Positions 1 to 64,000 of a stretch of 64,000 nt of DNA are shown here, piece by piece. Positions within the stretch are counted from its first letter, which is position 1. Every line of letters begins with the position of its first letter. The translations under genes were made by a program, and so were the position numbers. The stretch lies in sequence record NC_019411.1. One strand, 5' to 3'. The notes beneath the pieces are model-generated. The model searched no databases and was not told where the DNA came from. It worked only from the letters and a program-made list of their open reading frames with translations.

Positions 1-236
1 GAGGCGGGGTAGACCACCAGACCCGTGCGGATGTCGATGACCCGCCAGGACCGGTCGTCCGTCTTGCCGACGCCGCAGTCGACGTCCAGGGCGGCTTCGG
101 TCAGGTTGGGGAATTTGGAGTGGAGCTTCCACGTCCGCTCGGCGTCTGGAATCGACGCCCGGTTGCCGTAGTAACGGTTGTTCGGAAGGGGATAGAACCC
201 CTGGAGCCAGAACGGATCGTGAGCCTGGGCGCTCAA
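1..236 (-). CDS. hypothetical protein (runs off window edge)
   Basis: TTG start overlapping stop of upstream ORF; open to position 1. Confidence 0.4.
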   Translation of the reverse strand, partial: MSAQAHDPFWLQGFYPLPNNRYYGNRASIPDAERTWKLHSKFPNLTEAALDVDCGVGKTDDRSWRVIDIRTGLVVYPA

Positions 237-523
237 CGGTGATCCTCGCGCTTGAAGCGGCCGTTCTCGTCATAGCGATCGGGATTGGCGCCGGGGGCGT
301 GGAAGCCCGCCATCGAGCCGATCTCCATGGCCGCGCGCTGCGCCGGCGTGACGCCCATGCGCTGGTTCATGGCGGTGACGGCGGCCTCGCCCTGGACCCC
401 GTAGTCGGTCGCGTAGTAGCCGGTCTCATCCTTCTTCAGGATGACCGTCTCGCCCGTCTCGATGTTGATCGAGTAGCAGAGGTCGGGCAGGGCCGCGAGA
501 TTGATCTGGCGTTGGGTCAGCAT
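233..523 (-). CDS. hypothetical protein
   Basis: AGGAGG RBS, directly behind cassette promoter. Confidence 0.8.
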   Translation of the reverse strand: MLTQRQINLAALPDLCYSINIETGETVILKKDETGYYATDYGVQGEAAVTAMNQRMGVTPAQRAAMEIGSMAGFHAPGANPDRYDENGRFKREDHR

Positions 524-581
524 GGAGGCCTCCTTGTTGTCGTCGAGGATGGCTTCTAGCCGGCCCAGGTCACGTTGTCAA
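524..581 (-). promoter_or_regulatory. sigma70-type cassette promoter + GACGACAAC + RBS
   Basis: TTGACA(581-576)-N17-TAGAAG...GACGACAAC AAGGAGG. Confidence 0.8.
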
Positions 582-898
582 CACTCGACAGCCAAGTAGA
601 CGTTGCGGCGCGGCTCATAGGGGAGATCGTTGGCGATCGCCATCAGCCAGCCGGCGTGGCAGCGCTTGGGAGCGCAGTGGCAGACGAGATGGAAGCCCTT
701 GAAGTTGGCCTTGACCCAGGCGACGAACGCCTCGTCCTTGGACTTCAGGGCGATGTACTTGTCGATCACTGTGTCGCGATCGCCATCCTGACCGATGCGG
801 AACTCGTTGCCCGCCGGGGTCCCCCGGCCGACGTACTTGGACATCGGCGGGAGATGGCCTGGGAACTCGCTTCGGCTGAGAACGCGCAGTTCGATCAT
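578..898 (-). CDS. DUF4326 family protein
   Basis: YVGRGTPAGNEF...LVCHCAPKRCHA motifs. Confidence 0.75.
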   Translation of the reverse strand: MIELRVLSRSEFPGHLPPMSKYVGRGTPAGNEFRIGQDGDRDTVIDKYIALKSKDEAFVAWVKANFKGFHLVCHCAPKRCHAGWLMAIANDLPYEPRRNVYLAVEC

Positions 899-1539
899 GC
901 CGCCCGGCTCTCCACGTAGTCGGCGAGGATCGCCAGGGTGTCCTCGGCCGAGGTGTGGAGGATCGAGAAGCCCCCAGCCCGGTTCCAGGCCACGCAGTTG
1001 GCGACGCGGTCGTCGATCAGGATTTGGTGGTCGGAGTGCTTGCGGTGCATGAATTCCTGCTTCTTGGCCGAGGTCGTGCAGATGAAGCGGTGGTCCTCGA
1101 TCCGGATGCGATCGGGCACCATGCCGGCCACGGCCTCGTCCCCGGAGAACATCTTGGAGAACGCCTCGGGCAGAAGCGTCTCCTCGATCCAGCGCCGCTT
1201 GCCATAGGCCGCGCCCAGCCAGTAGGGGTGGATCAGGAAGTCCTCGTCCGTCGCCCCGAACTTGGGCGAGGCGGTCAGGATGATCGGATCGGCCTCGAAC
1301 ACCGCCGTGTAGAGGTCGACGGCGCCGGGCATGAACGGCAGGGTCTCGAAGAAGTTCGTGCCCTCGATCTTGCGGTACATCCCCTGCTTCCAGAGGTTGG
1401 CTTCGTCGTCCATCGCGTGGCTCGACTTGTTGTACTCGGGATCGGGCTCGAACCCGAGCCGGCGGATGCCCGCGTCGAAATCGGCCAGGACGCCGTCCAT
1501 GTCGAGATAGATGGCGAAGTTCTTCAGGTTCATGGTCAC
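895..1539 (-). CDS. HAD-family 5'(3')-deoxyribonucleotidase-like protein
   Basis: YLDMDGVLADF, ILTASP, ILIDDRVANC motifs. Confidence 0.8.
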   Translation of the reverse strand: MTMNLKNFAIYLDMDGVLADFDAGIRRLGFEPDPEYNKSSHAMDDEANLWKQGMYRKIEGTNFFETLPFMPGAVDLYTAVFEADPIILTASPKFGATDEDFLIHPYWLGAAYGKRRWIEETLLPEAFSKMFSGDEAVAGMVPDRIRIEDHRFICTTSAKKQEFMHRKHSDHQILIDDRVANCVAWNRAGGFSILHTSAEDTLAILADYVESRAA

Positions 1540-1736
1540 TCCGGAAATTGCGCGTGCAGCCCCATGGCGATGCGCGCCAGTTCGTAGGCGGTCTTGGTCT
1601 CCAACTCGCGGGTCGGCGTGCGCTCGATCTTGAGTTGGTCGCTCATCATGTGGATGGCGTGGATGATGTCGCTCTTGCGCCTCTTCTCGTAGTAGCGGTG
1701 CGACGCGGTGGCGCGGATTTCGACGATCGCCATCAC
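1536..1736 (-). CDS. hypothetical protein
   Basis: packed co-oriented ORF, overlapping start/stop. Confidence 0.6.
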   Translation of the reverse strand: MMAIVEIRATASHRYYEKRRKSDIIHAIHMMSDQLKIERTPTRELETKTAYELARIAMGLHAQFPE

Positions 1737-2095
1737 AGGGCTCCCGCGCAGGCCAGAGCCATCGCCCAGCCGCGCTCGGTCGGCTCGAAGCGGGCGATCG
1801 GCCCCTTGACGTTCGGATCGTCGGAGAAATGCGGGTCGAGCCAGCCCTTGTTGGCGTGGATCACCTCGTCGAGCGAGCGCGCCTCATAGACCAGGATTTT
1901 GCGGCCCTCGTAGTTGAGGGCGTCGGGGTACATGATCTCGACCACCGTGCAGCGGCCGACCTCCTGGCCCCGGATGAGCCTCCAGCGCGCCGGGTCGGGA
2001 TCGCCCGGCGTCAGCGTCACGGGAGACTGCCCGCCGGAGAAAAGCCGCATCTTGCTGGGCTCACGCGCCGAGCGTCCGGTCGAGAACAATCGCAT
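1733..2095 (-). CDS. hypothetical protein
   Basis: packed ORF; start re-chosen at ATG 2095. Confidence 0.6.
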   Translation of the reverse strand: MRLFSTGRSAREPSKMRLFSGGQSPVTLTPGDPDPARWRLIRGQEVGRCTVVEIMYPDALNYEGRKILVYEARSLDEVIHANKGWLDPHFSDDPNVKGPIARFEPTERGWAMALACAGAL

Positions 2096-2102
2096 CCCCA
2101 CC

Positions 2103-2489
2103 CTAGTCTCCCAGGCCCTGCATGGCGTTGTCGCGACTGTCCTCGGCGTCGGGCCGAGACGCCAGGGCCGCCAGAAGGTCAACCGAGAGGTGGCGGTTGT
2201 AGATCGCCACGCCCTTATACTTGAAAAGCTCGCTGGCCTCGTGAATCAGCGCCCGCTCAACCGCCGCCCAGGCCGTCTGGACGATCTCGGTGTCGGTGGC
2301 GTAGTAGGAGAGCTTCCACTTGCGCCCCTTCCACATCTCCGGCTCGCCGGTGACGGTGTTGACCCCGTCCTTGCAGACGATCTGGAGCCAGACCTCCGTG
2401 CGGCTGGTCCCGAGTCGGAACTCGAAGCCAGGATAGCTCAGGCGGTCGACGATGGTGCGGATCGATTGGGCGCTGCGACGATTCGCCAT
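2103..2489 (-). CDS. hypothetical protein
   Basis: packed co-oriented ORF, phage-like codon bias. Confidence 0.7.
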   Translation of the reverse strand: MANRRSAQSIRTIVDRLSYPGFEFRLGTSRTEVWLQIVCKDGVNTVTGEPEMWKGRKWKLSYYATDTEIVQTAWAAVERALIHEASELFKYKGVAIYNRHLSVDLLAALASRPDAEDSRDNAMQGLGD

Positions 2490-2491
2490 GC

Positions 2492-2953
2492 TCAGGGCCT
2501 CGACTTGATCAGCTTCTTCTTGCGTCGGGGCGGGCGCGGCGCGAGCGGGAAGCCGTGATCCGCGTACACGGGTTCGGGCGGCGGGGCGGGGAGGTCCGCC
2601 GGGCGTTCCAGGCTAAAGGCGTCCGCGTCGAGGTCGTAGATCGACACCCGATCGCTGTAGCCGTAGCGGTTGTCATGGTAGGTGATCCCGACGTCTCCCA
2701 GGCTGGAGACCATGATCACCCGGCAGGCCTTGCCCTTGTAGCGGCCGTAGAGCTTCGGCATGAAGCCGGCCTCCTCGATCGCCAGGGTCTCGGTGGCGTT
2801 GCCGGCGTTCAGCGCCAGAAAGCCCCGCACGATGGCCGGCAGCTTGTAGTCGCAGATCGCGCGGCTGTTGCTGACCTCGTAGGGCATGCCGATCTTGCCC
2901 TCCATCAAGGCGCCCAGGACCTCGGCGTCGCTCAGGGTTTCAGTCTCGGCCAT
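2492..2953 (-). CDS. hypothetical protein
   Basis: start re-chosen at MAETET; basic C-terminal tail. Confidence 0.7.
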   Translation of the reverse strand: MAETETLSDAEVLGALMEGKIGMPYEVSNSRAICDYKLPAIVRGFLALNAGNATETLAIEEAGFMPKLYGRYKGKACRVIMVSSLGDVGITYHDNRYGYSDRVSIYDLDADAFSLERPADLPAPPPEPVYADHGFPLAPRPPRRKKKLIKSRP

Positions 2954-3209
2954 AGGTGATCCTGTACGGGAGCCCGCCGACGCAGATTTTCCCGCGTCGG
3001 CCGTCGGCGGTGGTGAAGCGGAAGCCCTGGCGGCTCTTGGTGCCGGCGCAGGACCACCATGCGCGGTGGAAGCTGACGACCTCGACGCCGGTGTCGCGCT
3101 CGACCAGATGTCGAGCATGACGTCCCTCCCAGGTGTAGGCCCAGACCCCGATGGCGAAGAAGACCAGAGTCAGGGAGCCATAGACGGCCCCTTTGACATA
3201 GTCCTCCAT
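2940..3209 (-). CDS. small membrane protein
   Basis: N-terminal hydrophobic segment. Confidence 0.65.
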   Translation of the reverse strand: MEDYVKGAVYGSLTLVFFAIGVWAYTWEGRHARHLVERDTGVEVVSFHRAWWSCAGTKSRQGFRFTTADGRRGKICVGGLPYRITYGRD

Positions 3210-3586
3210 CAGGCCGCCACGAGCCCGGTGATCACGTCGGTGACGATGCGACGCTTCTCGGCCGGCATGCCCGCCAGCGCCAGGATCGTCTTGGCGCCGA
3301 TCTCGGCGACGGCGGTCTCGACGTCGGCCCGGCCGTCGGTCAGGAACGCCGGATCGTCGACCGGCGGATAGAAATGCCCGATGTCCTTCTTCAGGAACTG
3401 GGCCGCCTCATAGAGCTTCGAGGACGAGATGCGGTTATGCCCGCGCTCGTATTTCTGGACCTGCTGGAAGGTCACGCCGATCGCCTCGGCGAGTTGGCCT
3501 TGCGAGAAGCCGGCCGTCTTGCGGGTGTCGCGCAGCTTGCGCCCCACATAGACGTCGACGGGGTGCGGGGTCTTGTCGTCAGCCAT
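3209..3586 (-). CDS. XRE-family HTH transcriptional regulator
   Basis: HPVDVYVGRKLR...SQGQLAEAIGVTFQQVQKYERGHNRIS. Confidence 0.9.
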   Translation of the reverse strand: MADDKTPHPVDVYVGRKLRDTRKTAGFSQGQLAEAIGVTFQQVQKYERGHNRISSSKLYEAAQFLKKDIGHFYPPVDDPAFLTDGRADVETAVAEIGAKTILALAGMPAEKRRIVTDVITGLVAA

Positions 3587-4565
3587 GAGCGGCTTCCTCC
3601 TTCTGCTTCTTGGACCGCAGGTCGCGGCGGTGTTTAAAGGCCGCGCGCAGGGCCTGGGTGGTGTCGTCGTGCATGCCCAGGTCCGCCCCATCGGGCGCGA
3701 CCACGCTGTTCTGGAGACCGAACCGATAGCCCTCGGCCGTCAGTTCATAGACCGCCTGCTCCTCGTGCATCTGGGCGAGGTGGCGATAATATTCGGCCAG
3801 CGCCAGTTCGTAGTCGCCCAGGAAGAGGCGCGCGTTGCGCTCGACGCCGGCGACCTCGGCGCGGAAGGTCAGCAGGAACCGCCCAGGCCCGACATGCGTC
3901 AGATTGTAGCCGTGTTCGGCCAGCACCTCGTCGACGGTCTTGGTGACCGTGTAGATGTGGAAGGTGTAGACGGCTTCGATGTGGGTGTCGTCGTAGAGAT
4001 ACTCGGACCGGTTTTGATGCTCGCCGATGTAGGGACCCCACTTGTGGTAGCGCCAGCCGCCGGACGCGGGCTGGTGCTCACGCCGGACTTCCACCATCGA
4101 GATGAAGTAGGGCGTGTCCGGATCGTCGATCAGGTCGGGGATGCAGGCGAGAAGCTGCTCGGGGCTGTCGCAGACGCCGTAGCTTTCGACCAGATAGGGG
4201 ATGCGCCTATAGCCCTCGGGGACCGGCGGGACCTCGTCCAGGTACTCGGTGTCGAGCACCTCGATCTTGTACTTGTCGTGGAGCAGCTTGATCCGCGCCT
4301 CGCGGCGGTCTCCGTCGGCCTTGATCCAGGCCCGGACCGCAGCGCTGCGTTCCTCCTCGGTCTGCCCGCGTTCGTAGGGCGGACCCCACTTGCTGTCGAG
4401 GTCCTCGATCTTTTCGACGATCTCGTACTCGGGATTCCAGGAGCCCATCGAGTAGACGCCCTGGTGGAGGCGAATGGGCTTGCGGGCGCGGTTGTTCATT
4501 TCCGCGATCATCTTGGCGATCGGGTCGACTTCCGAGGTGGGGCGCAGGGTGATGTCGTAGAGCAT
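3579..4565 (-). CDS. hypothetical protein
   Basis: 328 aa; TGATG coupling; YGVCDSPEQ and GGWRYHKWGPYIG blocks. Confidence 0.75.
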   Translation of the reverse strand: MLYDITLRPTSEVDPIAKMIAEMNNRARKPIRLHQGVYSMGSWNPEYEIVEKIEDLDSKWGPPYERGQTEEERSAAVRAWIKADGDRREARIKLLHDKYKIEVLDTEYLDEVPPVPEGYRRIPYLVESYGVCDSPEQLLACIPDLIDDPDTPYFISMVEVRREHQPASGGWRYHKWGPYIGEHQNRSEYLYDDTHIEAVYTFHIYTVTKTVDEVLAEHGYNLTHVGPGRFLLTFRAEVAGVERNARLFLGDYELALAEYYRHLAQMHEEQAVYELTAEGYRFGLQNSVVAPDGADLGMHDDTTQALRAAFKHRRDLRSKKQKEEAAHG

Positions 4566-4846
4566 CAGGCGGCGCCCTGGGCGATTTCGTAGGTGATCTT
4601 CGAGACGCCGATATCGACCACGAACCGGTCGGGCGAGCCGTCGAACACGTAGTTGGCCTGACACCCGATCGGCATCATCTTGCCGTTGTCCATCCAGATC
4701 GCGTCCGGCGTGGCCTCGACCACGCCGCGCACCTGCGCCTGGGCCGGAGAAGGTTGCATTTCCACGCCGCCCACGGTGATCGCCACGGCCGCGAGACGCG
4801 CGCCCGGCTGGTTCAACTTGGCGATCAGGTCCTGGATCGAGTTCAC
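4565..4846 (-). CDS. hypothetical protein
   Basis: GTG start with AAGGAGG RBS behind cassette promoter. Confidence 0.7.
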   Translation of the reverse strand: MNSIQDLIAKLNQPGARLAAVAITVGGVEMQPSPAQAQVRGVVEATPDAIWMDNGKMMPIGCQANYVFDGSPDRFVVDIGVSKITYEIAQGAA

Positions 4847-4906
4847 GCGGCCTCCTTCTGTCGTTGTGTCGACATAAGCTCTAGCCGTGGTTTTCCGGCC
4901 TGTCAA
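4847..4906 (-). promoter_or_regulatory. cassette promoter (variant GACACAAC)
   Basis: TTGACA-N17-TAGAGC...GACACAAC...GAAGGAGG. Confidence 0.75.
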
Positions 4907-4925
4907 CACACAACCGCCAAGGGTC

Positions 4926-4957
4926 AAAAGAAAACCGCCGCCCCGAAGGACGGCGGT
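4926..4957 (-). terminator. intrinsic terminator
   Basis: GC stem with TTCG loop followed by TTTTCTTTT on minus strand. Confidence 0.75.
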
Positions 4958-4983
4958 CATGACAGAGCATGTCAGGAGGGACG

Positions 4984-7107
4984 TCAGACGTCCAGAGCGA
5001 AGACCGGCGGGGAGACGTCCGGCTTCTGAATGATGAATCCCCGATCCAAGAGGGGCGGGAAGACCTGCTTGAGCACGCCGGCCGCGACCCCGGCTTCCTC
5101 GGCGATTTCGGCGAACGTGAAGGCCTCGCGCTGACCGGCGCTGGCGACAAACAGATCGTTGAGCGCCAGGATCACCGCGCCCGCCGGACTGATCTCGTAG
5201 GCCATGTCGAAATTCGGGTCTTCCGATAGCCGCAGCAGGCCTTCCGCCTCCAGGTTCGCGATGAGCGCCTTGAGTTGGTCGACCTTGACCGCGCCAAGAT
5301 GGGTTTGGATTTCCCAGGGCGTCGCCGGCTCCTCGGCGCGCACGGCTTGCAGCGTCGCGATCAAGGCGATCGCCGGCATGGCCCGCACGATCATCTCGTC
5401 GCCAACCGTCAGGTCCGGGGCGTTGACCAGCAGGTCATTGATCACCGCGTCGCCGTGGGTCTCGACATAGGTCCGCAGCCGCTTGAGGGCGACCAGGAAA
5501 TCGTCCTTGGTGATCGGCTCGATGCGGAAGGTCAGGAGCGGGTCGGTCGGAATCTCCGAGAAGTAGGCCCGACCCCGGTGGCTCCAGCCCTCGACCACAT
5601 GCAGGAAGAGATCGATCGGCATGGCGACGGCGCCAAAGCCCAGTCGCGCATCGTCCGTCGCCTCCTCGACCTGCGCCAAGGCGTTGTCGATCGCTTCGAG
5701 CGTGAAGCCCCCGACAAGGCCGTTTTCCGCCGCGTCCAGCACGTTGGCCGCTTCTTCGGTGCCGAGCCCTTCGACGACCATTTCCGAGGCCTCCTGAGCC
5801 GTTTCCTGCGGCAGGGCGTCGGCGAGCTTGCTCATCGCCTCGGCGACGCCGCTCGTATCGAGTTCCAGCTTCAGGGCCAGCTTCTCGGGACGCGCCGAGT
5901 AGGGCACGCCCTGGATCACCACGGCGCCCAGGTCGCCGACGACGCGCTTGGTCACTTCCAGATAGGCGTAGCGCGAGGCGGCGTTGAGCAACGACAGCCG
6001 TTCGAAGACGATCTGCTGCTCCTGCTCGCGCGACAGGATGCCCGTCTCCAGGATGAACAGCGGCTCGGAGCCATCCAGCGGGGGCTTGGCCTCGCCGTCG
6101 TCTTCCGGAAGGTCCTCGTCGAAATCGGCGCCGCTGATCGGCTCGCTCTCCGGCGGGGTGAAGCGGATGCCCGGCTCGCGGGGCGGTTCGGCGGGAGTGG
6201 CGTCGTCGAGAGGCATGTCGGTCCTTTGAGGCTTGGAGGTGATGAAGAGCGTGGTGAGATCGACGTCCCAGACCCCGCGCCCGTCGGTGAAGAGCGCCAT
6301 GAAGGTCCCCAGGCGCGCATCCCAGCGGATGGTCTGGATCACGCCGTTGACGTCGCCATAGACGCCGGTCGCCCCCACGAGTTCATCGCGCAGGACCTCC
6401 GCATGGTCGTGGCACTCGCCGAGCGTCGCCGGGCGCACGGCGTGGAACGGGTATTGCTGGTAGGCGCCCGGCGGCGAGACGAGGCGGACATTGACGTAGA
6501 GCGGCCCCAGATAGGTGTGGGCGTCGCGCAGGAAGCCGACCACGGTCTCCCCGTCGTTCTGGGTCGCCACCACGGGCATGCCGGCGCAGTTAGCCGTCAG
6601 GACCGCCGGATAGTCCTGGGGATAGGCCACGGCGTACAGGTGGAGATGATCACCCCGGCGCTGGGCCTTCCAGTCGGCGACACACCAAGCCGCCACCCGC
6701 GTGGCCCCGAACTCCGGCGTCTCCTCGATCAAGACGCCGCCGTCCGGAAGGTCCGCCTGCCCGACGTAAGGAACGACCTCGCTATGGCTGACGCTCCAGG
6801 CGGGCTTGGGAAATTGCGGGGTGATCATGAGCTTCTCGGTGAAGGTGAGATTGATGGCGTCGGCGTAGTGAACATACGGGCCGACCGGGGTAGTCCAGGG
6901 CGGATCACCCTTGCGGATGTCCGACAGCGGCACCGCGACGTGCCTGCCGTTGGGCTGGACGATGTCGGCCAGGATGCGCGGCGGCTGGTGCATCAGGGTC
7001 ACGACGTGCCCCTCGCCCGCCTCGAAGGTGCGGCTCTTGGGCCACCAGACCTTGGACCCGGTCCAGTGGATCGACTGGATGACGAGGTCTTGTTCGGTCC
7101 CGATCAT
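4984..7107 (-). CDS. large hypothetical protein with C-terminal winged-helix-like segments
   Basis: 707 aa; LIANLEAEGLLRL...YEISPAG and FAEIAEEAGV...LLDRGFI. Confidence 0.75.
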   Translation of the reverse strand: MIGTEQDLVIQSIHWTGSKVWWPKSRTFEAGEGHVVTLMHQPPRILADIVQPNGRHVAVPLSDIRKGDPPWTTPVGPYVHYADAINLTFTEKLMITPQFPKPAWSVSHSEVVPYVGQADLPDGGVLIEETPEFGATRVAAWCVADWKAQRRGDHLHLYAVAYPQDYPAVLTANCAGMPVVATQNDGETVVGFLRDAHTYLGPLYVNVRLVSPPGAYQQYPFHAVRPATLGECHDHAEVLRDELVGATGVYGDVNGVIQTIRWDARLGTFMALFTDGRGVWDVDLTTLFITSKPQRTDMPLDDATPAEPPREPGIRFTPPESEPISGADFDEDLPEDDGEAKPPLDGSEPLFILETGILSREQEQQIVFERLSLLNAASRYAYLEVTKRVVGDLGAVVIQGVPYSARPEKLALKLELDTSGVAEAMSKLADALPQETAQEASEMVVEGLGTEEAANVLDAAENGLVGGFTLEAIDNALAQVEEATDDARLGFGAVAMPIDLFLHVVEGWSHRGRAYFSEIPTDPLLTFRIEPITKDDFLVALKRLRTYVETHGDAVINDLLVNAPDLTVGDEMIVRAMPAIALIATLQAVRAEEPATPWEIQTHLGAVKVDQLKALIANLEAEGLLRLSEDPNFDMAYEISPAGAVILALNDLFVASAGQREAFTFAEIAEEAGVAAGVLKQVFPPLLDRGFIIQKPDVSPPVFALDV

Positions 7108-7529
7108 GCGGACGCCGCCGCGCCGGCCGGCGTCAAGCCGTAGATGGTGGGGCCGCGCGGCGACTTGCCGAGCGCGACCACTTCCAGATAGCCCATATTA
7201 TTCAAAGCCTTGGCTGTTTCATGATCGGGGTGATCGTTGAAGACGTTGAGGCGCCCGCCCTCGCCCATCGCCTGGGCGGCGCGCAGAAGACTCGCCTCGG
7301 CTTCGGTCAGGGTGACCAAGGCGACGTCCTCCAGCGCCACGTCGATCACGCAGGTCTGACCCTGGTGAACGAACTCGATGATCGCCAGCCGGCGATAGGT
7401 CCCCGGCAGGACCGCGAGGCAGACGCCTCGGACCTCGACCTTCTGGCGGGCGGTGATCGGGAGATAGAGGCTCGTCTTGACGGCCTTGCCCTTGAGGGAC
7501 AGATGCTCGTGCGTCGCCAGCGGGATCAT
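7104..7529 (-). CDS. hypothetical protein, C-terminal winged-helix-like
   Basis: TAKALNNMGYLEV...YGLTPAG. Confidence 0.7.
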   Translation of the reverse strand: MIPLATHEHLSLKGKAVKTSLYLPITARQKVEVRGVCLAVLPGTYRRLAIIEFVHQGQTCVIDVALEDVALVTLTEAEASLLRAAQAMGEGGRLNVFNDHPDHETAKALNNMGYLEVVALGKSPRGPTIYGLTPAGAAASA

Positions 7530-7771
7530 GGCTCGACCTTCCGGACAGTGTAGGAGAATTCGTCGTGGACGCGACCGTCGAAACTAGCCTCGTAGCCGGG
7601 GCCGAGTTCGGCCAGGATGCGCGCCTCGATCTCGGCGAAGTCGATGTTCGCCATCGCCTGTTCGGCCGCCCGCATCTGCTGGAGGAAGCCGTCCTTGATC
7701 TGGCGCCCCGCCTCGGTGCGGATCGGGATGTTCTGGATCGGCGGCTCGGATTTCGACAGACGCTCGCCCAT
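7526..7771 (-). CDS. miniature family-A DNA polymerase palm-like protein (81 aa)
   Basis: RLSKSEPPIQNIPIRTEAGRQIKDGF, DFAEIEARILA, VHDEF; TGATG-coupled to gcrA. Confidence 0.75.
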   Translation of the reverse strand: MGERLSKSEPPIQNIPIRTEAGRQIKDGFLQQMRAAEQAMANIDFAEIEARILAELGPGYEASFDGRVHDEFSYTVRKVEP

Positions 7772-8319
7772 CAGGCCCTCCGGCGATAGACCCGCACCGG
7801 GCGGGTGGGGAGGCGTTTCTCGGGCGGCTTGTAGGCGACCAGGGCATGGCTGATGCAGTAGACGCCTGCCTCGGCGCGGCACCCGCAATGGCCAAAGTCC
7901 GGCGAGTTCGGGTCGCCATAGGGCCAGCGGCACATTCCGCGCTTGAGTTCGGCCGTCGCGAACAGCCGCGCCGGGCGCGGCGGGATGACCGCCGTTCCTT
8001 CGGGGACCAGGGCGAGCTTGGGCTTGGCCGGCGGAGCGGGCTTTTCGACCTTCTTGGGCTTGCGCGCCGTGGCCTTCTTGACCTTGCGGACCTGGATGCC
8101 CAGGCCGCGCGTCTTCTTGCGGCGGGCGGTCGGAGGCGGAACCTTCTCGCCCAGTTCGCCGGCGGCCTTCAGTCGGTCGGCCTTGCCGCAGACGGCGCTC
8201 TTGGTGCGCGGCACGCTCAGGCGCTGACCGATCTCCTTGGTCCCGACCGGCTCCGCCCAGAGCTTCTTGAGCAGGGCGATGTCCTCGTCCGGCCAGTCGG
8301 AATTCCGCTTCTTCACCAC
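7771..8319 (-). CDS. gcrA: GcrA-family cell-cycle transcriptional regulator
   Basis: N-term WPDEDIALLKKLW...TKSAVCGKADRL; C-term CRWPYGDP...CGC...YCISH. Confidence 0.9.
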   Translation of the reverse strand: MVKKRNSDWPDEDIALLKKLWAEPVGTKEIGQRLSVPRTKSAVCGKADRLKAAGELGEKVPPPTARRKKTRGLGIQVRKVKKATARKPKKVEKPAPPAKPKLALVPEGTAVIPPRPARLFATAELKRGMCRWPYGDPNSPDFGHCGCRAEAGVYCISHALVAYKPPEKRLPTRPVRVYRRRA

Positions 8320-8326
8320 GCTTGCA

Positions 8327-8506
8327 CTACTCCTTGATCTCGACGCTCTTGGGCGGATTGGGATGAGGAACGAAGACCAGGGCCACGTCCTGACCGCCGG
8401 TATAGCGCGTGCGCCGACTGTAGAGCCAGCCGCCTTCCACCGCCAACCGCTCGGTCACCTGACCATCGGCTTCGTCGATCTTTTCCCACTTGGACTTCTT
8501 AGCCAT
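8327..8506 (-). CDS. small hypothetical protein (59 aa, absent from ORF track)
   Basis: GAGGGG RBS, ATG 8506, TAG 8329-8327; MAKKSKWEKIDE... Confidence 0.6.
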   Translation of the reverse strand: MAKKSKWEKIDEADGQVTERLAVEGGWLYSRRTRYTGGQDVALVFVPHPNPPKSVEIKE

Positions 8507-8527
8507 CTTCCCCTCGAATTTGGCGGC

Positions 8528-8556
8528 ACCCTAGAGGAGCGTTCGAGTGTTGACAA
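8528..8556 (-). promoter_or_regulatory. leftward promoter of gcrA operon
   Basis: TTGTCA-N17-TAGGGT on minus strand. Confidence 0.55.
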
Positions 8557-8582
8557 GCACCAATGTCGCTGGCTTTCGAGTG

Positions 8583-8641
8583 TTGACAAGTCCGGTGCTC
8601 GTCTATAGGGGAGACCGGGACGACAACGAAAGGAGCCTGCC
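8583..8641 (+). promoter_or_regulatory. cassette promoter
   Basis: TTGACA-N17-TAGGGG...GACGACAAC GAAAGGAG. Confidence 0.75.
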
Positions 8642-8950
8642 ATGCGCTATGTGCTCGACTATGCCGACGACCGGGACAAGCCGGTCTACACCGATTTCCA
8701 GGCCGGCGACCGCAAGGCGGCCATCGCCAAGGCCAAGCGCCTGCTCGCCAAGGCGATCAAGACCGTCGATTTCTCGCTCCACGGGGCCTACATCTTCGTC
8801 GATCCGACGGGCGTCGCCCGCGACGTCGACGACATGATCCCGTTCGGGATGCTGAGCACGATGGCCTACGCCAGCATCGTCACCCCGTCGATGATCTCGT
8901 TCGACGACCGCGACGCCAAGGCCGCGATCGCCACGAGGCTCGCCCAATGA
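8642..8950 (+). CDS. hypothetical protein
   Basis: first gene after promoter, RBS present. Confidence 0.75.
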   Translation: MRYVLDYADDRDKPVYTDFQAGDRKAAIAKAKRLLAKAIKTVDFSLHGAYIFVDPTGVARDVDDMIPFGMLSTMAYASIVTPSMISFDDRDAKAAIATRLAQ

Positions 8951-9159
8951 TGGATCGTCAGGACGTCCAGCCCGGCTTCATCTATCGCGGCGGCAAGAAC
9001 GGAACCCTGCGTCAGATCGTGAGCTATGGGGCGACCGAGGATTTCGTCTGCTGGGCCAATCCCCACGACCGCCTGCCCTACGGCGGCTTCATCTCCACCA
9101 TCTGCACGTCCAGGACGTCGTTCGCCCGCTGGGCCGACAAGATCGAGGAAGAGGTCTGA
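8947..9159 (+). CDS. hypothetical protein
   Basis: overlap-coupled ORF. Confidence 0.65.
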   Translation: MMDRQDVQPGFIYRGGKNGTLRQIVSYGATEDFVCWANPHDRLPYGGFISTICTSRTSFARWADKIEEEV

Positions 9160-9431
9160 TGAACACCTTCTTCCTCCGGCAGACCAAGCGGGACGAGCAG
9201 GGTCGACGCTACTTCGAGTTCGTCGATCCTGACCTGACCCAGCGCCTCTATGTCCGCAAGCCGCCGGACGAATGGTCCGAGGGCTTCCCGATCGTCCTGG
9301 AGGACTTCGTCAATGGCAAGCCCGCCGGCTCCATCATCTGCCCGGCCGGAAAGAAGCGGGGCCACGGCTTCGCGGCCTTCTTCAAGGCCAACCCCAAGGA
9401 TTTCCGCAAGCTCAAGAAAGGCCGCCTATGA
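9159..9431 (+). CDS. hypothetical protein
   Basis: TGATG coupling. Confidence 0.65.
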   Translation: MNTFFLRQTKRDEQGRRYFEFVDPDLTQRLYVRKPPDEWSEGFPIVLEDFVNGKPAGSIICPAGKKRGHGFAAFFKANPKDFRKLKKGRL

Positions 9432-9694
9432 GGATTCCCCAGCCCGTCGAATTCACCGTGGCCGACCTCATCGCCCACCTTGCGACCCTTCCCCAGGACG
9501 CCAAGGTTGGCGTGCGTGGCGGGTTCGGGGGCTTCCGGCCGCTCGACGAGATCGCCCCGATCGAACTCGTCACCCTCTATGGCGAGGACGAGACTGACCG
9601 GCTGACCCTGGCGACCGCCGATCCCATCGCCCAGAAGTGGATGGCCCAGGAGTCCCGCGCTGGCGAGCCCTTCACCGCCATCATTCTCGACTAG
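9428..9694 (+). CDS. hypothetical protein
   Basis: ATGA coupling; start MRIPQP. Confidence 0.65.
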   Translation: MRIPQPVEFTVADLIAHLATLPQDAKVGVRGGFGGFRPLDEIAPIELVTLYGEDETDRLTLATADPIAQKWMAQESRAGEPFTAIILD

Positions 9695-9702
9695 GAGGAC
9701 CC

Positions 9703-9942
9703 ATGACGAACCGTGTCTGGATTGAACTCGAACCGTCCGCGACCGAGGGGCACGCCCGCGCCGCCGCCGCGTCGGCCATGCTGAAGCGCCTGGGTGTCGA
9801 CGTCGGCGTCCACAAGCCGGTGTTCTGGCACGAGCGCAATGAGCGCTACTGCTTCACGCTCGACGCCTCGGGCGTCTACGTCGAGGCCGACGACCACGGC
9901 CACTGGTACAACCTCGATTTCCTGGCGGGCGCCGATGTCTGA
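9703..9942 (+). CDS. hypothetical protein
   Basis: AGGAGG RBS. Confidence 0.7.
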   Translation: MTNRVWIELEPSATEGHARAAAASAMLKRLGVDVGVHKPVFWHERNERYCFTLDASGVYVEADDHGHWYNLDFLAGADV

Positions 9943-10330
9943 GGTCTTCCCGCCGATCCGCCCCCGCGAGGCCAGGGACGAGGAAATCCACGGCTTCGTC
10001 GTCCGCTACGGCTGGTTCTGGAACGTGACCCTGCTGAACGGCACGATCCTGGCCTTCGATCCCGACGATGTCGACCCCTGCCGCTACGGCGTGACGGGCA
10101 AGGACGACTTTCGCAACCTCGCCGGCGCGCCTGAGACGATCGCGGCCTACGAGTGCGTCCAGGGCTGGCACGCCAAGGCCAAGCACCTCTCGGGCTGGAC
10201 CGAACGTCACGACGACCGGCTCGAAGCCCTGCGGACGGCTTATCGCCGCCTGGAGGAGCAGCGCGAGCGCAACAGCCGCGCCCTGGAGGAGCACGGCGGC
10301 ATCTTCAAGTTTCTGGAAGGTCAGGACTGA
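9935..10330 (+). CDS. hypothetical protein
   Basis: packed ORF; start MSEVFP. Confidence 0.65.
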   Translation: MSEVFPPIRPREARDEEIHGFVVRYGWFWNVTLLNGTILAFDPDDVDPCRYGVTGKDDFRNLAGAPETIAAYECVQGWHAKAKHLSGWTERHDDRLEALRTAYRRLEEQRERNSRALEEHGGIFKFLEGQD

Positions 10331-10572
10331 TGCAGAGGACCCTCCATTCGACCGGCCAGGAACTTTCGGTCAAGTTCAAGTTCCCGAGTGAAAACCTGAC
10401 CTTAACCGTGCATGCCGAACAGGACAGCCCGATGGCGTTCCTTTGGGTCGAAGGCCGCTCGGTCGACTATTTCGAGAAGCTCCTGAGCTTCGAGCCGGCC
10501 GATCTCGATCTCCTGATCGCCACCCTGTCCGAGGCGCGCAAGATGATCCGCGAGCGCGAGCCGCAGGACTGA
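10330..10572 (+). CDS. hypothetical protein
   Basis: TGATG coupling. Confidence 0.6.
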   Translation: MQRTLHSTGQELSVKFKFPSENLTLTVHAEQDSPMAFLWVEGRSVDYFEKLLSFEPADLDLLIATLSEARKMIREREPQD

Positions 10573-10573
10573 C

Positions 10574-10828
10574 ATGCTGACCAAGGACGAGATCACCTTC
10601 GCGGGCCTGATCAAGGCCATGGAGGACGCCCGACGCACCGCCAAGGCGGCGGGCGATCTCGTCAGCACGGCCGAGATCGACCGCTGGTTCAAGGAACACG
10701 CGCCGATCATCCGGGAGGTCCGCGACAAAGCCGAGGCCGACGAATTCGACGCTGGCGCGAGAGTGTTGACAGCCTCTGAGGAAGGGGCTAAAGACACCCT
10801 CGACGACAGCGAAAGGAGCCTGCCTTGA
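10574..10828 (+). CDS. hypothetical protein
   Basis: packed ORF; 3' end overlaps next promoter. Confidence 0.55.
   Translation: MLTKDEITFAGLIKAMEDARRTAKAAGDLVSTAEIDRWFKEHAPIIREVRDKAEADEFDAGARVLTASEEGAKDTLDDSERSLP
10766..10824 (+). promoter_or_regulatory. cassette promoter (variant GACGACAGC)
   Basis: TTGACA-N17-TAAAGA...GACGACAGC GAAAGGAG. Confidence 0.75.
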
Positions 10829-11844
10829 CCGACTTCCCGATCATCCGCGCCGCCATCTCGCCCCGCCGGGCCGCCCAGTTCGACGCCGCCCTGGCGAACG
10901 TGAAGGCCTTCACCGAGGAAGGCGTCCTGATCAAGGCCGAGTGGAACGACATCAAGGACACGTTCAGCCGCGCGATCGCCGAGACCTGGGACGCGTTCAA
11001 GGACAAGGAATACTACCCCCGCGCCCGCCAGGGCGAGCACGAGAACGTCGGCAAGCTCTACTGGGAGCTTCTGAGCCCCTACCCCCATGTGCTGGCCGGC
11101 TATCTGAAGAAGGTCCAGAACGCCAAGAACATCGAGCCGGCGATCCTGCGCGACTTCCCGATCGCCTTCTTCACCGAGGCCCTGCCGCTCAACGACATGC
11201 TGGTCGCCCTGAAGCCGCTGATCGGCAAGCGCGCGCCGAAGAAGACCAAGGTCCAGATCGAGCGCGAGGGCAAGGAGCGGACCTGTCAGGTCTGCGGTCG
11301 CGGCATCCTGGCCGAGAACGGCCGGATCGCCCACCACGGCTATCAGCGCCCCGGCATGGGCTATCAGACCCCCTCGTGCAGCGGCGCCCTGGAACTGCCC
11401 TTCGAGATCAGCCGCGACGCCTTGGGCGCCGACATCGAGAACCTGAAGGCCTACCGCGCCCGCCGCCAGACCTATCGCTCCGACGTCAACCTCGAACTGG
11501 TCAGCCTGCCGGTCAAGTATCAGGTCTCCGAGCAGGACCCGCGCCGCGCGCCGGGTTTCAAGCACGTGGTCGACAAGATGATCCACGTCACCCGCGCCGA
11601 CTGGGACGCCCAGAAAGCTGAAACCCCCGAGGCCTTCGCCGGCAAGTACGGGCCGCGCAAGCCCAACTACACCTACGAGCCCTTCACCTTCGACGCCCTG
11701 AAGACCCAGGTCCTGGGCATGGTCGACGGCGAGATCGAGTTCATCACCGGCACGATCCGGGCGCAGCAGAAGCGCTATGACGACTGGAAGCAGACGATGG
11801 AGTTCGTCGACGGCCAGTATCGGATGCTGGAGGTCGCGGCTTGA
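10825..11844 (+). CDS. hypothetical protein with Zn-ribbon-like motif
   Basis: 339 aa; CQVC...HHGY...C. Confidence 0.8.
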   Translation: MTDFPIIRAAISPRRAAQFDAALANVKAFTEEGVLIKAEWNDIKDTFSRAIAETWDAFKDKEYYPRARQGEHENVGKLYWELLSPYPHVLAGYLKKVQNAKNIEPAILRDFPIAFFTEALPLNDMLVALKPLIGKRAPKKTKVQIEREGKERTCQVCGRGILAENGRIAHHGYQRPGMGYQTPSCSGALELPFEISRDALGADIENLKAYRARRQTYRSDVNLELVSLPVKYQVSEQDPRRAPGFKHVVDKMIHVTRADWDAQKAETPEAFAGKYGPRKPNYTYEPFTFDALKTQVLGMVDGEIEFITGTIRAQQKRYDDWKQTMEFVDGQYRMLEVAA

Positions 11845-12029
11845 CTATCACCGCCCACGCAGAATCCGTCCTGGCGCTCCAGGCGCAGGCCGCCGACACC
11901 CTCAATCGGGTGATCGGAGAGCGCAACGCCGCCACGGGCGCGAAGAAAACGCGCCTGCGCCGCCTGACCCTGATCCTTGAAGACGTGATGGGCGCCTGCA
12001 ACGACGCCGTGGAGGAGATGCGCCGGTGA
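11841..12029 (+). CDS. hypothetical protein
   Basis: overlap-coupled ORF. Confidence 0.55.
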   Translation: MTITAHAESVLALQAQAADTLNRVIGERNAATGAKKTRLRRLTLILEDVMGACNDAVEEMRR

Positions 12030-12421
12030 TCTTCAGTTCCAAAACCCAGCCCCACTGCCGCTGCTGCGCCAAGCCGATCAAGAAGCACACCCGCCGCCAC
12101 TATTTCGGCTCCAGGGAAGCCAAGGACAACGGCTGGTCGCTCGACCGGATCGAGACCCCGATGTCGGAGGACGAACTGCGCCGGCTGGTGAACGGTCATA
12201 TCGTCTCGTTCGCCTGGAGCCACGACGTCACCTACGACGCCAACTACAAGGCCGTGCGGAAGAAGACCCACATCGCCTGGGCCAACGTCTGGGACGGCGA
12301 GACCTACGAGGACGGTTATTTCTGCACCCTGCGGTGCGCCGCCGCGTTCGGGAGCATGGTCGCCGAGCACTATCCCGATATCCACACCCAGGCCTACGCC
12401 GACTTCAAGGACAAGCGATGA
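12026..12421 (+). CDS. hypothetical protein, Cys-containing
   Basis: CRCC ... CTLRC. Confidence 0.65.
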   Translation: MIFSSKTQPHCRCCAKPIKKHTRRHYFGSREAKDNGWSLDRIETPMSEDELRRLVNGHIVSFAWSHDVTYDANYKAVRKKTHIAWANVWDGETYEDGYFCTLRCAAAFGSMVAEHYPDIHTQAYADFKDKR

Positions 12422-13140
12422 ACGACGAGATCAAGAGAACCCACGAGGCCTACGGGATCATCGGCTATAGCCACACCCAGGGCGACACCGATCTGGTCGG
12501 CGTCGACTACGCCCAGGGCCACTATGTGACCCTGACGATCAAGACGGCCGTCGCCTATGAGGGCGAGACCCATGACCGCTTCCACGGCGACAAGTACATC
12601 TGCAAGGTGGCGATGAGCGAGGTCCAGTGGGCCGCCTTCATCGCCAATCCGAACCGGGGCGACGGCGTGCCTTGCACCTTGCAGTTCTATCGCGATCCGC
12701 TGACCGGCGAGACCAAGCACCCAAAGTATCATCGCGAGCAAATGACCCGCGTCGAGCGCACCCGCGAGGCCGTCACCGCCCGCGCCAAGGCCCTGTCGAC
12801 CAAGGTCAAGGAGGCCCAGGCCGAGCTTCAGAGGTTGATGGACGGCGGCCCGATCAAGAAGGGTGATCTGAAGACGCTCAAGGACCTGCTCTACTTCGCC
12901 AACCAGGACATGGAGTCGAACCTCGGCTACTTCGTCGAGCGGGTGGAAGAGACCATCGACAAGGCGGTGGTCGACGCCAAGGCCCAAGTCGACGCCCATC
13001 TCGACTTCGTGGTTCGCGAACTGGGGGTGCGGGCTCTGGGCGCGCGGCTCCAGGAGGCCATCGACGCGGGGCATGATCCTGGCTCCGTGGGGCAGGCCCT
13101 GATCGGGCTCGTGGCGCCGCCGGAGGCAGACCCGACGTGA
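12418..13140 (+). CDS. hypothetical protein, coiled-coil C-half
   Basis: ATGA coupling; start MNDEIK. Confidence 0.75.
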   Translation: MNDEIKRTHEAYGIIGYSHTQGDTDLVGVDYAQGHYVTLTIKTAVAYEGETHDRFHGDKYICKVAMSEVQWAAFIANPNRGDGVPCTLQFYRDPLTGETKHPKYHREQMTRVERTREAVTARAKALSTKVKEAQAELQRLMDGGPIKKGDLKTLKDLLYFANQDMESNLGYFVERVEETIDKAVVDAKAQVDAHLDFVVRELGVRALGARLQEAIDAGHDPGSVGQALIGLVAPPEADPT

Positions 13141-13382
13141 GCCGCCGGTTCCTCAACCGCTGGGCCGAGGCGGTCGACGGCTCGCCCCAGTCCAAGCCCT
13201 TCCGGACCAAGGGCCTGTCGTTCGCCCATGCCCGCAGGACGGCGCGGGAGACCCAAGGGGTCGTCGCCGTCGAACACCAAGAACCCGTCAGCGACGCCTC
13301 GCCCAACTGGGCGGTGATCGAGCGCTGGGAATTCTATCCCGACGGCCGTGAGCGCCGCACCCTCAAGCTGGAGACCGTCTGA
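13137..13382 (+). CDS. hypothetical protein
   Basis: overlap-coupled ORF. Confidence 0.6.
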   Translation: MSRRFLNRWAEAVDGSPQSKPFRTKGLSFAHARRTARETQGVVAVEHQEPVSDASPNWAVIERWEFYPDGRERRTLKLETV

Positions 13383-13383
13383 C

Positions 13384-13881
13384 ATGACCCGCAGCACCGC
13401 CGACATCATCGCCCGCATCAAGGTCCTGGAGGAGGACCCCACCGACTTCTTCGGCTTCCAGGCCAATGATCTGGTCTGCTACCTGCCGTTCGAGGCCGCC
13501 AAGCCTTGGCTGAATGAAAACGCAACGCCCGAGGTCTGGACGCCCAACGTCAACACTCCCGAGGCGATCAAGCAGGTCATCCTCGACTACATGGAGTTCG
13601 CCTGGGATAAGGCCAACAACCGGCGCGGCCTGTCGGCCGGGCGCTCGCTCGACCACATGAAGGCGTGGCTCTGGATGCTGGACGAGGACGCGGCCTGGGT
13701 CGCGGCCCTGAAGCTCTCCGACTACACCCACTACGGCAAGCCGCAGCTTCGCGCGATCTGCAAGCGTTTCGGCTGGGACTGGACCGCCTGGGACGACGGC
13801 GCCTGGGGCAACAGCGAACACCGCGAAATCGACGTCAGGCCCGAGGACGTCCCCGAGGTCGGGATCGTCGAGCCGGCCTGA
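13384..13881 (+). CDS. hypothetical protein
   Basis: start MTRSTA; phage-like codon bias. Confidence 0.7.
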   Translation: MTRSTADIIARIKVLEEDPTDFFGFQANDLVCYLPFEAAKPWLNENATPEVWTPNVNTPEAIKQVILDYMEFAWDKANNRRGLSAGRSLDHMKAWLWMLDEDAAWVAALKLSDYTHYGKPQLRAICKRFGWDWTAWDDGAWGNSEHREIDVRPEDVPEVGIVEPA

Positions 13882-13902
13882 ATCTTTCCTGGCGCGAAAG
13901 TG

Positions 13903-13961
13903 TTGACAAGGTTCTGGGAACTCCTCTATACCCACGCTCGACGACAACGAGAGGAGTTCCC
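13903..13961 (+). promoter_or_regulatory. cassette promoter
   Basis: TTGACA-N18-TATACC...GACGACAAC GAGAGGAG. Confidence 0.75.
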
Positions 13962-15722
13962 ATGGCCGAGACCATGTCCCTGAGTTTCCGGATCGAAGGC
14001 GCCGCCCTGGTGGAACGGGCGCGCGATCGCGTCATCGAAGGTAACTGGGAGCACGGCCTGCGCATCCTGGTCGAGGGCCTGCACGGCATGTCCTACGAAC
14101 TCGCGATCGACATCCTGCTCGGCAAGCACACCCTGGGCGGCTGGTCCTCGGACCCCGAGGGCGTCTATCTCACCGACCAGGACCCGGAGGACGAGACTTT
14201 CAAGCGCTACAAGGAAACCCTCGACTACCAGTTCGCCGGCGTCTTCAAGCTGGACGACGGCCGGATCATGCGCCCCTACGCGGTGGTCGACAGCTTCTCC
14301 AAGATCGACTTCGACTCTAGGGTCCGCTTCCTGCGGCTGGCCCAGGGCTCGGACCCGGTGTTCTCGCGCCCCAAGCGCTATCACGACCCCCGCGCCGAGA
14401 TCAACGGCGAGGAGATCGACTGGGCCTATCGCGCCCTGCACTACGCCGACGAGCCGACCCAGGACATCGTCCGTCTGGTCCGCATGGAGGGCTTCCACCC
14501 CACGATCCGCGCGGCGGTCCTGTTCAAGGAAGTCCGCGACTACCCCAAGCTCCTGCTCCCGAAGGTCGAGACCGACGCCCAGAAGGCCGTCGACGTGGCG
14601 ATCAAGGCCCAGCGCGGCCTCTCCAAGCGCGGGCACGTCTACGAGTATGGCGCTGGTCAGGACTTCGACAAGGAGCACTACAAGACCACCATGGGGATCG
14701 ATCAGGTCCCCACCGCGTGGTCCGTGCGCAATCCGAAGTACGTCGATCCCGACGCCAAGTTCGTGAAGGACACCCTGGCCGAGATCGACGGCGACAAGCG
14801 CCCGGCGCCGGCCGGTGATTACGCCGGCGCCATGAACCGGATGATCAAGGATGAGATGGACGGCGGCATGGACATCAGCGCGGCCGTCGCCATGACCCAG
14901 GCCAAGATGGCGCTGCTGGGCGGCATGGCCGAGGACCCCGAGCAGCGCCTGCGGGCGATCAACGACGCCTACGCCGCCAAGTACGAGAAGGCCGAGGGCC
15001 GCAGCGTCGAGGAGTACCGCAAGGCCATCATCGCCCAGGCCGGCGATGATTTCTTCGATCTCGCGTACACGGATGTGAACGGCAAGGACGTCGTCCTGAA
15101 GGTCCCGACCGCGCCGTTCGAGCAATGGGCGCTCTGGCGCACGGCCGGCTCCCACCTCGCCAAGCCCTGGAAGCGGGTGACCTACACCGGCTTCAAGACG
15201 TTCGGCGATGATCCCTATCACACCGACTGGGTGCTGGGCGCTGGGCTCAATCCCGAAGATTGGCCGATCATCGAGGCCGACAACCCGCCGCTCCATAAGG
15301 CCGCCTGGGACAAGCGCTTCCGGCTGGCCGAGGAGAAGCTGGGCGGCAACATGCGCGTCCTGCTCGGCAAGGGCTTCGTGACCGGCAAGATCGTGATGCT
15401 CAAGCCGGGCGAGGCCCTGTCACCGGGCGAGATCGGTGTGATCCGCAACGCCGGCCCCGACTACGTTCAGGCCGCCCAGAGCGCGATCGAGCACAACACC
15501 GCCTTGATCTGCGAGAACGGCGGCAGCGTCGCCCACCTCGTGGTCGAGTACCTGGACAAGCCCCTGCGCCTGACCCGGATCGAGAACGCGCGCAAGATTT
15601 TCAAGGACGGCATGACCGTCTACCTCGACTTTGACAAGTCGACGCGAGAGATCGCCAAGGGCGGCCTGGGGCCGAGCCCTGCCGATCTTGGCCTCGACAC
15701 GGAATGGGAGATTTTCGAATGA
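13962..15722 (+). CDS. 586-aa protein with C-terminal PEP-utilising mobile (phosphohistidine swivel)-like domain
   Basis: GEIGVIRNAGPDY...ALICENGGSVAHLVVE. Confidence 0.7.
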   Translation: MAETMSLSFRIEGAALVERARDRVIEGNWEHGLRILVEGLHGMSYELAIDILLGKHTLGGWSSDPEGVYLTDQDPEDETFKRYKETLDYQFAGVFKLDDGRIMRPYAVVDSFSKIDFDSRVRFLRLAQGSDPVFSRPKRYHDPRAEINGEEIDWAYRALHYADEPTQDIVRLVRMEGFHPTIRAAVLFKEVRDYPKLLLPKVETDAQKAVDVAIKAQRGLSKRGHVYEYGAGQDFDKEHYKTTMGIDQVPTAWSVRNPKYVDPDAKFVKDTLAEIDGDKRPAPAGDYAGAMNRMIKDEMDGGMDISAAVAMTQAKMALLGGMAEDPEQRLRAINDAYAAKYEKAEGRSVEEYRKAIIAQAGDDFFDLAYTDVNGKDVVLKVPTAPFEQWALWRTAGSHLAKPWKRVTYTGFKTFGDDPYHTDWVLGAGLNPEDWPIIEADNPPLHKAAWDKRFRLAEEKLGGNMRVLLGKGFVTGKIVMLKPGEALSPGEIGVIRNAGPDYVQAAQSAIEHNTALICENGGSVAHLVVEYLDKPLRLTRIENARKIFKDGMTVYLDFDKSTREIAKGGLGPSPADLGLDTEWEIFE

Positions 15723-16015
15723 GCGAGAAGTGGCAACCGGTGGAGGAAGCCGCCAATAACCTCTCCGGCTGGAACGTGCGCTCGGCCCAGATGGCGGTCG
15801 CCGGCGGGACCCTCTATCGGACGATCGTCTCGCGCGACAGCCAGGGCGCCGCGCCGGCGGTGAGCACCACCTTCATCCCGGACGCCCCGCCGCAGTTCAC
15901 CGTCCAGGTCACCGACGAGGACCTCCGGAGCCTTGCCGAGTGCAAGGACGTCGCCAGGGCGCGCAGCCTGTTCCGGGGCATCCTGAAGGCCCACGGCCTG
16001 GAGATCATCGCCTAG
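15719..16015 (+). CDS. hypothetical protein
   Basis: ATGA coupling; resembles 8327-8506. Confidence 0.65.
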   Translation: MSEKWQPVEEAANNLSGWNVRSAQMAVAGGTLYRTIVSRDSQGAAPAVSTTFIPDAPPQFTVQVTDEDLRSLAECKDVARARSLFRGILKAHGLEIIA

Positions 16016-16240
16016 ATGCCGGTCTACGAACTCTCCGTCACCGCGATCCACCGCGACACCGTCACGATCGAGGCTGATAGCGAGGAGGCGGCCCGCGCCC
16101 GCATCCTCGAAGAAGGCTATGCCAATGGGGACGACATAAAGTCGGTTCACCACGATGTCGATCCGGAGATCGAGATCGGCGACGCGCGCGACGTGACGGA
16201 CGAGCAGTGGATCATCAGCACCTCGGACGAGGAGGACTAA
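16016..16240 (+). CDS. small acidic hypothetical protein
   Basis: packed ORF; TIEADSEEAA. Confidence 0.65.
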   Translation: MPVYELSVTAIHRDTVTIEADSEEAARARILEEGYANGDDIKSVHHDVDPEIEIGDARDVTDEQWIISTSDEED

Positions 16241-16747
16241 ATGGCCGACTTCAGCCGCGCCCGCCGCTCCATGGAGACCGCCGACCTGATCGAACGCCTC
16301 AAGGCCCTCTACGACCTGGAGGACGCCCGCGATATCCCAGACGAGGAGACCAAGGCCGCCTTGAAGGAGGCGGTGGTCCAACTCGGCTATCTTCACGAGC
16401 AGGTCGAGTTTGGAGAGAGCCTCCAAAAGTCCTATCAGAACCTGATCAACTACTACAAGACCGACGCCCTGGCCTCGTCCCAGGAGCCGGACTTCAAGCG
16501 CGCCGCCCGTGAGCTTCATCTGATCGAGTCCTACCCGCCCAGACTGCGGCTGGCGGTCGGTGGTTTCCGTAAGGCCATGGACGAGCAGGGCTTCTTGAGT
16601 GGTGAGAATGGCCGCGCGATCAGCCGACTGATCAGCAAGCATCTCGATCATGATCTGGCGGGCGTGCTGGGCTCGGAGATTAACTACTATACCCGCAAAG
16701 CCATCGGGGCGCTGCGGGGTCTGGCCCCCGAGGAACCCAAAGCATGA
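16241..16747 (+). CDS. hypothetical protein
   Basis: GAGGAGG RBS. Confidence 0.7.
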   Translation: MADFSRARRSMETADLIERLKALYDLEDARDIPDEETKAALKEAVVQLGYLHEQVEFGESLQKSYQNLINYYKTDALASSQEPDFKRAARELHLIESYPPRLRLAVGGFRKAMDEQGFLSGENGRAISRLISKHLDHDLAGVLGSEINYYTRKAIGALRGLAPEEPKA

Positions 16748-17316
16748 TCGATCCGAAAGCCAAACTCGCTGACCAAGTCGCCGGCCTCGGCCGTGACGGC
16801 GCTCGCCTCTGCGCCGAGGTGCAGGAACGCTGCGCCAGCAACATCGCCGACGCCGTGCTGGAATTCGTCGCCGACGCCGAGACGATCATCGAGCGCCAGC
16901 AAAAGCGCGTCGATGAACTCCAGGTCTCGACGGCGCGGCGGATGCACGTCGAGCGGGCCTATCTGCGGGTGATCCAGGAGTTCATCGCCGCCAAGCGCCT
17001 GCCGAGCCTGACGGCGTTCCATGATGCGGTCGGCATGCTCCAGGCCCAGACCGAGCAGATGAACGGCGACATCGAGCGGCTCGCGACCTATCTGCGCGGA
17101 CTGGACCGCCGCGCCATGGACCCCAAGCTGAAGGACCTCGTGGAGCACCTGGACTTCTACATCTTCCACGAGTTGATGCGGAAGATACACTATATCGAGC
17201 ATTTCGTCCTGCGAGACGCCCGCCTCGCCCTGGTCAGCCTGACCGAGGCCGACTTCGGGCGGATAGGGCTGGGCGAGCGGCCCGAGCCCCCGGTCAGCCA
17301 GGACATGCCGTCATGA
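16744..17316 (+). CDS. hypothetical protein
   Basis: ATGA coupling. Confidence 0.7.
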   Translation: MIDPKAKLADQVAGLGRDGARLCAEVQERCASNIADAVLEFVADAETIIERQQKRVDELQVSTARRMHVERAYLRVIQEFIAAKRLPSLTAFHDAVGMLQAQTEQMNGDIERLATYLRGLDRRAMDPKLKDLVEHLDFYIFHELMRKIHYIEHFVLRDARLALVSLTEADFGRIGLGERPEPPVSQDMPS

Positions 17317-17543
17317 TCGAGCACGTCTGGCGCCGTGATCCGCGCGGTCCCGCCTATGGCTTCCAGCGCCTGGACCTGGACGAGGCCCTGAAGATTGTCG
17401 CGGTCGAAAAGCAGGACTTCCTCCTCCATCTGGTCGCGGTCCTGCACGAGAACAACCTCCTGCGCGACGCGGACGTCATGGAACTGCTCGGCAAGGGCTG
17501 GGCGCTCGACTCCTACGACCTCCATCACATCGAAGACGATTAG
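17313..17543 (+). CDS. hypothetical protein
   Basis: ATGA coupling. Confidence 0.6.
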   Translation: MIEHVWRRDPRGPAYGFQRLDLDEALKIVAVEKQDFLLHLVAVLHENNLLRDADVMELLGKGWALDSYDLHHIEDD

Positions 17544-17546
17544 GCG

Positions 17547-17603
17547 TTGACAACACTTTCGCGCCAACATAGAACCGCCCTCGACGACAACGAGGAGGCT
17601 TCG
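17547..17603 (+). promoter_or_regulatory. cassette promoter
   Basis: TTGACA-N17-TAGAAC...GACGACAAC GAGGAGG. Confidence 0.85.
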
Positions 17604-17987
17604 ATGAAGCTCGCGACCCAAGACCGCACCGATCCGCGCCTGAACATGCGCTACCGCCTCGCCAAGGCGGTGTTCTATTACGGCGGCCCGCACGAGTACC
17701 CGATCCACCTGAACGACTGGTGGAACGAGGTGACGCCGGCCGACGTCGAGGACCGCATCTCCGAACTCTGCCGCGAACTGTCCAAGCTGTCGGGCCAGAC
17801 CCTGGCGCCGGCGACCTTCTACGAGCGGATGAAGCTGGGCTTCGTCGACCTCCCGGAAGTGAAGGACGAGGACTTCGCCGCCCTGTCGGAGACGACTCGC
17901 AACAACCTGCTCGCCATGCAGGACCGCTTCTCGGTCCACGGGAGCGGCTTCATGCTCTACTGGAACATCGTCAAAGAGGAGGCCTGA
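17604..17987 (+). CDS. hypothetical protein
   Basis: start MKLATQ after RBS. Confidence 0.75.
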   Translation: MKLATQDRTDPRLNMRYRLAKAVFYYGGPHEYPIHLNDWWNEVTPADVEDRISELCRELSKLSGQTLAPATFYERMKLGFVDLPEVKDEDFAALSETTRNNLLAMQDRFSVHGSGFMLYWNIVKEEA

Positions 17988-17990
17988 GCC

Positions 17991-18350
17991 TTGGATCGCA
18001 ACGACCCCGCCAAGCCCCTGTGCAAGATCGCCGTCCTGGCCGGCCCCTTGTGGGAGGTCGACACCGACAACTGCGAGACCCTGCTGGTCCCGGTCAAGGA
18101 TGTCCCTCACCCCTGCGCCGAGAATTTCCAGGACGAGATCGACATGGCCTTCAACATGAGCGGCGAGGCCATGGACTGGCGCCGCGTCGAGGGCTACGCC
18201 GCCGTCCTGCGCGATCCGCGCGGCGCGGACATGTCGCCCGTCGAGGGGCCGTTCGCGACCGCCGAGGAGGCTTTCGCCTACGTCAAGGACCAGTGGAGCG
18301 ACCGCATCCCTGGTTCGATGGGGCTGGCGCCCTACGAGGCCCCGCAATGA
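17991..18350 (+). CDS. hypothetical protein
   Basis: TTG start, GAGGAGG upstream. Confidence 0.65.
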   Translation: MDRNDPAKPLCKIAVLAGPLWEVDTDNCETLLVPVKDVPHPCAENFQDEIDMAFNMSGEAMDWRRVEGYAAVLRDPRGADMSPVEGPFATAEEAFAYVKDQWSDRIPGSMGLAPYEAPQ

Positions 18351-18616
18351 TCAAGGTGACGCGCGGCATGACCTGGGCTGACGCCGGCCGCTGCTCCAAG
18401 ACCGATTGGACCGCGTGGCTCATCCCCGCCGGCCCGCTGATCGCGGCGCTGCCCTTCGCCGCCCTGACCGGCGCGTGCCTGTCGATCAAGGACCCGACCC
18501 ACACCAATCTGGCCATCGCCTTGCTGCCCGGCGCGGCGATGCTCTTCAACGGCTGGATGGCGACGTTCGCCTTCGATCAGTTCCTGCGCGGGCGGGCCGG
18601 CGAGGAGTTGCGCTGA
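18347..18616 (+). CDS. two-TM membrane protein
   Basis: two hydrophobic segments; ATGA coupling. Confidence 0.65.
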   Translation: MIKVTRGMTWADAGRCSKTDWTAWLIPAGPLIAALPFAALTGACLSIKDPTHTNLAIALLPGAAMLFNGWMATFAFDQFLRGRAGEELR

Positions 18617-18617
18617 C

Positions 18618-19046
18618 ATGAAGCTCTTCATCATCATCCTGGCGGCGATCCTGTGGCTGGGTGACACCGCCCGCGCCCAGTCCCTGCCGTTCCGCCTGAC
18701 CCAGCCGCTGAACTACGGCAGTGATCTCCACTACACCGAGACGCGCGACGCGTCCGCCTCGCGCGAGCCGCTCAAGCGGGTGATCGTCGACCTGTCGCGC
18801 TCGTCCACGGTGGTCATCGAACGGGCCTGGACCTATGCCGAACTCGCCGGCGCCCAGACGACCTGCGGCGAGATCGTCCTGAACGGCCGCCGTCAGAGGT
18901 TCGTCCTCCAGGAAGGCCCCAAGACCGCCGTGATCGGCCCGGCGGTGCCCGCCTACTTCTGGTCGCTTGACGTGCCGGACTACCAGTTCCGCAACGCCGG
19001 GTGCCTGCGCGACCGCGCCGCCCTGATCATCCCTCCGAGGTTCTGA
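18618..19046 (+). CDS. putative secreted protein
   Basis: Sec-type signal MKLFIIILAAILWLGDTARA. Confidence 0.7.
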   Translation: MKLFIIILAAILWLGDTARAQSLPFRLTQPLNYGSDLHYTETRDASASREPLKRVIVDLSRSSTVVIERAWTYAELAGAQTTCGEIVLNGRRQRFVLQEGPKTAVIGPAVPAYFWSLDVPDYQFRNAGCLRDRAALIIPPRF

Positions 19047-19062
19047 TCCTGGCGTTCTTGTG

Positions 19063-19117
19063 TTGACAAGGCCGGCGCCGCTGGCCTAGAACGTCGTGGA
19101 CGACAACAGGAGGGACC
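19063..19117 (+). promoter_or_regulatory. cassette promoter
   Basis: TTGACA-N18-TAGAAC...GACGACAAC AGGAGG. Confidence 0.8.
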
Positions 19118-19474
19118 ATGCCGCTCTACGACTTTCCGACCGGACCGACCACGATGGAGGACATCGAGGCGTTCGTCGCCGGCGCCCAGGCGGTGGTGAC
19201 CGCCCAACTGGCCAAGGCCTTTCCCGGCGTGTCCGCGCCGGTGCTGGAGATCGCGCCGGTTCACCCGAGCAGCCAGTTCGCCAAAATCGTCGCGGTCGAC
19301 GCCAGCCAGCGCTCGGCCTGGGCGTTCGTCCGGCTGGAGAACGGCCTGATCTACAAGCCCTCGTCGTGGAAGGTGCCGGCCAAACATGCGCGTGGCACGA
19401 TCCACACCGCCGCGCACGGCGCCGAGTACGTCGACTGGACCGGCCCGCGCTACGTGAAGGACCTGCGTCGATGA
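19118..19474 (+). CDS. hypothetical protein
   Basis: RBS; KFAKIV..SAWAFV..G.IYKPSSWK.PAK..RG pattern. Confidence 0.75.
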   Translation: MPLYDFPTGPTTMEDIEAFVAGAQAVVTAQLAKAFPGVSAPVLEIAPVHPSSQFAKIVAVDASQRSAWAFVRLENGLIYKPSSWKVPAKHARGTIHTAAHGAEYVDWTGPRYVKDLRR

Positions 19475-19737
19475 GGAACTTCTCCGTTCTCCTGTCGCTG
19501 CATGACGAGCGCCGCCTCTACGTGGTCGAGGCGTCGGACCCCGGCAAGGCGGTGGCCTTCGCCAAGCGCGTGGCGGCGGCGCACGACACCGTCGGCTCCA
19601 ACTGGGAGATGGAAGTCGTCTTCCACGGCGCTTCCTACCTCGCCATGAAGGGCGCTTCCGTCAAGGTCATCGATCTGCGCTCCAGCGCGCAGGAACAGGA
19701 ACCGGTGCCGCACGCTCAGCGTGGGGGTGGCTGCTGA
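19471..19737 (+). CDS. hypothetical protein
   Basis: ATGA coupling. Confidence 0.6.
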   Translation: MRNFSVLLSLHDERRLYVVEASDPGKAVAFAKRVAAAHDTVGSNWEMEVVFHGASYLAMKGASVKVIDLRSSAQEQEPVPHAQRGGGC

Positions 19738-20150
19738 TGCGCGTCGAGGACGGAAAGGCCATCGTCGATGACGTCTGGGCGGTGGTCAAGGGCCACCTGC
19801 CCGGCGCCATCCATTTCGTGCGCCTCAACTGGGCCGGTCGCCTGCTGCACGGCGGCGACATGCTCCACTACTGGGGCATCCAACAGCCGACCCAGATTCC
19901 CGGCGTCGCCTATGTCTGGGACGACGAGACCAATGACGGCCCGCTCGGTGGCTGGATGGGTCCGGAGACCAAGATCATCGCCCGCTTCGCCGACCAGCGC
20001 CAGGGCCTGGACGTCCTGCGCGCGGCGATGGAGACCAAGGCGCGCTTCGACGCCCTGGTCCGCCAGGGCGAGGACCTGCTGCTCGCCCTCAAGGTCCAGC
20101 GTGACCAAGCCCTGTTCGCGGCCCTGACCCAGGGGGTTTCCGAGGCATGA
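19737..20150 (+). CDS. hypothetical protein
   Basis: TGATG coupling. Confidence 0.65.
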   Translation: MRVEDGKAIVDDVWAVVKGHLPGAIHFVRLNWAGRLLHGGDMLHYWGIQQPTQIPGVAYVWDDETNDGPLGGWMGPETKIIARFADQRQGLDVLRAAMETKARFDALVRQGEDLLLALKVQRDQALFAALTQGVSEA

Positions 20151-20557
20151 GCTTTGCGATCCGCTACTTCCCCGGCCCGCGTCTGGGCTATGGCAAGGTC
20201 GTTTCCCGGCATGGGATGCACGTCCTCTTTCAGGCCTATGTCGGGAATGAGCCCCAGCCTGGGACCCTGCCCGAGGTCGTTCACTGGGACGACATCATCG
20301 AAGGTCGCTTTGCCTCGGTCGCCAAGGTCATCCTGGCGATCGACGAATCCATGCGCTGGTTCAAGGCCCTGGAAGCCGAACGCGGCGCCGAGCAGTCCGC
20401 CGAGGTCCTCATGACGCATCTGCGGCGCTATGAGCGCGACGACTGCGAGGTTTGCCACGGCGCGCGCGGCGGGGTGCGGGGCAACGAGAACATCGTCGAT
20501 GGCAAGGTGGTCTGCGACTACTGCACCATGGATATCCTCGACGCGAGGAAAAGCTGA
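20147..20557 (+). CDS. hypothetical protein with CxxC..CxxC Zn finger
   Basis: CEVC...CDYC. Confidence 0.65.
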   Translation: MSFAIRYFPGPRLGYGKVVSRHGMHVLFQAYVGNEPQPGTLPEVVHWDDIIEGRFASVAKVILAIDESMRWFKALEAERGAEQSAEVLMTHLRRYERDDCEVCHGARGGVRGNENIVDGKVVCDYCTMDILDARKS

Positions 20558-20772
20558 TGGGGGCCTACGCCTACTGCCAGAACCCTCAGTGCGGCGCGCC
20601 ACAGGATCGCCCGACGGCCCGCGAGGTCGTGGAGCGCGATCGCCGCTGCTACGCCTGCGGCAAGGCCGTCCCGGTCTATGACGACTTGGCCGACGTCCTC
20701 GAACGGATTGAGAGCCGGATCGACGATCTGGAAGCCGAGGTCAAAGCCCTGAAGGAAGGCGGAACCCAATGA
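20557..20772 (+). CDS. small Zn-ribbon/coiled-coil protein
   Basis: CQNPQC...CYAC. Confidence 0.6.
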   Translation: MGAYAYCQNPQCGAPQDRPTAREVVERDRRCYACGKAVPVYDDLADVLERIESRIDDLEAEVKALKEGGTQ

Positions 20773-21170
20773 CCGCGTCACGCCAAGAGATCAAGGACGT
20801 CCTCGACCGCGTGGCGAACCTGCGCGAGCCTGACCGTGATGTCGAGCTTGCCGTCTGGAACGTCGTCAGCACCCAGGGCCGCTGGGCGTGGCACGCTCGC
20901 CACGAGACGATCCACCAGATCGCCAGCAGCGATGGGCGGTACGGCTATGGCATCTGCTCGCTGGAGCGCCTGACCTCGTCGATCAACGACGTGCTGTCGT
21001 TCGCCCACTATGCCGATCTCCATTCTCTCGAACTCCTGGAGAAGGGGCTGGCGCGGGTCAAGTTGCTTCCGCGCCATCTCTACGACCAGGACTATGACGT
21101 CCAATTCTTCCTCTGCCGCGACATGCTCATGGTGATCCTGGAGCATTGTCTTGAGAAAGCCAGCGCATGA
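20769..21170 (+). CDS. hypothetical protein
   Basis: ATGA coupling. Confidence 0.65.
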   Translation: MTASRQEIKDVLDRVANLREPDRDVELAVWNVVSTQGRWAWHARHETIHQIASSDGRYGYGICSLERLTSSINDVLSFAHYADLHSLELLEKGLARVKLLPRHLYDQDYDVQFFLCRDMLMVILEHCLEKASA

Positions 21171-21556
21171 GCTTCGTCTATCTTGCGATCCCCTACACCT
21201 CCCAACTGGAGGACGAGGCCGAAGCCAAGGCCGAGCGTGACGCCCGGATGGTCGAGTTCTGGAAGGCCGCCGCCTTCCTGATCGATCGCGGCGATCACGT
21301 TGTCTCGCCCATGACCTTGGAGCCGGCCCTGGTCGCCGTGCCCGACATGCCCTACCGCTGGGAGCACTGGAAGGAATACTCGATCAAGATGATCGGGATT
21401 TCATCGAAGCTGGTGGTCCTGCAACTGCCCGGCTGGTCGACCAGCCGGGGTGTCATCGGCGAGATGCACGCGGCGGGACAAGCCGGCATCGAGATCGAGT
21501 TCCTGACCCTTCAGACGGTCGCGACGTGGTTGAGCACCAGGGAGATTGAAGCGTGA
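21167..21556 (+). CDS. DUF1937 family (nucleoside deoxyribosyltransferase-like fold)
   Basis: YLAIPYT...VVSP...LVVLQLPGWSTSRGVIGE. Confidence 0.75.
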   Translation: MSFVYLAIPYTSQLEDEAEAKAERDARMVEFWKAAAFLIDRGDHVVSPMTLEPALVAVPDMPYRWEHWKEYSIKMIGISSKLVVLQLPGWSTSRGVIGEMHAAGQAGIEIEFLTLQTVATWLSTREIEA

Positions 21557-22008
21557 TCCAGTTCCTCAAGGACATCACGGGCATCACCGCGCGCGCCGAA
21601 GCCCTGGAGCGCGCAAAAGCCAAGGCCCTGCATGCCGACCGGCTGGCCCAGGCGCGCAAGGTCGGGGAATTTCAGGTGGTGCAGGAAGACCGCAAACTCT
21701 TCCACTATCAACTGTTTCTCACCCCCTCCACGCTCGACGGGTCTTGGTTTTACCTGGGGAGCTACGGCCACATCTGTAGCCGGGTCAACGCCCACTCCTT
21801 CTCGTCTCTGGAAGAGGCCAAGGCGGCGGGCGCGGCGGCGGGCGCTCAATGCCGCGAGCGCATCTCCGGCGAGATGGAGCGCCAGCAGCAGTTCCGCAAC
21901 ATCTACGCCCCGCCGGAGTTCCTGGCCAAATCCGTCAACGCCTTCAAGTCGAGTGAGGACCTGCTGATCGAGGTCGCTCAGGCGGTGTCCCAGAGGTACC
22001 AGCGATGA
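21553..22008 (+). CDS. hypothetical protein
   Basis: GTGA coupling. Confidence 0.65.
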   Translation: MIQFLKDITGITARAEALERAKAKALHADRLAQARKVGEFQVVQEDRKLFHYQLFLTPSTLDGSWFYLGSYGHICSRVNAHSFSSLEEAKAAGAAAGAQCRERISGEMERQQQFRNIYAPPEFLAKSVNAFKSSEDLLIEVAQAVSQRYQR

Positions 22009-22271
22009 GCGGCGTTGACCTGAAGTTCGACACGCTCGCCGACGCCGAGATGGCGGTCGCCCAGGCGCTCTATGAGCACTGGGTGCGGAGCGAGCGCGCT
22101 CGTCATGTAACCTGGAACCTCCCCGGCTGGGTCGAGCCGCCCGCCTGGGCGGACATGAACTGGACCGAGCGCACCCACTGGCTGGTCGAGGCCGGCCTCG
22201 TCGTCGACTGCCTGCTCGAATTCGTCAAGAACAATCCCGGCGCCTATGGAGAGAGCCATGAACCGTCGTGA
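22005..22271 (+). CDS. hypothetical protein
   Basis: ATGA coupling. Confidence 0.6.
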   Translation: MSGVDLKFDTLADAEMAVAQALYEHWVRSERARHVTWNLPGWVEPPAWADMNWTERTHWLVEAGLVVDCLLEFVKNNPGAYGESHEPS

Positions 22272-22878
22272 ACTGATCCTGGGCGCCGGCGCGGTCGTCG
22301 CGGCCTCGGCCCTGCCGAGCGTGGTCGAGGCCGCGCGCATAAAGCCCATTCGACGCTTGCTCCTGGAGAGCGGCTTCGTCCAGCACGAGACCTTCGCCAC
22401 CTCCTGGATGGCGACCTGGACGGAAGACTCCCACGCCTCGCGGCATGCCGAGGTCGTGCGCGCCTGGATCGACGAAACGGTCCAGAGCGGCTATCTCAAG
22501 TGCGGCGGCGAGACCCTCATCCTCGATAAGCACGTGCGGCTTCCGCAGGTGGACTTCACGATCTCGCCGGCCGACAAGGTCTGGTCGCACTGGTCGGGCT
22601 GGGTCGAGGAGGAGGGGCTGAAGGTCGTCGTGCGCGTGCTCGCGTCCGATCCCCAGGTCGATGCGACCTTCGATCCGGTCTATCTGATGAAGACCCGTTG
22701 GCAGGCCGACGGGACCCAGGCCCCGGAGGAGACCCGCTACCTCGTCCGCCGCCCGCTTCTGCGCTACCACGAGGAGCGCGAGCTTCGCTACGCCCTCGGG
22801 GACACCGCCGGCTACTCGCCGAACTCGTTGGTCGAGTTCGACAATAGCTGGCTCCTGGATATGGCGAAGACCGCATGA
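22258..22878 (+). CDS. putative Tat-exported protein
   Basis: MNRRELILGAGAVVAASALPSVVEA. Confidence 0.7.
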   Translation: MNRRELILGAGAVVAASALPSVVEAARIKPIRRLLLESGFVQHETFATSWMATWTEDSHASRHAEVVRAWIDETVQSGYLKCGGETLILDKHVRLPQVDFTISPADKVWSHWSGWVEEEGLKVVVRVLASDPQVDATFDPVYLMKTRWQADGTQAPEETRYLVRRPLLRYHEERELRYALGDTAGYSPNSLVEFDNSWLLDMAKTA

Positions 22879-23378
22879 TCCGCTCGACCGGAGAAGCGCC
22901 CGAGACCCGCGCCGGCCGTCTTGCCGAGGGCTATGCCGTGCAGAAAGCCGCGATCAAGAAGCTGCTGGACAGTCCGCCCGAGGTGGTGAACGCCCATTGG
23001 CAGCACCTGAGCGCGATGATCTGGGCGCACTGTGATCTGCGGGTCCTCGGGGAGTGGCAGGAACGGCCGGTCCGGGGCTGGATCGCCGAGCACATCAACG
23101 CCCCGTTCGACATCTGCCTTTCCCAGGACGGGAACGGCCGCACGATCAGCGATACTGATCTGGCGATCTCGATGATCTCCAATCTGCTCCCGACGGCCTC
23201 GATCGAAATTCGAAAGTGGCCTCCCGGCGGAATCCAAATGCCCTGGGAGTTGAAGCTGGACACGCGCTTCAGCGCCGGCCGCCACCAGGGCCTTCTCTGG
23301 GGTTTCGGCCACAACATCGCCCAGGCCGCTTGGCGCGCCTATTTCAGCTACGTCAACAAGGAGCCCACCGATGTCTGA
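22875..23378 (+). CDS. hypothetical protein
   Basis: ATGA coupling. Confidence 0.65.
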   Translation: MIRSTGEAPETRAGRLAEGYAVQKAAIKKLLDSPPEVVNAHWQHLSAMIWAHCDLRVLGEWQERPVRGWIAEHINAPFDICLSQDGNGRTISDTDLAISMISNLLPTASIEIRKWPPGGIQMPWELKLDTRFSAGRHQGLLWGFGHNIAQAAWRAYFSYVNKEPTDV

Positions 23379-23589
23379 CGTCTTCGACGAGGTCGAGCGC
23401 CGCCTGAACCGCCGGCGTCCTGGCTTCTGGATTCACAAGGTCGCCATCGCGATCATCGTGGTGATCGGCCTGTTGGTCGTCGCCGGCGCCGCCGTCCAGG
23501 TCTTCAACCCGACCCTGGCTGTCCAGTGGCAGGCCAAGCAGGACGCGGCCTATGACCGCGCCTACGAAGAAGCCCGGCGGGCCGAGTGA
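23371..23589 (+). CDS. small membrane protein
   Basis: one TM segment; AAGGAG RBS. Confidence 0.65.
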   Translation: MSDVFDEVERRLNRRRPGFWIHKVAIAIIVVIGLLVVAGAAVQVFNPTLAVQWQAKQDAAYDRAYEEARRAE

Positions 23590-24080
23590 TGGCGATCTTC
23601 GCGCCTGAATACACCTGGGAGGCGATCGGCACCGATGTCGCCGTTGGCCTGACCGAGGCGGTGATCCGGGGCGAGGCCGCGCCGGTCTGCGTCGGCTCCT
23701 CGCTGCACGCCATGGAATTCCACGTCATCTGGCGCGGCGATCTCTACCGGGCCTTCACCGGCATGGGGAGCGATCCCGACTGGACCTGCGCCGAGAAGGG
23801 CGTGCGGGTCCCCCATCCGCTGGACGGCAAGAAGATCGACGAGATCGAGAAGGACCGGCATCGCGACGAGGAACGCTACCGCCGCGAGATCGAGACCATG
23901 CCCGGCCGGCACCTCTACATCTGCCGTAAGACCGATGACCTCCAGGACATCCTCGCCCGCATCCCGATGGACCTGCGGATGCGCCACGAGATGTCGAACA
24001 TGATCACCCTCCTGGCCCGGATGATGCTGGTCCAGAACTCCACCCGCACGCTTTCCCGCTCCAAACTCGACCGGTTCTGA
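23586..24080 (+). CDS. hypothetical protein
   Basis: overlap-coupled ORF. Confidence 0.65.
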   Translation: MMAIFAPEYTWEAIGTDVAVGLTEAVIRGEAAPVCVGSSLHAMEFHVIWRGDLYRAFTGMGSDPDWTCAEKGVRVPHPLDGKKIDEIEKDRHRDEERYRREIETMPGRHLYICRKTDDLQDILARIPMDLRMRHEMSNMITLLARMMLVQNSTRTLSRSKLDRF

Positions 24081-24081
24081 C

Positions 24082-24603
24082 ATGACCACCCAACGCCTCG
24101 ATTTCTCCAGCGACGTCAACTGGCCCCCGAAGGTCGACTTCGATCTCAAGAAGCTGCGCTACGACGTGGCGGTCGAAATCCTGGAGACCCTGTGGCCCAA
24201 GCACCGCCACGACAAGCGCCACGACCTGTCGCTGCTGGGCTCGCTCTGCAAGGTCAAGTTCGGCGCGGCGGGCTTCAAGGCCGACGACATCAAGGAGCAG
24301 ACCCTGGCGGTCATGCGCACGCTCGAAGCGGCCAACTTCGTGCGCAACGACGGCGGCGACTGGCACCTGACGGCGACCGGGGCGATCTGGGTCCTGGTGG
24401 CCCGGACCGCGCCCTCGGGCTGGGCGACCGAGAGCGCCCTGCTCCACCACATCGAACTGGCGACCTTCCCCGCCGCCGAGATCATCTGGGCGGTCGAGTC
24501 CTGCCCCTATTTCCACGTCCGCAAGGGAAGCCTGTTCGACGACAAGGTCTTCGATCTCCAGGCCTACCAGCAGCCGCTCGATGGATGGAACGGATGGCGC
24601 TGA
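24082..24603 (+). CDS. hypothetical protein, winged-helix-like
   Basis: VMRTLEAANFVRNDGGDWHLTATG. Confidence 0.65.
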   Translation: MTTQRLDFSSDVNWPPKVDFDLKKLRYDVAVEILETLWPKHRHDKRHDLSLLGSLCKVKFGAAGFKADDIKEQTLAVMRTLEAANFVRNDGGDWHLTATGAIWVLVARTAPSGWATESALLHHIELATFPAAEIIWAVESCPYFHVRKGSLFDDKVFDLQAYQQPLDGWNGWR

Positions 24604-25130
24604 CCCCCGAGGCCTGGGACAGCCTGATTCTCGACCTGCGGACCGCCGCCGAGGACAAGGACCGCGAGGCCTGGGACGACGCCGTCCAGGCTCTGGAAGC
24701 CGCCTTCGATGAGCATGTCGAGGGACCGCTGGAGAGCCATCCCAACACCCTGGCCTGGAAGAAGAGCCTCGAAGAGAAGACGCGGTTCATGGCCGGCTGG
24801 CGCCACTGGGGCGGCGGGGCGCGCGACGTCCCCGACGCCTACCGGGGCGACCCGCACTTCAACCGGGGCCGGGCCGGCGCGGCGATCGCCCAGGACATGA
24901 GCGCCGTGAAGGACCTTGACGCGTGTCACCATCCGGTCAAGCATCGGATCGCCGGCGGGGATAATCAGGTCCTGCCGCGCCACCCGGCCGTCTACGGCTC
25001 CTACGCGGTCGAAATCTGCCGCCTCTGCCGGGGGTGGACCCTGGTTCAGCACGGGACGCCCCGGTGGCGTCCTGGTCCGTACTATGACGCCTACGAGAAG
25101 GCGACGCGCGAGGAAGAGGAGCGCTGCTGA
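24594..25130 (+). CDS. hypothetical protein
   Basis: start MALTPE. Confidence 0.65.
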   Translation: MALTPEAWDSLILDLRTAAEDKDREAWDDAVQALEAAFDEHVEGPLESHPNTLAWKKSLEEKTRFMAGWRHWGGGARDVPDAYRGDPHFNRGRAGAAIAQDMSAVKDLDACHHPVKHRIAGGDNQVLPRHPAVYGSYAVEICRLCRGWTLVQHGTPRWRPGPYYDAYEKATREEEERC

Positions 25131-25825
25131 TGCTCTATGTGTTCGGGGATATCCACGGCCGCCTCGACCTCCTGGAGAAGGCGCGACACGAAATCCGTGT
25201 ACGCGGCGACTGCACGCAGATGATCTTCCTCGGGGACTATGTCGATCGCGGTCCCGAGAGCAAGGGCGTCGTCGAGGCCGTGATGGCGCTTCAGGCCCAG
25301 GGCGAGATCGCCCTGATGGGCAACCACGAGGAAATGATGCTGATCGCCTGTCAGATCAAGTCCTACAACGCCATGTCCAAGCTCTGGGTGTCGAACGGCG
25401 GCAAGCAGACCCTGAAGTCCTACGGGGCCGGCGACAATGCCTGGAACGCCAAATGGGACCTGATCCCCCAGGAGCACGTCGACTGGCTGGCGCGGCTCAA
25501 GCCGATCCACGAGACGCCGGGGCGGGTGTTCGTCCACGCGGGCCTCGCGCCGGGGGTGGCGATCAAGATGCAGGAGGAGGAACACCTTCTCTGGATCAGG
25601 GACAAGTTCCTCAACGCCTCGGCCGACCAGTTCGAAAAGCACGTCGTCCACGGCCACACCCACACCCATGCGCGCAAGAAGATCGAAGAGCCCGAGCTTC
25701 TCGCGCATCGGACCAACCTCGACACCGGGGCCTTCTACACGGGCGTCCTGGCCGTCGGGGTGTTCGACCCGGACGGCTACGGCGGACCCGAGGAGGTGCT
25801 GTTGATCCGCGAGGACGACGCATGA
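25130..25825 (+). CDS. calcineurin-like metallophosphoesterase (Ser/Thr protein phosphatase, lambda NinI/PrpA type)
   Basis: GDIHG, GDYVDRG, GNHE, HGHT motifs. Confidence 0.9.
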   Translation: MLYVFGDIHGRLDLLEKARHEIRVRGDCTQMIFLGDYVDRGPESKGVVEAVMALQAQGEIALMGNHEEMMLIACQIKSYNAMSKLWVSNGGKQTLKSYGAGDNAWNAKWDLIPQEHVDWLARLKPIHETPGRVFVHAGLAPGVAIKMQEEEHLLWIRDKFLNASADQFEKHVVHGHTHTHARKKIEEPELLAHRTNLDTGAFYTGVLAVGVFDPDGYGGPEEVLLIREDDA

Positions 25826-26406
25826 TCCCCGACTTCGTCCAGAAGGCTCGCAAGCTCCTGGGCCTCTATGGGGACAAGCCGAAGGTCAAGCCGGTCGATC
25901 CCGCCGCGCCGCTGGGCGGGGCGATCGTCGGCCAGGGCTTCGGCTTCCCAGTCCCGCAGGTCCCTTCCGGGAGCAGCCACGGTGCCTTGGGCGGCCCTGG
26001 CGGCGGATCGATCCACACCGGCTCGGGTCGCGGCGTCATCATGATGGGGGCAGGCGGTGGCGGCTCGGCCCAAATCCTGGTCTATAACGGCGCGACGACG
26101 ACGTGGGCGCCAATGCCCGAGGCCGTGGTCAAGACGGTCGAGAAGCCCAAGACGCGGCCGGGTCTGACGGCGGGAGAGGACGAGGTCATCACGACCATGG
26201 TTCGCTATGGCGATGTCGAACTGGTCCTGGAGCGCGACCGCAGGTTCGCCTTCGTCCGTTTCGGCCTGGAGCTTGCCTATCCCCGCGTCTCGGGCCGGAT
26301 GCTCAAGTCCTTGATCAAGAAGGGCTATCTGAAAGCTATCGAGCATGACGAGATGGGCGGGCCGCAGGTGGTGGTGGTCGTGGCGGGCAAGGTCGCGGTC
26401 TGCTGA
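25822..26406 (+). CDS. hypothetical protein, Gly-rich linker, C-terminal wHTH-like DExG motif
   Basis: SGRMLKSLIKKGYLKAIEHDEMG. Confidence 0.65.
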   Translation: MIPDFVQKARKLLGLYGDKPKVKPVDPAAPLGGAIVGQGFGFPVPQVPSGSSHGALGGPGGGSIHTGSGRGVIMMGAGGGGSAQILVYNGATTTWAPMPEAVVKTVEKPKTRPGLTAGEDEVITTMVRYGDVELVLERDRRFAFVRFGLELAYPRVSGRMLKSLIKKGYLKAIEHDEMGGPQVVVVVAGKVAVC

Positions 26407-26426
26407 ATTTTGTTGGCGTTAGAACG

Positions 26427-26483
26427 TTGACAGCCTCGGCGTGATGTCATAAAAGCCTCCTCGACGACAACGAGGAGGCCCAC
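26427..26483 (+). promoter_or_regulatory. cassette promoter with 9-bp RBS-occluding inverted repeat
   Basis: TTGACA-N17-TAAAAG; GCCTCCTCG-ACGACAA-CGAGGAGGC. Confidence 0.85.
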
Positions 26484-26903
26484 ATGGCTTACGCAATTCC
26501 GGACCTGAGCACGTTCACGTTCCACGACCCCAAGGTCGAACGGTTCGCCAAGGCGATGATCTCGACGATCGAGACTGCTCAGACCATCCTCACGGCCTTC
26601 GCCAACGATCTCGCCGACAATCCTCTTCAGGCGTTCGAGCATAGCTACGGCGCCAAGATGGCCGCCGCCCACAGGGACGTCGCCAAGGGGCTGCTCAACG
26701 AGGTTCTCGACGCGCTGCTGCACGGTCAGGACAAGACCTGGGCCTACATCGGCCAGGACCTGCGCGAGCGGCTGATGTATCGCGTGATCTACGCGGCCTC
26801 GAACCCGCCGCGCTCGACCAACGTCGAAGGCAACGACATGGCCCGCTTCGTCCTGCGCGCCGAGGCCGACATGCTCGACCGCATGACCAAGAGCCGCTTC
26901 TGA
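26484..26903 (+). CDS. hypothetical protein
   Basis: RBS behind promoter. Confidence 0.75.
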   Translation: MAYAIPDLSTFTFHDPKVERFAKAMISTIETAQTILTAFANDLADNPLQAFEHSYGAKMAAAHRDVAKGLLNEVLDALLHGQDKTWAYIGQDLRERLMYRVIYAASNPPRSTNVEGNDMARFVLRAEADMLDRMTKSRF

Positions 26904-27217
26904 TGCGGATCGTCGACTTCGCGACGTTCGTGACGCTTCCGGCTGGGACCCTCTACCAGGAGATCGACCAGTACGGGAGCCCCATCAGCGCCCTGGCGAT
27001 CCGCCACGACGTGCTGTTCGACGGCGATCGCCCGTTCGACTTCATCTACGAGGAAATCCTCTACCAGACGGCCGACGGCTTCCTGGGCGACCCGCCGAAG
27101 CTGGCCGAGTTGGGGACCAAGCGCTGGGGGCTCTTCGATGACGAGACCCTGTTCATCGTCTACGAGACGCAGGACCGCGCCCGGCTGGCCAAGATCATCC
27201 TGGGAGACGCCGCATGA
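26903..27217 (+). CDS. hypothetical protein
   Basis: TGATG coupling. Confidence 0.65.
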   Translation: MRIVDFATFVTLPAGTLYQEIDQYGSPISALAIRHDVLFDGDRPFDFIYEEILYQTADGFLGDPPKLAELGTKRWGLFDDETLFIVYETQDRARLAKIILGDAA

Positions 27218-27435
27218 AGCCGCAGACCCAGAGGACCTTCATCCTGTCCGGCGTGGGCTTCTTCCTCGGCTTCCTGCTGGTGTTTGGCTTCATGAGCGCC
27301 ACGCAGGCCTCCTACAACCGAGGCTATCGAGACGCCAAGGCCGACACGCGCCGGGACGAGCCGGCATGCTTCGTCACCGAGCGCTGCTATCTGGGCCAGG
27401 ACGCCGACGGGCGGTGGTTCATCGAGCCGAAATAG
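27214..27435 (+). CDS. small membrane protein
   Basis: N-terminal TM segment. Confidence 0.65.
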   Translation: MKPQTQRTFILSGVGFFLGFLLVFGFMSATQASYNRGYRDAKADTRRDEPACFVTERCYLGQDADGRWFIEPK

Positions 27436-27449
27436 TTGGCGTTCAAGTG

Positions 27450-27505
27450 TTGCCAAAGCTGATCTGATCAGCTAGAACCCTCGCCGACGACAACGAGGAG
27501 GCCCC
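27450..27505 (+). promoter_or_regulatory. cassette promoter (TTGCCA variant)
   Basis: TTGCCA-N17-TAGAAC...GACGACAAC GAGGAGG. Confidence 0.75.
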
Positions 27506-27700
27506 ATGCCGCACCTGAGCAAGACGCCGTTCGACTTCGACTTCACCAGTGACGCTTTGGCGGCAACGCTGGAATTCGAGCGCAACACGACCGAGTTCTA
27601 CCGCTACGAGACAGTCTTCACATCCGGTCGTGCGGCAACTCACGTTCTCGTCATGGAAGAAGACGGGAATTTCGTCGGCTTCGTCTCGGGTGAAGCCTGA
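27506..27700 (+). CDS. hypothetical protein
   Basis: RBS behind promoter. Confidence 0.7.
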   Translation: MPHLSKTPFDFDFTSDALAATLEFERNTTEFYRYETVFTSGRAATHVLVMEEDGNFVGFVSGEA

Positions 27701-28068
27701 TGCAGCACCTCGACCCCCGCATCGGCGTCCTGAACTCGGGCGTCTACTACGCCTTCGTCGACGGCTACGACAAGCCCGAGACGCGCGGCACGCTCGAAGA
27801 GGTCGAGATCGCCCTGGGCCTGCGCGCTGCGAAGCCGGCTCCGACCAAGCGCATCGTCGCCGCCCAGCCGGCCGTCAAGACCTACTCGGTCCACATGCGG
27901 TTCGAATATCCGGGCTGGAGCTATACCGACGGCATCACCTACGAGGGCATGCTCGGTCGCACGAAGGCCGAAGCGATCCGCAACGCCCGCGCCCAGGCCT
28001 TTGCCGACGGTCACCTCGGCGTCGGCCAGGGTCGTGTGTGGTTCAAGGCCACGGAAGAGGACGCCTAG
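27700..28068 (+). CDS. hypothetical protein
   Basis: TGATG coupling. Confidence 0.7.
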   Translation: MQHLDPRIGVLNSGVYYAFVDGYDKPETRGTLEEVEIALGLRAAKPAPTKRIVAAQPAVKTYSVHMRFEYPGWSYTDGITYEGMLGRTKAEAIRNARAQAFADGHLGVGQGRVWFKATEEDA

Positions 28069-28302
28069 ATGAGCCGCATCCGTGTCATCGACCGCGACGG
28101 GTTCATGCAGGGCTGGGTCGACGCCCGCGTCGGCCTGCCGACCTATTCCGGCCCCGTCACCCGCTGGACCGAAAAGGGCTCGTTCTGGACCACCGGCTCG
28201 GACGGCGAGGAGCGCCTGTGGAAGGCCGGTAATCACCAGCCCTGCGTCTACAAGAGCAAGCTCCGCAAGAGCGACATCATCCACGAGCGACGGGAGGGCT
28301 GA
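28069..28302 (+). CDS. hypothetical protein
   Basis: abutting ORF. Confidence 0.6.
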   Translation: MSRIRVIDRDGFMQGWVDARVGLPTYSGPVTRWTEKGSFWTTGSDGEERLWKAGNHQPCVYKSKLRKSDIIHERREG

Positions 28303-28303
28303 C

Positions 28304-28621
28304 ATGGGCCTGCTGAGCATCTATCTGACGGGCGCGGCGCTCACCGGCGTGGCGACGGGCGTCTACCTTTTCAAGTTCCGGGCGCCCGCGACGCATGAGA
28401 CCTACACCACCACCTGGGGCTATGTCGAAACCGATAACGTCGCCGAGACCGGCAACCACCTGGGGGCCATCCTCCTGATGGCGCTCTTCTGGTTCGTCAT
28501 GGTCCCGATGGCGACCGTCATGTTGCTCTGGCACCTCCTGGTCCGCACCGTCGACAAGGCTTGGCGCCGCCGCACGTCGCGCCGCGAGAAGACGCACGTC
28601 GGCACCCATCGCTATCTGTGA
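28304..28621 (+). CDS. two-TM membrane protein
   Basis: two hydrophobic segments; GGAGG RBS. Confidence 0.65.
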   Translation: MGLLSIYLTGAALTGVATGVYLFKFRAPATHETYTTTWGYVETDNVAETGNHLGAILLMALFWFVMVPMATVMLLWHLLVRTVDKAWRRRTSRREKTHVGTHRYL

Positions 28622-28650
28622 CCGCCGCCAGCCTCGCTGGCTTCAGTGTG

Positions 28651-28679
28651 TTGACGGCGCGTCGATCGCCCGCTAAGAA
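28651..28679 (+). promoter_or_regulatory. sigma70-type promoter lacking GACGACAAC
   Basis: TTGACG-N17-TAAGAA. Confidence 0.55.
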
Positions 28680-28737
28680 GGGCTGACGGTCACGCTCTGG
28701 CTGCATGAATTTTCAATCCGAAAGGGGCCTTAAGTCC

Positions 28738-30768
28738 ATGGATTTCCACGTCTTTAAGACGGCTGTCGCCAAGCAGTGGGCCGCGATGACCAAGGGTGAC
28801 GCGACCTTGTTCCGCGTCGACGTCGACAAGGACCTCCTGTGGTCGACCTACCTGAAGGCGTTCCCGGCCGGGACCGATCCGATCTTCCGCGAGCGCTCCG
28901 AGCACGACTGCTCGTGCTGCCGCAACTTCATCCGAAACGCCGGCGACGCCGTGGCGGTGGTCAACGGCCAGATCGTCACGATCTGGGACTGGCCGATCGA
29001 GGGCGAGCCGGCCTATCAGCAGGTCTCCCAGACCCTGGCGGCCCTGGTCCGCTCGCGCCCGGTGCGCGACATCTTCCTGCACGACCAGAAGACCATCGGG
29101 ACCGACAAGAACGTCGAGACCATGCTGGGCGGCGACGTCACCTGGAACCACTTCTTCGTCAATGTCCCCTCGCGCTTCGTCAAGAAGGGCAAGGACATCC
29201 CGACCGCGCTCCACATCCCGCGCACCGCGCAGGAGACGCTTCTGCGCGCCGTGACCGAGATCACCGACGAGGCGATCGACACGGTGCTGGACCTGATCGC
29301 CCAGAACGCGCTCTATCGCGGGGCCGAGCACAAGTCGGCGGTGGTGGCGTTCCAGAAGGCCAAGAAGACCTTCGAGGGCCTGCCGGCGGCCGACAAGGCG
29401 CTGAAGGCCTGGGTCAACGTCACCAACGGCGAAATCTGGGGCTCGGTCTCGGGCATCCGGAGCACGGTGATCGGTTCGCTGCTGGTCGACCTGTCGGCTG
29501 ACGTCGACCTGGAGGACGCGGTCAAGAAGTTCGAGGCAAAGGTCGCGCCGCACAACTACAAGCGCACGACCGCCCTGGTGACCAAGAAGCAGATCGAGAA
29601 CGCCAAGAAGACGATCTCCGACCTGGGCCTGACCTCGGCCCTGGAGCGCCGCTACGCCGTCCTCAAGGACGTGTCGATCAACGACGTGCTGTTCGCCGAC
29701 CGCGACGCCAAGTCGGTGATGAACGACGTCTTCGACGATCTGGCCGCCGACGTCGCCGAGAAGGCCAAGTCCTACGACAAGGTCGAGGAGGTCTCGATCG
29801 ACAAGTTCCTGTCCGACATCCTCCCGAGGGTGTCGAGCGTCGAGGCCCTGGTCGAGAACCGCCTGACGAGCAATTTCGTCAGCCTGATCGCGCCGGTCGA
29901 TCCGACCGCCGGCTCCCTCTTCAAGTGGGGGAACAACTTCTCCTGGTCCTATGCCGGGGAGGTGGCGGACTCGATCAAGGCCCGCGTCAAGGCGGCCGGC
30001 GGCAACGTCACCGGCGATCTCTGCTGCCGTCTGGCGTGGTTCAACTATGACGACCTCGACTTCCACATGAAGGAGCCGGGCGGCAACCTGATCTACTTCC
30101 GCCAGAAGTCCTCGCCTTACACGGGCGGGCGCCTCGACGTCGACATGAACGCCGGTGGGGGCCATACCCGCGAGCCGGTCGAGAACATCTTCTACGGCGA
30201 CCGCCGGACGATGAAGGAAGGCGTCTACGAACTGATGGTCCATCAGTACAGCAAGCGCGAGTCCAGCAACGTCGGCTTCGAGGTGGAGATCGACTACCTG
30301 GGCTCGGTCACCCGCTACGCCTACACCACGGCCCTGCGCCAGGATCAGGTCGTCAAGGTGGCGCAGTTCAAGTACAGCCACGCGCGCGGCATCGAGTTCA
30401 TCTCCTCGCTCCCGGCCTCGTCGGCGAGCAAGGACGTCTGGGGCGTCAAGACCGAGACCTTCCGCAGGGTCAACGTCATCATGCTCTCGCCCAACCACTG
30501 GGAAGGCGAGCCGGGCGTGGGGAACAAGCACTGGTTCTTCATGCTGGACGGGGGCGTCAACGAGGACGGCGCCCGTGGCTTCTACAACGAGTTCCTGAAG
30601 GACAGCCTCACGCCCCACCGTCGCGTCTTCGAGATGCTGGGGTCCAAGCTGAAGCCCGCGCCGGCGGCTGAACAACTCTCCGGCCTGGGCTTCTCCTCGA
30701 CCAAGCGCGACGAACTTGTCGTGCGCGTCAAGGGGGCCTTCACCCGTACCCTCAAGATCAAATTCTAA
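28738..30768 (+). CDS. 676-aa hypothetical protein, N-terminal Cys/His motif and YfaP/DUF2135-like domain
   Basis: EHDCSCC; LAWFNYDDLDFHMKEP...GGRLDVDMNAGG...PVENIF. Confidence 0.8.
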   Translation: MDFHVFKTAVAKQWAAMTKGDATLFRVDVDKDLLWSTYLKAFPAGTDPIFRERSEHDCSCCRNFIRNAGDAVAVVNGQIVTIWDWPIEGEPAYQQVSQTLAALVRSRPVRDIFLHDQKTIGTDKNVETMLGGDVTWNHFFVNVPSRFVKKGKDIPTALHIPRTAQETLLRAVTEITDEAIDTVLDLIAQNALYRGAEHKSAVVAFQKAKKTFEGLPAADKALKAWVNVTNGEIWGSVSGIRSTVIGSLLVDLSADVDLEDAVKKFEAKVAPHNYKRTTALVTKKQIENAKKTISDLGLTSALERRYAVLKDVSINDVLFADRDAKSVMNDVFDDLAADVAEKAKSYDKVEEVSIDKFLSDILPRVSSVEALVENRLTSNFVSLIAPVDPTAGSLFKWGNNFSWSYAGEVADSIKARVKAAGGNVTGDLCCRLAWFNYDDLDFHMKEPGGNLIYFRQKSSPYTGGRLDVDMNAGGGHTREPVENIFYGDRRTMKEGVYELMVHQYSKRESSNVGFEVEIDYLGSVTRYAYTTALRQDQVVKVAQFKYSHARGIEFISSLPASSASKDVWGVKTETFRRVNVIMLSPNHWEGEPGVGNKHWFFMLDGGVNEDGARGFYNEFLKDSLTPHRRVFEMLGSKLKPAPAAEQLSGLGFSSTKRDELVVRVKGAFTRTLKIKF

Positions 30769-30787
30769 CGGAAGGACCTGAAAGACC

Positions 30788-31210
30788 ATGAGCACCGATC
30801 TCTTCGAAATCGCCGCGCGCGAGAAGTTCCGCTTCGAGAGCCCCAAAGGCCTCCTGGGCGTGGAAGAACTGTTCGACCTGCCGCTGACCAGCACCGTCGC
30901 CGGCAAGGCCAACCTGAACGACATCGCCGTCGACCTGTTCAAGCAGATCAAGGACCTCGACAACATCTCGTTCGTCACGCCCAAGAAGGTCGACCCCTCG
31001 ATCGGTCAGCGCCTGGACATCGTCAAGCGGGTGATCGAGATCAAGCAGGCCGAGAACGCGGCCAAGCTGAAGACCGCCCAGGACAAGGAAACCCTGCGCA
31101 TCCTCGACGAGGCGATCGCCGCCAAGAAGTCCGAGAAGATCGCCGGCACCTCGCTGGAAGACCTGGAAGCCCAGCGCGCGGCCCTGCTCTCGGGCGGCGC
31201 CTCGGCCTAA
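30788..31210 (+). CDS. hypothetical protein, C-terminal coiled coil
   Basis: LFEIAAREKFRFESPKGLLGVEELFDLPL. Confidence 0.8.
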   Translation: MSTDLFEIAAREKFRFESPKGLLGVEELFDLPLTSTVAGKANLNDIAVDLFKQIKDLDNISFVTPKKVDPSIGQRLDIVKRVIEIKQAENAAKLKTAQDKETLRILDEAIAAKKSEKIAGTSLEDLEAQRAALLSGGASA

Positions 31211-31236
31211 GCCTCCGGGCGGGCTGACATAGGCGC

Positions 31237-31297
31237 TTGACAACACTCTCGCGCCAACATAGAAGGGCCTCCGACGACAACGCCGGAGGCCCTTTTC
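31237..31297 (+). promoter_or_regulatory. cassette promoter overlapping terminator-like hairpin
   Basis: TTGACA-N17-TAGAAG; GGGCCTCCG-N10-CGGAGGCCC-TTTT. Confidence 0.8.
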
Positions 31298-31606
31298 ATG
31301 ACCGAGATTAGCTGCACCACGCCGGTTCCGAATAATCCGCGCTACGTGATTGTTACCGTCGATGGTCGGAAATATCGTTTCTCAGCGGCTGAGCGACGCC
31401 GACGCGGCGATGTCGTGATCAACTATGTGCTCGGAAGTCGAAAGGGCAAATGGGGCCAGTCGACCGATTGGGTCTCCCTGCCCCAAGGCCCCAAGCGCCG
31501 GACGGTGGTCTCCTCGGCCGCCGAGTTCCTCGCTTCGTCCCCAGACATTCCGGCTGAAGAACAGTCGGTCTGGGCCGGCGTCGCCTTTGCGAACCTCGCC
31601 CAATGA
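31298..31606 (+). CDS. hypothetical protein
   Basis: after promoter; codon usage less GC3-biased than neighbours. Confidence 0.6.
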   Translation: MTEISCTTPVPNNPRYVIVTVDGRKYRFSAAERRRRGDVVINYVLGSRKGKWGQSTDWVSLPQGPKRRTVVSSAAEFLASSPDIPAEEQSVWAGVAFANLAQ

Positions 31607-32055
31607 CCTATCCCATCCAGATCGACCCCGCGATCCTCGCCCTGGGCGCCGCCTGGAAGGCGGCTGACATCCTGGAGCGCGACCTGCGCGCCAAATGGAC
31701 CTACGACAGCCACGACCGCGCCACCTACGAGGCCTGGAAGCTCGCCGACGACGCGCGCAACGCCGCCTTCAAGGCGATGACCAGCGCCCTGCCCGATCCG
31801 GGCAAGCCGGTGTTCATCAGTCCCACCGACTGGCTGGCCCAGCAGGACAACTGGCGCACCTACTATGCGCCGGTGAAGGCCTGGAACTCGGCGCCGCACT
31901 GGAACAACTGGTACCCGTGCCTGGGCCACTATGAGTTCAACGCCCGCACCGGCGAGCACTTCTACCGTGGGGCCGAGATGTACGACCGCTGCATCGAGGA
32001 GGCCGTCCGGCGCAATGCCGAGTACGCGGCATACTACGCCAAGAAGGCCGCCTGA
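31603..32055 (+). CDS. hypothetical protein (aromatic-rich)
   Basis: ATGA coupling. Confidence 0.7.
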   Translation: MTYPIQIDPAILALGAAWKAADILERDLRAKWTYDSHDRATYEAWKLADDARNAAFKAMTSALPDPGKPVFISPTDWLAQQDNWRTYYAPVKAWNSAPHWNNWYPCLGHYEFNARTGEHFYRGAEMYDRCIEEAVRRNAEYAAYYAKKAA

Positions 32056-32056
32056 C

Positions 32057-32305
32057 ATGACCAAGTCCGTCCAGGTCCAGCGCGGCAAGACCACCTACCA
32101 CGTCACCTTCGACGAGGCCGGGCAGGTCTCGTCGATCATCGGCGTCGCGGTGGTCGGCAAGGTCCCGCGCTACAAGGGCGGGACGCGGCGCGTCACCTAT
32201 TCCGGCGCCGGCAACGGCTGGCACGCCAGCGCCGGCCGCCCCATCCCCATGCAGCTTCGCCCGATCGCGGACGAGGCGTTCCAGATCAAGGAGGCCCAGT
32301 CTTGA
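32057..32305 (+). CDS. hypothetical protein
   Basis: start MTKSVQ. Confidence 0.6.
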   Translation: MTKSVQVQRGKTTYHVTFDEAGQVSSIIGVAVVGKVPRYKGGTRRVTYSGAGNGWHASAGRPIPMQLRPIADEAFQIKEAQS

Positions 32306-33105
32306 GCGACTTCCAGCTTTCCGCCCAGCACCAGCGGATCGTCAACAACACGATCGACGCGCTGGACTATCTCTTCCGGCGCAACGGCGAGCCGTCCTCG
32401 GGCGGCGAGATGCCGTTCAACCGGCTCGATCTCGGGAGCATCGCCGACAACATCTCGGCCGTCCTGGCGGTGCTCCCCAGCCACGCCGACATCCTGACGA
32501 AGTACCTCTTCATCGCCCAGGGGCTGCTTCGCGAGATCGCCAACTACCACGCGGCCAAGCCTGACGAACTGCGCCGGATGGCGCAGGCCCTGCGCCCCTT
32601 CTACAAGACCCGCGCCGCCGCTGGTCTGTCGCCGGCGGCCCAGCAGACCCTCGATTTCATGGTCGAAGGCCTGCGCTTCCTGGCCGAGAACGACTGCGAG
32701 CCTCCGTCAGGTGGCGAGCAGATGTACAACCGCATCTCGCTTCTGAGCCGCACCGGCTCGGACGCCAAGCGCCTGCGCCAGGAGGCCCCCAACCTCGACG
32801 TGGTGATCACCCAGGTCGAGGCCCTGTTCATCGACCTCTGGCATTATCGCGCCATCGCCCTGAAGGACGTCCAGGACGCCTTGGAGGCCCTGGAGCCCTA
32901 CTATGTTCCGCCCGCCTGGACGGTCGCGCCGGCCCCTGCGCCGGCTAAGCCCGCCGCCCGCATCGTCTCGAAGGCCGAGGCCCTGGAACTCCTCGACCAC
33001 ATCGCCACGACGGCCTCCGTCCTGCGGATGCAGATGGGACCGGCCAACGCCGACATCACACTGGAGCGGGTCAAGACGCTCGAAGCCTTCGTCAATCAGC
33101 AATAG
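32302..33105 (+). CDS. hypothetical protein with internal tandem duplication
   Basis: EPSSGGEMPFNR and EPPSGGEQMYNR. Confidence 0.7.
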   Translation: MSDFQLSAQHQRIVNNTIDALDYLFRRNGEPSSGGEMPFNRLDLGSIADNISAVLAVLPSHADILTKYLFIAQGLLREIANYHAAKPDELRRMAQALRPFYKTRAAAGLSPAAQQTLDFMVEGLRFLAENDCEPPSGGEQMYNRISLLSRTGSDAKRLRQEAPNLDVVITQVEALFIDLWHYRAIALKDVQDALEALEPYYVPPAWTVAPAPAPAKPAARIVSKAEALELLDHIATTASVLRMQMGPANADITLERVKTLEAFVNQQ

Positions 33106-33113
33106 GGGCCAGC

Positions 33114-33563
33114 ATGACCACTCCGCTCTGTCTGAATCCGGACGGCGCCGACTTCCAGGCCCAGGCCGTCCTCGCCCTGGTCCGCTTCATCATCGGCGAC
33201 GACTTCGAGCCGTCCTGGAACGCCCAGAAGCAGGTCTTCGAGGGCGAGCCCCAAGTCGCCCGCTTCGATAGCCCGCGCTGCCACGGCTACGTGATCTGGC
33301 TGGTCGATCACCGCGCGGCGGTGTTCGGCGGCGAACCCCGGCAGATCAACATCACCCTCTACCAACACGGGGTCAGCGACGAGATCGTCATCAACGCGTG
33401 GCTGGGCGAAACCAACCGCTGGATGGTCCCGACCTATCACGACATGCCCGGCCTCGATCTGATGTTCAGGCACGTGACCTTCCGCTGCCTGGACGTCAAG
33501 TCAGCCGCCTACTACGTCGCCGACCTGATGAAGGAATTCTGGGCCGAGGGCTCGCCGCGATGA
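33114..33563 (+). CDS. hypothetical protein
   Basis: packed ORF. Confidence 0.65.
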   Translation: MTTPLCLNPDGADFQAQAVLALVRFIIGDDFEPSWNAQKQVFEGEPQVARFDSPRCHGYVIWLVDHRAAVFGGEPRQINITLYQHGVSDEIVINAWLGETNRWMVPTYHDMPGLDLMFRHVTFRCLDVKSAAYYVADLMKEFWAEGSPR

Positions 33564-33862
33564 GTGACCACGATGCCTGCCTGACCAACTGGGTCCTCTG
33601 CGACGCGCCCGGCGGCGGGCTGGTGGTGATCGGCGAGATCATGGCCGACAAGCGCGGGCGCTGGCCGGACGGGCGGCTCATCCACACCTCGCTCCTCCAG
33701 GCCAAGGCCGAGGCGGTGGCGCCGGGCGCGGTGGTCGCCACGCTCAACTCCCGCTACATCCTGGGACGCAAGGCCGAGGAGATCACCGTCCGGCACTTCG
33801 TCGGGGCGATGCTCGCCCGCGTCGCGATCAGACCGCTTGACAACACTCTCGCGCCAACATAG
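33560..33862 (+). CDS. hypothetical protein
   Basis: ATGA coupling; 3' end overlaps next promoter. Confidence 0.6.
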   Translation: MSDHDACLTNWVLCDAPGGGLVVIGEIMADKRGRWPDGRLIHTSLLQAKAEAVAPGAVVATLNSRYILGRKAEEITVRHFVGAMLARVAIRPLDNTLAPT

Positions 33863-33881
33863 AAGGGTCCTCGACGACAAC
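33837..33881 (+). promoter_or_regulatory. cassette promoter
   Basis: 34 bp identical to 31234-31267; GACGACAAC. Confidence 0.85.
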
Positions 33882-33929
33882 GGCTGTCCGAAATTTGTAG
33901 ACGGATTTCGGACATAGAGGAGCACCCCG

Positions 33930-34313
33930 ATGGCCCAGCGCCTGAAGATCAAGGAAGTCGTGGTGGCGCAGCAGGACGCTGTCTACCACTGGCGTGGCGA
34001 GGAAGGCGACGAGTATCAGGTCATGAGCCTCGTCCACGTCCAGACCCTGGACGGCCGCTGGTTCCTGATGCCGGCCATGCGCCCCTACACCCGCGCCGAG
34101 GAGGCCGCGTTCGACGAGGCCTGCGGCGAAATCCTGTTCGGGATGAAGACCCGCTACTCGGACCCGCAGGCCTTCGCCACCATCGTCCGCGCCGCCGGCT
34201 CGATCGATCCTGATCTGTGGGTCGAGTATCAGCCCGACACCCGCACCCTGGAAGAGAAGTTCCACGACGACTGGATCGAGGAACAGTTCGACCGTCAACG
34301 CTTCGCCGCCTGA
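33930..34313 (+). CDS. hypothetical protein
   Basis: GAGGAG RBS. Confidence 0.75.
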   Translation: MAQRLKIKEVVVAQQDAVYHWRGEEGDEYQVMSLVHVQTLDGRWFLMPAMRPYTRAEEAAFDEACGEILFGMKTRYSDPQAFATIVRAAGSIDPDLWVEYQPDTRTLEEKFHDDWIEEQFDRQRFAA

Positions 34314-34323
34314 GGAGGACCCG

Positions 34324-34791
34324 ATGAGCTACCAACAAGCCCTGATGGACGCCCAGGCCGCGTTCCACGCCCACGAGATGGACGTCAACGACCGCGCCTG
34401 GGAGCGCTGGCTCAAGAAGCTGGAGGACGTCCTCGGCTTCGATGTCGACGCCGACAACTCCGAGGAGGCCAAGGCCTTCCACTGCGACATGGGCTACTCG
34501 CTCGACGAGACCTTCGAGATGTTCGACAAGGGCATGAGCGTCGAGCAGGCCCGCGTCGCCATCCTGCGCGCGTGCTACGAGGCCGCCGCCCGCGCCGCCG
34601 GCGTGGGCCTGGACGCCCTGGTCGAGGCCGAGGCGCGCGCCGTCGCCACCCGCGACGCCCTGCCTGAAAAGCGCAAGGTGGACCGCGAGCAGTACGCCCG
34701 CTACGCCGAACTGCTGGGCAAGATGATCGCCCGCATCCGCGAGGTCGGCGACGACTCGGGCGCGGCGCTTGAGAAGGCGTTCGGCCAATGA
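34324..34791 (+). CDS. hypothetical protein
   Basis: GAGGAGG RBS. Confidence 0.75.
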   Translation: MSYQQALMDAQAAFHAHEMDVNDRAWERWLKKLEDVLGFDVDADNSEEAKAFHCDMGYSLDETFEMFDKGMSVEQARVAILRACYEAAARAAGVGLDALVEAEARAVATRDALPEKRKVDREQYARYAELLGKMIARIREVGDDSGAALEKAFGQ

Positions 34792-35015
34792 GCGGCGGTC
34801 TCCACATGCGCCGGATCGATCACCCGCCGGGCCATGAGCTTCACGGCGTCACCGAGCGCGAGTTCGAGTGGTTCGGCAAGTCCTACCACGTGCGCAAGGA
34901 GTCTGGCGCCGTGCGGGTCTGGGTCCGCAAGAAGCGCGGGAGCCACTATCGCTTCCTGTCGCGCGACAGCGTGATCGCCGCCTGCGTCCGCCAAGCCTCG
35001 GGGCTGTTCCAATGA
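34788..35015 (+). CDS. hypothetical protein
   Basis: ATGA coupling. Confidence 0.6.
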   Translation: MSGGLHMRRIDHPPGHELHGVTEREFEWFGKSYHVRKESGAVRVWVRKKRGSHYRFLSRDSVIAACVRQASGLFQ

Positions 35016-35404
35016 GCCGCCCGTCGATCGCGGTGGTCGCCGCCACGCCGGCCCTGGCGCCCATGCACTGGGAGATCGTCGACCTCAAGGTCTGCGACGA
35101 CAGCCGGGTCAAGCTGAACGGCGATGGGACGATGTTCGCCCGCGCCGCCGATCCGACGGCGCTGGGCTGGATTCCGTTCAAGATCGTCCTGGGCTGCTTT
35201 GAGACCTTCGCCGACGCCTACGAGGCCCGCAACAAGGCCCGGTCGCTCTGGTTCAAAGCGGCCGAAACGGTCGACGCCGCCGCCGAGGCGGTGGTCGCCG
35301 CAGAACAGGCCCTGGCGCGCGCCCGCGCCGTCCAGGCCCAAGCCGAAAGCGCCCAGCGCGCGTCCTGTCGCGAGCCGTTCCTCGGCACGCCCACCGACTA
35401 CTAG
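35012..35404 (+). CDS. hypothetical protein
   Basis: ATGA coupling. Confidence 0.65.
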   Translation: MSRPSIAVVAATPALAPMHWEIVDLKVCDDSRVKLNGDGTMFARAADPTALGWIPFKIVLGCFETFADAYEARNKARSLWFKAAETVDAAAEAVVAAEQALARARAVQAQAESAQRASCREPFLGTPTDY

Positions 35405-35412
35405 GAGGTCCC

Positions 35413-35790
35413 ATGCGCAAGCCCAAGAAGACCGAGCAGGCCTATATCGTGTCGGGGACGTGGCCGTTCCCGACCGACATGCTGCGCTACGACGACGCCC
35501 GCCCGGCGACCGAGGGCGACGCCAACCTGATCAAGGCTCTGGAGAGCGAGGACCCCTCGCTTTCGGACCTGCGCAACCGCGTCCAGATCAAGCTGATCCG
35601 CCCGGCCAACGGCTTGCCCGCCGTCAAGCGCTGGGAGTCCTTCCTCTGGAAGGTCGTGGGCGGCGACGAGGAGGTCGCGGCGGACGTGGCGTGGCGCGAC
35701 GCCCTGGATAACCGCGACGCCCTGCGCAAGTCCGGGCTCGCCAAGCTGACTCCCGCCGAGCGCGCCGCGCTCAATCTCGACATTCGCTAG
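35413..35790 (+). CDS. hypothetical protein
   Basis: AGGAGG RBS; FPTDMLRYD. Confidence 0.75.
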   Translation: MRKPKKTEQAYIVSGTWPFPTDMLRYDDARPATEGDANLIKALESEDPSLSDLRNRVQIKLIRPANGLPAVKRWESFLWKVVGGDEEVAADVAWRDALDNRDALRKSGLAKLTPAERAALNLDIR

Positions 35791-35804
35791 GACAAGGAGG
35801 CCCC

Positions 35805-36290
35805 ATGCCCTGCAATTCCGAATATCAACAGCCGAACGCGCGCGAAGCCGAGTCCAAGAAGGTCGCCGGCCTGCTGGTCTATGTCCACGATAAGCTGGGC
35901 CGCACCGATCTTTCGAGCAGCATCCGTACCATCGCCAACATCTATTACGGCGCGCCCGGCCGTTGCGATGAACTGACCGAACGGCTCTGCTCGATGCTGC
36001 GCGATCTGACGGTCGATGAGCAGAACGAGGTCATCTACGACGGCCGCAATCCCAAGGCGCGCGAACTGGCCGACTGGTGGGAGCGCCACCAGGAGCATGA
36101 CCGCAAGCGCGCCGAGGCCGAAGCCCAGGCCGCCAAGCCGACCCTGAAGCAAGCCGTCTCGGCGGTGATCGCCCAACTCGACTATTCGGCCGACGGCAAG
36201 GTGTTCCCGACCGAGGGGAGCGATCAGCTTCCTCCGAAGCTGGCCAAGGCCCTGAACGACATGACCGACGCCTGGAACGACGGGCGTTGA
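35805..36290 (+). CDS. hypothetical protein
   Basis: AAGGAGG RBS. Confidence 0.75.
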   Translation: MPCNSEYQQPNAREAESKKVAGLLVYVHDKLGRTDLSSSIRTIANIYYGAPGRCDELTERLCSMLRDLTVDEQNEVIYDGRNPKARELADWWERHQEHDRKRAEAEAQAAKPTLKQAVSAVIAQLDYSADGKVFPTEGSDQLPPKLAKALNDMTDAWNDGR

Positions 36291-36307
36291 TCGTTGGCTC
36301 CGATGTG

Positions 36308-36366
36308 TTGACAAGAAGCGGCGGCCTCCTGTAGAAGCATCCTCGACGACAACAGGAGGCCCCGCC
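36308..36366 (+). promoter_or_regulatory. cassette promoter
   Basis: TTGACA-N18-TAGAAG...GACGACAAC AGGAGG. Confidence 0.85.
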
Positions 36367-36861
36367 TTGACCGACACCATCGCGCCTGGAACCGAGTTCG
36401 AAGATGCCGTCACCCTCGGCGTCGAGATCATCCAGTCCAAGCCGCCGCACCTGACCGCCCGTGAGGCGGTCGAGAAGTTCCAACACCAGCCGGACGAGTT
36501 CCGCCTGCTGGTCACCCGCTTCAACAAGGCGACCGCCGCCTTGCCGGCGGTGGTCCACGGCCACCAGTTGCAGTCGACCTGCGCCAAGTGGGTGCTCGAC
36601 GCGGCCCAGCGGCTGCTCGACTTGCCGTTCGAGACGATTGAGCAGCGCGTGGCGTTCTACGCCAAGCAGATGACGCTCCCGGCCTATGGCTACCTGATGG
36701 ATCGCTACAAGGACCGGCTCGACGCCAAGATCGCCATCATCCGGGCCTGCCTGGAAGACCGCAACCACGTCGGCGCCAGCTACAACCTCGGCATCCTGGA
36801 AGAGGACTTCCAGGAGATGGTCGACCGTCACGACGATCTGGTCTCGGACGGCTACCCTTGA
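36367..36861 (+). CDS. hypothetical protein
   Basis: TTG start after RBS. Confidence 0.7.
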   Translation: MTDTIAPGTEFEDAVTLGVEIIQSKPPHLTAREAVEKFQHQPDEFRLLVTRFNKATAALPAVVHGHQLQSTCAKWVLDAAQRLLDLPFETIEQRVAFYAKQMTLPAYGYLMDRYKDRLDAKIAIIRACLEDRNHVGASYNLGILEEDFQEMVDRHDDLVSDGYP

Positions 36862-36933
36862 TGGGCGCTTGCAGCCGTCACAACTCCAGCCTAGCTTCCT
36901 CGCGCCGCGCTGTTGCGGTCATGAGGATTCGAA

Positions 36934-37194
36934 ATGGACAGGCTGAAAGTCAAGCTCTTCGCCAAGGGGATTCATACCTCGGCCGAGGCCCTGGTCGATG
37001 CGATCGCGGCGCTTCCGGAGGGGCCGGAGAAGGATGCGGTGGTCGCGGCCGAGAAGCAGTTGCACGCGCGGCTGAACTGGGGCGCGGCGAAGGCCGGCGA
37101 GTTCTTCGGGGACGAGTCGATCTCGCTCCTGGCGCAGCGGCGCACTGGCGGCGAGGACAAGCCGGACGCCCCCGAGGTTCCGCCCGGCGGCTGA
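36934..37194 (+). CDS. hypothetical protein
   Basis: GAGG RBS. Confidence 0.6.
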   Translation: MDRLKVKLFAKGIHTSAEALVDAIAALPEGPEKDAVVAAEKQLHARLNWGAAKAGEFFGDESISLLAQRRTGGEDKPDAPEVPPGG

Positions 37195-37204
37195 CGGGTG
37201 CGTC

Positions 37205-37729
37205 ATGGGCCTGACGGGCTGCACCTTCGCAGTCCTGACGGCCGGCTCGGTCGCCTATGCGATCGACCGTGGCGGCAAGGCGCTGAAGCTCAGCGCCTTC
37301 CTGCTGCTGGCGTCCTGGGCGTTCTCGGTCACCCTGGGCCAGACCCTCAACGCGGGCATGAAGCCCTATGTCTACGCCTGGGTCGACGCCCTGTTCGCCG
37401 GCGCGATGGGGATATTGATCTCCGCCCGACTTCAGCGCTGGCGGGTCGCCCTCTTCACCCTGGCGATCGCCCAGATGGGCCTCCACCTGATCATGATCGG
37501 GGTCTGGGATTTCTCGCTGCACGCGCGGCGCCTCCACATCCTAGCCCTCAACCTGACCTATGGCCTGGAACTCTTCGTCCTGACGATCGGGGCGGCGACC
37601 TATCGCGCCGAGGCCGAGGACGACATGCCGGCGGTGATCGAGGTCCAGCACCGCTTGATCGGGACCGACGACGGCCGCGTTCTCGATTGGCTTGAATGTG
37701 TTGACAAAGCCAGAGAGCCCGTCCTATAA
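37205..37729 (+). CDS. multi-pass membrane protein
   Basis: about five hydrophobic segments. Confidence 0.7.
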   Translation: MGLTGCTFAVLTAGSVAYAIDRGGKALKLSAFLLLASWAFSVTLGQTLNAGMKPYVYAWVDALFAGAMGILISARLQRWRVALFTLAIAQMGLHLIMIGVWDFSLHARRLHILALNLTYGLELFVLTIGAATYRAEAEDDMPAVIEVQHRLIGTDDGRVLDWLECVDKAREPVL

Positions 37730-37758
37730 GCTCCCTCGACGACAACGAGGAGGCCCCC
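37701..37758 (+). promoter_or_regulatory. cassette promoter
   Basis: TTGACA-N18-TATAAG...GACGACAAC GAGGAGG. Confidence 0.85.
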
Positions 37759-38190
37759 ATGCCGAAGACAAGTCCCGCGACCCTCTCCCGCGCCCTGGCC
37801 TATCTGGCGATCACCGGCGGGACCTCCTGCCTGACCATCAACACCCGCGTGGCCATGCACCCCTACTACGATCTGGTGCCGCGCGTGGTCAAACTCGGCG
37901 AGACCGAGTTGACCCTCCACGTCTACAAGCTCAACGCCGAGGGCAAGGCCCTGGCCGAGAAGTCCAAGCTCTGGCGCGGTCACCAGAAGCTCCTCGACAT
38001 GGGCTTCCAGTTCAAGAAGAACCGCCGGCGCCAGTCGTCGCGCTTCCTGTCCTACGAACATGGCGAGCACATGGAGCGCAAGAGCCTGCGCGGCGCCTTC
38101 ATCTCCGGCGATCGGGTCTACGCCCAGCCGGCGCCGGGCCAGACGCCCGAGGGCAAGAAGGACTGGGACTACATCGAGGTGACCCTGTGA
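37759..38190 (+). CDS. hypothetical protein
   Basis: RBS behind promoter. Confidence 0.75.
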   Translation: MPKTSPATLSRALAYLAITGGTSCLTINTRVAMHPYYDLVPRVVKLGETELTLHVYKLNAEGKALAEKSKLWRGHQKLLDMGFQFKKNRRRQSSRFLSYEHGEHMERKSLRGAFISGDRVYAQPAPGQTPEGKKDWDYIEVTL

Positions 38191-38546
38191 GCGAGCGCAC
38201 CGCGATCGACATCCTTCGCCACGCCGCCGAACTCCTGGAGACGCGCGGCTGGGGCCAAGGCGCCACCGTGGTCGACACCGCCGACATCGGCGGCGCCCTC
38301 TGCGCCAACATCGCGCTGGGCCACGCCTCGGTCCGCATCGATCCCAAGGACTACGCCGCCTACACCGGCGCCCAGGTCGCCCTCCTGAAACATCTGGGGA
38401 TCGACCTGGGGCCGGCCCTGCTCCAGAAGACGACCAAGGCCAGCCTGATCATCGAGTGGAACGACGCGCCCGAGCGCACCGCCCGCGAGGTGACCGACGC
38501 CCTGCGCGGCGCGGCCGACGGCCTTAGCCGGGAGGCGCAGCCTTGA
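38187..38546 (+). CDS. DUF6197-like protein (paralog 1)
   Basis: AAELLETRGWGQG...WNDAPERTAREV. Confidence 0.65.
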   Translation: MSERTAIDILRHAAELLETRGWGQGATVVDTADIGGALCANIALGHASVRIDPKDYAAYTGAQVALLKHLGIDLGPALLQKTTKASLIIEWNDAPERTAREVTDALRGAADGLSREAQP

Positions 38547-38917
38547 TCACTCCCGTCCAGCACATCCTCACCGACGCGGCCGTGCTGCTTGAAGAGCGCG
38601 GCTGGGGCCAAGGCAACGACACGATCCGGACGGCCGACCAGGGCGGCGCCATGTGCCTCAACCTCGCCCTGGGCGCGGCGCCCTCCGAGGAGTTGGAGAC
38701 CTTCCGCGCGGCCCAGTACGCCCTCATCAACCATCTGGGCCTGGAGGTGGTCACCGAATATGATCGCTTCGCCGGCCTGATGCGTGAGATGCCGGGCGTG
38801 ACCCTGGTCAACTGGAACGACGCGCCGGGGCGCACGGCCCAGGAGGTGATCCACGCCCTGCGGGCGACGGCGCTGTCGGCGGTGGTCGACACCCTGACGG
38901 CGGAGGCCCTGGCCTGA
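38543..38917 (+). CDS. DUF6197-like protein (paralog 2)
   Basis: AAVLLEERGWGQG...WNDAPGRTAQEV. Confidence 0.65.
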   Translation: MITPVQHILTDAAVLLEERGWGQGNDTIRTADQGGAMCLNLALGAAPSEELETFRAAQYALINHLGLEVVTEYDRFAGLMREMPGVTLVNWNDAPGRTAQEVIHALRATALSAVVDTLTAEALA

Positions 38918-39261
38918 TGCCCCGTCCCGCCCAACGCCGCCATGCCCTCTACCTGCTGGTCGTCAGTTGCGGCCCGCTGGTGATCATGAAGGGGCCGGAG
39001 GCCTTCACCCCCTGGCCGGTCCTGCGCAAGGCGATCCTCAAGACCATGCGCGAGGCGCACGGGCTGAAGGCCTCCGAGGTCTCGGCCGTCGAGGGTCTCG
39101 CCGATCCGCGCAGCGAAGACCCGCAAGACCGCAACGCCGTCGAGAAGTTCGCCGCCGCCTTCGCCGGCTCGGACAACTTCCCGGCCTTCCATCTCTACGC
39201 CTGGACTGGCGAAGGCTTCGCCCTGGTCCGCGCCCCTCTGGAACAGGAGACCGCCGCCTGA
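38917..39261 (+). CDS. hypothetical protein
   Basis: TGATG coupling. Confidence 0.6.
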   Translation: MPRPAQRRHALYLLVVSCGPLVIMKGPEAFTPWPVLRKAILKTMREAHGLKASEVSAVEGLADPRSEDPQDRNAVEKFAAAFAGSDNFPAFHLYAWTGEGFALVRAPLEQETAA

Positions 39262-39917
39262 TGCCGCTCTACCTGACCCAGTACCCCCTCGACTGGCCCG
39301 GCACGACGGCCAAGGGCGGCGCCAAGACGACGCTGTTCGCCCGCGATTACGTCGAGGCCGAGGCGTTCTGCAAAGCCCGCAAGCTGGGCGAGGTCCTGAT
39401 CGACCCCGCCGAGCACATCACCGCCCGCGACGCCTCCGTGCTCAACCACATGCGGCCCGAAATGCCTTCGGACCTCCTGCGGCGCCGGCGCTACAGCGAT
39501 GCGCTCCACGCTGGGGCCTTCCTCTCGTTCGTGGGGCTGAAGTCCGGCTATCTTCAGGTCGAGGAACTGCTGGGCGATGTCTCGCCCGTCCACGAACTGG
39601 CCCATTGGGTGATGTTCCGGGACATGCACGCGGAAAGGGGCGCGACTTGGACGCCGCCTTCGGCCGAGGTGCTGATGAGCCATGCCGATCGCCTGGAGAT
39701 CATGGAACGGCAGGTCCCCGGCTTCCATCCCCGCTCGGTGTCATACACCGAACGACGAGGGCTCCCGATCGAAAGCTGGGAACGCGCCGAGGCGATCCGG
39801 CAATGGGACCTGGAGAAGCTCGCAGGCTTCGCCGATGACTATCCGCGCCAGCGTCGGATCGTCCAACGTCAACGCAAGAAGCGCGCTGAGAAGATCGCGC
39901 GACTGGAGAACGCATGA
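39261..39917 (+). CDS. hypothetical protein
   Basis: TGATG coupling. Confidence 0.65.
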   Translation: MPLYLTQYPLDWPGTTAKGGAKTTLFARDYVEAEAFCKARKLGEVLIDPAEHITARDASVLNHMRPEMPSDLLRRRRYSDALHAGAFLSFVGLKSGYLQVEELLGDVSPVHELAHWVMFRDMHAERGATWTPPSAEVLMSHADRLEIMERQVPGFHPRSVSYTERRGLPIESWERAEAIRQWDLEKLAGFADDYPRQRRIVQRQRKKRAEKIARLENA

Positions 39918-40447
39918 CCCCGACCGATGAGCTTTTGAACCGCGCCGCCCAGCGCCTGGAACAGCGTGGCGGGCGAGACGCCTACAGCGCCCTGCTCGAC
40001 GTCTCGCAAGGCGGCGAGAGCATCGCCGAGGCCCTGGAGGCGGTGATCCTCCACCTGGGCCTGCCCTATGATCCGACCCGTCGTCTGCGCGGGCCGGTCC
40101 TGCGCTGGTGCCTCGCCGAGGACCGCACCCAGACCCAGGTGCTGGGCGCCCTGCGCGGCGCGGCCCTGTCCATCAAAAAGGCCCGCATGAAGGACCCCTA
40201 CGAGATCATCAACGGCTGGTGGTGGCTGAGCTTCGCCGACGACACCGGCTTCCTGGGCGTGGCGATCCTTCACGCCGAGAGCTTCGACGCGGCGCTGCGC
40301 AAGAGCGGAGCCACCGGGCTCAATCCGGGCGGTTCGGTTCAGGGCGTGCCCCTCCCCGAGGAGTACGTTCCGGCCGAGCCCTACCGCAATCGCCTGCTGA
40401 ACGCGGCCGAAGCCGTCTCCGCCGGCGGGATCAAGGTGAGCGCATGA
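39914..40447 (+). CDS. hypothetical protein, diverged DUF6197-like N-terminus
   Basis: AAQRLEQRGG...RTQTQVLGALRGAA. Confidence 0.6.
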   Translation: MTPTDELLNRAAQRLEQRGGRDAYSALLDVSQGGESIAEALEAVILHLGLPYDPTRRLRGPVLRWCLAEDRTQTQVLGALRGAALSIKKARMKDPYEIINGWWWLSFADDTGFLGVAILHAESFDAALRKSGATGLNPGGSVQGVPLPEEYVPAEPYRNRLLNAAEAVSAGGIKVSA

Positions 40448-40923
40448 CCGAGGCCCGCATCTACAACGGCGCGGCCGGCGCCATCTTCATCCGCAACCCC
40501 AAGTACGGGGTGATCGAGACCGACTCCCTGGTGGTGATCGACCGCCCGGACGACCTCGACCATCACGGCCTGATCGGACGGCTCCACATCCAGCCCGGCA
40601 TGGACACGGTGATCGTCAAGGCCGGCGTCGTCCACGTCAACGTCTATCCGTGTCAGGTCCGGCCGCTGAAGCTGGGCGAGCGGATCGGCGACCCCGAGGC
40701 CAACGCCCACCTCAACCAGATCGCCGAGATGGTCGGCGAGGGCGAGGACGTCGGGGCGGCCTGGGAGAGCGTCCAGGCGATCATCACCGAGCGGGACAAC
40801 CTCAAGACGGCGGCCGAGCGCGTGCGCGACTGCCTGCGGTCGGCCAACCTGACCGACTCGGTTCAGGACGTCCGCTACGAGATCGAGACGGCCGCCAATT
40901 TCATCGCCGAGGCCCTGTCATGA
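40444..40923 (+). CDS. hypothetical protein
   Basis: ATGA coupling. Confidence 0.65.
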   Translation: MTEARIYNGAAGAIFIRNPKYGVIETDSLVVIDRPDDLDHHGLIGRLHIQPGMDTVIVKAGVVHVNVYPCQVRPLKLGERIGDPEANAHLNQIAEMVGEGEDVGAAWESVQAIITERDNLKTAAERVRDCLRSANLTDSVQDVRYEIETAANFIAEALS

Positions 40924-41528
40924 AGGTCCCGCTGAAGCAATGCCCGCCCGGCCCGTTCCTCTATGAGGGCGTCCTGGGCTTCAAGACCGAGTACGGGGCG
41001 ATGTCCACGCGCGAGCTTCCGAGCCCGCCGCTGTCGGGGCGCCACCAGCGCGAGTGGTACGTCACCGACCACGCCGACGCCTATTGCATGTCGTCCGGCG
41101 AGGCCTTCTGGGCGGGCGCCAAGACGCGCGAGGAGCGGGACGAACTCCTGGTCCAGCCGCTCTACGAGGGCTGGCTGAAGCTCAACCGACCGAGCGATCG
41201 CGAACGCCCCTCGGCGGCCGTCCTGCGCGAGGCGATCGACACGGCCCTGGTCCAGATCAGCGGTGGTCTCTGCTACTTCACGGCCGACGCCAAGCACGCC
41301 CAGCTTCGTGACGCCGAGAAGACCCTGGAGCGGGCGCTGAACGGCGACGAGACCCCGTTCGAAAAGCGGGTCTATGGCGAAGAGCCGGCGGCCGACTGGA
41401 GCCTGGAGCTTCACGTCTTCCACGCCGCCAACAACCCCGACCTGCCGCAGGCCACGCGGGAGCTTCTCAAGACCCTGTGGAAGGCCTACTGCGAGATGGA
41501 ACAACGCTGCGAAGGAGCCTCGACTTGA
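40920..41528 (+). CDS. hypothetical protein
   Basis: ATGA coupling. Confidence 0.65.
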   Translation: MKVPLKQCPPGPFLYEGVLGFKTEYGAMSTRELPSPPLSGRHQREWYVTDHADAYCMSSGEAFWAGAKTREERDELLVQPLYEGWLKLNRPSDRERPSAAVLREAIDTALVQISGGLCYFTADAKHAQLRDAEKTLERALNGDETPFEKRVYGEEPAADWSLELHVFHAANNPDLPQATRELLKTLWKAYCEMEQRCEGAST

Positions 41529-42073
41529 ACATTCTGCAAGACCTCCTCGCCCACCCCGAGAACATGACGGACGCCTACGCGTCCTGCATCTCGATGCGGA
41601 TCGGCGACACCCTGACCAGCCCTCGGCGCCAGGACCTCTTCGATCTGGCGACCACCCTGACCTCGATCTCGCACGCCCTGCTGGCCCAGGCCCCGCAGGA
41701 GGTGCGCAACGTCCTGGTCCACGACAAGGGCGACATGGGCGATCCGATCATGGTCGCCTTCCGCCTCGGGCAGTTGTCCATGGCCGGCGAGATCATGGGC
41801 TACGAGGCCAGCCGCCGGGCCGATGACGACATCATCGAGGTGGTTCGCGCCCACCGGGGCTTTCTGTCCGACATCGCCGCCGGCCGCAACACCCAGCGCG
41901 AACTCGCCGCCCAGTTCGGGATGTCGGGTCGGGAGGTCCGCGTCACCCTGCGGCTCCTCGGGAGCAAGGGCCTCGTCAACACCGTGCTCGGTAAGAAGGT
42001 CGGCGAGTTCGAGGCCCGGCTGACGCCGCTGGCCGAATCGGTGCTCGACCAGATCAGGAAGGCCGCCGCATGA
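41525..42073 (+). CDS. winged-HTH (MarR-like) DNA-binding protein
   Basis: TQRELAAQFGMSGREVRVTLRLLGSKGLV...LTP; start uncertain. Confidence 0.7.
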   Translation: MNILQDLLAHPENMTDAYASCISMRIGDTLTSPRRQDLFDLATTLTSISHALLAQAPQEVRNVLVHDKGDMGDPIMVAFRLGQLSMAGEIMGYEASRRADDDIIEVVRAHRGFLSDIAAGRNTQRELAAQFGMSGREVRVTLRLLGSKGLVNTVLGKKVGEFEARLTPLAESVLDQIRKAAA

Positions 42074-42426
42074 GCGAGGGCGCCAAGCGCAAGCGGGCCG
42101 CCCGGCGCGCGCCGCAAAAGACGCTGATCGAAAAGCTCGACGCGATTCTCGACGAGAGCCTCGCCGGGATCGAGCATCCCTCGCAGGTGGCGATCAATGT
42201 CTGCGTGCCTCGCGCCGACCTTCAGGAGGCCGTCAGGGGCCTGAAGCTGCGGGAGGTGTCCACCGGCCTGCCCGAGGACTTCCTGGTCGCCTGGGACGAT
42301 CTGCGGCGGGCGATCACCGCCGTCGAGACCGCCAGCCTCTACTCGATCGGCGAGGCCGTCCGCTGGCTGGAGGAAGAGCGCATGAAGTTCGACGCCAAGG
42401 TTCGCGACACGGCAAGGTACGCATGA
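42070..42426 (+). CDS. hypothetical protein
   Basis: ATGA coupling. Confidence 0.65.
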   Translation: MSEGAKRKRAARRAPQKTLIEKLDAILDESLAGIEHPSQVAINVCVPRADLQEAVRGLKLREVSTGLPEDFLVAWDDLRRAITAVETASLYSIGEAVRWLEEERMKFDAKVRDTARYA

Positions 42427-42749
42427 CTCCCAAGACCTTCATCGACAAGCTGCGGGTCGGCGCGCAGAAGGCGCTCGCCCGCTCCAGGGCCTGGACGCCC
42501 GAGGAGAACATCGTGCTCCAGACCCTGGTCTGGGCTCCGGCCAACATCCAGCAGCGCTCGGACCTCTATGTGGCGGGCGTCATGCGCGGCATGCTGGCCC
42601 TGATCTCGACCATGAGCGGCAAGGTCTCCGAGGAGATCAAGACCCTCCTGTGGATGGCCGGCGAGGCGACCGAGACCAACGCGCCCGTGCCGGATGATCA
42701 GGTCCTGACGGCGCTGGCGGCCCTCGACGGCCTGCATGCGAGGGGCTGA
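42423..42749 (+). CDS. hypothetical protein
   Basis: ATGA coupling. Confidence 0.65.
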   Translation: MTPKTFIDKLRVGAQKALARSRAWTPEENIVLQTLVWAPANIQQRSDLYVAGVMRGMLALISTMSGKVSEEIKTLLWMAGEATETNAPVPDDQVLTALAALDGLHARG

Positions 42750-43144
42750 TGGTCAGCGCCTACCAGCAATCGCTCAACGCCCAGGCCTCGGGTCTGTCGA
42801 CCCAGGCTGATCCGCTCGCCCGAGGCTATTGGAAGAACGGCCAGTGGGTGCGCAACTCGCTGCACGATCGCCTCAAGGCCTACATCGCCAGGGTCCCGGA
42901 CGTGGAGTTCCATCGCTACTCGACGCGCCCGGCCGGCTCAATCACCGTCGCGGGCATCTCGCCGAACGCCTATGTCCCGGTCACCGACCAGAGGAGCCCG
43001 CCGGCCCCGTTCAGCAAGGACAGATGGTGCTACATGCCCAAGACGATGCGCGCCCTGGTCGAGGCCGGCGTCCTGATGGTCGCCAGTCTCGACGTCCAGA
43101 TGGACGGCAGCACCAAGGTGGCGATCTACAAGCCGGTGCGCTGA
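42749..43144 (+). CDS. hypothetical protein, wHTH-like C-terminus
   Basis: PKTMRALVEAGVL. Confidence 0.65.
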   Translation: MVSAYQQSLNAQASGLSTQADPLARGYWKNGQWVRNSLHDRLKAYIARVPDVEFHRYSTRPAGSITVAGISPNAYVPVTDQRSPPAPFSKDRWCYMPKTMRALVEAGVLMVASLDVQMDGSTKVAIYKPVR

Positions 43145-43422
43145 TGCGACGGTTCATGCGCGCCCCCAGCCTGTCGACCTATCCGATCCCCTACCAGCTT
43201 GAGCGCTACCTGCTCAACAACCGCGACGTGCGGCTGGTGCGCTGCCGTGACGGCTGGCGTCTCCAGGGCCGAACCGGCGTCTTCCATCGATCCCGTGTAC
43301 CCGGCACCGGGCGCTACTCCTGGCGGTCGGTGGCGATCTGCCTGGACAGCCTCTGCGTGGTCGAGAGCTATGACGAGACCATGCGCCCCGACGTTGTCGG
43401 GCTCGCCAAGGACGTGGTGTGA
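43144..43422 (+). CDS. hypothetical protein
   Basis: TGATG coupling. Confidence 0.55.
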   Translation: MRRFMRAPSLSTYPIPYQLERYLLNNRDVRLVRCRDGWRLQGRTGVFHRSRVPGTGRYSWRSVAICLDSLCVVESYDETMRPDVVGLAKDVV

Positions 43423-43784
43423 TGGTCTGGTGGGACCCTCAGGCGCTGGTCAAGAGCCACTGGCCCTATGATCCGAAGGACGGCACGCGCCCCTATTACA
43501 TGTTCGAAGGCCGGCGCTACAAGAGCGCCATCGCCGCCGCCACCGCCGAGGTGCTGAGCAATCGCCTGTGGGCGTTGTTCGACGTCCTCCCGATCCTGCT
43601 GCGCTGCGCCGACGGCTCCTATGTCGTCGACTGCGAACCGATCGGGAGCGAGCCGCACCTGCCGGCCCCCGACATCCGGGTCTCCAGGCGCATCGCGCTT
43701 GGGCTGGTCGAGGCCGGGCTGCTGCTGATCACCGAGTACAACGAGCGCGGCGTCCCCGACCGCCTGGAGCTTGCCGCCACATGA
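43419..43784 (+). CDS. hypothetical protein, wHTH-like C-terminus
   Basis: SRRIALGLVEAGLL...YNERG. Confidence 0.65.
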   Translation: MMVWWDPQALVKSHWPYDPKDGTRPYYMFEGRRYKSAIAAATAEVLSNRLWALFDVLPILLRCADGSYVVDCEPIGSEPHLPAPDIRVSRRIALGLVEAGLLLITEYNERGVPDRLELAAT

Positions 43785-44047
43785 GAGGTCTTCCCAAGCC
43801 CGCCGAGGTCCAGCTTCGCCGGTACCTCCAGGGCGGTCACTTCAAGCACCTGATCCGGGCCTATCGCGGCTGGCGACCCTACAACCCCGCCACCGGGACC
43901 ATCCACGTCGACAAGCGGTTCTCGACCAAGACGGTCCAGCGGGCCGTCAGCGCCGGCACGCTCGACGTCTACGAGTTCGACGAAGAGGGGCAGGTTCAGG
44001 TCTACGCCCTCGGCGCCCAATTCCTCGGCTGGAAGTCCTCGTCATGA
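43781..44047 (+). CDS. small wHTH-like protein
   Basis: STKTVQRAVSAGTL...FDEEG. Confidence 0.65.
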   Translation: MRGLPKPAEVQLRRYLQGGHFKHLIRAYRGWRPYNPATGTIHVDKRFSTKTVQRAVSAGTLDVYEFDEEGQVQVYALGAQFLGWKSSS

Positions 44048-44352
44048 CCCCGCACGAAAAGGCGATGACCAAGTCGGTGATGCGCATCTGCGACGACATC
44101 CGCATGGTCGGCGGCGGGACGGGCGAGGCGATCGTGCTCTGGAAGTTCGTCTACCGTCCGGCGATCAAGCCGGGGCGCGCCGGGCGCTACGCCCTCGTGA
44201 CGGCCAAGCTCGACGTCCCCTTGCCAATGCGGGTCACCAGGGGTTATCGTCGCTGCGAGATGGAGGCGGTGGTCGACGTCGGCTATGCGGGGCTGCGCCC
44301 CGTGGCCTGGGACGAAACTGGCCGTGTCCTGGAGTATCGGGGTCGGGCGTGA
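44044..44352 (+). CDS. small wHTH-like protein
   Basis: EMEAVVDVGY...WDETG. Confidence 0.6.
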   Translation: MTPHEKAMTKSVMRICDDIRMVGGGTGEAIVLWKFVYRPAIKPGRAGRYALVTAKLDVPLPMRVTRGYRRCEMEAVVDVGYAGLRPVAWDETGRVLEYRGRA

Positions 44353-44969
44353 AGGCCGATTGGCGCGAGACATTGGCGGTCGCTTTTGACCGGCCTCTTC
44401 CGACTGCGGACGAGGTCAAGGACCCCTACGCCTTCGATCCCACCGCGCCGGCCATCATCCTCGACTTCGCCACCCCGCCCGAGCCGCCGCCCGAGAACGA
44501 ATATCGGTGGCTGGCCCTGGACGCGGCGGGCGAACCGCTGGGGGAGTTCTGGACCATCCCGCTGGCGGCCGAGGGGCTCGCCCATATCCTCTATCCAGGC
44601 CACGCCCAGATCGTGCGGGGCAACGCCACCAGCCGCCTGCGGGCCAAGCGCCTGTCGCGCCTCTGCGAAGCCCAGAACTGGCGCTGCTGCTACTGCTACG
44701 GGGTGATGCGCCTGCCGGTCGAGTGCCTGCCTCAGGCGCCGGACATGGCGACCCTGGAGCACCTGCACCGCCAGACCGACGGCGGCGGCGGGCGGCTGGA
44801 CAATCTGGTCGCCGCCTGCGCGTCCTGCAACTCCCATCGGGGCGGCTTCACGCCGCTGAAGTGGTGGAAGGTCCGCCAGCGCCTGCTCCCCGTCTGGCCC
44901 GCCTGCACGACGATGACCGAAGCCGCCCGTTACAACCTGCGAGGCTATGGTCCGCTGCGGGCCGGCTAG
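44349..44969 (+). CDS. HNH endonuclease
   Basis: CCYC...TLEHL...DNLVAACASCNSHRG. Confidence 0.85.
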   Translation: MKADWRETLAVAFDRPLPTADEVKDPYAFDPTAPAIILDFATPPEPPPENEYRWLALDAAGEPLGEFWTIPLAAEGLAHILYPGHAQIVRGNATSRLRAKRLSRLCEAQNWRCCYCYGVMRLPVECLPQAPDMATLEHLHRQTDGGGGRLDNLVAACASCNSHRGGFTPLKWWKVRQRLLPVWPACTTMTEAARYNLRGYGPLRAG

Positions 44970-44974
44970 GTGGA

Positions 44975-45022
44975 ACAACCGTTTTTGGTTGTATTTCCGG
45001 AATACAACCGTTTTTGGTTGTA
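44975..45022. repeat. two tandem 19-bp palindromic repeats (operator-like)
   Basis: ACAACCGTTTTTGGTTGTA at 44975 and 45004. Confidence 0.85.
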
Positions 45023-45033
45023 GCGCGACTGTG

Positions 45034-45063
45034 TTGACAGGGTTTACAGAACCGGGCTAGACC
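45034..45063 (+). promoter_or_regulatory. sigma70-type promoter lacking GACGACAAC
   Basis: TTGACA-N18-TAGACC, GGAGG RBS. Confidence 0.65.
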
Positions 45064-45070
45064 GGAGGCC

Positions 45071-45499
45071 ATGACGGCTTCCGCCCCATTCATCCCGATG
45101 CTCCTCAAGGTCGGCGCGACCCGCCGGCGCTTGGCCGCCGCGCCCCAGCGGGTGCGCGACAAGGTCAACGCCCAGGCGGAGTTCTATACCGACGCCAAGG
45201 AGAAGGCCCGCCGACGCCGGGCGTTCATCCTGACGGCCCTGCTCGACGAGTTCTTTCACGGGACGGTGGTGTTCGAGCGCAACGCCCACGGGACCTACGA
45301 CGCCCATTTCATTGGCACCTCGGCGCAGTTCCAGGCCCTGGATCGGCCGAGCGCCCATCTCCTGTTGGACGCGCGCTGGTCGCTCAAGACCCTGCGCTAT
45401 CCCCTGTCGGTGGGCGATCTGGTGGTCGACGCCATGGACGAGAACAGGACGCCGCTGCGGCTGATCCAGCCCCCGATCCTTCCGGAGGACGCGGCGTGA
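45071..45499 (+). CDS. hypothetical protein
   Basis: GGAGG RBS. Confidence 0.7.
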   Translation: MTASAPFIPMLLKVGATRRRLAAAPQRVRDKVNAQAEFYTDAKEKARRRRAFILTALLDEFFHGTVVFERNAHGTYDAHFIGTSAQFQALDRPSAHLLLDARWSLKTLRYPLSVGDLVVDAMDENRTPLRLIQPPILPEDAA

Positions 45500-45852
45500 A
45501 GCGCCAGACCCAGATGGACCTCAACGGGATCACCCGCGCCGAGGCCGCCTGCGTCGCGGCCCTGATCCACGGCACGCGGCTGAAGTTCGTCGACCGCGCG
45601 CCCGACGGCTATTATCGGGTCGTGGCCATGGTGACGCGCGATCTGACGCACCAGAAGCCCGACGGGCGGGTGCGGCTGAAGTGCTACGAGCGCAAGTTCT
45701 CCCGTCCGACCATCGACAAGCTGGTGGCGCGCCGGGCGCTCCAGGTCGTCCAGATGGACGAGCAGGGCCGCGTCCAGATCGCCGCCTCGGCCGAGATGGT
45801 TCACGCTTGCATGGCGCTGCACGGGATCAGGCTGAAGAGACCGGGCGGATGA
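45496..45852 (+). CDS. small wHTH-like protein
   Basis: SRPTIDKLVARRAL...MDEQG. Confidence 0.65.
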   Translation: MKRQTQMDLNGITRAEAACVAALIHGTRLKFVDRAPDGYYRVVAMVTRDLTHQKPDGRVRLKCYERKFSRPTIDKLVARRALQVVQMDEQGRVQIAASAEMVHACMALHGIRLKRPGG

Positions 45853-46178
45853 TCCGGCGCCGCGTCACCCGGCGGCAGGCCGAGGCCAAGGCCGCCTATC
45901 GCGTCGCCGACGCGGTGGGCTATCTGGGGCCGCACCATCTCCTGGTCGAGAAGGTCCCCGGCGGCTGGGTGCTGGTCGATCGCCTGGAGGGCACCTACGC
46001 CCGTCGCGAGCCGCAGGACTTCATGACCTGCACGACCGACGATCTTTCCGAGGCCACGCGCTGGGCCTGGAACTCGATCACCGAGGCCTGCGCCCAGTGC
46101 CGCCTTTCGCTCCAGGCCATCGCCTGGGATCACCTGCTGCGCCCGGTCCAGTACACCCTCAACAAGGAGCCCCTGTGA
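45849..46178 (+). CDS. hypothetical protein
   Basis: ATGA coupling. Confidence 0.6.
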   Translation: MIRRRVTRRQAEAKAAYRVADAVGYLGPHHLLVEKVPGGWVLVDRLEGTYARREPQDFMTCTTDDLSEATRWAWNSITEACAQCRLSLQAIAWDHLLRPVQYTLNKEPL

Positions 46179-46507
46179 GCGCCGCCTTCCGCGTCAAGCG
46201 CATCCTCGACTACATCGAGGGCCTGCGCGCCATGGGCGATGGCCGCCCCGCGACGATCCACGTCGACCACATCCGGGGCGACGTCTACCGCCTGCGGGTG
46301 ATCGAGGCCAACGGCGAGACGTCCTATGGCTTCTACTCGCCGCGCCACTACTCGGCCGACCTCATCCCCGCCGCGCGCGGCGTCTTCTCGCGCTTCCGCC
46401 TGGGCTCGATCCGCGACGGGGTGCTGCTCTGGCGCGAGGACGCGGACCTGGAGATGATCTCCTGCGACCACCGCCAGCGGCCGATCGACTTCGTCGTCCG
46501 GTCCTGA
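46175..46507 (+). CDS. hypothetical protein
   Basis: GTGA coupling, AAGGAG RBS. Confidence 0.65.
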   Translation: MSAAFRVKRILDYIEGLRAMGDGRPATIHVDHIRGDVYRLRVIEANGETSYGFYSPRHYSADLIPAARGVFSRFRLGSIRDGVLLWREDADLEMISCDHRQRPIDFVVRS

Positions 46508-46518
46508 GAGGCCCCAAG

Positions 46519-46860
46519 ATGCAGACCAACGCCAAGACCCGCGCGCTCCTGATGGACCTCTTCGCGACCACCGAGCACGCCTGGAAGGCCATTCCCTCCT
46601 CGCACTCGGCCAAGCGCGCCTTCCACCTGCGGCTGCTCGACGACCACACCGCCTTCCTGTTCAAGAACCCCGACGGCCTGTGGTCGCTCCAGCGCCAGGG
46701 CCACGCCCCGCGCGCCCTGTTCCACGCCTTCGACATCGGGATGGCGATGCTCGAACACGCCGGCCGCGCCCAGGTGATCGACCACCTCGCCACCTGGGGC
46801 GGAAGCCTCACCTTCATCCCGCACGGCTATGTCGCGAACCGCGACCGTCATGACGCTTGA
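46519..46860 (+). CDS. hypothetical protein
   Basis: GAGG RBS. Confidence 0.65.
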   Translation: MQTNAKTRALLMDLFATTEHAWKAIPSSHSAKRAFHLRLLDDHTAFLFKNPDGLWSLQRQGHAPRALFHAFDIGMAMLEHAGRAQVIDHLATWGGSLTFIPHGYVANRDRHDA

Positions 46861-46885
46861 CACGCCCGCAGGGCCGCGCTAACCA
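46857..46885 (+). promoter_or_regulatory. sigma70-type promoter with ~150-nt leader
   Basis: TTGACA-N17-TAACCA. Confidence 0.6.
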
Positions 46886-47037
46886 TTTTCCTTAACGCAA
46901 CCCATACGAAAATCCTGGTCCAGGGCGCCGCTGAACAGGCTCCCCGGCCGCGCGAAGCCCCGGACCCCAAAAGGGTGTCGCCCGAGGGCGCCGTAGGCGG
47001 ACGCCAAATTTTTTCGTAAGAATGAGGAAATACATCC

Positions 47038-48159
47038 ATGCCCCGTGGTCCGCTGGTCGAGAAGTACGTCAAGGGCAAGCTCTACAGCCAGCGCCAGTTC
47101 CGCCGGCTCATCATCGACACCCTGCGGGCCATCCTCGATCTGCCCGGCTACGAGAAGGGGGCGCGCGCCCGCGACATCGCCGACAAGTTCGGCGACCCCG
47201 CCTGGGTCGAGGCCGAGAACCTGCGGCTGATCGCCGTCACCCTGAACAACCTCAAGACCCAGGGGCTGGTCAAGCAGATCGAGCGCGGGCTCTACAAGGT
47301 CAACGAGGCCAAGGTCGATCTGGGCCTGGACCAGATGGAGCAGACCGAGCAGACCATCGCCGAGGTCCTGCGGGCCGAAGGGGGCTACGCCAAGCGCCGG
47401 GTGATCGACCGCGAGCACGACGCCGACAGCCAGTCGACCGACGCCAAGGCCGGCGACATCCAGCGCACCCTCACCCGCGTGCTGATGAACAGCCAACGAA
47501 TCCAGAAGGCCTACGGGGGGATGGTCTACGCCTTCTACAACCTCCCCCAGGCCGAATTGTCCCTCCTGCCCCAGATGGGGAAGTGGCTCCACCTCCAGTC
47601 GGCCGCCGCCACCCGCATGCTGACCGGCCAACCCTCCCACGAGGTCTACGGCCTGATCGAGAAGGCCACCCGCCTCCAGTACCGCCACATCGGGGCGGTC
47701 TTCAAGTTCGTGATCGACCACATCGACGAGGACTTCGCCGACGCCGCGCGCGGCTTTGAGCCCCTGCATGAGGCGATGGCCGAATTCAACGACGCCTTCT
47801 CGGACGTCAACGCCGGCGCCCGGAACAAGATCGAGGACCGGTTCGGCCCCGAGGGCGAAGACCACCGCCAGATGCGCGAGGCCGGCAAGACCTACACCGA
47901 GATCGACGACGCGCGCGAAGCGGCCTTGCGCGCCTACGACGCCGAAGCCCCGCTGCGGCTGATCGACCTCTTCTGCGAAGGAAACCCCCAGGCCCACGAG
48001 CGCGCGCCGCTCTCTTTCTACGAGGCGTTCGCCGACTGGGCGATGCTCGACGCGGCCCAACTCAGCCGGGGCATCCTCGTCGCCGACTTCACCCGCGCCA
48101 AGCGGATCAAGAAGCTCGACGACCGGGAAGACGGCCCGCTGCCCGGCTATGAGGGCTGA
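47038..48159 (+). CDS. 373-aa protein with tandem winged-helix-like N-terminal domains
   Basis: IAVTLNNLKTQGLVKQIERGLYKV; second LTRVLMNSQRIQKAYGGMVY. Confidence 0.75.
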   Translation: MPRGPLVEKYVKGKLYSQRQFRRLIIDTLRAILDLPGYEKGARARDIADKFGDPAWVEAENLRLIAVTLNNLKTQGLVKQIERGLYKVNEAKVDLGLDQMEQTEQTIAEVLRAEGGYAKRRVIDREHDADSQSTDAKAGDIQRTLTRVLMNSQRIQKAYGGMVYAFYNLPQAELSLLPQMGKWLHLQSAAATRMLTGQPSHEVYGLIEKATRLQYRHIGAVFKFVIDHIDEDFADAARGFEPLHEAMAEFNDAFSDVNAGARNKIEDRFGPEGEDHRQMREAGKTYTEIDDAREAALRAYDAEAPLRLIDLFCEGNPQAHERAPLSFYEAFADWAMLDAAQLSRGILVADFTRAKRIKKLDDREDGPLPGYEG

Positions 48160-48189
48160 TCGGCTGGAGGCCCAAAAGGGCTGGCCGCT

Positions 48190-48465
48190 CTGGGTTTGTC
48201 AACCAAAGCCCTACTCCTCTATGGTCCATAAAGGTACACATATTAAATACATTCTTAGTTTACTCTGTATATGTAAACCTCTCCCTATACTCTCTATACC
48301 CTCTAAAAGCTAACCTAATTAAATACATAGTTAGTAATATGTGTGTCTTTCTACCATTTTACTACCCATTTATTTATTATAGTTAGTTTTTCTCCTATAG
48401 TGTAGGGTAGAGAAGAGAAGAAAGGATGAAAAGTGGACTATCTACTAAATGAATAGATAATAATC
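48190..48465. other. AT-rich non-coding island (candidate origin / unwinding element)
   Basis: 53 G+C in 180 nt (48241-48420); ATTAAATACAT x2; TAGTTAGT x2. Confidence 0.6.
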
Positions 48466-48754
48466 CCTGCCGGGCAGACCTCGAAATTGGCGTCGAGCAA
48501 ATCCCGAGCAAATCCTGGTCGCCTCGCTGCCTCGTCGAGGGGATCGACACGGTATGCAGAACCCGGAGGGAGAGCGGAGCGTGTCCAGGCCGTGTCGGCG
48601 AACCTGTTGATCGTCGACCGCCTGTCCCGCCCCGACCCGTCGACCGTCCTGCCCGTCAACCGCCCTGCCGAGAAACGACCCGTCATCTGACACGGCATCC
48701 AGGTCCCGGAGGGCAAGAGCCCGATAGGGCGGGTTCGGGCCGTGTCGGCGGGAG

Positions 48755-48790
48755 TTGACAGTCGTTGATCACGACGCTAGACGTCGTGAA
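48755..48790 (+). promoter_or_regulatory. promoter of resolvase/terminase cluster with palindrome around -10
   Basis: TTGACA-N17-TAGACG; TCACGACG-CTAGA-CGTCGTGA. Confidence 0.6.
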
Positions 48791-48865
48791 TCTTGACATA
48801 CGCCCGTCTGCATGAGAGACGTGGTTAACGAGATGGGCTGCTCCAAGGCCCCTCGGGAGCCACCC

Positions 48866-49570
48866 ATGCCGACCACCCTCCGCTCGACCTCGCCGTCCGA
48901 TCCGCGCCCCACCGCCGTCGACACTGACGTCCTGGCCCTGGCGATCGGCAAGGTCCTGCCCGACATCCTGGGCTGGGCGCGTCTGCGCCAGCCGGGCTTT
49001 GGCGAGGCCGATGTCCGCCATGCGGTGGTCGAGGCGCTGCACATCGCGGGCCTGGACGCCTTCCGCCTCGGCGTGGTCCTGGCCTCGAAGTTCAACTGGT
49101 CGGTCGACTACAGCCTCGTGCGCCTGCTCGACAGCGTCATCGAGGCCCTGCCGACCGCCTACCGGGCGGTGACCGGCCGCTGGGTCGCTCGCACCGGCAT
49201 CCGCTTTCCGGCCAAGGAAGGCGACACCATCGAGTTCTTCGACGCGTCCGGTCGTCGCCGCGTCGGCAAGGTGGTCGGGGTCTCGGGCCTGACCGCCACG
49301 GCCTATGTCCAGCCCGCCGTCGGCACCGAGTTCACCGACCCGCCGATCGAGATCGCCGCCGAGGCGGTCGCCGCCAACGTCACCCAGAAGCGCTACCAGC
49401 CCGAGCACCCGATCCTGGGGGCACGCTATGATGACGCCCCGACGCTGGGGGCTCTGGCCGAGGCCGAACGCGCCCGCCGCACTGACGCGGCGGCTTCGCC
49501 GAGGACGCCGGCGCCCCACCCGCACCTGACCGACTTCCGCCCGGACCCTGACGGGCCGGCCATCGCCTGA
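48866..49570 (+). CDS. hypothetical protein
   Basis: GGGAG RBS; start MPTTLR. Confidence 0.7.
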   Translation: MPTTLRSTSPSDPRPTAVDTDVLALAIGKVLPDILGWARLRQPGFGEADVRHAVVEALHIAGLDAFRLGVVLASKFNWSVDYSLVRLLDSVIEALPTAYRAVTGRWVARTGIRFPAKEGDTIEFFDASGRRRVGKVVGVSGLTATAYVQPAVGTEFTDPPIEIAAEAVAANVTQKRYQPEHPILGARYDDAPTLGALAEAERARRTDAAASPRTPAPHPHLTDFRPDPDGPAIA

Positions 49571-49580
49571 GACCCTCCCC

Positions 49581-49754
49581 ATGAGCCTTTCCTTCAACGA
49601 CGATCCCGAGCAATGCGTGCGTGACGCGCTGGACCTCGACCTGGACGAGGTGGCGGTGGTCTGCCGCGACGCCTCGGGCGAGGTCTATGTCCTGGCCTCC
49701 ACCAAGGGCCGGCGCCTGGAGCGCCTGCTCGCCGACGGGGTCGACCTGACGTGA
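49581..49754 (+). CDS. small hypothetical protein (57 aa, absent from ORF track)
   Basis: fills gap, GTGA-coupled to resolvase. Confidence 0.5.
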   Translation: MSLSFNDDPEQCVRDALDLDLDEVAVVCRDASGEVYVLASTKGRRLERLLADGVDLT

Positions 49755-50266
49755 AGATCATCGGCGTCGATCCGGGCATCGCCGGCGGCGTCGTGCTGCT
49801 GGACACCAAGGCCTGCACCCTGGCGGTTCACGACATGCCGACCGAGCCCTCGACCAAGGGCCGGCGGCTGGCGTCCTCGGCCCTCTTGACCGTCTTCCTG
49901 CACGACGTCGCCCCCGATCACATCTTCCTCGAAGAGGTCGGGGTCCGCCCCGGCGAGGGCGCGGTCGGGGCCTTTTCGTTCGGGCGCGGCATGGGACGCC
50001 TGGAGGGCGTGGCGGCCGGCACCCGCACCCCGCTGACCATGGTCACGCCCCAGGAATGGAAGCGCGTCACCAAGACCCCGGCCGACAAAAAGCGCGCCAT
50101 CGCCCGCGCCTACCAACTCTTCCCCCGTTGCGTGAAGCTCTTCCAGGGGCCGCGCGGCGGTGAAAAGGACGGGCGCGCCGAAGCCGCCCTGATCGCCTTC
50201 TACGGGGCGATGAAGCTCGGCGCCGTCCCCTCCTCTCCCATCGACCCGGCGGAGTTTCCGGCTTGA
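49751..50266 (+). CDS. RuvC-like Holliday junction resolvase
   Basis: IIGVDPG, IFLEEV, FSFG...G, KDGRAEAALIA. Confidence 0.85.
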   Translation: MKIIGVDPGIAGGVVLLDTKACTLAVHDMPTEPSTKGRRLASSALLTVFLHDVAPDHIFLEEVGVRPGEGAVGAFSFGRGMGRLEGVAAGTRTPLTMVTPQEWKRVTKTPADKKRAIARAYQLFPRCVKLFQGPRGGEKDGRAEAALIAFYGAMKLGAVPSSPIDPAEFPA

Positions 50267-50898
50267 CCCAGCCCCAGTACCTGACGCGCCAAGCGCTTTT
50301 CCGCCGCCGCCAGCGCGGCGACATTTGGCCCGTCCATGACGAGATGGACTACGCCGCCAGCGCCTCCACCGTCGTCGACGATCCGCGCGAGCCGAGCATC
50401 GTCCCGACCGGGGTGCTCGACGCGGCCGGCGAGATGCTGCTGAAGGTCCACATGCCGATCAAGGTCCCGCTGGGCTTCGCCATCCCGCCGGTCGACCGCG
50501 ACGACGCCGACGAGGTGGTCTCCTACGTCCCCGAGAGCCAGTTGATCGTCTCCGACATCGGCCTGGGGCGCGGCTATGTCACCCCCGAGGAAGCCGACGC
50601 CGGCGAGATCGACGGCCATGAGGCCCACGAGGAACACCCCGGTCAGGCCTCGATCCGCATCCCCGCCACCAAGGAAGTGATCGCCGCCCACGGGGCGATG
50701 GGCGAGGCGGCCGAACGGGTCGCCGATCAGGTCACCGCCCTGCATGTCGATCTCACCCCCGAGGGGATCATCGTGCTGCGCGGCCTGATCGCCGCCCAGG
50801 GCGAGGCGCTGATCGCCTTCCTCCAGGCGGCTCACACCGCGCGGGCCGAGGGTGGCGAAGAAGACGAGGACGAGGACGATGGCCCCGAAGAAGCCTGA
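50263..50898 (+). CDS. acidic hypothetical protein
   Basis: TTGA coupling. Confidence 0.65.
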   Translation: MTQPQYLTRQALFRRRQRGDIWPVHDEMDYAASASTVVDDPREPSIVPTGVLDAAGEMLLKVHMPIKVPLGFAIPPVDRDDADEVVSYVPESQLIVSDIGLGRGYVTPEEADAGEIDGHEAHEEHPGQASIRIPATKEVIAAHGAMGEAAERVADQVTALHVDLTPEGIIVLRGLIAAQGEALIAFLQAAHTARAEGGEEDEDEDDGPEEA

Positions 50899-51184
50899 CC
50901 TCTCGACCCGGTCGGGCGCGGCCCGCCATAGCGCCGAGCGCGACAAGGCCCTCGACGCGGCGGTTTCCGCCTTCCACGAGGCGGTGCGGATGTACACGGG
51001 CCTGACCGCCCAGGCCAACCTCAACAAGGTCCGCCCGGCCATCGTCGAGGAGTACCGCTTCGGGGCGATCGCCGCCTTCGAAGCCCTGCTCGACAACATG
51101 AAGACCGCCTCCGACGCCCTGGTGATCCTCAACGCCGTGCGCGGGGCCTCCCCGCCCGACAAGCCCAAACGCACCGAGCTTTAG
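50879..51184 (+). CDS. hypothetical protein
   Basis: start MAPKKP. Confidence 0.6.
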   Translation: MAPKKPDLSTRSGAARHSAERDKALDAAVSAFHEAVRMYTGLTAQANLNKVRPAIVEEYRFGAIAAFEALLDNMKTASDALVILNAVRGASPPDKPKRTEL

Positions 51185-51187
51185 ATC

Positions 51188-52063
51188 ATGCCGCGCCTTT
51201 CCAACGATCGCCACGAGATGTACGCCCTGATGCGGGCCAAGGGCATGAAGCCCCAGGCCGCCGCCCAGGCCGCCGGCTTCGTGGCCGGCTCGTCGATCTA
51301 CGCCGAACTGGAGAAGGACCCCGAGGTCCAGGCGCGCGCCCAGGAACTGCTCGACGAGAACAACCTCAAGCGCGAGCAGATGCGCACCGCCGCCACCGAG
51401 GCGGCCAAGGTCGTCGGTCAGGTCTCGGGCCTGTCCAAGGCCTGGGTGCTCCAGAAGCTGGCCGAGAACGCCCAGATGGCGGCCCAGGACGGCGACTACA
51501 AGGAGAGCAACGCCGCCCTCAAGCTGATCGGCGACGAGTTCGGCATGTTCAGCGGCGCCTCCTCGGAAGGGACCGAGGGCCAGAACGGCGAGCGCGTCTA
51601 CGACCTCGACGGGCTGAGCGCCCTTCTCGTCAAGGGGACCTCGGCGATCCCCGTGCCGCCGCCCAAGGTCGACCCCTCGGCCGCCTTCGACCTGATCGCC
51701 GGCAACGGGGCCGCCGCCCGCCGCGCCCGCGAGAGCCGGGCCTTCTCCGACGGCGAGGAAAGCGACGCGGTGTTCTCCGAGGACGCCGATATCGACGCGG
51801 TCATGGACGGGGCCTGGAGCGGCCCCAGCCCCGACGACTACCTGGAGGCCGAAAATTCGCGCCAGGAGGCCCCTGAAGCCGCTGACCGACCCGAGCCCCC
51901 GGCCGACCCCGTTCCGGCCGCTGGCGACCCCGCGCAGGAGCCGGGAACCTGGGAGCAGATCGATCCCAAGACCTCCCCCGAAGCGATCATGGCGCGCATC
52001 CAAGCCGCCGGCCAATCCCCGACTTCCAGCGATGACCGGCCCAAGCGCCGCTCCTCGCGCTGA
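51188..52063 (+). CDS. terS: putative terminase small subunit
   Basis: directly upstream of terL; N-terminal HTH-like (KGMKPQAAAQAAGF), helical oligomerisation region; C-terminal acidic low-complexity tail. Confidence 0.6.
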   Translation: MPRLSNDRHEMYALMRAKGMKPQAAAQAAGFVAGSSIYAELEKDPEVQARAQELLDENNLKREQMRTAATEAAKVVGQVSGLSKAWVLQKLAENAQMAAQDGDYKESNAALKLIGDEFGMFSGASSEGTEGQNGERVYDLDGLSALLVKGTSAIPVPPPKVDPSAAFDLIAGNGAAARRARESRAFSDGEESDAVFSEDADIDAVMDGAWSGPSPDDYLEAENSRQEAPEAADRPEPPADPVPAAGDPAQEPGTWEQIDPKTSPEAIMARIQAAGQSPTSSDDRPKRRSSR

Positions 52064-52075
52064 CCCTAGAACGCC

Positions 52076-54808
52076 GTGAGCTACTATCCGATCGAGGACC
52101 GCGCCAAGGCCCGGTCCGTCGTCAAGAACCTGCTGGACCTTCAGCGCGAGGCGGTCAAGGCCTCGCGCGGCGGCCTGATCCTGCCGCCCGACCAGAAGGC
52201 GATCATCACCCAGGTCACCGAGACCGAGGACCCGGCCCGCTGGGTCGACCTTCTGGGCCAGTTCGCCGATCGCGTCCAGACCGATCACCTCGCCCGGCTG
52301 AAGCCCCTGGCCAAGCACGACTTCAACGCCTTCTGCGAATACGTCAATCCCGAGGAGGCCCCGGCCTCCAAGTGGCACGTCTACCTGACCTCGCTCCTCC
52401 AGGAGATCGAGAACAACCACGAGCTTGAGCGCTTCGTGCTCAACTGCCCGCCCGGTCACGCCAAGCCGCTCGACGTCGACACCGAGGTCCTGATGGCCGA
52501 CGGGTCCTGGAAGCGCCTGGGCGACATCACCGTGGGCGAATACGTGGTCGGCGAGAGCGGCGCGCGCTGCAAGGTCACCGCCGTCCACGAGCAGGGGGAG
52601 CTTGCCACCCTGAAGATCACCACCGCCCACGGCCGCCAGATCATCGCCGCCCCCGATCACGCCTTCCGGGTCGGCAACACCTGGAAGGAGGCGGGCAAGC
52701 TGCGGCCGGGGGATGCGCTGTCCGTGGTCGGCGCCGCCAACCTCAACTACGACGCCAGCGGCAAGACCATCGACCACTTCGAGCTTGCCGCCTACCTCCA
52801 GGCCAAGGGCGGACGCTCCTACTTCCACCGCGTCCACAAGAGCGGGCCGAAGACCTACCGCAACGTCTTCCTGTGGACCTCCGACCACCGCGAGGCCAGC
52901 AAGATCAGCGCCTGCCTCAAGCGCCTGGGGATCGCCTTCAAGGGGCGCCTCGCCAAGCACGAGCAGGTCTGGAAGATGCGTCTGGCCACCGAATGGGGCG
53001 ACGCCCTGGCCGAGGAGTACGGCCTGGACGCGCGGATCGACGCGCGCCGGGTTCCGGCCTTTGTCACGAAAGGCGACGAGGAGCAGATCGCCCGCTACCT
53101 GTCGACCTACGCCTCCCTGGCCGGCGAGGCGCCCGACCGCTACACCATCCCGCGCATCATCCTCTACTTCAAGAACCCGGCCTTCGCCCGCGACATCCAG
53201 CGCCTGTTCGCCGTGGTCGGCGTCAACGCCCGCATCGAGGGGCGCAAGACCGGCCGCACCCGGCTGATCCTGTCGGGGCCGGACCTGGAGGCCTACTTCG
53301 CCGCCGGCCTGACCTACACCGGCCCCAACGCCGACAAGCTCGACGACAAGCGCGCGGCCTTCCCGACCTCGCCCTCGCTCCTGGCCGACACCGTCACCTG
53401 GATCGAGCCGCACGGCGTGCGCCCCTGCCGCTGCCTGACCGTCGAGGACGAGCACACCTTCATCGCCGAAGGCGTGGTGGTCCACAACTCGACCTACGCC
53501 TCGCGCCTGTTCGTGGCGTGGCGCCTGGGGCGCGATCCGCGCCAGAAGATCATCGGCGGCGGTCACTCCCAGCGCTTCGTCGAGAACGAGTTCTCCGGCA
53601 AGATTCGCAACCTCGTGCGCACCCCGCAATATCGCGACGTCTTCCCCGACGTGGTCATCGACCACGCCACCTCGGCCAAGGACATGTGGGCGATCGCCGG
53701 GCACGGTGGGCAGTACGCCGCCAAGGGCGCCGGGCAGGCCATCCACGGTCTGCGCGCCCACTTCGTCTGCGTCGACGACCCCTACCGGTCGATCGAAGTG
53801 GCCGAGTCCGCGATCGAGCGCGAGAAGATCAAGACGTGGTTCTTCGGCGACGTTGGCTCGCGTTTGTTGCCGCTCGCCAAAGTATTCCTCATCATGACGC
53901 GCTTCCATGAGGAAGATTTGACCGGGGAGATCATCAAACTCAACCAAGAAGTTCTCACCGGCGCCGACCGTTATCACATCGTTGAAGCGCCCGCCCTGTG
54001 CTACGACCCCGAGAACGACGTCCTGGGCCGGGCTCTGGGCGAAGTTTTGTGGGACTACTATGACTTGCATTATTTCAAGCGCAAGCGGTCCGAGTGGAAG
54101 TACCAAAGATTTGCTTTGGTTTATCAACAACTTGCCGACGCGGCCTCGGACACCTCCATCGCGTCCAAGTTTCAGACCTACGATCACCTGCCCCACCTGG
54201 AGCCGAAGGTGCTCAAGGCCCGGCTTGACGCGGGTCACGCCGACGAGCGCGGGCGGCCGATTCCGGACCGCAAGGAGCACTTCCGGCGGGTGGTGGTCAG
54301 CGTCGACTCGGCCAACAAGCCCGGCGCCCGCAACGACTACAGCGTCGCCCAGGTCTGGGGGGAGACCCACGCCCGCAAGCACTACCTGATCTACCAGGAG
54401 CGCAAGAAGGTCGACATCACCGGCCTGACCGAGATGATCGAGCGGGTGGCCAAGCGCTACGAGGTCGACGCCATCCTGGTCGAAGACAAGGGCAACGGCA
54501 CCGCCTACATCCAGGCTCGGGGCCAGACCGACAGCCAGCGGCGGCTCGCCCCGGCCCCGATCGAGGCGATCCAGGTCCCGAGCACCTATTCCAAGGAGTT
54601 CCGCTTCAACGAGATCGTCCCGATGATCGAGGCCGGCGAGGTCTTCCTGCCGGGCAAGGCCCCGTGGCTCGACCTGCTGATCCGCGAAATCGGTCAGTTC
54701 CCCGAAGGCGCCCATGACGACCAAGTCGACGCCATGACGCAGTACCTCCGCTGGGCCAAGTCCAAGCGCACGCGGTTCGGCGCGCGCAAGGTCGGCTCGA
54801 TGGGCTGA
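52076..54808 (+). CDS. terL: terminase large subunit, intein-interrupted
   Basis: Walker A PPGHAK/ST split by intein; Walker B FVCVDDP; nuclease SVDSA...HDDQVDA. Confidence 0.92.
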   Translation: MSYYPIEDRAKARSVVKNLLDLQREAVKASRGGLILPPDQKAIITQVTETEDPARWVDLLGQFADRVQTDHLARLKPLAKHDFNAFCEYVNPEEAPASKWHVYLTSLLQEIENNHELERFVLNCPPGHAKPLDVDTEVLMADGSWKRLGDITVGEYVVGESGARCKVTAVHEQGELATLKITTAHGRQIIAAPDHAFRVGNTWKEAGKLRPGDALSVVGAANLNYDASGKTIDHFELAAYLQAKGGRSYFHRVHKSGPKTYRNVFLWTSDHREASKISACLKRLGIAFKGRLAKHEQVWKMRLATEWGDALAEEYGLDARIDARRVPAFVTKGDEEQIARYLSTYASLAGEAPDRYTIPRIILYFKNPAFARDIQRLFAVVGVNARIEGRKTGRTRLILSGPDLEAYFAAGLTYTGPNADKLDDKRAAFPTSPSLLADTVTWIEPHGVRPCRCLTVEDEHTFIAEGVVVHNSTYASRLFVAWRLGRDPRQKIIGGGHSQRFVENEFSGKIRNLVRTPQYRDVFPDVVIDHATSAKDMWAIAGHGGQYAAKGAGQAIHGLRAHFVCVDDPYRSIEVAESAIEREKIKTWFFGDVGSRLLPLAKVFLIMTRFHEEDLTGEIIKLNQEVLTGADRYHIVEAPALCYDPENDVLGRALGEVLWDYYDLHYFKRKRSEWKYQRFALVYQQLADAASDTSIASKFQTYDHLPHLEPKVLKARLDAGHADERGRPIPDRKEHFRRVVVSVDSANKPGARNDYSVAQVWGETHARKHYLIYQERKKVDITGLTEMIERVAKRYEVDAILVEDKGNGTAYIQARGQTDSQRRLAPAPIEAIQVPSTYSKEFRFNEIVPMIEAGEVFLPGKAPWLDLLIREIGQFPEGAHDDQVDAMTQYLRWAKSKRTRFGARKVGSMG
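52466..53488 (+). mobile_element. 341-aa intein with degenerate LAGLIDADG domain
   Basis: PLDVDTEVLMADG start; block B AAPDH; block F CRCLTVED; end VVHN followed by Ser. Confidence 0.88.
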
Positions 54809-54811
54809 CGA

Positions 54812-54880
54812 GGCCCGTTAACCACGTTTGTTAACCTCCGCCGGGGCCTTAACCCTAACACGGCGAGGGTTAACAGGTCC
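54812..54880. repeat. TTAAC-rich element, near copy of 56040-56064
   Basis: GGCCCGTTAACCACGTTTGTTAACC (1 mismatch to 56040 copy). Confidence 0.8.
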
Positions 54881-55034
54881 AGGGACCCTTCGAAATTAAC
54901 CTTTCGGGGACCCTGGGAAATCGACAGACGGGGACCCTGGCCATTTTCCGGCTGGGGACCCTGCCAAATTCATCGCCGGGGACCCTCCGAAATTCATCTC
55001 TGGGGACCCTGGCGAATTCAGAGCCGGGGACCCT
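54881..55034. repeat. 24-bp-period GGGGACCCT array
   Basis: cores at 54906, 54930, 54954, 54978, 55002, 55026 plus AGGGACCCT at 54881. Confidence 0.9.
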
Positions 55035-55054
55035 GGCGAATCATGGAGCCGACG

Positions 55055-55246
55055 ATGGCCGGATTTCTCAACCTGATCCCGAACCTCGCGCCGTTCGCGC
55101 TTTGGGGCGTCCTCCTCTGGATCGCCGCCGAGGTGGTCTGGAGCGTCTGCCTCTGGGTCTACGGCCTGCGGACCCTGTTCAAGCTGCACCGCGACGATCT
55201 GGCCGAGGCGATCAGCTTCGAGCGGGCCTTGAGCCCCTTCGACTAG
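55055..55246 (+). CDS. small membrane protein
   Basis: GGAG RBS; hydrophobic segment. Confidence 0.5.
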   Translation: MAGFLNLIPNLAPFALWGVLLWIAAEVVWSVCLWVYGLRTLFKLHRDDLAEAISFERALSPFD

Positions 55247-55329
55247 GCGCGGCCTGCCGACCTAAGTCACGGACTGTAGGTTTCATGACAAGGTGGATTA
55301 TTCCACAACGAAATCAAAGGCTTATCGCC

Positions 55330-55578
55330 ATGTCGATCCGCGCGTTCCTCCACGATCTGGCTGTCCGCTTCGTCGTTTTGGGGTGGATTTTTGCTCAAAA
55401 ACCCCAGAAATGGGCTCCAAAAGGGCATAATTTTCAGCCCATCCCGCCGGCCCAGGTCGAGCGGCAGGACCTCCGGGGGCGCGTGCTACTCCTGAGGAGC
55501 TTCGGCGTCCTCGCCGCCGCATGCACAACCATGGGCCTGTGTCAATACCTGCTCTGGCGCCGCGCGGCCATGTCATAG
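55330..55578 (+). CDS. possible small membrane protein
   Basis: two hydrophobic segments; atypical codons. Confidence 0.3.
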   Translation: MSIRAFLHDLAVRFVVLGWIFAQKPQKWAPKGHNFQPIPPAQVERQDLRGRVLLLRSFGVLAAACTTMGLCQYLLWRRAAMS

Positions 55579-55722
55579 ACTAGGGCTTTCGTGACAGCTT
55601 CACGATCCCGTTACCGGACAACCCCATGCCTCACCTGGGTTTCTGGCTCTCCGCCGCCTGCATCGCTCTGGCCTGGGCGATCTGGGCGCTGCGGCGGCTG
55701 ATCGGCCCACCACCGCCCACCT

Positions 55723-55756
55723 GATACCGGCGGCGCGAGCCCGCGCCGCCGGTATC
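55723..55756. other. 15-bp perfect hairpin
   Basis: GATACCGGCGGCGCG-AGCC-CGCGCCGCCGGTATC. Confidence 0.7.
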
Positions 55757-55858
55757 GCCCGGCCAAAGCATCATATATGAGCCCTTAACCCCTCTAAGGT
55801 CTCATATATGCGACCTTACGGCCCTCTTGACGCCCTCGTGTTCCTCTGAACGCGGGGG

Positions 55859-55960
55859 CGTTTTGACGTCGGCGCATTTCCAACTCAACGCGCGGCCGTT
55901 TTGACGTCCGAGCGTTTTGACGCGAGCGCATTTTCGATTCGACGGGCGAGCGTTTTGACG
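55859..55960. repeat. CGTTTTGACG x4 (54-bp tandem duplication)
   Basis: copies at 55859, 55897, 55913, 55951. Confidence 0.85.
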
Positions 55961-56004
55961 TCCGAACGTTTTTCAACTTGACGTCGTTTCATTTACCACG
56001 AGCG

Positions 56005-56220
56005 CCTTAAGGTTAACCGCCGAGCCTGGGAAGGGTTAAGGCCCGTTAACCATGTTTGTTAACCCTCAGGCCGTTAACCCATCGCCCGTTAAGGTTAACG
56101 CACCCGCCCCCATTAACCCTTAGCGTGTTAAGGTTAACGCCCCGCCCGCCAACGTTAGGGTTAACAGGCCGTTAAGGTTAACAAACATGGTTAACGGGCC
56201 AGACCGGCGTTAACCCTAAC
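56005..56220. repeat. dense GTTAAC/TTAAGG array with 25-bp perfect inverted repeat
   Basis: GGCCCGTTAACCATGTTTGTTAACC 56040-56064 and its reverse complement 56176-56200. Confidence 0.9.
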
Positions 56221-56304
56221 GGCCGGCGCCCAGGCGTTCGCCGGCGAGCCCAGGCCCAGGCCCTACCGGGTATGACCTGCCGGCCATACCCGGTAGGGCG
56301 CGCC

Positions 56305-56562
56305 TCACGCGTCCGCGTCGGGCGACGCCGCCGCGCCGTATTCGTGGTCATTCCAGAGTATGCCCAGAATTTCGTCAGGCCCGAACGAAGGCAACAGGGT
56401 TTGCAGGGCGTCGTATGTCTCGCGAAAGGCGCTCGCGTCGTCGTCTTGCATCCAAACCGACTCCTTGCCGGCCTTGTCGCGGAACGTGTACGCCGCGCCG
56501 TTCCCGTAGCTGTCGAGGGCGAAGCGTTCGCCCTCCGAAATGCGTAGCGGTCCTGAGTACAT
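56305..56562 (-). CDS. hypothetical protein (divergent early gene)
   Basis: TTGGAG RBS, ATG 56562; CtrA-like box upstream. Confidence 0.6.
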   Translation of the reverse strand: MYSGPLRISEGERFALDSYGNGAAYTFRDKAGKESVWMQDDDASAFRETYDALQTLLPSFGPDEILGILWNDHEYGAAASPDADA

Positions 56563-56618
56563 GGGGCGATCTCCAAGGGCGCGGGGTGCGCCGACCCGTG
56601 CAATCTGACAGCCAATTC

Positions 56619-56634
56619 TTAACAAAAGGTTACC
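56619..56634 (-). promoter_or_regulatory. CtrA-like box, leftward
   Basis: minus strand GTAA-CCTTTTG-TTAAG. Confidence 0.6.
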
Positions 56635-56652
56635 GTGAGATTTTTCTTGCCG

Positions 56653-56685
56653 TTTACTTTTTGTTAAGAATTGGGGTCTAGTGTC
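56653..56685 (+). promoter_or_regulatory. CtrA-box promoter
   Basis: TTTA-N7-TTAAG; CTAGTGTC 14 nt after second half-site. Confidence 0.7.
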
Positions 56686-56734
56686 CTCCTTGTCGGGGCC
56701 AGCCCCGGCGCTCTTTGACATTGTGAGGCAATCC

Positions 56735-56923
56735 ATGATTCCCCAAGAAATCCTGAATCCGCGCGAGCACTGGACTCCCGTCGCCTCGCGCGAGGAAGCC
56801 GACAAGATCGCCGCGCGCTGCACCGAAGGCGACCCCGTCGGCCGCTACTATGTCGAGCCCAAGGGCGCCGGCTACGCTGTCGCCTATGACGACGAGGCGG
56901 GCGAATTCGTCGCCTACCTTTAA
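56735..56923 (+). CDS. hypothetical protein
   Basis: GAGG RBS; start MIPQEI. Confidence 0.7.
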   Translation: MIPQEILNPREHWTPVASREEADKIAARCTEGDPVGRYYVEPKGAGYAVAYDDEAGEFVAYL

Positions 56924-56950
56924 CCTTTTGTTAAGACCTGACCTCTAAAC
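56920..56950 (+). promoter_or_regulatory. CtrA-box promoter
   Basis: perfect TTAA-CCTTTTG-TTAA; CTAAAC. Confidence 0.8.
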
Positions 56951-56984
56951 AGGGGTCAGGTTCAACCCCTGGAGGCCCTGCCCC

Positions 56985-57524
56985 ATGTCCGTTATCGAAA
57001 CCGCCAACCTCTCGCGCGGCCGTGTTCTCACGGTCGAAATCGACGACTGCGCTCAAGAGCCCTACGCCGACGACAAGGGCGTGCGAATCGTCGTCCTGCA
57101 TCGCCATTGGGCGAACCCCGCCGCCGGCCTGCTGGACACCGTCGAGGACGTTCAAGCCTTCGAGGCGCAGAACGCCGCGCCCGACTCCGCATGGGCGATC
57201 TTTGAGCTATGGGTGATGGACCATAGCGGCCGGACCTTCAAGGCCGGCGCGCTGGGCGCCGGAAACCCGTTCGGCGCCGGACCCTACGCGCAATGGGATA
57301 GCGGCCGGGTCGGAGTCATCGCCCTGGCGCGCGCCGAGTGGCCCGCCGCCGACCTCAAGACCGCCCAAGGCGTCGCCGACACCTACGGCGCATGGGCCGA
57401 AGGCGAGGTTTACCAATTCGTCATTTCGAACCGCCGGGGCGACGTGCTCGACTCGTGCGGCGGGTTCTACAGCGTCGCCGAAGCCCTGGCCGCCGGCCGC
57501 GACGCCGCCAAGGTGAAGGCGTGA
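56985..57524 (+). CDS. hypothetical protein
   Basis: GGAGG RBS; WDSGRVG, WAEGEVY, DSCGGFY blocks. Confidence 0.75.
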   Translation: MSVIETANLSRGRVLTVEIDDCAQEPYADDKGVRIVVLHRHWANPAAGLLDTVEDVQAFEAQNAAPDSAWAIFELWVMDHSGRTFKAGALGAGNPFGAGPYAQWDSGRVGVIALARAEWPAADLKTAQGVADTYGAWAEGEVYQFVISNRRGDVLDSCGGFYSVAEALAAGRDAAKVKA

Positions 57525-57715
57525 GGGTCGCCCGCGAAAGCTTCGCCGTGTTCTGGACCCGCCCCGGCTGGCGCGTCCAGTTTCACGCCGACATGAAACG
57601 GGCGCTGTACCCGACCGCCAAGGCCGCCGCCGACGCCTTCGCCGCCATGTTCCCGGCTGATCAGGTCAAGAGCGTGCGCGACGGTTCCGGCCGCTTCCTG
57701 GCCTTCAAGCGCTAG
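57521..57715 (+). CDS. hypothetical protein
   Basis: GTGA coupling. Confidence 0.55.
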   Translation: MRVARESFAVFWTRPGWRVQFHADMKRALYPTAKAAADAFAAMFPADQVKSVRDGSGRFLAFKR

Positions 57716-57720
57716 ACCAG

Positions 57721-57756
57721 ACGCCCCGGAAAACTTTTCCGGGGCGTTTACTTTTT
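57721..57756 (+). terminator. intrinsic terminator overlapping CtrA box
   Basis: ACGCCCCGGAAAA/TTTTCCGGGGCGT then T-rich tract. Confidence 0.7.
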
Positions 57757-57780
57757 GTTAAGGAATGGCGTCTAGTGTCC
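57747..57780 (+). promoter_or_regulatory. CtrA-box promoter
   Basis: TTTA-CTTTTTG-TTAAG; CTAGTGTC. Confidence 0.7.
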
Positions 57781-57824
57781 CTCTTGCCGCCGGGCAATCC
57801 CGCCCGGCCTTGGAGTTCTTCCCC

Positions 57825-58343
57825 ATGCCGGAATTTGTCCTAGATACGTCGGGCCAAGTCGCCCCGCCCGCCGCCGCCAAGCTTTGGCCGCACCCCCTGG
57901 CCTGGAATCAGTTGAGCGATTTTGCTCAAGGCTATATCGAGGCCCTGTTTTTCACCGAGTCGTCGCCGGCCTATGACCGCGCCGAATGGTTCGGCGCCGA
58001 GTGTCAAGAGGCCCTGACCGAAGGCACGGCGGACGGCAACATTCCGGGCGATGTCGGTTTTTCCGACCTCGCGCCCGACACCCTCAACCGCATCTTGAAC
58101 GACTGCGCCAACTTCAAGCGCGAGCACGCCGACACCCTGGCCAAGGCCTATGACCACGGCGGCGCGGCGGGCGACTATGACGAAACCCAAGCCGGCCGCG
58201 ATTACTGGTACACCCGCAACGGCCATGGCGTCGGGTTTTGGGATCGCGGACTCGGCGAGATCGGCGAGGCCCTGAGCAAGGCCGCCCGCTACAGCGAGCA
58301 AAACGCCTCTTTCGAAGAGGACGGAAAAGTCTACCTGTTTTAA
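57825..58343 (+). CDS. hypothetical protein
   Basis: TTGGAG RBS; GRDYWYTRNGHGVGFWDRG block. Confidence 0.75.
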   Translation: MPEFVLDTSGQVAPPAAAKLWPHPLAWNQLSDFAQGYIEALFFTESSPAYDRAEWFGAECQEALTEGTADGNIPGDVGFSDLAPDTLNRILNDCANFKREHADTLAKAYDHGGAAGDYDETQAGRDYWYTRNGHGVGFWDRGLGEIGEALSKAARYSEQNASFEEDGKVYLF

Positions 58344-58372
58344 CCTTTTGTTAAGACTTGGCCTCTAGGGTC
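58340..58372 (+). promoter_or_regulatory. CtrA-box promoter
   Basis: perfect TTAA-CCTTTTG-TTAA; CTAGGGTC. Confidence 0.8.
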
Positions 58373-58435
58373 GAGTTGTCCCGGCGCCGGGGCTGGAAAC
58401 CCCGGCGCGTCCATTCCGTGAAAGGAATCCATACC

Positions 58436-59188
58436 GTGTCTTTTGGTCAATTCTCCGCCGACGCCCGCGCCCCGCTGTCGAAAGCCGCCATGCTGGACGC
58501 CCTCCCCGCCGCCCGCCGCGACGCTCTGGTCAAGTCCAGCAAGCCGGCGCGCAACACCCTCGATTACACGACGTCGGACGGCGTGCGCCGCGTGCGCCTG
58601 CATGACACCGACGTCCTGACCTTCCATGTCAACGGCGCCGTCGAGATCAACACGGGCGGCTGGAATACCCTCACCACGCGCGACCGCATCAACGCTTTCG
58701 CCCCGCCTCACGTGCGCGTCTACAGCGACAAGGGCCGCGCCGTGGTTCACGCCTTGCCGGCCGGCGCCAGCGCCGTCACGTGGTCCAGCCCCGCCGCGTC
58801 CAAGCCGTTCGCCAAGCGCGCCACCGTCCACCCGGACGGCCGAATCGAAGTGGACGCCACCGTCAAGGAACTGGAGGCGATTCCTAGCCTCATCCGCCGC
58901 TATCTGGAGGCCTTCAAGGCCGGTTTCCCGTTCAACTCGTCGGGCGACCCGTGGATGACGCCCGGCGCCCTCGTCGCCCCTGAAACGGCCCTGGATTGGC
59001 TGGGCGCCGACAGCGGCAAGCCGTACCTGTTCGACTCGATCCTGTTTCACGCCCATGTCGCGGCCGGCCTTACCGAAGAGGGCGCGGCCGGCTACATGCG
59101 CGACCTCTTCCGCCACCCGGCGCGGCTGGATAAGTTCCACCTCGGCCGCATCCGGCGTTATCTCAAGCGCTGCTTGCGCGACGCCTAA
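58436..59188 (+). CDS. hypothetical protein
   Basis: AAAGGA RBS, GTG start; LHDTDV...NTGGWNTLTTRDRIN. Confidence 0.7.
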   Translation: MSFGQFSADARAPLSKAAMLDALPAARRDALVKSSKPARNTLDYTTSDGVRRVRLHDTDVLTFHVNGAVEINTGGWNTLTTRDRINAFAPPHVRVYSDKGRAVVHALPAGASAVTWSSPAASKPFAKRATVHPDGRIEVDATVKELEAIPSLIRRYLEAFKAGFPFNSSGDPWMTPGALVAPETALDWLGADSGKPYLFDSILFHAHVAAGLTEEGAAGYMRDLFRHPARLDKFHLGRIRRYLKRCLRDA

Positions 59189-59195
59189 GACCCTC

Positions 59196-59229
59196 CGGCC
59201 GCGCCTCCCCTGGCGCGGCCGTTCTTTTT
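59196..59229 (+). terminator. intrinsic terminator
   Basis: CGGCCGCGCC/GGCGCGGCCG then TTCTTTTT. Confidence 0.8.
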
Positions 59230-59240
59230 CCGTGTACGCG

Positions 59241-59275
59241 TTAACTTGTTGTTAAGACTTTATCCGCTAGTGTCC
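59241..59275 (+). promoter_or_regulatory. CtrA-box promoter
   Basis: perfect TTAA-CTTGTTG-TTAA; GCTAGTGTC. Confidence 0.8.
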
Positions 59276-59318
59276 CTTTGCCGGCGCACTTCCGCGCCCT
59301 CACCTGGAGATTTTCCCC

Positions 59319-59939
59319 ATGGTCCGCCTGATCAAAGCCAAGACCGCCGCCGAACAAGCCGAAGCCCTCGCCAGCCTGCGCAAGATGATCAAGCCGGGCG
59401 ACACGGTTTATCCCGTGCTGCGCCACGTCTCGACCTCCGGCATGTTGCGGGTCATTGACCTGATTATCCCGGTCACCGTCACCCAAACCGACACCTTGCC
59501 GGCCGATGCGCGCGGCTTCAAGATCGGCGTTCAAGCCTATGCGACCCCGCCGGAACGCAACGCCCCCCGCGCCTTCTCAACCGGTACGGTTTCGGCTTTC
59601 GACGCCGACACCGTGACCATTACCTATCAGGCCACCGCCGACGGCCGGGGCGACGCGGAGTCGGTGACGTGGCCCCGTGGTCAGGTCAAGTTCTACCGCA
59701 AGAGCACGCGCCCCGGCGTCCGCTCGATCGGCTGGCTTGCCGCGAAGGCCATGGGCGACACTTTCGACGCCGACCGCCAAGGAATCAAGGTCGGCGGGTG
59801 CGGGATGGATATGGGCTTTCACCTCGTTTACAGCCTGGGCCGCACCTTGTGGCCGAAGGGGACGAAAAAGCCCCATGGCTCGCGCAATGGCGAGCCCGAC
59901 CGCGACGGCGGTTATGCGCTGAAACATTCCTGGCTTTAA
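59319..59939 (+). CDS. hypothetical protein
   Basis: GGAG RBS; LRHVSTSGM...GCGMDMGFHLVY blocks. Confidence 0.75.
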   Translation: MVRLIKAKTAAEQAEALASLRKMIKPGDTVYPVLRHVSTSGMLRVIDLIIPVTVTQTDTLPADARGFKIGVQAYATPPERNAPRAFSTGTVSAFDADTVTITYQATADGRGDAESVTWPRGQVKFYRKSTRPGVRSIGWLAAKAMGDTFDADRQGIKVGGCGMDMGFHLVYSLGRTLWPKGTKKPHGSRNGEPDRDGGYALKHSWL

Positions 59940-59970
59940 CTTTTTGTTAAGAGTTTAGCCGCTAATGTCT
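59936..59970 (+). promoter_or_regulatory. CtrA-box promoter
   Basis: perfect TTAA-CTTTTTG-TTAA; GCTAATGTC. Confidence 0.8.
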
Positions 59971-60017
59971 CCTTGCGGCCGGGCAATCCCGCCCGGCCGC
60001 ACTGGAAAGCCAAGCCC

Positions 60018-60290
60018 ATGACCCGCGCTCAAGCCCTCGCCGAAATGAACGCCCTCCCCGGTATCATCGCCTCTTTCGAGCGCGAGACGGGCGAATATCG
60101 CGTCACCCTGCGCTTTGGCCCCCTGCCGGGCGGCCGGGGCGCTCAAGAGTGGATGCACAAGCGCCGCGAAGCCGTCGCCAGCTACAGCGACGACAAGGCC
60201 GACGCCCTGGCCACCGCCCGCGACATGTCGGCCCGTTGGGAAGCCATGACGCCCGCGCAACGTGATCACCTGTACCGCCACCCCGCGTAA
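60018..60290 (+). CDS. hypothetical protein
   Basis: start MTRAQA. Confidence 0.7.
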   Translation: MTRAQALAEMNALPGIIASFERETGEYRVTLRFGPLPGGRGAQEWMHKRREAVASYSDDKADALATARDMSARWEAMTPAQRDHLYRHPA

Positions 60291-60320
60291 CCCTTCCTTA
60301 AGACCTCGCCGCCTAGGGTG
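60287..60320 (+). promoter_or_regulatory. CtrA-box promoter
   Basis: GTAA-CCCTTCC-TTAAG; CTAGGGT. Confidence 0.65.
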
Positions 60321-60354
60321 GCGGGGTCATCAACCCCCGCAAGGATCGCCCGAC

Positions 60355-60633
60355 ATGCGCAAGCCCCTCACCCAAGAGCAAAAGGCCCGCCGCCGCGCCC
60401 AACGCCGCGCCGCCCGCCTCGCCTGGAGCGACGAACGCCGCGCGGCCGAATACGCCCGCCAATCGCGCTTTTTCCTGATGATCGCCGAACGCGCCCAAGC
60501 GGCGGGCGACGCCAAGGAAGCCGCCCGCCTCGCCACCGTCGCCCAACGCAAGGTCACTAACTGGCGCATGGCGCAAGCCTGCGCTCGAATCAACGCCCTG
60601 GCGGTTCACGCCTGGGCTTCCGTCGCCGCCTAA
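60355..60633 (+). CDS. basic Arg/Ala-rich hypothetical protein
   Basis: AAGGA RBS; start MRKPLT. Confidence 0.65.
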   Translation: MRKPLTQEQKARRRAQRRAARLAWSDERRAAEYARQSRFFLMIAERAQAAGDAKEAARLATVAQRKVTNWRMAQACARINALAVHAWASVAA

Positions 60634-60645
60634 GGAGCCGCAACC

Positions 60646-60969
60646 ATGCCCCCGATGACTCACCCTCACGCCCTGGCCTTGATCGCGCTCGCCGAAAAGG
60701 TCTTGCCCCTGACCCGGCTGGACCCGCTGGACCAGCGCGCCGCCGCTGTCGACCTGATCGGCGATCTTTACAGCCTCGCCGACTCCATCGACGCCACCGC
60801 CGGCCACTTGGTCGAGGCCGTCAACGGCGCCTTGCGCGACGGCTGCGAGGGTTACGCGCCCAAGAGCCGCGCCGCCGCCGCTGTCGCCACCGTCCGCGCC
60901 GACGAACTGCGCTCCGCCCTGGAAGCGTACACCGAAGCCGCCGCCCTGGCCCTGCCGAAGGTCGCCTAA
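60646..60969 (+). CDS. hypothetical protein
   Basis: AAGGAG RBS. Confidence 0.7.
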   Translation: MPPMTHPHALALIALAEKVLPLTRLDPLDQRAAAVDLIGDLYSLADSIDATAGHLVEAVNGALRDGCEGYAPKSRAAAAVATVRADELRSALEAYTEAAALALPKVA

Positions 60970-60972
60970 GCC

Positions 60973-61641
60973 ATGTCGCAACGCTACCGCCTCGCGCCCT
61001 CCGCCCGCGTCTCCAAGACGCTTTCGGACCTGCTTTATGCGGCGTCGGAAGTCGTCGCCACGGCGGCGCAATATGAGACGACGCCCGCCGGTCAAACCAA
61101 GCTCGCCAAGATGCGCGGCGACCTGATCACCGAAAGCGCCGGCGCCCTTGTGCGCAAGCCGCCTAGCGCCGTCCTCGCAACCCTCGTTTGGGTTGTCGAA
61201 CTGGCGCAAGCCCGCGCCACGGAAAACGACTTCGGCAACGCTCAAGAGGCGCTGGACGAACACGACGCCTTAGCGTTCGTCGCCGATTGGCTGGAAGCCG
61301 AAGGCGTGGACGTGAGCGACATTCGCGGCGCCGCGCCCTCCGCCGAAGCCTTGGCCGAACTGGTCGCCCGTCGCGACGCCGAACAAGAGGCGCTGGACGC
61401 CCTAGAGCGCCCCGTTCCCCTCATCGCGTCGGATAAGGCCTATGCGCTTGCCGAAGTCTTCGGCGGGCTGATCCCGGCCGCCCTGGCGCTGGGCTATGAA
61501 TTCCACGTCAGGCCCGACGGGCTCGCCCCGCCGCACTACGTCAGCCGCAACGGCGTTCCCGTCGCCGCGTACTACGCCGACAAGGAAGCGCTCGCGCTGG
61601 ACACCCTCGCCATTCACATTGACCAAGCCAAGGAAGCCTAG
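60973..61641 (+). CDS. hypothetical protein
   Basis: packed ORF. Confidence 0.7.
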   Translation: MSQRYRLAPSARVSKTLSDLLYAASEVVATAAQYETTPAGQTKLAKMRGDLITESAGALVRKPPSAVLATLVWVVELAQARATENDFGNAQEALDEHDALAFVADWLEAEGVDVSDIRGAAPSAEALAELVARRDAEQEALDALERPVPLIASDKAYALAEVFGGLIPAALALGYEFHVRPDGLAPPHYVSRNGVPVAAYYADKEALALDTLAIHIDQAKEA

Positions 61642-61644
61642 ACC

Positions 61645-62355
61645 ATGACCGCCCCCGCCCTGACCCGCGCCGCCGCCCTCGAAGCCCTGGAAATCGCCCG
61701 CGCCAACCTCGCCGCCGGTCCTGCCCTGGCCAAGGCCGCCGACGGCGTGACGAATGTGTGTCACTTCGCCCTGACCCGCGCCGCCATGCTCAAGGCCGCC
61801 AACATGATCGCCGCCGCCGCCCCGGCGCTGGACCTGGGCGCCGTCTCGACGGCTGATCTTATCGCCGAACTCTACCGCCGCCCCGTGGCGCTTTGCGTGT
61901 TCGAAGCCGCCGACGTGTTGAGCGAGGCGCCCGGCGCTTTCGACGACGCCGACGACGCGGGCCAATGGCTGGCGAGCAAGTCCAGCTATATCGGCGACGC
62001 GATGAGCGGCGCCGGCTGGGACTCGGTGCGCTATCACCTGACCGCCGACGGCCGGGCGACCGATGACGACGAGGAAGCCGACGACGAGGGCGACGCCCTC
62101 CCCGTCGCCGTGACCTTGGAGCAAGGCGACGCGGTCCCCGTGGTCGGGCGCTTCGCTACCGTGGCGGAGGCTGAAACCTTCCTGGCGTCGCCGATCCGTG
62201 ATCAAGCCGCCCTGGAGGCCGGCCGCTACGGTATCGACGCGCCGCACGGCGTGGCCAGCGACGACGACGCCGTGACCCTGGCGCGGCGCCTGGGCTGGGC
62301 TGGCGTGGCGAACGCGGCCGAAGCCTTGCGCTTCCTGGCCAAAATCGAGCCTTAA
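61645..62355 (+). CDS. Ala-rich hypothetical protein
   Basis: AAGGA RBS. Confidence 0.7.
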   Translation: MTAPALTRAAALEALEIARANLAAGPALAKAADGVTNVCHFALTRAAMLKAANMIAAAAPALDLGAVSTADLIAELYRRPVALCVFEAADVLSEAPGAFDDADDAGQWLASKSSYIGDAMSGAGWDSVRYHLTADGRATDDDEEADDEGDALPVAVTLEQGDAVPVVGRFATVAEAETFLASPIRDQAALEAGRYGIDAPHGVASDDDAVTLARRLGWAGVANAAEALRFLAKIEP

Positions 62356-62546
62356 GCCCGCCTAAGTCATCAAACCGACCGTCTATGACTTGTCACCGGC
62401 CGAACTCTTGCCCGGTGACAGTCTGGGCAAGTAAAGCTCACTCTTGATTTTATGACTTAGCGCAAAAGATTGAAATTGCTCGAAAAATTCCTCGAAGCTC
62501 ACAAAGTCGTTTTCTGGCTGCTTTTGCTGGCCTGTTTGTGGCGCTT

Positions 62547-62580
62547 TTAACGGTTTGTTAACCCCTGGCCCTCTAGGGTC
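62547..62580 (+). promoter_or_regulatory. CtrA-box promoter
   Basis: perfect TTAA-CGGTTTG-TTAAC; CTAGGGTC. Confidence 0.85.
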
Positions 62581-62633
62581 GAATTCCCGGCGCGGCAATC
62601 CCGCCGCCCGGCCTTCCTTCGGAGCTTCTGATC

Positions 62634-63080
62634 ATGTTCGCTTCCGTGACCCTCCCCGCCCATGACGCCCAAGGCCTGAGCCTCGAAACCGTCCACATGG
62701 TTTTCGCCCGTGAACTGGCGCAACACTTCGACCACGTGATTTCCGCCCCCGTGGTCGAAAGCTGGACCGACGAGGACACCGGCGCCGTGCAAGAGCAAGC
62801 CGCCGTCTGCTTCACCGTTTCGGCGACCCCGGCCGCGTGGGAAGCCAAGGGCGGGCGCCTCGCGCGCCGGCTGGAAAACCTCGCCGCGCGCTATGCCGCC
62901 GACTGCGACGCCCCGGCCCTGACCGTCACCCACTGCGACGGCTCGACGGTCTATGTCGGCGCTCTGGAAGCCCTGGCGCGCCCCGCCCCGGTGCAAGGCC
63001 CGACCCGCGACGCGGACCCGGCTTTCCTCCCCCGCCAGCGCGAGGACAAGGCCGCCCGCTTCGATCGCCTGACCGCCTAG
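62634..63080 (+). CDS. hypothetical protein
   Basis: GGAG RBS behind CtrA promoter. Confidence 0.7.
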   Translation: MFASVTLPAHDAQGLSLETVHMVFARELAQHFDHVISAPVVESWTDEDTGAVQEQAAVCFTVSATPAAWEAKGGRLARRLENLAARYAADCDAPALTVTHCDGSTVYVGALEALARPAPVQGPTRDADPAFLPRQREDKAARFDRLTA

Positions 63081-63097
63081 CCCCTGGCCTTCCCCCT

Positions 63098-63132
63098 AGC
63101 GCACCGCCCCTAGAAAGGCGGTGCGCTTTTCT
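63098..63132 (+). terminator. intrinsic terminator
   Basis: AGCGCACCGCC/GGCGGTGCGCT then TTTCT. Confidence 0.75.
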
Positions 63133-63139
63133 GTGTCTG

Positions 63140-63174
63140 TTTACTTGTTGTTAAGGAATAGCCTGCTAGTGTCC
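63140..63174 (+). promoter_or_regulatory. CtrA-box promoter
   Basis: TTTA-CTTGTTG-TTAAG; GCTAGTGTC. Confidence 0.7.
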
Positions 63175-63223
63175 CCTTGTCGGCGGACGCATCCCGCGCC
63201 CGCCCCTTTCTGGATCGCTCCCC

Positions 63224-63616
63224 ATGGCTCGCCCCTCTGACCTGCTCAACGTCAACGCCGCCCGCGTCCTGGCTTGCCTTGAGCCTATCGCCGCCGCCGC
63301 TAAGACCGCCCCGGCCGCCGACCGCGCCGCCCTTTCCTACCTGCTCGACGCTGGCGAGTATGTCGCCGCGTGGCGCCGCAACCTCACGGAAACCGACCGC
63401 CGCAAGGCCTATGGCGCGGCCTGCGCCGCCGAAGCCCTGGCGCTCGCTAACGCCTATCAGCCCGCCACCCTGCAAGGCGGCGCCGTCCGCCGCGCGCTGG
63501 GCGCCTATGCCGCCGCCCTGAAGGTCCTGCTAGACGGGGAGCCGGTCAAGGCGGTGCGCGCCGCCGAAGGCGCGGCGCTTTCGGTCCGCGCTCGCTACGC
63601 CAACACCCGCCTTTAA
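63224..63616 (+). CDS. Ala-rich hypothetical protein
   Basis: behind CtrA promoter. Confidence 0.7.
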   Translation: MARPSDLLNVNAARVLACLEPIAAAAKTAPAADRAALSYLLDAGEYVAAWRRNLTETDRRKAYGAACAAEALALANAYQPATLQGGAVRRALGAYAAALKVLLDGEPVKAVRAAEGAALSVRARYANTRL

Positions 63617-63645
63617 CCTCTTGTTAACACCCCCCGGCTATGGTC
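63613..63645 (+). promoter_or_regulatory. CtrA-box promoter
   Basis: perfect TTAA-CCTCTTG-TTAAC; GCTATGGTC. Confidence 0.85.
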
Positions 63646-63670
63646 GGGGGGTCGCAAGGAGACACCCGAC

Positions 63671-63865
63671 ATGACCCGCCCCGGCCCCGCCTCGCTCCTG
63701 ACCCCGCAAGCCCGCTTCTCGTCGCCGCGCGTCCTGATCCTTCCGGGCGCGGCTCCCATGCCGATTCGCCAGCCGCGCGGCCTTTGCGCCGTCGAGTGCG
63801 TCGCCCTTGGCGTGACGCTGGGCGCGGCGCTCTACCTCGCCGCCCGCGTGTTCGGTCTGGTCTGA
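63671..63865 (+). CDS. small protein with C-terminal TM segment
   Basis: AAGGAG RBS; hydrophobic C-terminus. Confidence 0.6.
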   Translation: MTRPGPASLLTPQARFSSPRVLILPGAAPMPIRQPRGLCAVECVALGVTLGAALYLAARVFGLV

Positions 63866-64000
63866 CCAGACCCCCGCCCGCCCCCGGTCGGACCGGTCGG
63901 GGGTGTGTCCCATAATGACACACCCCCCGCCACCTAGTATCTTTTTTGATTCGGAGGGACCCAAAGGCCCCCTACGTTAACCATTTTTGGCGGCGCCCCC

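Follow-up and report, generated by a model that had tools for sequence, protein, structure and literature searches.

The stretch of DNA analysed here (the window, 64,000 nucleotides in all) comes from the genome of Caulobacter phage CcrSwift, a phiCbK-like giant siphophage (Dolichocephalovirinae, Shapirovirus). The 6 kb around the repeat array described below are 100% identical to record JX100809.1 (207216-213216), record positions being obtained by adding 155216 to window positions, and the window ends at the right end of this 219,216-bp linear record. Three annotated genes on the + strand set the scene. The small terminase gene terS (gp324) occupies 51188-52063 in the JX100809.1 annotation. 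It is followed by terL (gp325, 52076-54808), annotated as an intein-containing large terminase, in which Pfam Terminase_6C, intein and LAGLIDADG domains are found; its stop codon is at 54806-54808. Further on lies gp326 (55055-55246), which is annotated as identical to gp001. It encodes a 63-aa hydrophobic protein of the family phrog_7368 (function unknown) and is the first gene of the direct terminal repeat (TR).

The left boundary of the TR, which is also the left physical terminus, is at 54030, within codon 652 of terL (repeat_region annotation; Gill et al. 2012), and the right physical terminus is the end of the TR at 64000 (annotation; Gill et al. 2012, PMC3556154). The 9,971-bp TR fills window 54030-64000, that is record 209246-219216, and is identical to record 1-9971; in the left TR copy the sequence runs ...GGCGCCCCC up to the boundary and CGGCGCCTA beyond it. 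The two genome ends of phiCbK-like phages, as reported by Gill et al. 2012 (PMC3556154), are precise and non-permuted, the left one lying in terL codon 652 and the right one in non-coding DNA about 10 kb downstream. According to the same source, the ends of phiCbK were mapped by tag/end ligation, matching coverage breaks were seen in Swift, Magneto, Karma and Rogue, and packaging was inferred to start at the left boundary. When the left and right cut sites were compared with each other, no convincing common motif was found besides a G+C-rich context. One observation made nearby deserves mention. Two RNA-Seq assemblies from a phiCbK-like relative show a branch in the contig graph at 53824-53853, a place 177 bp ahead of the mapped left terminus, where a short contig runs on into about 25 G. 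This may be an artefact of sequencing, or molecules may end there.

Between terL and gp326 lies an array of seven co-oriented units of the form [A/G]GGGACCCT-nnn-RAAT.. (54881-55049, + strand), which follow each other in steps of 25, 24, 24, 24, 24 and 24 bp. An earlier note on this DNA, made from the letters alone, had described six cores at an exact 24-bp period and one more 25 bp earlier, and all of these starts are confirmed: GGGGACCCT begins at 54906, 54930, 54954, 54978, 55002 and 55026, and AGGGACCCT at 54881, 25 bp ahead of the first GGGGACCCT. Tandem Repeats Finder sees the array with a period of 24 (5.7 copies) and also with a period of 48. The placement just after terL is borne out as well, the array starting 73 bp past the stop codon of terL and 851 bp into the TR. 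So is the remark that the variable spacers often contain AAATT or GAATT, with RAAT(T/C) standing four bases past the core in six of the seven. The array extends over 851-1019 bp inside the left end, up to the first TR gene, and the GGAG ribosome-binding site of gp326 (55045-55048) falls within its last unit. All six copies of GGGGACCCT in the 64-kb window belong to the array (after dinucleotide shuffling the mean count is 0.88 and the highest 4), and no other 9-mer of the window is repeated as densely, the six copies per 200 bp comparing with four for the next best. Two other tandem repeats lie downstream of the array, at 55858-55972 and 56058-56147; one has a 54-bp period with CGTTTTGACG boxes and the other is a GTTAACCC/TTAAGGTTAAC array.

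Several familiar kinds of repeat were considered for the array and rejected. It is not a coding tandem repeat, for no + strand ORF spans it and the 25-bp steps (Swift, Magneto) break any frame. It is not a CRISPR array, its repeats being 9-nt cores with related spacers. The units are not CtrA boxes (TTAA-N7-TTAA), as no such dyad occurs in them and a single TTAAC is present, in the spacer of the first unit only; the TTAACC boxes next to the array are an element apart. The RNA structure of the array is weak (z = -2.25), and a weak fold of this kind is to be expected because the core is quasi-palindromic.

The array is common to a wide group of phages with genomes of 205-280 kb. The consensus from 51 units is CC-R-GGGACCC-T-nnn-(R)AAT(T), with steps of 22-26 bp except for one 33-bp and one 28-bp step in Gurke. 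There are 1+5 units in phiCbK, 1+6 in Magneto (with one 25-bp step) and six each in Rogue and CcrBL10; their cores are invariant and their 15-nt spacers drift. Colossus and CcrPW have six units with steps of 22-25 bp and, in addition, a solitary extra unit directly after terL. The Brevundimonas phages Bajun, Marchewka and Gurke carry six, nine and seven units, respectively, with steps of 23 bp in Bajun and 24-26 bp in Marchewka. The Bertelyviruses CcrSC and CcrBL9 have five units, with one or two genes between terL and the array. Outside the Caulobacterales phages, five units are found in Sphingobium phage Lacusarx, 262 bp past terL, and four in Citromicrobium phage RXM, 64 bp past terL. The Erythrobacter phages L02 and XM05 have a looser form of the array, and Roseobacter phage DSS3P8 has no array after terL. 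A different repeat, GAGGCCATTTT / GGCCATTTTCGCTATCG, takes up the long non-coding stretch behind terL, with about six copies, in Lacusarx (L256:3950-4200), RXM, L02 and XM05. Perfect tandem arrays of yet another type, CGGGACCCTCGGGGAACGGGGAGC units in 18-40 copies with a 25-26-bp period, are present in three related IMG/VR genomes of about 130 kb (L052, L053, L086).

The array is thus shared by all Dolichocephalovirinae genera tested and by Sphingomonadales phages, in flanks that cannot be aligned. TRs of different genera are only about 1-12% identical according to PMC9437464, and the conserved array therefore amounts to a clear phylogenetic footprint. The characterization of the array as iteron-like is well founded: its cores are invariant and its spacers drift, there are four to nine copies, the unit is unique in the genome and fixed in orientation, and the whole is conserved in unalignable non-coding DNA. 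The periodicity proposed by the earlier note is conserved in the looser sense of 22-26-bp steps across relatives, but phasing at exactly 24 bp is particular to a lineage. When the whole genomes of Swift, phiCbK, Rogue and Colossus are scanned, the composite unit is confined to the array, which each TR copy has once, and to the + strand; a control pattern gave 0-2 matches in the same scans.

The array also keeps its place relative to terL. A search by DNA pattern alone found at least six uncultured IMG/VR contigs with the array (L030, L085, L082, L032, L074, L068), and all six have a phiCbK-type TerL gene (33-63% identity) upstream of it on the same strand. Altogether the array lies downstream of a phiCbK-type terL, in the same orientation, in 21 of the 21 cases examined, with TerL identity going down to 33-38%; these are Swift, phiCbK, Magneto, a Karma-like contig (L105), Rogue, BL10, Colossus, PW, SC, BL9, Bajun, Marchewka, Gurke, Lacusarx, RXM and the six uncultured contigs. 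Such a linkage could reflect inherited synteny rather than function. The left terminus itself moves relative to the genes, being inside terL in Swift and SC and beyond terL in Colossus, and the array stays 0.35-1.9 kb inside it (851 bp in Swift and phiCbK, 354 bp in Colossus, about 1.9 kb in SC). RNA-Seq assembly contigs (X3, X4) of a phiCbK-like relative span the array and are contiguous with the 3' end of terL and with gp001; the array of this relative is short by exactly one 24-bp unit. No phage was found in the raw-read runs X21 and X23. Three-core GGGACCC scans of viral and genome contigs gave matches of which those listed were mostly Gly/Pro-type coding repeats, and Caulobacter was not among the matches listed in the bacterial scan.

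The earlier note had also pointed to a GGGACCC at about 63956 next to a GTTAAC, and both are there, at 63956-63962 and 63976-63981. The former belongs to a unit of the terminal type, AGGGACCCAAAGGCCCCC (63955-63972, + strand), in which GGGACCC begins 44 bp short of the genome's last base. The window holds no excess of the 7-mer (17 copies seen against 19.5 expected), and therefore this copy looks like chance as long as the window alone is considered; its meaning is shown only by the relatives. In about ten genomes the GGGACCC of AGGGACCCAA starts 44 bp before the right boundary, the set comprising Swift, phiCbK, Magneto, the Karma-like contig L105, Rogue, BL10, RBC63, Ccr29, CcrSC, C1 and PW. 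RB23 and BL47 have it at 38 and 45 bp, respectively. The TRs of all these genomes are between 9.7 and 30.2 kb long. In Swift, phiCbK, Rogue and CcrSC the forward GGGACCC copies of each TR are those of the array and one more at -44 bp; the positions of unit and boundary are 9927 and 9971, 10243 and 10287, 10277 and 10321, and 23902 and 23946, respectively. CcrSC keeps the 44-bp offset though the DNA that separates its unit from the boundary is mostly different. Each TR has essentially one copy of RGGGACCCAA, and in an alignment of eight right ends (A3) the longest invariant block is AGGGACCCAA, followed by the boundary motif GGCGCCTA. The right ends used here are experimental in phiCbK and come mostly from coverage or annotation elsewhere. 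A second terminal-type unit, GGGGACCCAAGGCCCCC, lies about 171-182 bp past the right TR boundary, in unique DNA directly behind a predicted terminator (at 10142 in the Swift record, 10458 in phiCbK and 10503 in Rogue), so that in a concatemer the right cut would be bracketed by two units. A conserved hairpin at the terminal unit was considered and rejected, its consensus energy being -3.1 kcal/mol. Since neither the array nor the terminal unit convincingly folds into a conserved single-strand structure, a protein site in duplex DNA is the simpler reading of both.

A few genomes depart from this regularity or extend it. In CcrBL9 (MH588546.1) the single AGGGACCCAA is an exception, being found at 22745, about 486 bp beyond the annotated TR (22,260); the annotated left boundary of this phage is not at the codon homologous to that of SC and Swift either, and its TR annotation may be off. 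By the offset seen in the other phages, its right end would be expected near 22,790 of the left copy. In Colossus (JX100810.1) the homologous module is at 17194, about 0.5 kb beyond a right boundary that is approximate and indistinct; Gill et al. 2012 (PMC3556154) place the right end at about 16,700 and describe the boundary as indistinct. If the terminal-unit rule is applied to its sequence, the right end of Colossus is predicted near 17,238. Bajun (ON529858.1), whose ends are unmapped, has a terminal unit at 100639, 15.8 kb downstream of its array, and the same rule would put its right terminus near 100,684 and give it a TR of roughly 16-17 kb. Lacusarx and the contig L085 also have terminal-type units far downstream of their arrays.

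Both elements have boxes resembling CtrA half-sites as neighbours. A cluster of TTAACC/GTTAAC boxes (54818-54874, + strand) lies directly upstream of the Swift array, and in phiCbK, Magneto, Rogue, Bajun, Colossus, SC, Lacusarx and RXM, too, a corresponding box (CGTTAACCAYGTTTGTT) comes before the array. Another box, TTAACCAT (63977-63984, + strand), stands between the terminal unit and the right end; it is kept near the right end in Swift, Rogue, BL10, Bajun, Colossus and PW, and not in SC and BL9. TRs of phiCbK-like phages are described as rich in CtrA boxes in PMC9437464. It may be speculated that the TTAACC(A/C)T boxes next to both elements are accessory sites for a host factor.

What could be the role of these elements? 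Their anatomy, uniqueness, orientation, conservation and fixed offsets are direct observations. We propose that the GGGACCC units are cis recognition elements for packaging and for processing of the terminal repeat, most likely read by the terminase and organised as a two-part system, and we put the chances of this proposal at about even. The seven-unit array would be a platform, similar to cosB or pac, on which a ring of TerS assembles. TerS bound there would recruit TerL and set translocation in the rightward direction, and initiation would be coupled to the cut at the left boundary within terL. The single terminal unit (AGGGACCCAA..) would be similar to cosQ. It would be met by the translocating terminase at the end of the next TR, where it would direct the final cut to a point about 44 bp downstream. 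Steps of 22-26 bp and four to nine units would suit the flexibly tethered DNA-binding domains of a ring oligomer. Both of these mechanistic roles, as well as the identity of the binding protein, are what we infer from the arrangement. The link to packaging and genome ends suggested by the earlier note gains from position, with the array 0.35-1.9 kb inside the left end and a related unit about 44 bp from the right end, but the array is not itself at a terminus: in Swift the mapped left end is 851 bp upstream of it, and there is no GGGACCC near the left cut. This distance is an objection to our proposal, as cosB and pac are much closer to their cuts than the array is to the left one. Another is that the array of the Swift group reaches as far as the first TR gene, which fits a regulatory role as well.

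The prime candidate for the reader of the units is the helix-turn-helix of an oligomeric TerS. The terS product matches phrog_11494, terminase small subunit (E 3e-181), and its residues 1-137 match the solved small terminase of Pam5 (21di, nine chains, E 3.5e-14), for which no structure paper was found in the literature searched. Judged by these matches, Swift TerS is a genuine small terminase. The part of TerS that is conserved across genera is the N-terminal helix-turn-helix. The putative recognition helix, however, differs between the phages of Caulobacterales and Sphingomonadales, and GGGACCC is kept in both; moreover, TerS of the array-less DSS3P8 is no more divergent than that of RXM. 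Co-variation of TerS with the units therefore gives no support to TerS as the reader.

The last point would agree with binding of the units by some other conserved DNA-binding protein, of the host or the phage, that acts on the whole TR, for instance in pairing of the repeats, protection of the entering end, or anchoring and partition of the genome. The units are near both ends of the TR, the terminal unit is 44 bp from the end that would leave the capsid first if packaging starts on the left (as in Gill et al. 2012, PMC3556154), and the core persists across host orders in the way the host-read CtrA box does. We regard this explanation as unlikely but worth keeping in mind. No candidate protein was identified and no motif of a known alphaproteobacterial regulator could be matched, and the strict co-orientation with terL together with a cut distance constant to the nucleotide fits a reader linked to a nuclease better. 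An operator or enhancer of early transcription, where a phage or host regulator would bind cooperatively and switch the first TR operon (gp001 onward), is in our estimate rather unlikely too. It would agree with the overlap between the last unit and the gp001 ribosome-binding site in the Swift group, with the small + strand ORF close behind the array in Bajun, Marchewka, Gurke, SC and BL9, and with the location of the array amid CtrA-type boxes known to drive TR-encoded genes (PMC9437464). RNA-library contigs of a relative do run across the array, but such contigs cannot show where transcription starts or ends, or on which strand. Colossus, PW and Lacusarx, moreover, keep the array without a plausible + strand gene for 1.2-1.4 kb, the unit is upstream of no other gene, and a promoter scan of 54500-56500 revealed no sigma-70-like promoter.

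Neither that operator nor iterons of a replication origin, bound by a phage initiator, would explain the constant 44 bp between a related unit and the right terminus. Origin iterons are suggested by the direct repeats themselves, which lie in a repeat-rich non-coding zone (GC is 0.60-0.62 at 55-57 kb and about 0.66 overall), and by the AT-richer DNA that comes after the array in Lacusarx and Colossus. The Swift array, though, goes straight into a gene with neither an AT-rich unwinding element nor a DnaA box alongside, GC at 54-55 kb is 0.64, no initiator gene was recognised among the neighbouring genes, and an AT island elsewhere (48.2-48.8 kb, with GC of 0.58 at 48-49 kb) is itself a candidate for the origin. 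Taken together, this makes an origin at the array improbable. We find it very hard to believe that the array is just a functionless tandem duplication or a coding repeat. Slippage would indeed give the variation in copy number that is seen between close relatives. It would not account for invariant cores beside diverging spacers across TerL identities of 33-100%, or for the same core, orientation and place being kept in unalignable DNA, and the coding version is opposed by the lack of a + strand ORF through the array and by the frame-breaking 25-bp steps already mentioned.

If the GGGACCC units are indeed read by the terminase, the kind of element is not new, a terminase recognition site, and what is most likely new is an array deep inside a long TR combined with a ruler-like unit at the other boundary, both held across host orders. 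Neither the array nor the terminal unit is described in the searched passages of Gill et al. 2012 or of Mascolo et al. 2022, and no description was found when the literature was searched for the motif and for repeat arrays in the TRs of phiCbK-like phages. A bolder version of the proposal is that the GGGACCC elements are the first defined cis set for a terminase that makes long TRs (10-30 kb), with a loading array and a ruler unit at about 44 bp, from Caulobacter jumbo phages to Sphingomonadales phages, and perhaps with TTAACCAT boxes as host accessory sites. We advance this version only tentatively and would sooner expect some part of it to fail. If true, packaging or processing of the repeats would be coupled to the cell cycle of the host through these accessory sites.

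There are several reasons why these elements deserve attention. How terminases recognise and generate long non-permuted direct TRs is poorly understood, even for T5, SPO1 and the phiCbK group, and phiCbK is a widely used tool phage of Caulobacter. A motif that marks both sides of the TR, at a distance constant to the nucleotide from one end, offers direct targets for EMSA, footprinting and mutagenesis. The terminal-unit rule also serves as a practical predictor of termini in unmapped relatives, and the TR annotations of CcrBL9 and, with its indistinct right end, Colossus possibly need to be re-examined. Arrays with the core reversed, (A)TGGGTCCCC, were also noticed in two unrelated uncultured viral contigs. 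One (L049:5150-5360) is situated between an Sf6-type terS and terL, and the other (L118:1120-1200) immediately upstream of a Terminase_2-type terS; a third contig with such an array, L106, has no terminase nearby. We mention as a lead that GGGWCCC arrays next to terminase genes may extend beyond the phiCbK group.

We know of other systems in which terminases or other proteins use comparable sites. In the cos region of lambda (cosQ-cosN-cosB, with the R-sites for gpNu1 in cosB), as in the arrangement proposed here, several sites for the small terminase, putative in our case, lie in the packaged DNA downstream of the initiation cut, a separate short element is located some tens of bp ahead of the cut that ends packaging, and the sites are linked to the terminase genes. 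Lambda also has an accessory host-factor site alongside, for IHF, to which the CtrA-like TTAACC boxes would correspond by position only. The differences are that lambda has one nicking site and 12-nt cohesive ends, whereas here two cuts 10-30 kb apart produce a long TR, and that cosB is within about 150 bp of the cut, whereas the array, with its four to nine direct repeats in steps of about 24 bp, is 0.35-1.9 kb away. The pac sites of SPP1 (pacL/pacC/pacR), P22 and P1 are likewise unique cis sites of repeated short boxes in or beside terminase genes, and they are read by a ring-shaped TerS with an N-terminal helix-turn-helix, which is only a candidate here. Headful phages, however, make one specific cut per concatemer followed by imprecise ones, in contrast to the two precise ends of phiCbK-like phages, in which, moreover, the pac-like array is not at the cut.

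T7/T3 and T5/SPO1 resemble the phiCbK-like phages in having non-permuted direct TRs with short repeat arrays near the boundaries, and they need signals at both boundaries, as would be the case here too. The T7 repeat is 160 bp long and its processing is tied to transcription by T7 RNA polymerase, unlike the situation in phiCbK-like phages. To our knowledge, the recognition elements of long-repeat terminases (T5, SPO1) have not been defined, and there is no sequence-level family that the GGGACCC units could join. Finally, origin iterons of plasmids and phages and the centromere repeats of the ParR type share with the array the design of tandem co-oriented 20-24-bp units with an invariant core, a variable spacer and a variable copy number. 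Unlike them, the Swift array has no initiator or partition genes, AT-rich element or DnaA boxes beside it, and a unit at a fixed distance from the genome end is something these repeats do not predict.

Follow-up and report, generated by a model that had tools for sequence, protein, structure and literature searches.

A conserved array of CtrA-type half-sites in the terminal repeat of Caulobacter phage CcrSwift as a candidate docking platform for a host regulator

Here we describe a dense array of TTAA motifs, referred to as array B, which lies inside the direct terminal repeat (DTR) of Caulobacter phage CcrSwift, and we propose that it may act as a multivalent docking platform for the host master regulator CtrA, possibly together with SciP, a reading based on sequence comparison to which we assign a probability of about 0.5. 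Phages of the phiCbK-like group, which serve as standard tools in cell-cycle studies, infect Caulobacter solely at its swarmer stage, and a number of their early promoters are known to be driven by host CtrA. The anatomy of the array, its conservation, the identity of its motifs with validated CtrA boxes and its absence from RNA contigs are observed directly, whereas the binder and any downstream effect are inferred. The position of the array, its apparent silence, its inverted partner array and its association with two further iteron arrays suggest a cis-acting control element operating at the level of DNA, rather than a promoter, and we read the array as neither a gene nor a DNA structure.

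The stretch of DNA analyzed here (the window, 64,000 nt) represents the final 64 kb of the CcrSwift record (NC_019411), its last position, 64000, being the genome end; positions 54700-56400 are 100% identical to positions 671-2371 of the record, and array B corresponds to record positions 1976-2191 (features are listed in Table 1). The left boundary of the DTR has been mapped to codon 652 of terL (Gill et al. 2012), and since the boundary in the window likewise falls within terL, array B lies some 2 kb inside the repeat and not at its edge. Packaging begins at the left boundary (Gill et al. 2012), and the right DTR, with the array copy of this window ~8 kb from its tip, should therefore enter the cell first. 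An earlier note on this DNA had placed the array on the first-injected DNA; its location in the right DTR is established, while its first entry is probable, on the reasoning that the DNA packaged last would be ejected first (Gill et al. 2012). At the far end of the repeat, a GTTAACCAT motif occurs at 63976-63984, 24 bp from the right DTR end, and in phiCbK a GTTAAC likewise lies 24 bp from that phage's own DTR boundary (10263 versus 10287).

Table 1. Features of the CcrSwift terminal repeat around array B, in window coordinates.
Feature	Position	Strand	Remarks
Direct terminal repeat (DTR), right copy	54030-64000	+	9,971 bp; first base at 54030; left boundary within terL
TTAA array A	54812-54874	+	Directly after terL stop
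GGGGACCC iterons (GGGWCCC)	54881-55041	+	7 copies, exact 24-bp phase, right after array A
TTTTGACG(TC) array	55827-55985	+	6 TTGACG, abuts array B; conserved in Dolichocephalovirinae
TTAA array B	56005-56220	.	16 TTAA, 10 GTTAAC heptamer sites
12-mer variants	56154 (GTTAGGGTTAAC); 56006 (CTTAAGGTTAAC)	+	
N9 module, left copy	56040-56064	+	GTTAACCATG + TTTGTTAAC; contains exact SciP-type RTTAACCATR
12-mer GTTAAGGTTAAC	56088-56099	+	Further copies start at 56127 and 56171
12-mer, reverse copy	56209-56220		Degenerate reverse copy at 56112
Sole canonical TTAA-N7-TTAA pair of array B	56161-56175	.	Arises between two adjacent 12-mers
N9 module, right copy	56176-56200	-	Exact reverse complement of left copy; overlaps 12-mer 56171-56182
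Conserved hairpin, 18-bp stem	56260-56299	.	Between array B and 3' end of minus-strand gp004

Of the 50 TTAA motifs in the window, 16 fall between 56007 and 56213, and array B holds 10 of the window's 18 GTTAAC sites, the expectation for the entire window being 2.65 +/- 1.6; across the 219-kb CcrSwift record, GTTAAC occurs 49 times versus three occurrences of a reversed control word. These counts bear out the dense TTAA/GTTAAC cluster of ~215 bp that had been reported for this region. The true repeating unit is an oriented heptamer, GGTTAAC/GTTAACC, with all 10 GTTAAC sites preceded by G or followed by C, and with four C-flanked sites on the left facing five G-flanked sites on the right. This heptamer occurs mostly within a 12-mer, GTTA(A/G)GGTTAAC (TTAA-N2-TTAA), of which there are five copies in direct orientation and two in reverse, one of the latter degenerate, and four TTAA pairs 6 bp apart make up this unit. 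A second unit, the N9 module (TTAACCAT-n-TTTGTTAAC), is present in two inverted copies that form the perfect 25-bp inverted repeat noted previously, its arms being separated by 111 nt; the 25-mer has zero matches in shuffled windows. The further copy said to follow terL does differ from it at a single base and forms part of array A, where a GTTAACCCTAAC-like unit (54845-54859) and a GTTAAC (54869) accompany this one-mismatch N9 module (54812-54836); array A has the opposite orientation to the right arm of array B, to which it is 96% complementary over 26 nt. The 9-nt spacing that had been ascribed to the TTAA pairs, as opposed to the 7 nt of canonical CtrA boxes, holds for the repeat arms but not for the array, where N2 dominates; N7 accounts for one of the 15 adjacent spacings (at 56161) and N6 for another (at 56036). 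Exact matches to the 10-nt SciP-associated consensus RTTAACCATR are found as GTTAACCATG at 56045 and as its complement at 56186-56195, and the other strand of the 12-mer matches this consensus at nine of ten positions.

An array at 1.9-2.2 kb, together with a smaller cluster just after terL, was found in all 12 phiCbK-like genomes examined. In an alignment of the 12 phages, mean identity was 0.953 for TTAA columns versus 0.779 for other columns (Mann-Whitney p = 3e-6), and 34 of 47 TTAA columns were invariant versus 44 of 115 others. Repeat units have been gained and lost among these phages, with drift of both spacers and copy number. Both 25-bp arms are present in four of the 12 (Swift, Rogue, BL64 and RBC63) and one arm lies in the array of BL10; phiCbK, Karma, Magneto, Ccr2, Ccr5, Ccr10 and BL57 have no arm within the array, which all of them retain. 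As the paired arms are lineage-limited and the TTAA motifs are kept, it is the motif array, and not the inverted repeat, that represents the conserved feature. A lack of conservation in relatives, one half of what the earlier note had said would refute its proposal, is contradicted by the presence of the array in all 12 close relatives and in distant phages.

Colossus, CcrPW and CcrSC, with TerL proteins that are ~53% identical, and the Brevundimonas phages Bajun, Bambus and Gurke also carry arrays of the 12-mer, located 1.2-2 kb downstream of terL; the identity of DTR DNA to phiCbK-like DTRs has been given as 12% for CcrPW and 8% for CcrSC (Mascolo et al. 2022, PMC9437464). Scanning viral contigs for two 12-mers 3-25 nt apart yielded 41 loci, and in at least 34 of these loci, which were found by motif alone, a TerL homolog (33-56% identity) is encoded directly beside the arrays. 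A recurrent layout was identified, in which terS-terL is followed by array A, GGGWCCC iterons (4-9 copies at ~24-bp phase), an interval of ~1.0-1.4 kb and an inverted array B, with members of the Dolichocephalovirinae carrying an extra TTGACG array just ahead of array B; CcrSwift has all four parts. This layout is common to phages of Caulobacter, Brevundimonas, Sphingobium (Lacusarx), Erythrobacter and Citromicrobium, as well as to most of the environmental contigs checked. In CcrSwift, PHROGs profiles place TerS at 51188-52063 and also recognize a Holliday-junction resolvase; for the nearby small ORFs and those upstream of terL, there were no Pfam matches and PHROGs otherwise returned only 'unknown function'.

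With respect to the individual repeats, the GGGWCCC motif after terL was observed in Brevundimonas, Colossus-type, Lacusarx and Citromicrobium phages and in many environmental contigs. TTGACG arrays were also seen in Brevundimonas phage Bambus (13 copies, mostly at a 16-bp period; locus L020, 6786-7016) and in CcrSC (seven copies at ~27 bp; locus L024, 2872-3030), the TTGACG core being the Caulobacter -35 hexamer. The Microcystis cyanophage Mwe-JY26, with an equally diverged TerL, has no GTTAAC and no TTAA arrays, and a Ruegeria phage of the same TerL clade has no arrays. Downstream of its terL (locus L106, 5211-7700), Mwe-JY26 has other dense repeats, namely CTCCAGGC (13 copies) and AGGGGCGC (10 copies).

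Across 39 non-redundant arrays, the commonest distances between adjacent TTAA motifs are 6 (191 cases), 21-22 (100), 11 (45) and 13 (39), from which it follows that the 12-mers mostly lie whole helical turns apart, including the canonical N7 arrangement. The two central bases of TTAA-N2-TTAA read GG/CC in 340 of the 365 instances, and 342 distinct instances yield the consensus YGTTAAGGTTAACR, a 14-bp near-dyad whose 5' flank is T-rich. The N9 module of the Swift arms recurs singly in several distinct sequence contexts on unrelated contigs. Isolated 12-mers (96 distinct) stand after terminators, 28-30 or 40-44 bp upstream of TTGAC and before small genes beyond array B, and they often complete an imperfect N7 box with (G/T)TAAC on the left; at that position, phiCbK-like phages have N7 CtrA boxes 60-72 bp before start codons.

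Within 401 sampled alphaproteobacterial genomes the exact 12-mer is rare (at most three per genome, no commoner than the control word), so that host CtrA regulons do not seem to use it. Only a few Rhodobacterales, from genomes picked for tandem copies, are enriched in the 12-mer (10-19 copies versus 0-1 for the control), and here it forms tandem arrays of up to seven copies at a 16-21-bp period (loci L052, 7774-7900; L057, 6132-6165; L065, 785-893; L040, 1-109), in the gaps between housekeeping genes (for example hemC, gltA, RNase R and serS), and the arrays of several loci share the flank TATTTGG...AAGATGAAG. These arrays look like a dispersed repeat family or a host-factor site, and this enrichment neither proves nor excludes a host factor. 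Tandem 12-mers also occur in many Bacteroidales genomes (Prevotella/Bacteroidales loci, L025-L066), which have no CtrA, and probably represent an unrelated repeat element.

Transcription was assessed from assembled contigs of four RNA-seq runs from a single 2023 study that contain a phiCbK-like phage, mapped onto the relative Karma, which shares 51% of 31-mers with phiCbK over the first 4 kb. Contigs of the four runs extend from terL to 1724-1766, at a predicted terminator, and resume at 2190-2237, with the TTGACG array, array B and the hairpin present in none of the contigs of any run. Array B appears untranscribed, and the contig gap is weak evidence of silence; since the repeats are shorter than the assembly word, low coverage is its likelier cause. 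Rfam searches with array B gave no family match, only sub-threshold microRNA-like hairpins, and as the RNA contigs also skip the region, an RNA gene was rejected. In most lineages array B faces gene 3' ends on both sides, as the next gene is encoded on the minus strand in Swift, Rogue, BL64, Colossus, CcrPW, Bajun and Bambus. CtrA boxes are expected at about -35 of a CtrA-dependent promoter; array B is instead flanked by convergent units, and no promoter-like site was seen inside it in simple scans for sigma-70 promoters and terminators, which were uninformative.

Two further features lie beyond array B. The 56260-56299 hairpin is without a T tract and its arm order is swapped between Swift, Rogue and BL64 and the phiCbK lineage, a difference that tracks the presence of the additional gene gp004 (56305-56562, minus strand). 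At 56619-56667, in the interval separating gp004 on the minus strand from gp005, lie divergent one-mismatch CtrA boxes (TTAACAAAAGGTTAC and TTTACTTTTTGTTAA), which suggests that CtrA drives a pair of divergent promoters here.

The best half-site for CtrA is GTTAAC, and GTTAACCATG corresponds to the motif from SciP ChIP, making host CtrA, possibly together with SciP, the likeliest protein to bind array B. Among other readings, the earlier note had proposed a CtrA half-site sponge or sensor; the TTAA columns and the motif grammar of distant phages support a protein-binding array of CtrA-type half-sites. The published CtrA matrix reaches its top score, 19.8, for GTTAAC-N5-GTTAAC (Mascolo et al. 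2022, PMC9437464), and array B presents the half-site of this matrix (GTTAAC with a T-rich 5' flank), its TTTGTTAAC flank being common to validated boxes; for example, CtrA binds and activates the phiCbK gp005 and gp018 promoters, which have the same TTTGTTAAC half-sites (PMC9437464). The CtrA site table of that study includes two weak sites within the Magneto array, filed as upstream of gp004 (PMC9437464). RTTAACCATR has been reported as the SciP ChIP consensus (Fumeaux et al. 2014, PMC4083442), and the targets that CtrA is known to recognize include sites with N6 spacing, lone half-sites and clusters bound cooperatively (PMC11264516). CtrA has a mean identity of 74% across Alphaproteobacteria and a conserved motif. 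Several observations favor a host factor: isolated 12-mers stand at fixed distances from promoters, the earliest of which must be read by host factors; among the hosts and phages concerned, CtrA is much better conserved than TerS; and GTTAAC is missing from the cyanophage with similar TerL divergence.

Other candidate readers of the motif were also considered. The Swift record contains no OmpR-type DNA-binding domain (Trans_reg_C), which again favors a host factor, and a phage-encoded CtrA-like protein was rejected on these grounds. A cluster of methylation sites, as in the GATC sites of oriC or in P1 pac, was rejected given that the paper on the phiCbK genome makes no mention of a DNA methyltransferase for phiCbK-like phages; for Colossus it mentions only a possible rRNA methyltransferase. 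For TgrL, an XRE factor of phiCbK, the text of the corresponding paper gives no motif, and its supplements hold no DTR gene entries under the names tried.

Several observations count against CtrA. The dominant N2 12-mer, with its near-invariant GG center, is no described CtrA configuration, the exact 12-mer is rare in the alphaproteobacterial genomes sampled, the arrays are lacking from the Ruegeria phage despite its CtrA-bearing host, and the arrays are invariably accompanied by terS-terL, as would fit a function in packaging and a phage-encoded binder. A competing though rather unlikely alternative, in line with the phage protein of related specificity raised in the earlier note, is that a conserved phage DNA-binding protein, with TerS the obvious candidate, would read the 12-mer; the two arrays and the GGGWCCC iterons would then make up a packaging recognition or synapsis region by the packaging start site. 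In agreement with this alternative, the arrays stand immediately after terS-terL in at least 34 of the 41 motif-found viral loci, with array A starting ~10-60 bp from the terL stop in many; arrays A and B are mutually inverted, as are the R sites of lambda cosB; the 14-bp near-dyad YGTTAAGGTTAACR is also what a distinct, dimeric protein might recognize; host chromosomes rarely contain the 12-mer; and the cyanophage relative has other repeats at this location, as expected if the motif tracks a diverging phage protein. However, the mapped genome-end cut lies 0.8-2.2 kb away, at a distance that varies among phages, and known TerS sites are found within a few hundred bp of their cut. In addition, the 12-mer also stands at a fixed distance upstream of dozens of promoters, where terminase has no reason to bind, and TerS proteins, compared over their N-terminal regions, are only 25-37% identical across array-bearing phages that keep the motif letter for letter. 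The GGGWCCC iterons offer a better fit for the TerS ring than the 12-mer, and the GGGGACCC iterons of CcrSwift are a good candidate for its binding site.

If host CtrA is indeed the binder, CtrA~P, abundant in swarmer cells, the targets of this phage, would be expected to fill array B cooperatively, possibly together with SciP, and the array would couple a DNA-level event at the boundary of early and late parts of the genome to the host cell-cycle state, rather than switch a single promoter. Such coupling is suggested by the location of the array between convergent units, apparently untranscribed, with an inverted partner ~1.1 kb away across the GGGGACCC iterons. The event in question might be a hold placed on DNA entry, on the start of replication or on packaging; alternatively, the array may raise the local concentration of CtrA for neighboring CtrA-dependent early promoters. 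In its most far-reaching form, which we consider a long shot, this proposal would see the paired inverted arrays, placed at the inner edge of the DTR that enters first, as a DNA cell-cycle lock of a TerL-defined clade of alphaproteobacterial phages, filled by CtrA~P in the swarmer cell and holding the genome at the early/late boundary, through an entry pause or a block of replication or packaging, until CtrA is cleared.

At similarly long odds, and by analogy with phage T5, the arrays may act as an injection stop, such that host protein bound at the inner end of the first-entering DTR would halt transfer and only DTR early genes would be expressed first. To our knowledge, two-step transfer has never been reported for phiCbK-like phages, which counts against this possibility. 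Among described architectures, the T5 injection-stop region (iss) is the closest analog, resembling the present region point by point: both have a ~10-kb terminal repeat of small genes with a large, untranslated, repeat-rich inner region (Davison 2020, bioRxiv 10.1101/866236), which is conserved better than nearby genes and contains paired inverted modules 1-4 kb apart and boxes for a host master regulator. A region of this type, with its repeat order conserved, is found at the inner end of the long DTR in phages ranging from those of Caulobacter to those of Erythrobacter, and as the right DTR should enter first, the analogy is geometrically consistent. The two systems differ in that the boxes are for DnaA in T5 and of CtrA type here; furthermore, two-step transfer has been shown only for T5 and BF23, and the DnaA model for T5 is itself an in-silico proposal.

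A replication origin under CtrA control, as in Caulobacter itself, is a very doubtful explanation of the region. CtrA silences the host origin through clustered sites, and by this account the iterons (GGGGACCC and TTTTGACG) would stand beside CtrA sites that silence initiation in G1, in keeping with a conserved non-coding region that contains three distinct arrays of phased repeats and with the absence of the stretch around array B from RNA contigs. However, there is no AT-rich unwinding element (GC is ~0.60-0.62 in the array B region) and no GC-skew turn at the site, and no initiator gene is recognizable nearby by Pfam or PHROGs. CtrA is abundant in the host, and its titration by the array as a sponge at low phage copy number looks unlikely. 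Finally, the suggestion that a cruciform extruded by the 25-bp repeat marks the DTR boundary is extremely improbable and was discarded, for although the arms are perfect and fold far better than shuffles as single-stranded DNA (z = -7.6), the boundary is 2 kb away, the 111-nt spacer disfavors extrusion in duplex DNA, the paired arms are confined to four relatives while others keep the array without them, and the arms never vary and so offer no evidence of covariation.

The concentration of CtrA sites in these DTRs is already published (Mascolo et al. 2022, PMC9437464), and array B shares with the clusters of that study the same phages, the same DTR and the same GTTAAC half-site. The published sites, however, are TTAA-N7-TTAA boxes at promoters, whereas array B has mostly N2, N9 and N17 spacings and lies between gene 3' ends; that study (PMC9437464) is without the 12-mer, the N9 module and the terL-linked layout of array A, GGGWCCC iterons and array B, and does not describe the array as an element. 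A literature search by motif likewise found no account of this non-promoter array, of its two repeat units (12-mer and N9 module) or of the composite layout next to terL. The SciP/CtrA motif 'TTAACCAT' of Caulobacter S-phase promoters (Fumeaux et al. 2014, PMC4083442) recurs as an exact RTTAACCATR in the arms of array B; in the host it is single and overlaps a promoter CtrA box, whereas in the phage it is arrayed outside promoters. Upstream of Caulobacter pilA, several CtrA sites are likewise non-consensus (N6, half-sites) and jointly raise CtrA affinity (PMC11264516), but there four sites tune one promoter, whereas array B comprises 16 half-sites with no adjacent promoter in most lineages.

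Together these findings point to a second, much denser, non-promoter class of CtrA-type sites, tied to the terminase end of the DTR and retained, amid diverging DNA on either side, in phages from at least five genera of host. If CtrA or SciP proves to be the binder, the array would provide a direct handle on how a phage reads the host cell-cycle state at the level of DNA, with the 12-mer as a defined short element to mutate; if a phage protein binds instead, the array would define a packaging or entry signal of this phage group. Should the cell-cycle lock prove true, it would supply a mechanical basis for the proposed 'lytic deferment' and represent a second, independent use by a phage of a host master regulator as an entry stop.

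Follow-up and report, generated by a model that had tools for sequence, protein, structure and literature searches.

The right terminal repeat of CcrSwift and its CtrA boxes

The DNA analysed here (the window) is a stretch of 64,000 nucleotides from record NC_019411.1 and covers the final 64 kb of Caulobacter phage CcrSwift (100% identity to JX100809.1). The whole record measures 219,216 bp and comprises ~199 kb of unique genome and two copies of a direct terminal repeat (DTR). In JX100809.1 the repeat is annotated as repeat_region 1-9971, with record positions 1971-9971 matched at 100% identity, and a left-DTR record position is converted to a window position by adding 54029. The gene-bearing part of the DTR holds 15 small, function-less genes in about six short transcription units. 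None of the 15 DTR proteins matched a Pfam family above threshold, the sole match being a sub-threshold one of gp009 to Kyano_Gp96. Likewise, an Rfam search gave no match near gathering scores, and a scan with the GcrA-like protein of the phage gave no Caulobacter locus. The features of the region are as follows.

54030-64000, no strand: right DTR, 9,971 bp, by exact string match to record 1-9971
56619-56633, minus strand: leftward CtrA box GTAACCTTTTGTTAA for gp004 (56562 down to 56305)
56653-56684, plus strand: box TTTACTTTTTGTTAA with -10 CTAGTGT (56678-56684), predicted promoter of gp005 (ATG 56735); leader hairpin 56692-56709
56920-56962, plus strand: perfect box, predicted promoter of gp006-gp007 (ATG 56985)
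57719-57749, plus strand: intrinsic terminator 3' of gp007, from the terminator scan and also annotated in the record
57747-57808, plus strand: box TTTACTTTTTGTTAA with -10 CTAGTGT (57772-57778), predicted promoter of gp008; leader hairpin 57789-57808, loop AATCCC
58340-58408, plus strand: perfect box overlapping the gp008 stop, predicted promoter of gp009 (probable GTG 58436); strong leader hairpin 58384-58408
59196-59221, plus strand: intrinsic terminator 3' of gp009, from the terminator scan
59241-59298, plus strand: perfect box with -10 CTAGTGT (59267-59273), predicted promoter of gp010 (ATG 59319); leader hairpin 59283-59298
59936-60001, plus strand: perfect box overlapping the gp010 stop, -10 CTAATGT (59962-59968), predicted promoter of gp011 (ATG 60018); 11-bp leader hairpin 59974-60001, loop AATCCC
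60287-60328, plus strand: degenerate box GTAACCCTTCCTTAA overlapping the gp011 stop, 5' of gp012-gp015 (60355-62355)
62547-62611, plus strand: perfect box TTAACGGTTTGTTAAC with -10 CTAGGGT (62573-62579), predicted promoter of gp016 (ATG 62634); leader hairpin 62587-62611
63098-63127, plus strand: intrinsic terminator 3' of gp016, from the terminator scan
63140-63204, plus strand: box TTTACTTGTTGTTAA with -10 CTAGTGT (63166-63172), predicted promoter of gp017 (ATG 63224); leader hairpin 63182-63204, loop ATCCC
63613-63653, plus strand: perfect box overlapping the gp017 stop, predicted promoter of gp018 (SD AAGGAG, ATG 63671)

The T tail of the gp007 terminator extends into the next CtrA box (57747). 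Five boxes overlap the upstream gene, in its stop codon only; at 56920, the TAA stop of gp005 lies inside the first half-site.

Perfect TTAA-N7-TTAA boxes number seven in the window against 0.00 expected (0 of 100 shuffles), and boxes with at most one mismatch number 12 against 0.77 expected (largest shuffle, 3). These 12 boxes, 7 perfect and 5 with one mismatch, all lie within 56161-63627, and the rest of the 64-kb window is free of perfect and one-mismatch boxes; an earlier note on this DNA had noticed no canonical N7 box in 0-48 kb. In a whole-record scan, the ~199 kb of unique genome contained no perfect box (reversed-pattern control, 0), and the 219-kb record has 14 perfect boxes, every one of them inside a DTR copy. 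The box pattern that the earlier note described is real: its six perfect boxes (56920, 58340, 59241, 59936, 62547 and 63613) were all recovered, as were, in the scan allowing one mismatch, those at 56653, 57747, 60287 and 63140, together with the leftward box at 56619, which reads GTAACCTTTTGTTAA on the minus strand. The seventh perfect box, missing from that list, is at 56161, within a GTTAAC array and without a -10 downstream; 16 TTAA half-sites without a promoter form an array at 56007-56213, directly upstream of the cassettes. The GACGACAAC cassettes, said to be absent from this region, number 11 in the window against 0.63 expected; they lie between 536 and 37746, and none is in the DTR.

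A shared expression cassette and its hairpins

The boxes belong to an expression cassette of ~90 nt that is common to nearly every gene or gene pair of the region. The cassette box follows the pattern T[T/A][A/T]AC-N6-GTTAA, the -10 reads (C)TAnnGT, and downstream of it come CCCTTG, a GC-rich stem-loop near the predicted mRNA 5' end, a GGAG or GGAT ribosome-binding site and the start codon. CTA(G/A/T)nGT begins 10-11 nt after the box end in 10 of 10 rightward boxes and is followed by a Shine-Dalgarno sequence and start codon; the distance of 14-15 nt given earlier for CTA(G/A/T) holds when counted from the start of the second half-site. For every cassette box, the start codon lies 26-64 nt further on, measured from the -10. 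Since the -10 sits 10-11 nt downstream, the box centre would fall near -31, the usual place of the -35 hexamer; both this position and the -10 assignment are predictions from spacing. A sigma-70-type scan found no -35/-10 promoter for the DTR cassette genes. The leftward cassette at 56619 lacks the CTA -10 and has a non-canonical, CAGATT-like one, and its gp004 leader 3' of the box carries a GGCGC-ACCCC-GCGCC hairpin, GGAG and ATG.

Two start codons in the DTR are likely misannotated. For gp008, the start consistent with the cassette is ATG 57825, and the annotated start at 57765 falls within the predicted promoter.

The same cassette is found in 8 other phiCbK-like phages, in 57 unique copies when the count is anchored on GTTAA plus the -10, and the distal half-site among these copies is TTAAC in 23, TTTAC in 21 and GTAAC in 10. 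The box at 60287 is degenerate in Swift (GTAAC-CCTTCC-TTAA), with the full consensus in the phage BL57 orthologue. Conservation extends beyond the known needs of CtrA to a T-rich spacer ending in TTG and a GA after the box; shared ancestry or a second factor may account for this.

In four cassettes the -10 is enclosed by a plus-strand RNA hairpin, and in three of these the hairpin is well supported, with compensatory changes that keep the stems. The -10 CTAAACA (56945-56951) lies in the loop of hairpin 56935-56962, CTAGGGT (60313-60319) in that of hairpin 60302-60328, and CTATGGT (63638-63644) lies in the loop of hairpin 63628-63653; all three hairpins covary. At 58340, the -10 CTAGGGT (58365-58371) is within a weak hairpin (58355-58377). 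These structures were considered as ordinary intrinsic terminators and rejected as such, since they have no T run, in contrast to all three real terminators of the DTR. Such DNA might have a dual use, ending or stabilising the upstream message and also starting the next one.

The leader hairpins, judged from per-sequence folds, are modestly more stable than random DTR sequence (mean -18.3 kcal/mol versus -13.7, sd 5.3, for 48-nt windows drawn at random from these DTRs). RNAalifold found no consensus structure for 27 mixed leader hairpins because differing stem lengths shift the register. Four RNA-seq runs from one study contain the DTR of a relative (share 0.10), as Logan contigs of 5-26 kb compared with window positions 58001-64000 (6,000 letters); these contigs revealed no transcription start, strand or timing. 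A contig start common to them, 8 nt 5' of a leader hairpin, was considered as a transcription start and rejected: its distance to the end of a cassette duplicated in phiCbK is exactly 30 nt (k-1), so it is read as an assembly break.

CtrA dependence and the timing of firing

As the earlier note stated, CtrA sites of this phage group have been published, and that report covers CcrSwift itself, with 21 predicted sites, an LPEG (skewed) distribution and a normalised entropy of 0.553, and includes it in a DTR alignment (Mascolo et al. 2022, PMC9437464). In terms of the LPEG criteria, the CcrSwift sites are concentrated in the DTR and upstream of genes. Promoter DNA of phiCbK gp005 and gp018 is shifted by CtrA~P in EMSA, and box mutations abolish the shift; the corresponding lacZ fusions show strong activity in uninfected cells, which drops >29-fold and 5-fold, respectively, in a ctrA-ts strain, a collapse seen at permissive temperature (PMC9437464). 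The proposal of host-CtrA-dependent promoters is thus supported by these phiCbK orthologues; CtrA-independent activity had been named as the contrary outcome, and in the published work on phiCbK activity fell in the ctrA-ts strain. Moreover, the Swift cassette at 62547 (gp016) is identical over 72 nt to the orthologous phiCbK gp018 promoter.

It is highly probable that the Swift cassettes are CtrA-activated promoters, in which the CtrA box would replace the -35 element, and we infer that all 10 or 11 of them would behave like the tested phiCbK pair. Phosphorylated host CtrA would bind the box and recruit host RNA polymerase, as at host -35-box promoters, and no phage factor should be needed for firing: the phiCbK cassettes are active and ctrA-dependent in uninfected cells, which argues that a phage protein is unnecessary and the effect positive. 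The DTR would be on the first DNA to enter the host cell with either end in front, since it is present at both.

The conserved sequence outside the TTAA half-sites, the array at 56007-56213 with its 16 half-sites and no promoters, and the published repression by CtrA of the tested promoter of Brevundimonas phage Delta would fit boxes that are mainly non-activating, whether they draw CtrA~P off the host origin as a sink, bring about repression or bind a phage-encoded protein whose supposed target is the extended motif TTGTTAAGA. Such a role is very improbable in view of the fixed spacing from box to -10 to start codon in every cassette and of the ctrA-allele-dependent, strong activity of the phiCbK cassettes without infection (PMC9437464). 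It is harder still to believe that the repeats are one cassette copied by recombination (module shuffling), with an incidental match to the CtrA consensus. Cassettes identical over >60 nt do occur within one genome (phiCbK 3980 and 5178), and cassette gain and loss among relatives has been reported, but diverged copies keep their half-site positions and -10 while flanks and hairpin stems vary, the binding of CtrA is specific, as seen in EMSA with box mutants (PMC9437464), and the same skew arose in unrelated phages of CtrA-bearing hosts (published).

As for when CtrA-activated cassettes would fire, the proposal of the earlier note, taken as first-injected genes firing at once in swarmers, is in conflict with a published model of lytic deferment, put forward by the experimenters themselves, Mascolo et al. 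(PMC9437464). That model keeps the same CtrA-activated promoters silent in infected swarmers, as host late-S promoters are, and has them fire only upon CtrA re-synthesis in the predivisional cell, so that the lytic programme awaits the host cycle. This would agree with most single -35-box host promoters, which peak in early to mid predivisional cells (PMC11264516), and with SciP, which turns off late-S CtrA promoters in G1 (published). However, in ctrA401 at 30 C late-S promoters are up (PfliQ 241%) and the G1 promoters pilA, sciP and hfsJ are poorly active (Delaby 2019, PMC6847485), whereas the phage fusions drop >29-fold and 5-fold. Their collapse at permissive temperature would be a G1-class signature and favours immediate firing over deferment. 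This argument draws on two papers, each from a different laboratory, and presupposes that LS2195 is a ctrA401 strain, as we take it to be, both papers citing Quon 1996. In addition, phage mRNA makes up 14% of all transcripts already by 15 min post-infection, a whole-phage total for the infected culture without per-gene breakdown, and Mascolo et al. make no mention of Delaby et al., of MucR or of the G1 class.

Deferment therefore appears rather unlikely, and the cassettes are, on balance, probably G1 (swarmer)-class CtrA promoters that fire once the DNA enters a swarmer cell; such firing would be immediate-early because the phage infects only cells with CtrA in G1 mode. The joint reading, which adds to G1-class immediate-early firing within minutes the dual-use -10 hairpins in four cassettes, is put forward tentatively. 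The earlier note also placed the TTGACA/GACGACAAC class after the DTR cassettes. These promoters have a consensus TTGACA -35, so no activator should be needed, and the sequence holds nothing that would make this class later.

Meaning and comparison with known systems

That a lytic phage puts a whole gene block under a host developmental regulator is a point already in the literature, and CtrA also builds the pilus and flagellum required for phage entry. If the G1-class reading is true, the programme would be keyed to the infectable cell state rather than being a deferment switch, the published lytic-deferment model would need revision, and the block would provide a swarmer-specific phage with its host-takeover set. 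New here are the ~90-nt shared cassette, the covarying hairpin with the -10 in its loop and the two likely misannotated starts.

Among the closest known systems are the phiCbK gp005 and gp018 promoters and the CtrA-site-rich DTRs of phiCbK-like phages, which share phage group, DTR location, box and cassette with CcrSwift and show no essential difference; the published study tested phiCbK promoters only and describes neither the -10 spacing nor a shared leader, hairpins or a G1-class reading (PMC9437464). Host fliQ, fliL, ctrA P2 and pilA site 1 have a single TTAA-N7-TTAA at -35 and are CtrA~P-dependent. CtrA-induced host promoters mostly have one near-consensus box at -35, and in fliQ and fliL the box is at -35 with a degenerate distal half-site (PMC11264516). 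Host -35-box promoters keep the promoter-proximal half-site while the distal one is often degenerate, as in the phage cassettes. Host CtrA promoters are single and heterogeneous, whereas the phage copies, ten of them within 7 kb, have a T-rich spacer, a fixed leader and a ribosome-binding site in common.

The pre-early region of coliphage T5 is likewise in a long (roughly 10-kb), non-permuted direct terminal repeat, with small genes of unassigned function behind strong promoters, "early" being presumed for CcrSwift. In T5 the pre-early genes are read from ordinary host sigma-70 promoters, which are not known to be wired to a host regulator. Two-step DNA transfer, in which the repeat goes in first and its products let the rest follow, is a feature of T5. 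The comparison with T5 was made, and the DTR termini determined, by Gill et al. (2012).

In Bacillus, the lytic phage phi29 likewise reads a host master developmental regulator, Spo0A, at early promoters (published); there Spo0A represses and suspends the lytic cycle, whereas CtrA activates the phiCbK cassettes. A dense TTAA-N7-TTAA cluster has also been published for a pilus-dependent phage of a Caulobacterales host, in which a single intergenic gap of 1.3 kb holds the sites and the effect of CtrA on the tested promoter is negative. CcrSwift differs from that phage in having one box per promoter and, most probably, a positive effect of CtrA.

CtrA boxes in the terminal repeat

By string comparison, positions 54030-64000 of the window equal positions 1-9971 of the record of Caulobacter phage CcrSwift (JX100809.1), so that the window is the record's final 64 kb and the CtrA boxes belong to its right-hand direct terminal repeat (DTR). 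The annotation of JX100809.1 gives a 9,971-bp terminal repeat with both copies identical, which includes window 56000-64000, and this stretch is 100% identical to JX100809.1 1971-9971. Gill et al. (2012) had determined the termini in this phage group. Searching the whole 64-kb window for the CtrA box, TTAA-N7-TTAA, gave seven perfect copies vs 0.00 in dinucleotide-preserving shuffles, and 12 with at most one mismatch vs 0.77, all 12 at 56161-63627. The 219,216-bp record holds 14 perfect boxes, seven per DTR copy and zero elsewhere, while a reversed-pattern control across the same record returned zero matches. Likewise, 41 of the window's 50 TTAA copies fall at 54001-64000, with nine in the ~54 kb outside the DTR. 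The clustering of boxes is confirmed as real and is far beyond chance. The pattern scan found all coordinates right for the 11 boxes that an earlier note, made from the sequence alone, had placed at 56619-63645; the boxes it listed as perfect are so, but it omitted a further perfect box at 56161.

This clustering has a published precedent. Predicted CtrA sites cluster in the DTRs of phiCbK-like phages, as reported in a study whose DTR alignment comprises Ccr29, phiCbK, Rogue, and Swift, and whose supplement gives CcrSwift 21 predicted sites, a normalised positional entropy of 0.553, and class LPEG (Mascolo et al. 2022, PMC9437464). Upstream DNA of phiCbK gp005 and gp018 is shifted by phosphorylated CtrA, and the shift is lost with box mutations (PMC9437464). 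Hence published work on this phage group already contained the core reading of the earlier note, host CtrA control of this region, and the test it proposed. In Swift, the gp016 promoter cassette at 62547 corresponds to that of phiCbK gp018, the two being identical over a stretch that runs from 10 nt ahead of the box to 47 nt past it. That the Swift cassettes are wired to host CtrA is well supported by published work that includes CcrSwift, and for that reason it counts as already known; we found no later literature going beyond Mascolo et al. (2022). More broadly, window 56000-64000 matches 34 phage records, 31 of them Caulobacter phages, and each of the eight DTRs compared (phiCbK, Rogue, Karma, Ccr29, CcrBL10, BL57, RBC8, and Ccr2) has multiple copies of the CtrA-box cassette. 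The 15 DTR proteins (gp004-gp018) gave zero Pfam families above threshold, in agreement with the literature (Mascolo et al. 2022, PMC9437464).

Cassette anatomy and hairpins around the -10

Every rightward cassette runs from the box through CTAnnGT and a GGAG/GGAT-type ribosome-binding site to a start codon that lies 26-64 nt past the -10. CTAnnGT begins 10-11 nt past the box in each of them, which bears out the -10-like element of the earlier note. Taking (C)TAnnGT as the -10 would place the box at about -38 to -24, where most host CtrA-induced promoters have their single box (PMC11264516). A sigma-70-type scan found zero -35/-10 pairs for gp004-gp018, which fits promoters with an activator substituting for the -35. 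The leftward box at 56619 (gp004) is followed by a leader hairpin, GGAG, and ATG of the same kind, with a non-canonical -10; box 60287, before gp012-gp015, is degenerate in Swift, and its BL57 orthologue has full consensus. Together, gp004-gp018 are arranged as short units delimited by three canonical intrinsic terminators:

57719-57749: intrinsic terminator
59196-59221: intrinsic terminator
63098-63127: intrinsic terminator

The first half-site holds the upstream TAA stop in five cases (gp005, gp008, gp010, gp011, and gp017). Stop codon and CtrA site share bases at 56921, 58341, 59937, 60288, and 63614. For gp008, the start in the annotation (57765) falls within the promoter, 4 nt past the CtrA box, and the in-frame start consistent with the cassette is ATG 57825; for gp009, the cassette favours GTG 58436 (Shine-Dalgarno AAGGA upstream, in agreement with the BL57 annotation) over ATG 58490. 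RNA-seq contigs from a relative span the DTR and are uninformative on start sites, strand, and timing; a contig start shared among them was rejected as a transcription start, being a k-1 repeat artefact. After the -10 come CCCTTG and, 5-12 nt downstream of the -10 and near the predicted mRNA 5' end, a GC-rich stem-loop:

56692-56709, 57789-57808, 58384-58408, 59283-59298, 59974-60001, 62587-62611, 63182-63204: leader stem-loops

Nine phages supply 73 unique cassettes; in 29 of these the stem-loop has the loop AATCCC and in 8 it has ATCCC, and the stems comprise at least six unrelated sequences. RNAalifold over the mixed leader hairpins gave no result because of register shifts, and Rfam returned nothing. 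The leader stem-loop may stabilise the 5' end, or serve as a protein-binding or antitermination site.

In four stop-overlapping cassettes (56920, 58340, 60287, and 63613), a hairpin lies directly after the box and holds CTAnnGT in its loop:

56935-56962, 58355-58377, 60302-60328, 63628-63653: hairpins enclosing the -10

Their predicted folding energies are -11 to -22 kcal/mol, that at 58340 being the weakest. Ten hairpins orthologous or paralogous to those of gp012 and gp018 were aligned: 98.2% of cells pair, both sides have changed in 5 of 11 pairs (16 cells), and the covariation score was reached by none of 500 shuffles; sliding one arm reduced pairing to at most 52.7%. The gp006-family alignment, with five rows and weak alone, pairs in 100% of cells and has two doubly changed pairs. 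Across phages, three of the four hairpin families have the support of compensatory changes and of G-U pairs that can form on the + strand only, and 58355-58377 (cassette 58340) is predicted from folding only. One of the G-U pairs is invariant, and their restriction to the + strand means that the hairpin should act in + sense RNA or + single-stranded DNA, and its RNA form can exist only in read-through transcripts from upstream. Unlike the DTR's true terminators, these hairpins have no T run. At a guess, they may stabilise the 3' end of the upstream message or partly stop it, superimposed on an internal promoter. The hairpins are new, in that published work on these promoters does not describe them.

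A second promoter class and other elements

A second cassette type consists of GTGTTGACAA (-35), ~17 nt, a (C)TATAG/ATAGAA -10, GACGACAAC, GAGGAGG, and ATG:

8619-37746, + strand: ten GACGACAAC sites within this cassette type

The window has 11 copies of GACGACAAC (0.63 expected) and the DTR none; the earlier note had remarked on its absence at 56619-63645. This cassette is a consensus housekeeping-type promoter (TTGACA -35, TAnAnA-type -10) with a fixed leader and no CtrA box, and its consensus elements mean that host polymerase should recognise it unaided. The same note's second tier, in which the GACGACAAC class follows the CtrA-driven genes, finds no support in the sequence, the -35 and -10 being consensus; only DNA-entry order or a phage factor could make this class fire later.

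Four further elements stand out in the window:

56007-56213: half-site array, 16 TTAA in 207 bp, mainly GTTAAC or GTTAAGGTTAAC
55830-55990: iteron-like GCGTTTTGACG, five copies
62356-62546: intergenic 191 nt before the gp016 promoter, GC below surroundings
7771-8319, - strand: GcrA-like cell-cycle regulator gene (Pfam PF07750, 88.5 bits, E 7.5e-26)

Besides perfect N7 box 56161, the array has a perfect inverted repeat of 25 nt (56040-56064/56176-56200) containing TTAACCAT; no -10 or start codon follows its half-sites, box 56161 included, and its Ccr2 counterpart consists of full N7 boxes repeated in tandem with a 17-bp unit. Possible roles are an origin-like element or a titration element, bound by CtrA in either case. 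A ~40-nt block ahead of the GCGTTTTGACG copies is invariant in 8/8 aligned phages and, with the GCGTTTTGACG stretch, is better conserved than any other noncoding part of the DTR; this stretch and the adjoining array resemble an origin in layout. The intergenic region is conserved in the relative with RNA-seq contigs, and it folds more stably than shuffles (z = -2.65, 1/200). A structured 3' UTR or a small RNA is conceivable. A GcrA-like gene has been reported for phiCbK-like phages (Gill et al. 2012), and the relatives found in genomes, at 30-37% identity over the gene, are all from Alphaproteobacteria and none from Caulobacter.

Timing of expression and likeness to known systems

Reading two papers together, we lean towards the timing of the earlier note, in which these genes are switched on immediately in the swarmer cell, over lytic deferment, in which the promoters stay silent there until the predivisional cell makes CtrA anew. 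Deferment, which we hold doubtful, has to accommodate the collapse of the phage fusions in a ctrA-ts background at permissive temperature, which is G1-class behaviour. This argument depends on LS2195 carrying ctrA401, as we assume; both papers cite Quon 1996. The G1 class is that of CtrA promoters such as pilA, sciP, hfsJ, and flaF, which in ctrA401 at 30 C have low activity and are poorly bound (PMC6847485). CtrA function is not lost across the board in this condition (Delaby et al. 2019, PMC6847485): late-S CtrA promoters go up (PfliQ 241%) because SciP is not made (PMC6847485). Deferment is the model put forward by Mascolo et al. (2022, PMC9437464), who are silent on the G1 class, MucR, and Delaby et al. 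(2019). Since both genome ends carry the DTR, it is probably on the first DNA to enter. Phage RNA, all genes taken together, makes up 14% of all transcripts in an infected culture by 15 min. Three things add to the published work: the anatomy of the cassette, the hairpins with the -10 in the loop, and the argument for the G1 class.

As to known systems, the phiCbK-like terminal repeat has been compared with that of coliphage T5 (Gill et al. 2012). In a cassette collection anchored on the proximal GTTAA and the -10, both therefore fixed by construction, the distal half-site among 57 unique cassettes is TTAAC in 23, TTTAC in 21, and GTAAC in 10, and the box-to-(-10) gap is 10 or 11 nt. Host fliQ and fliL have an intact proximal half-site and a degenerate distal one (PMC11264516), and the phage cassettes resemble them in that they, too, keep the proximal half-site and vary the distal one.
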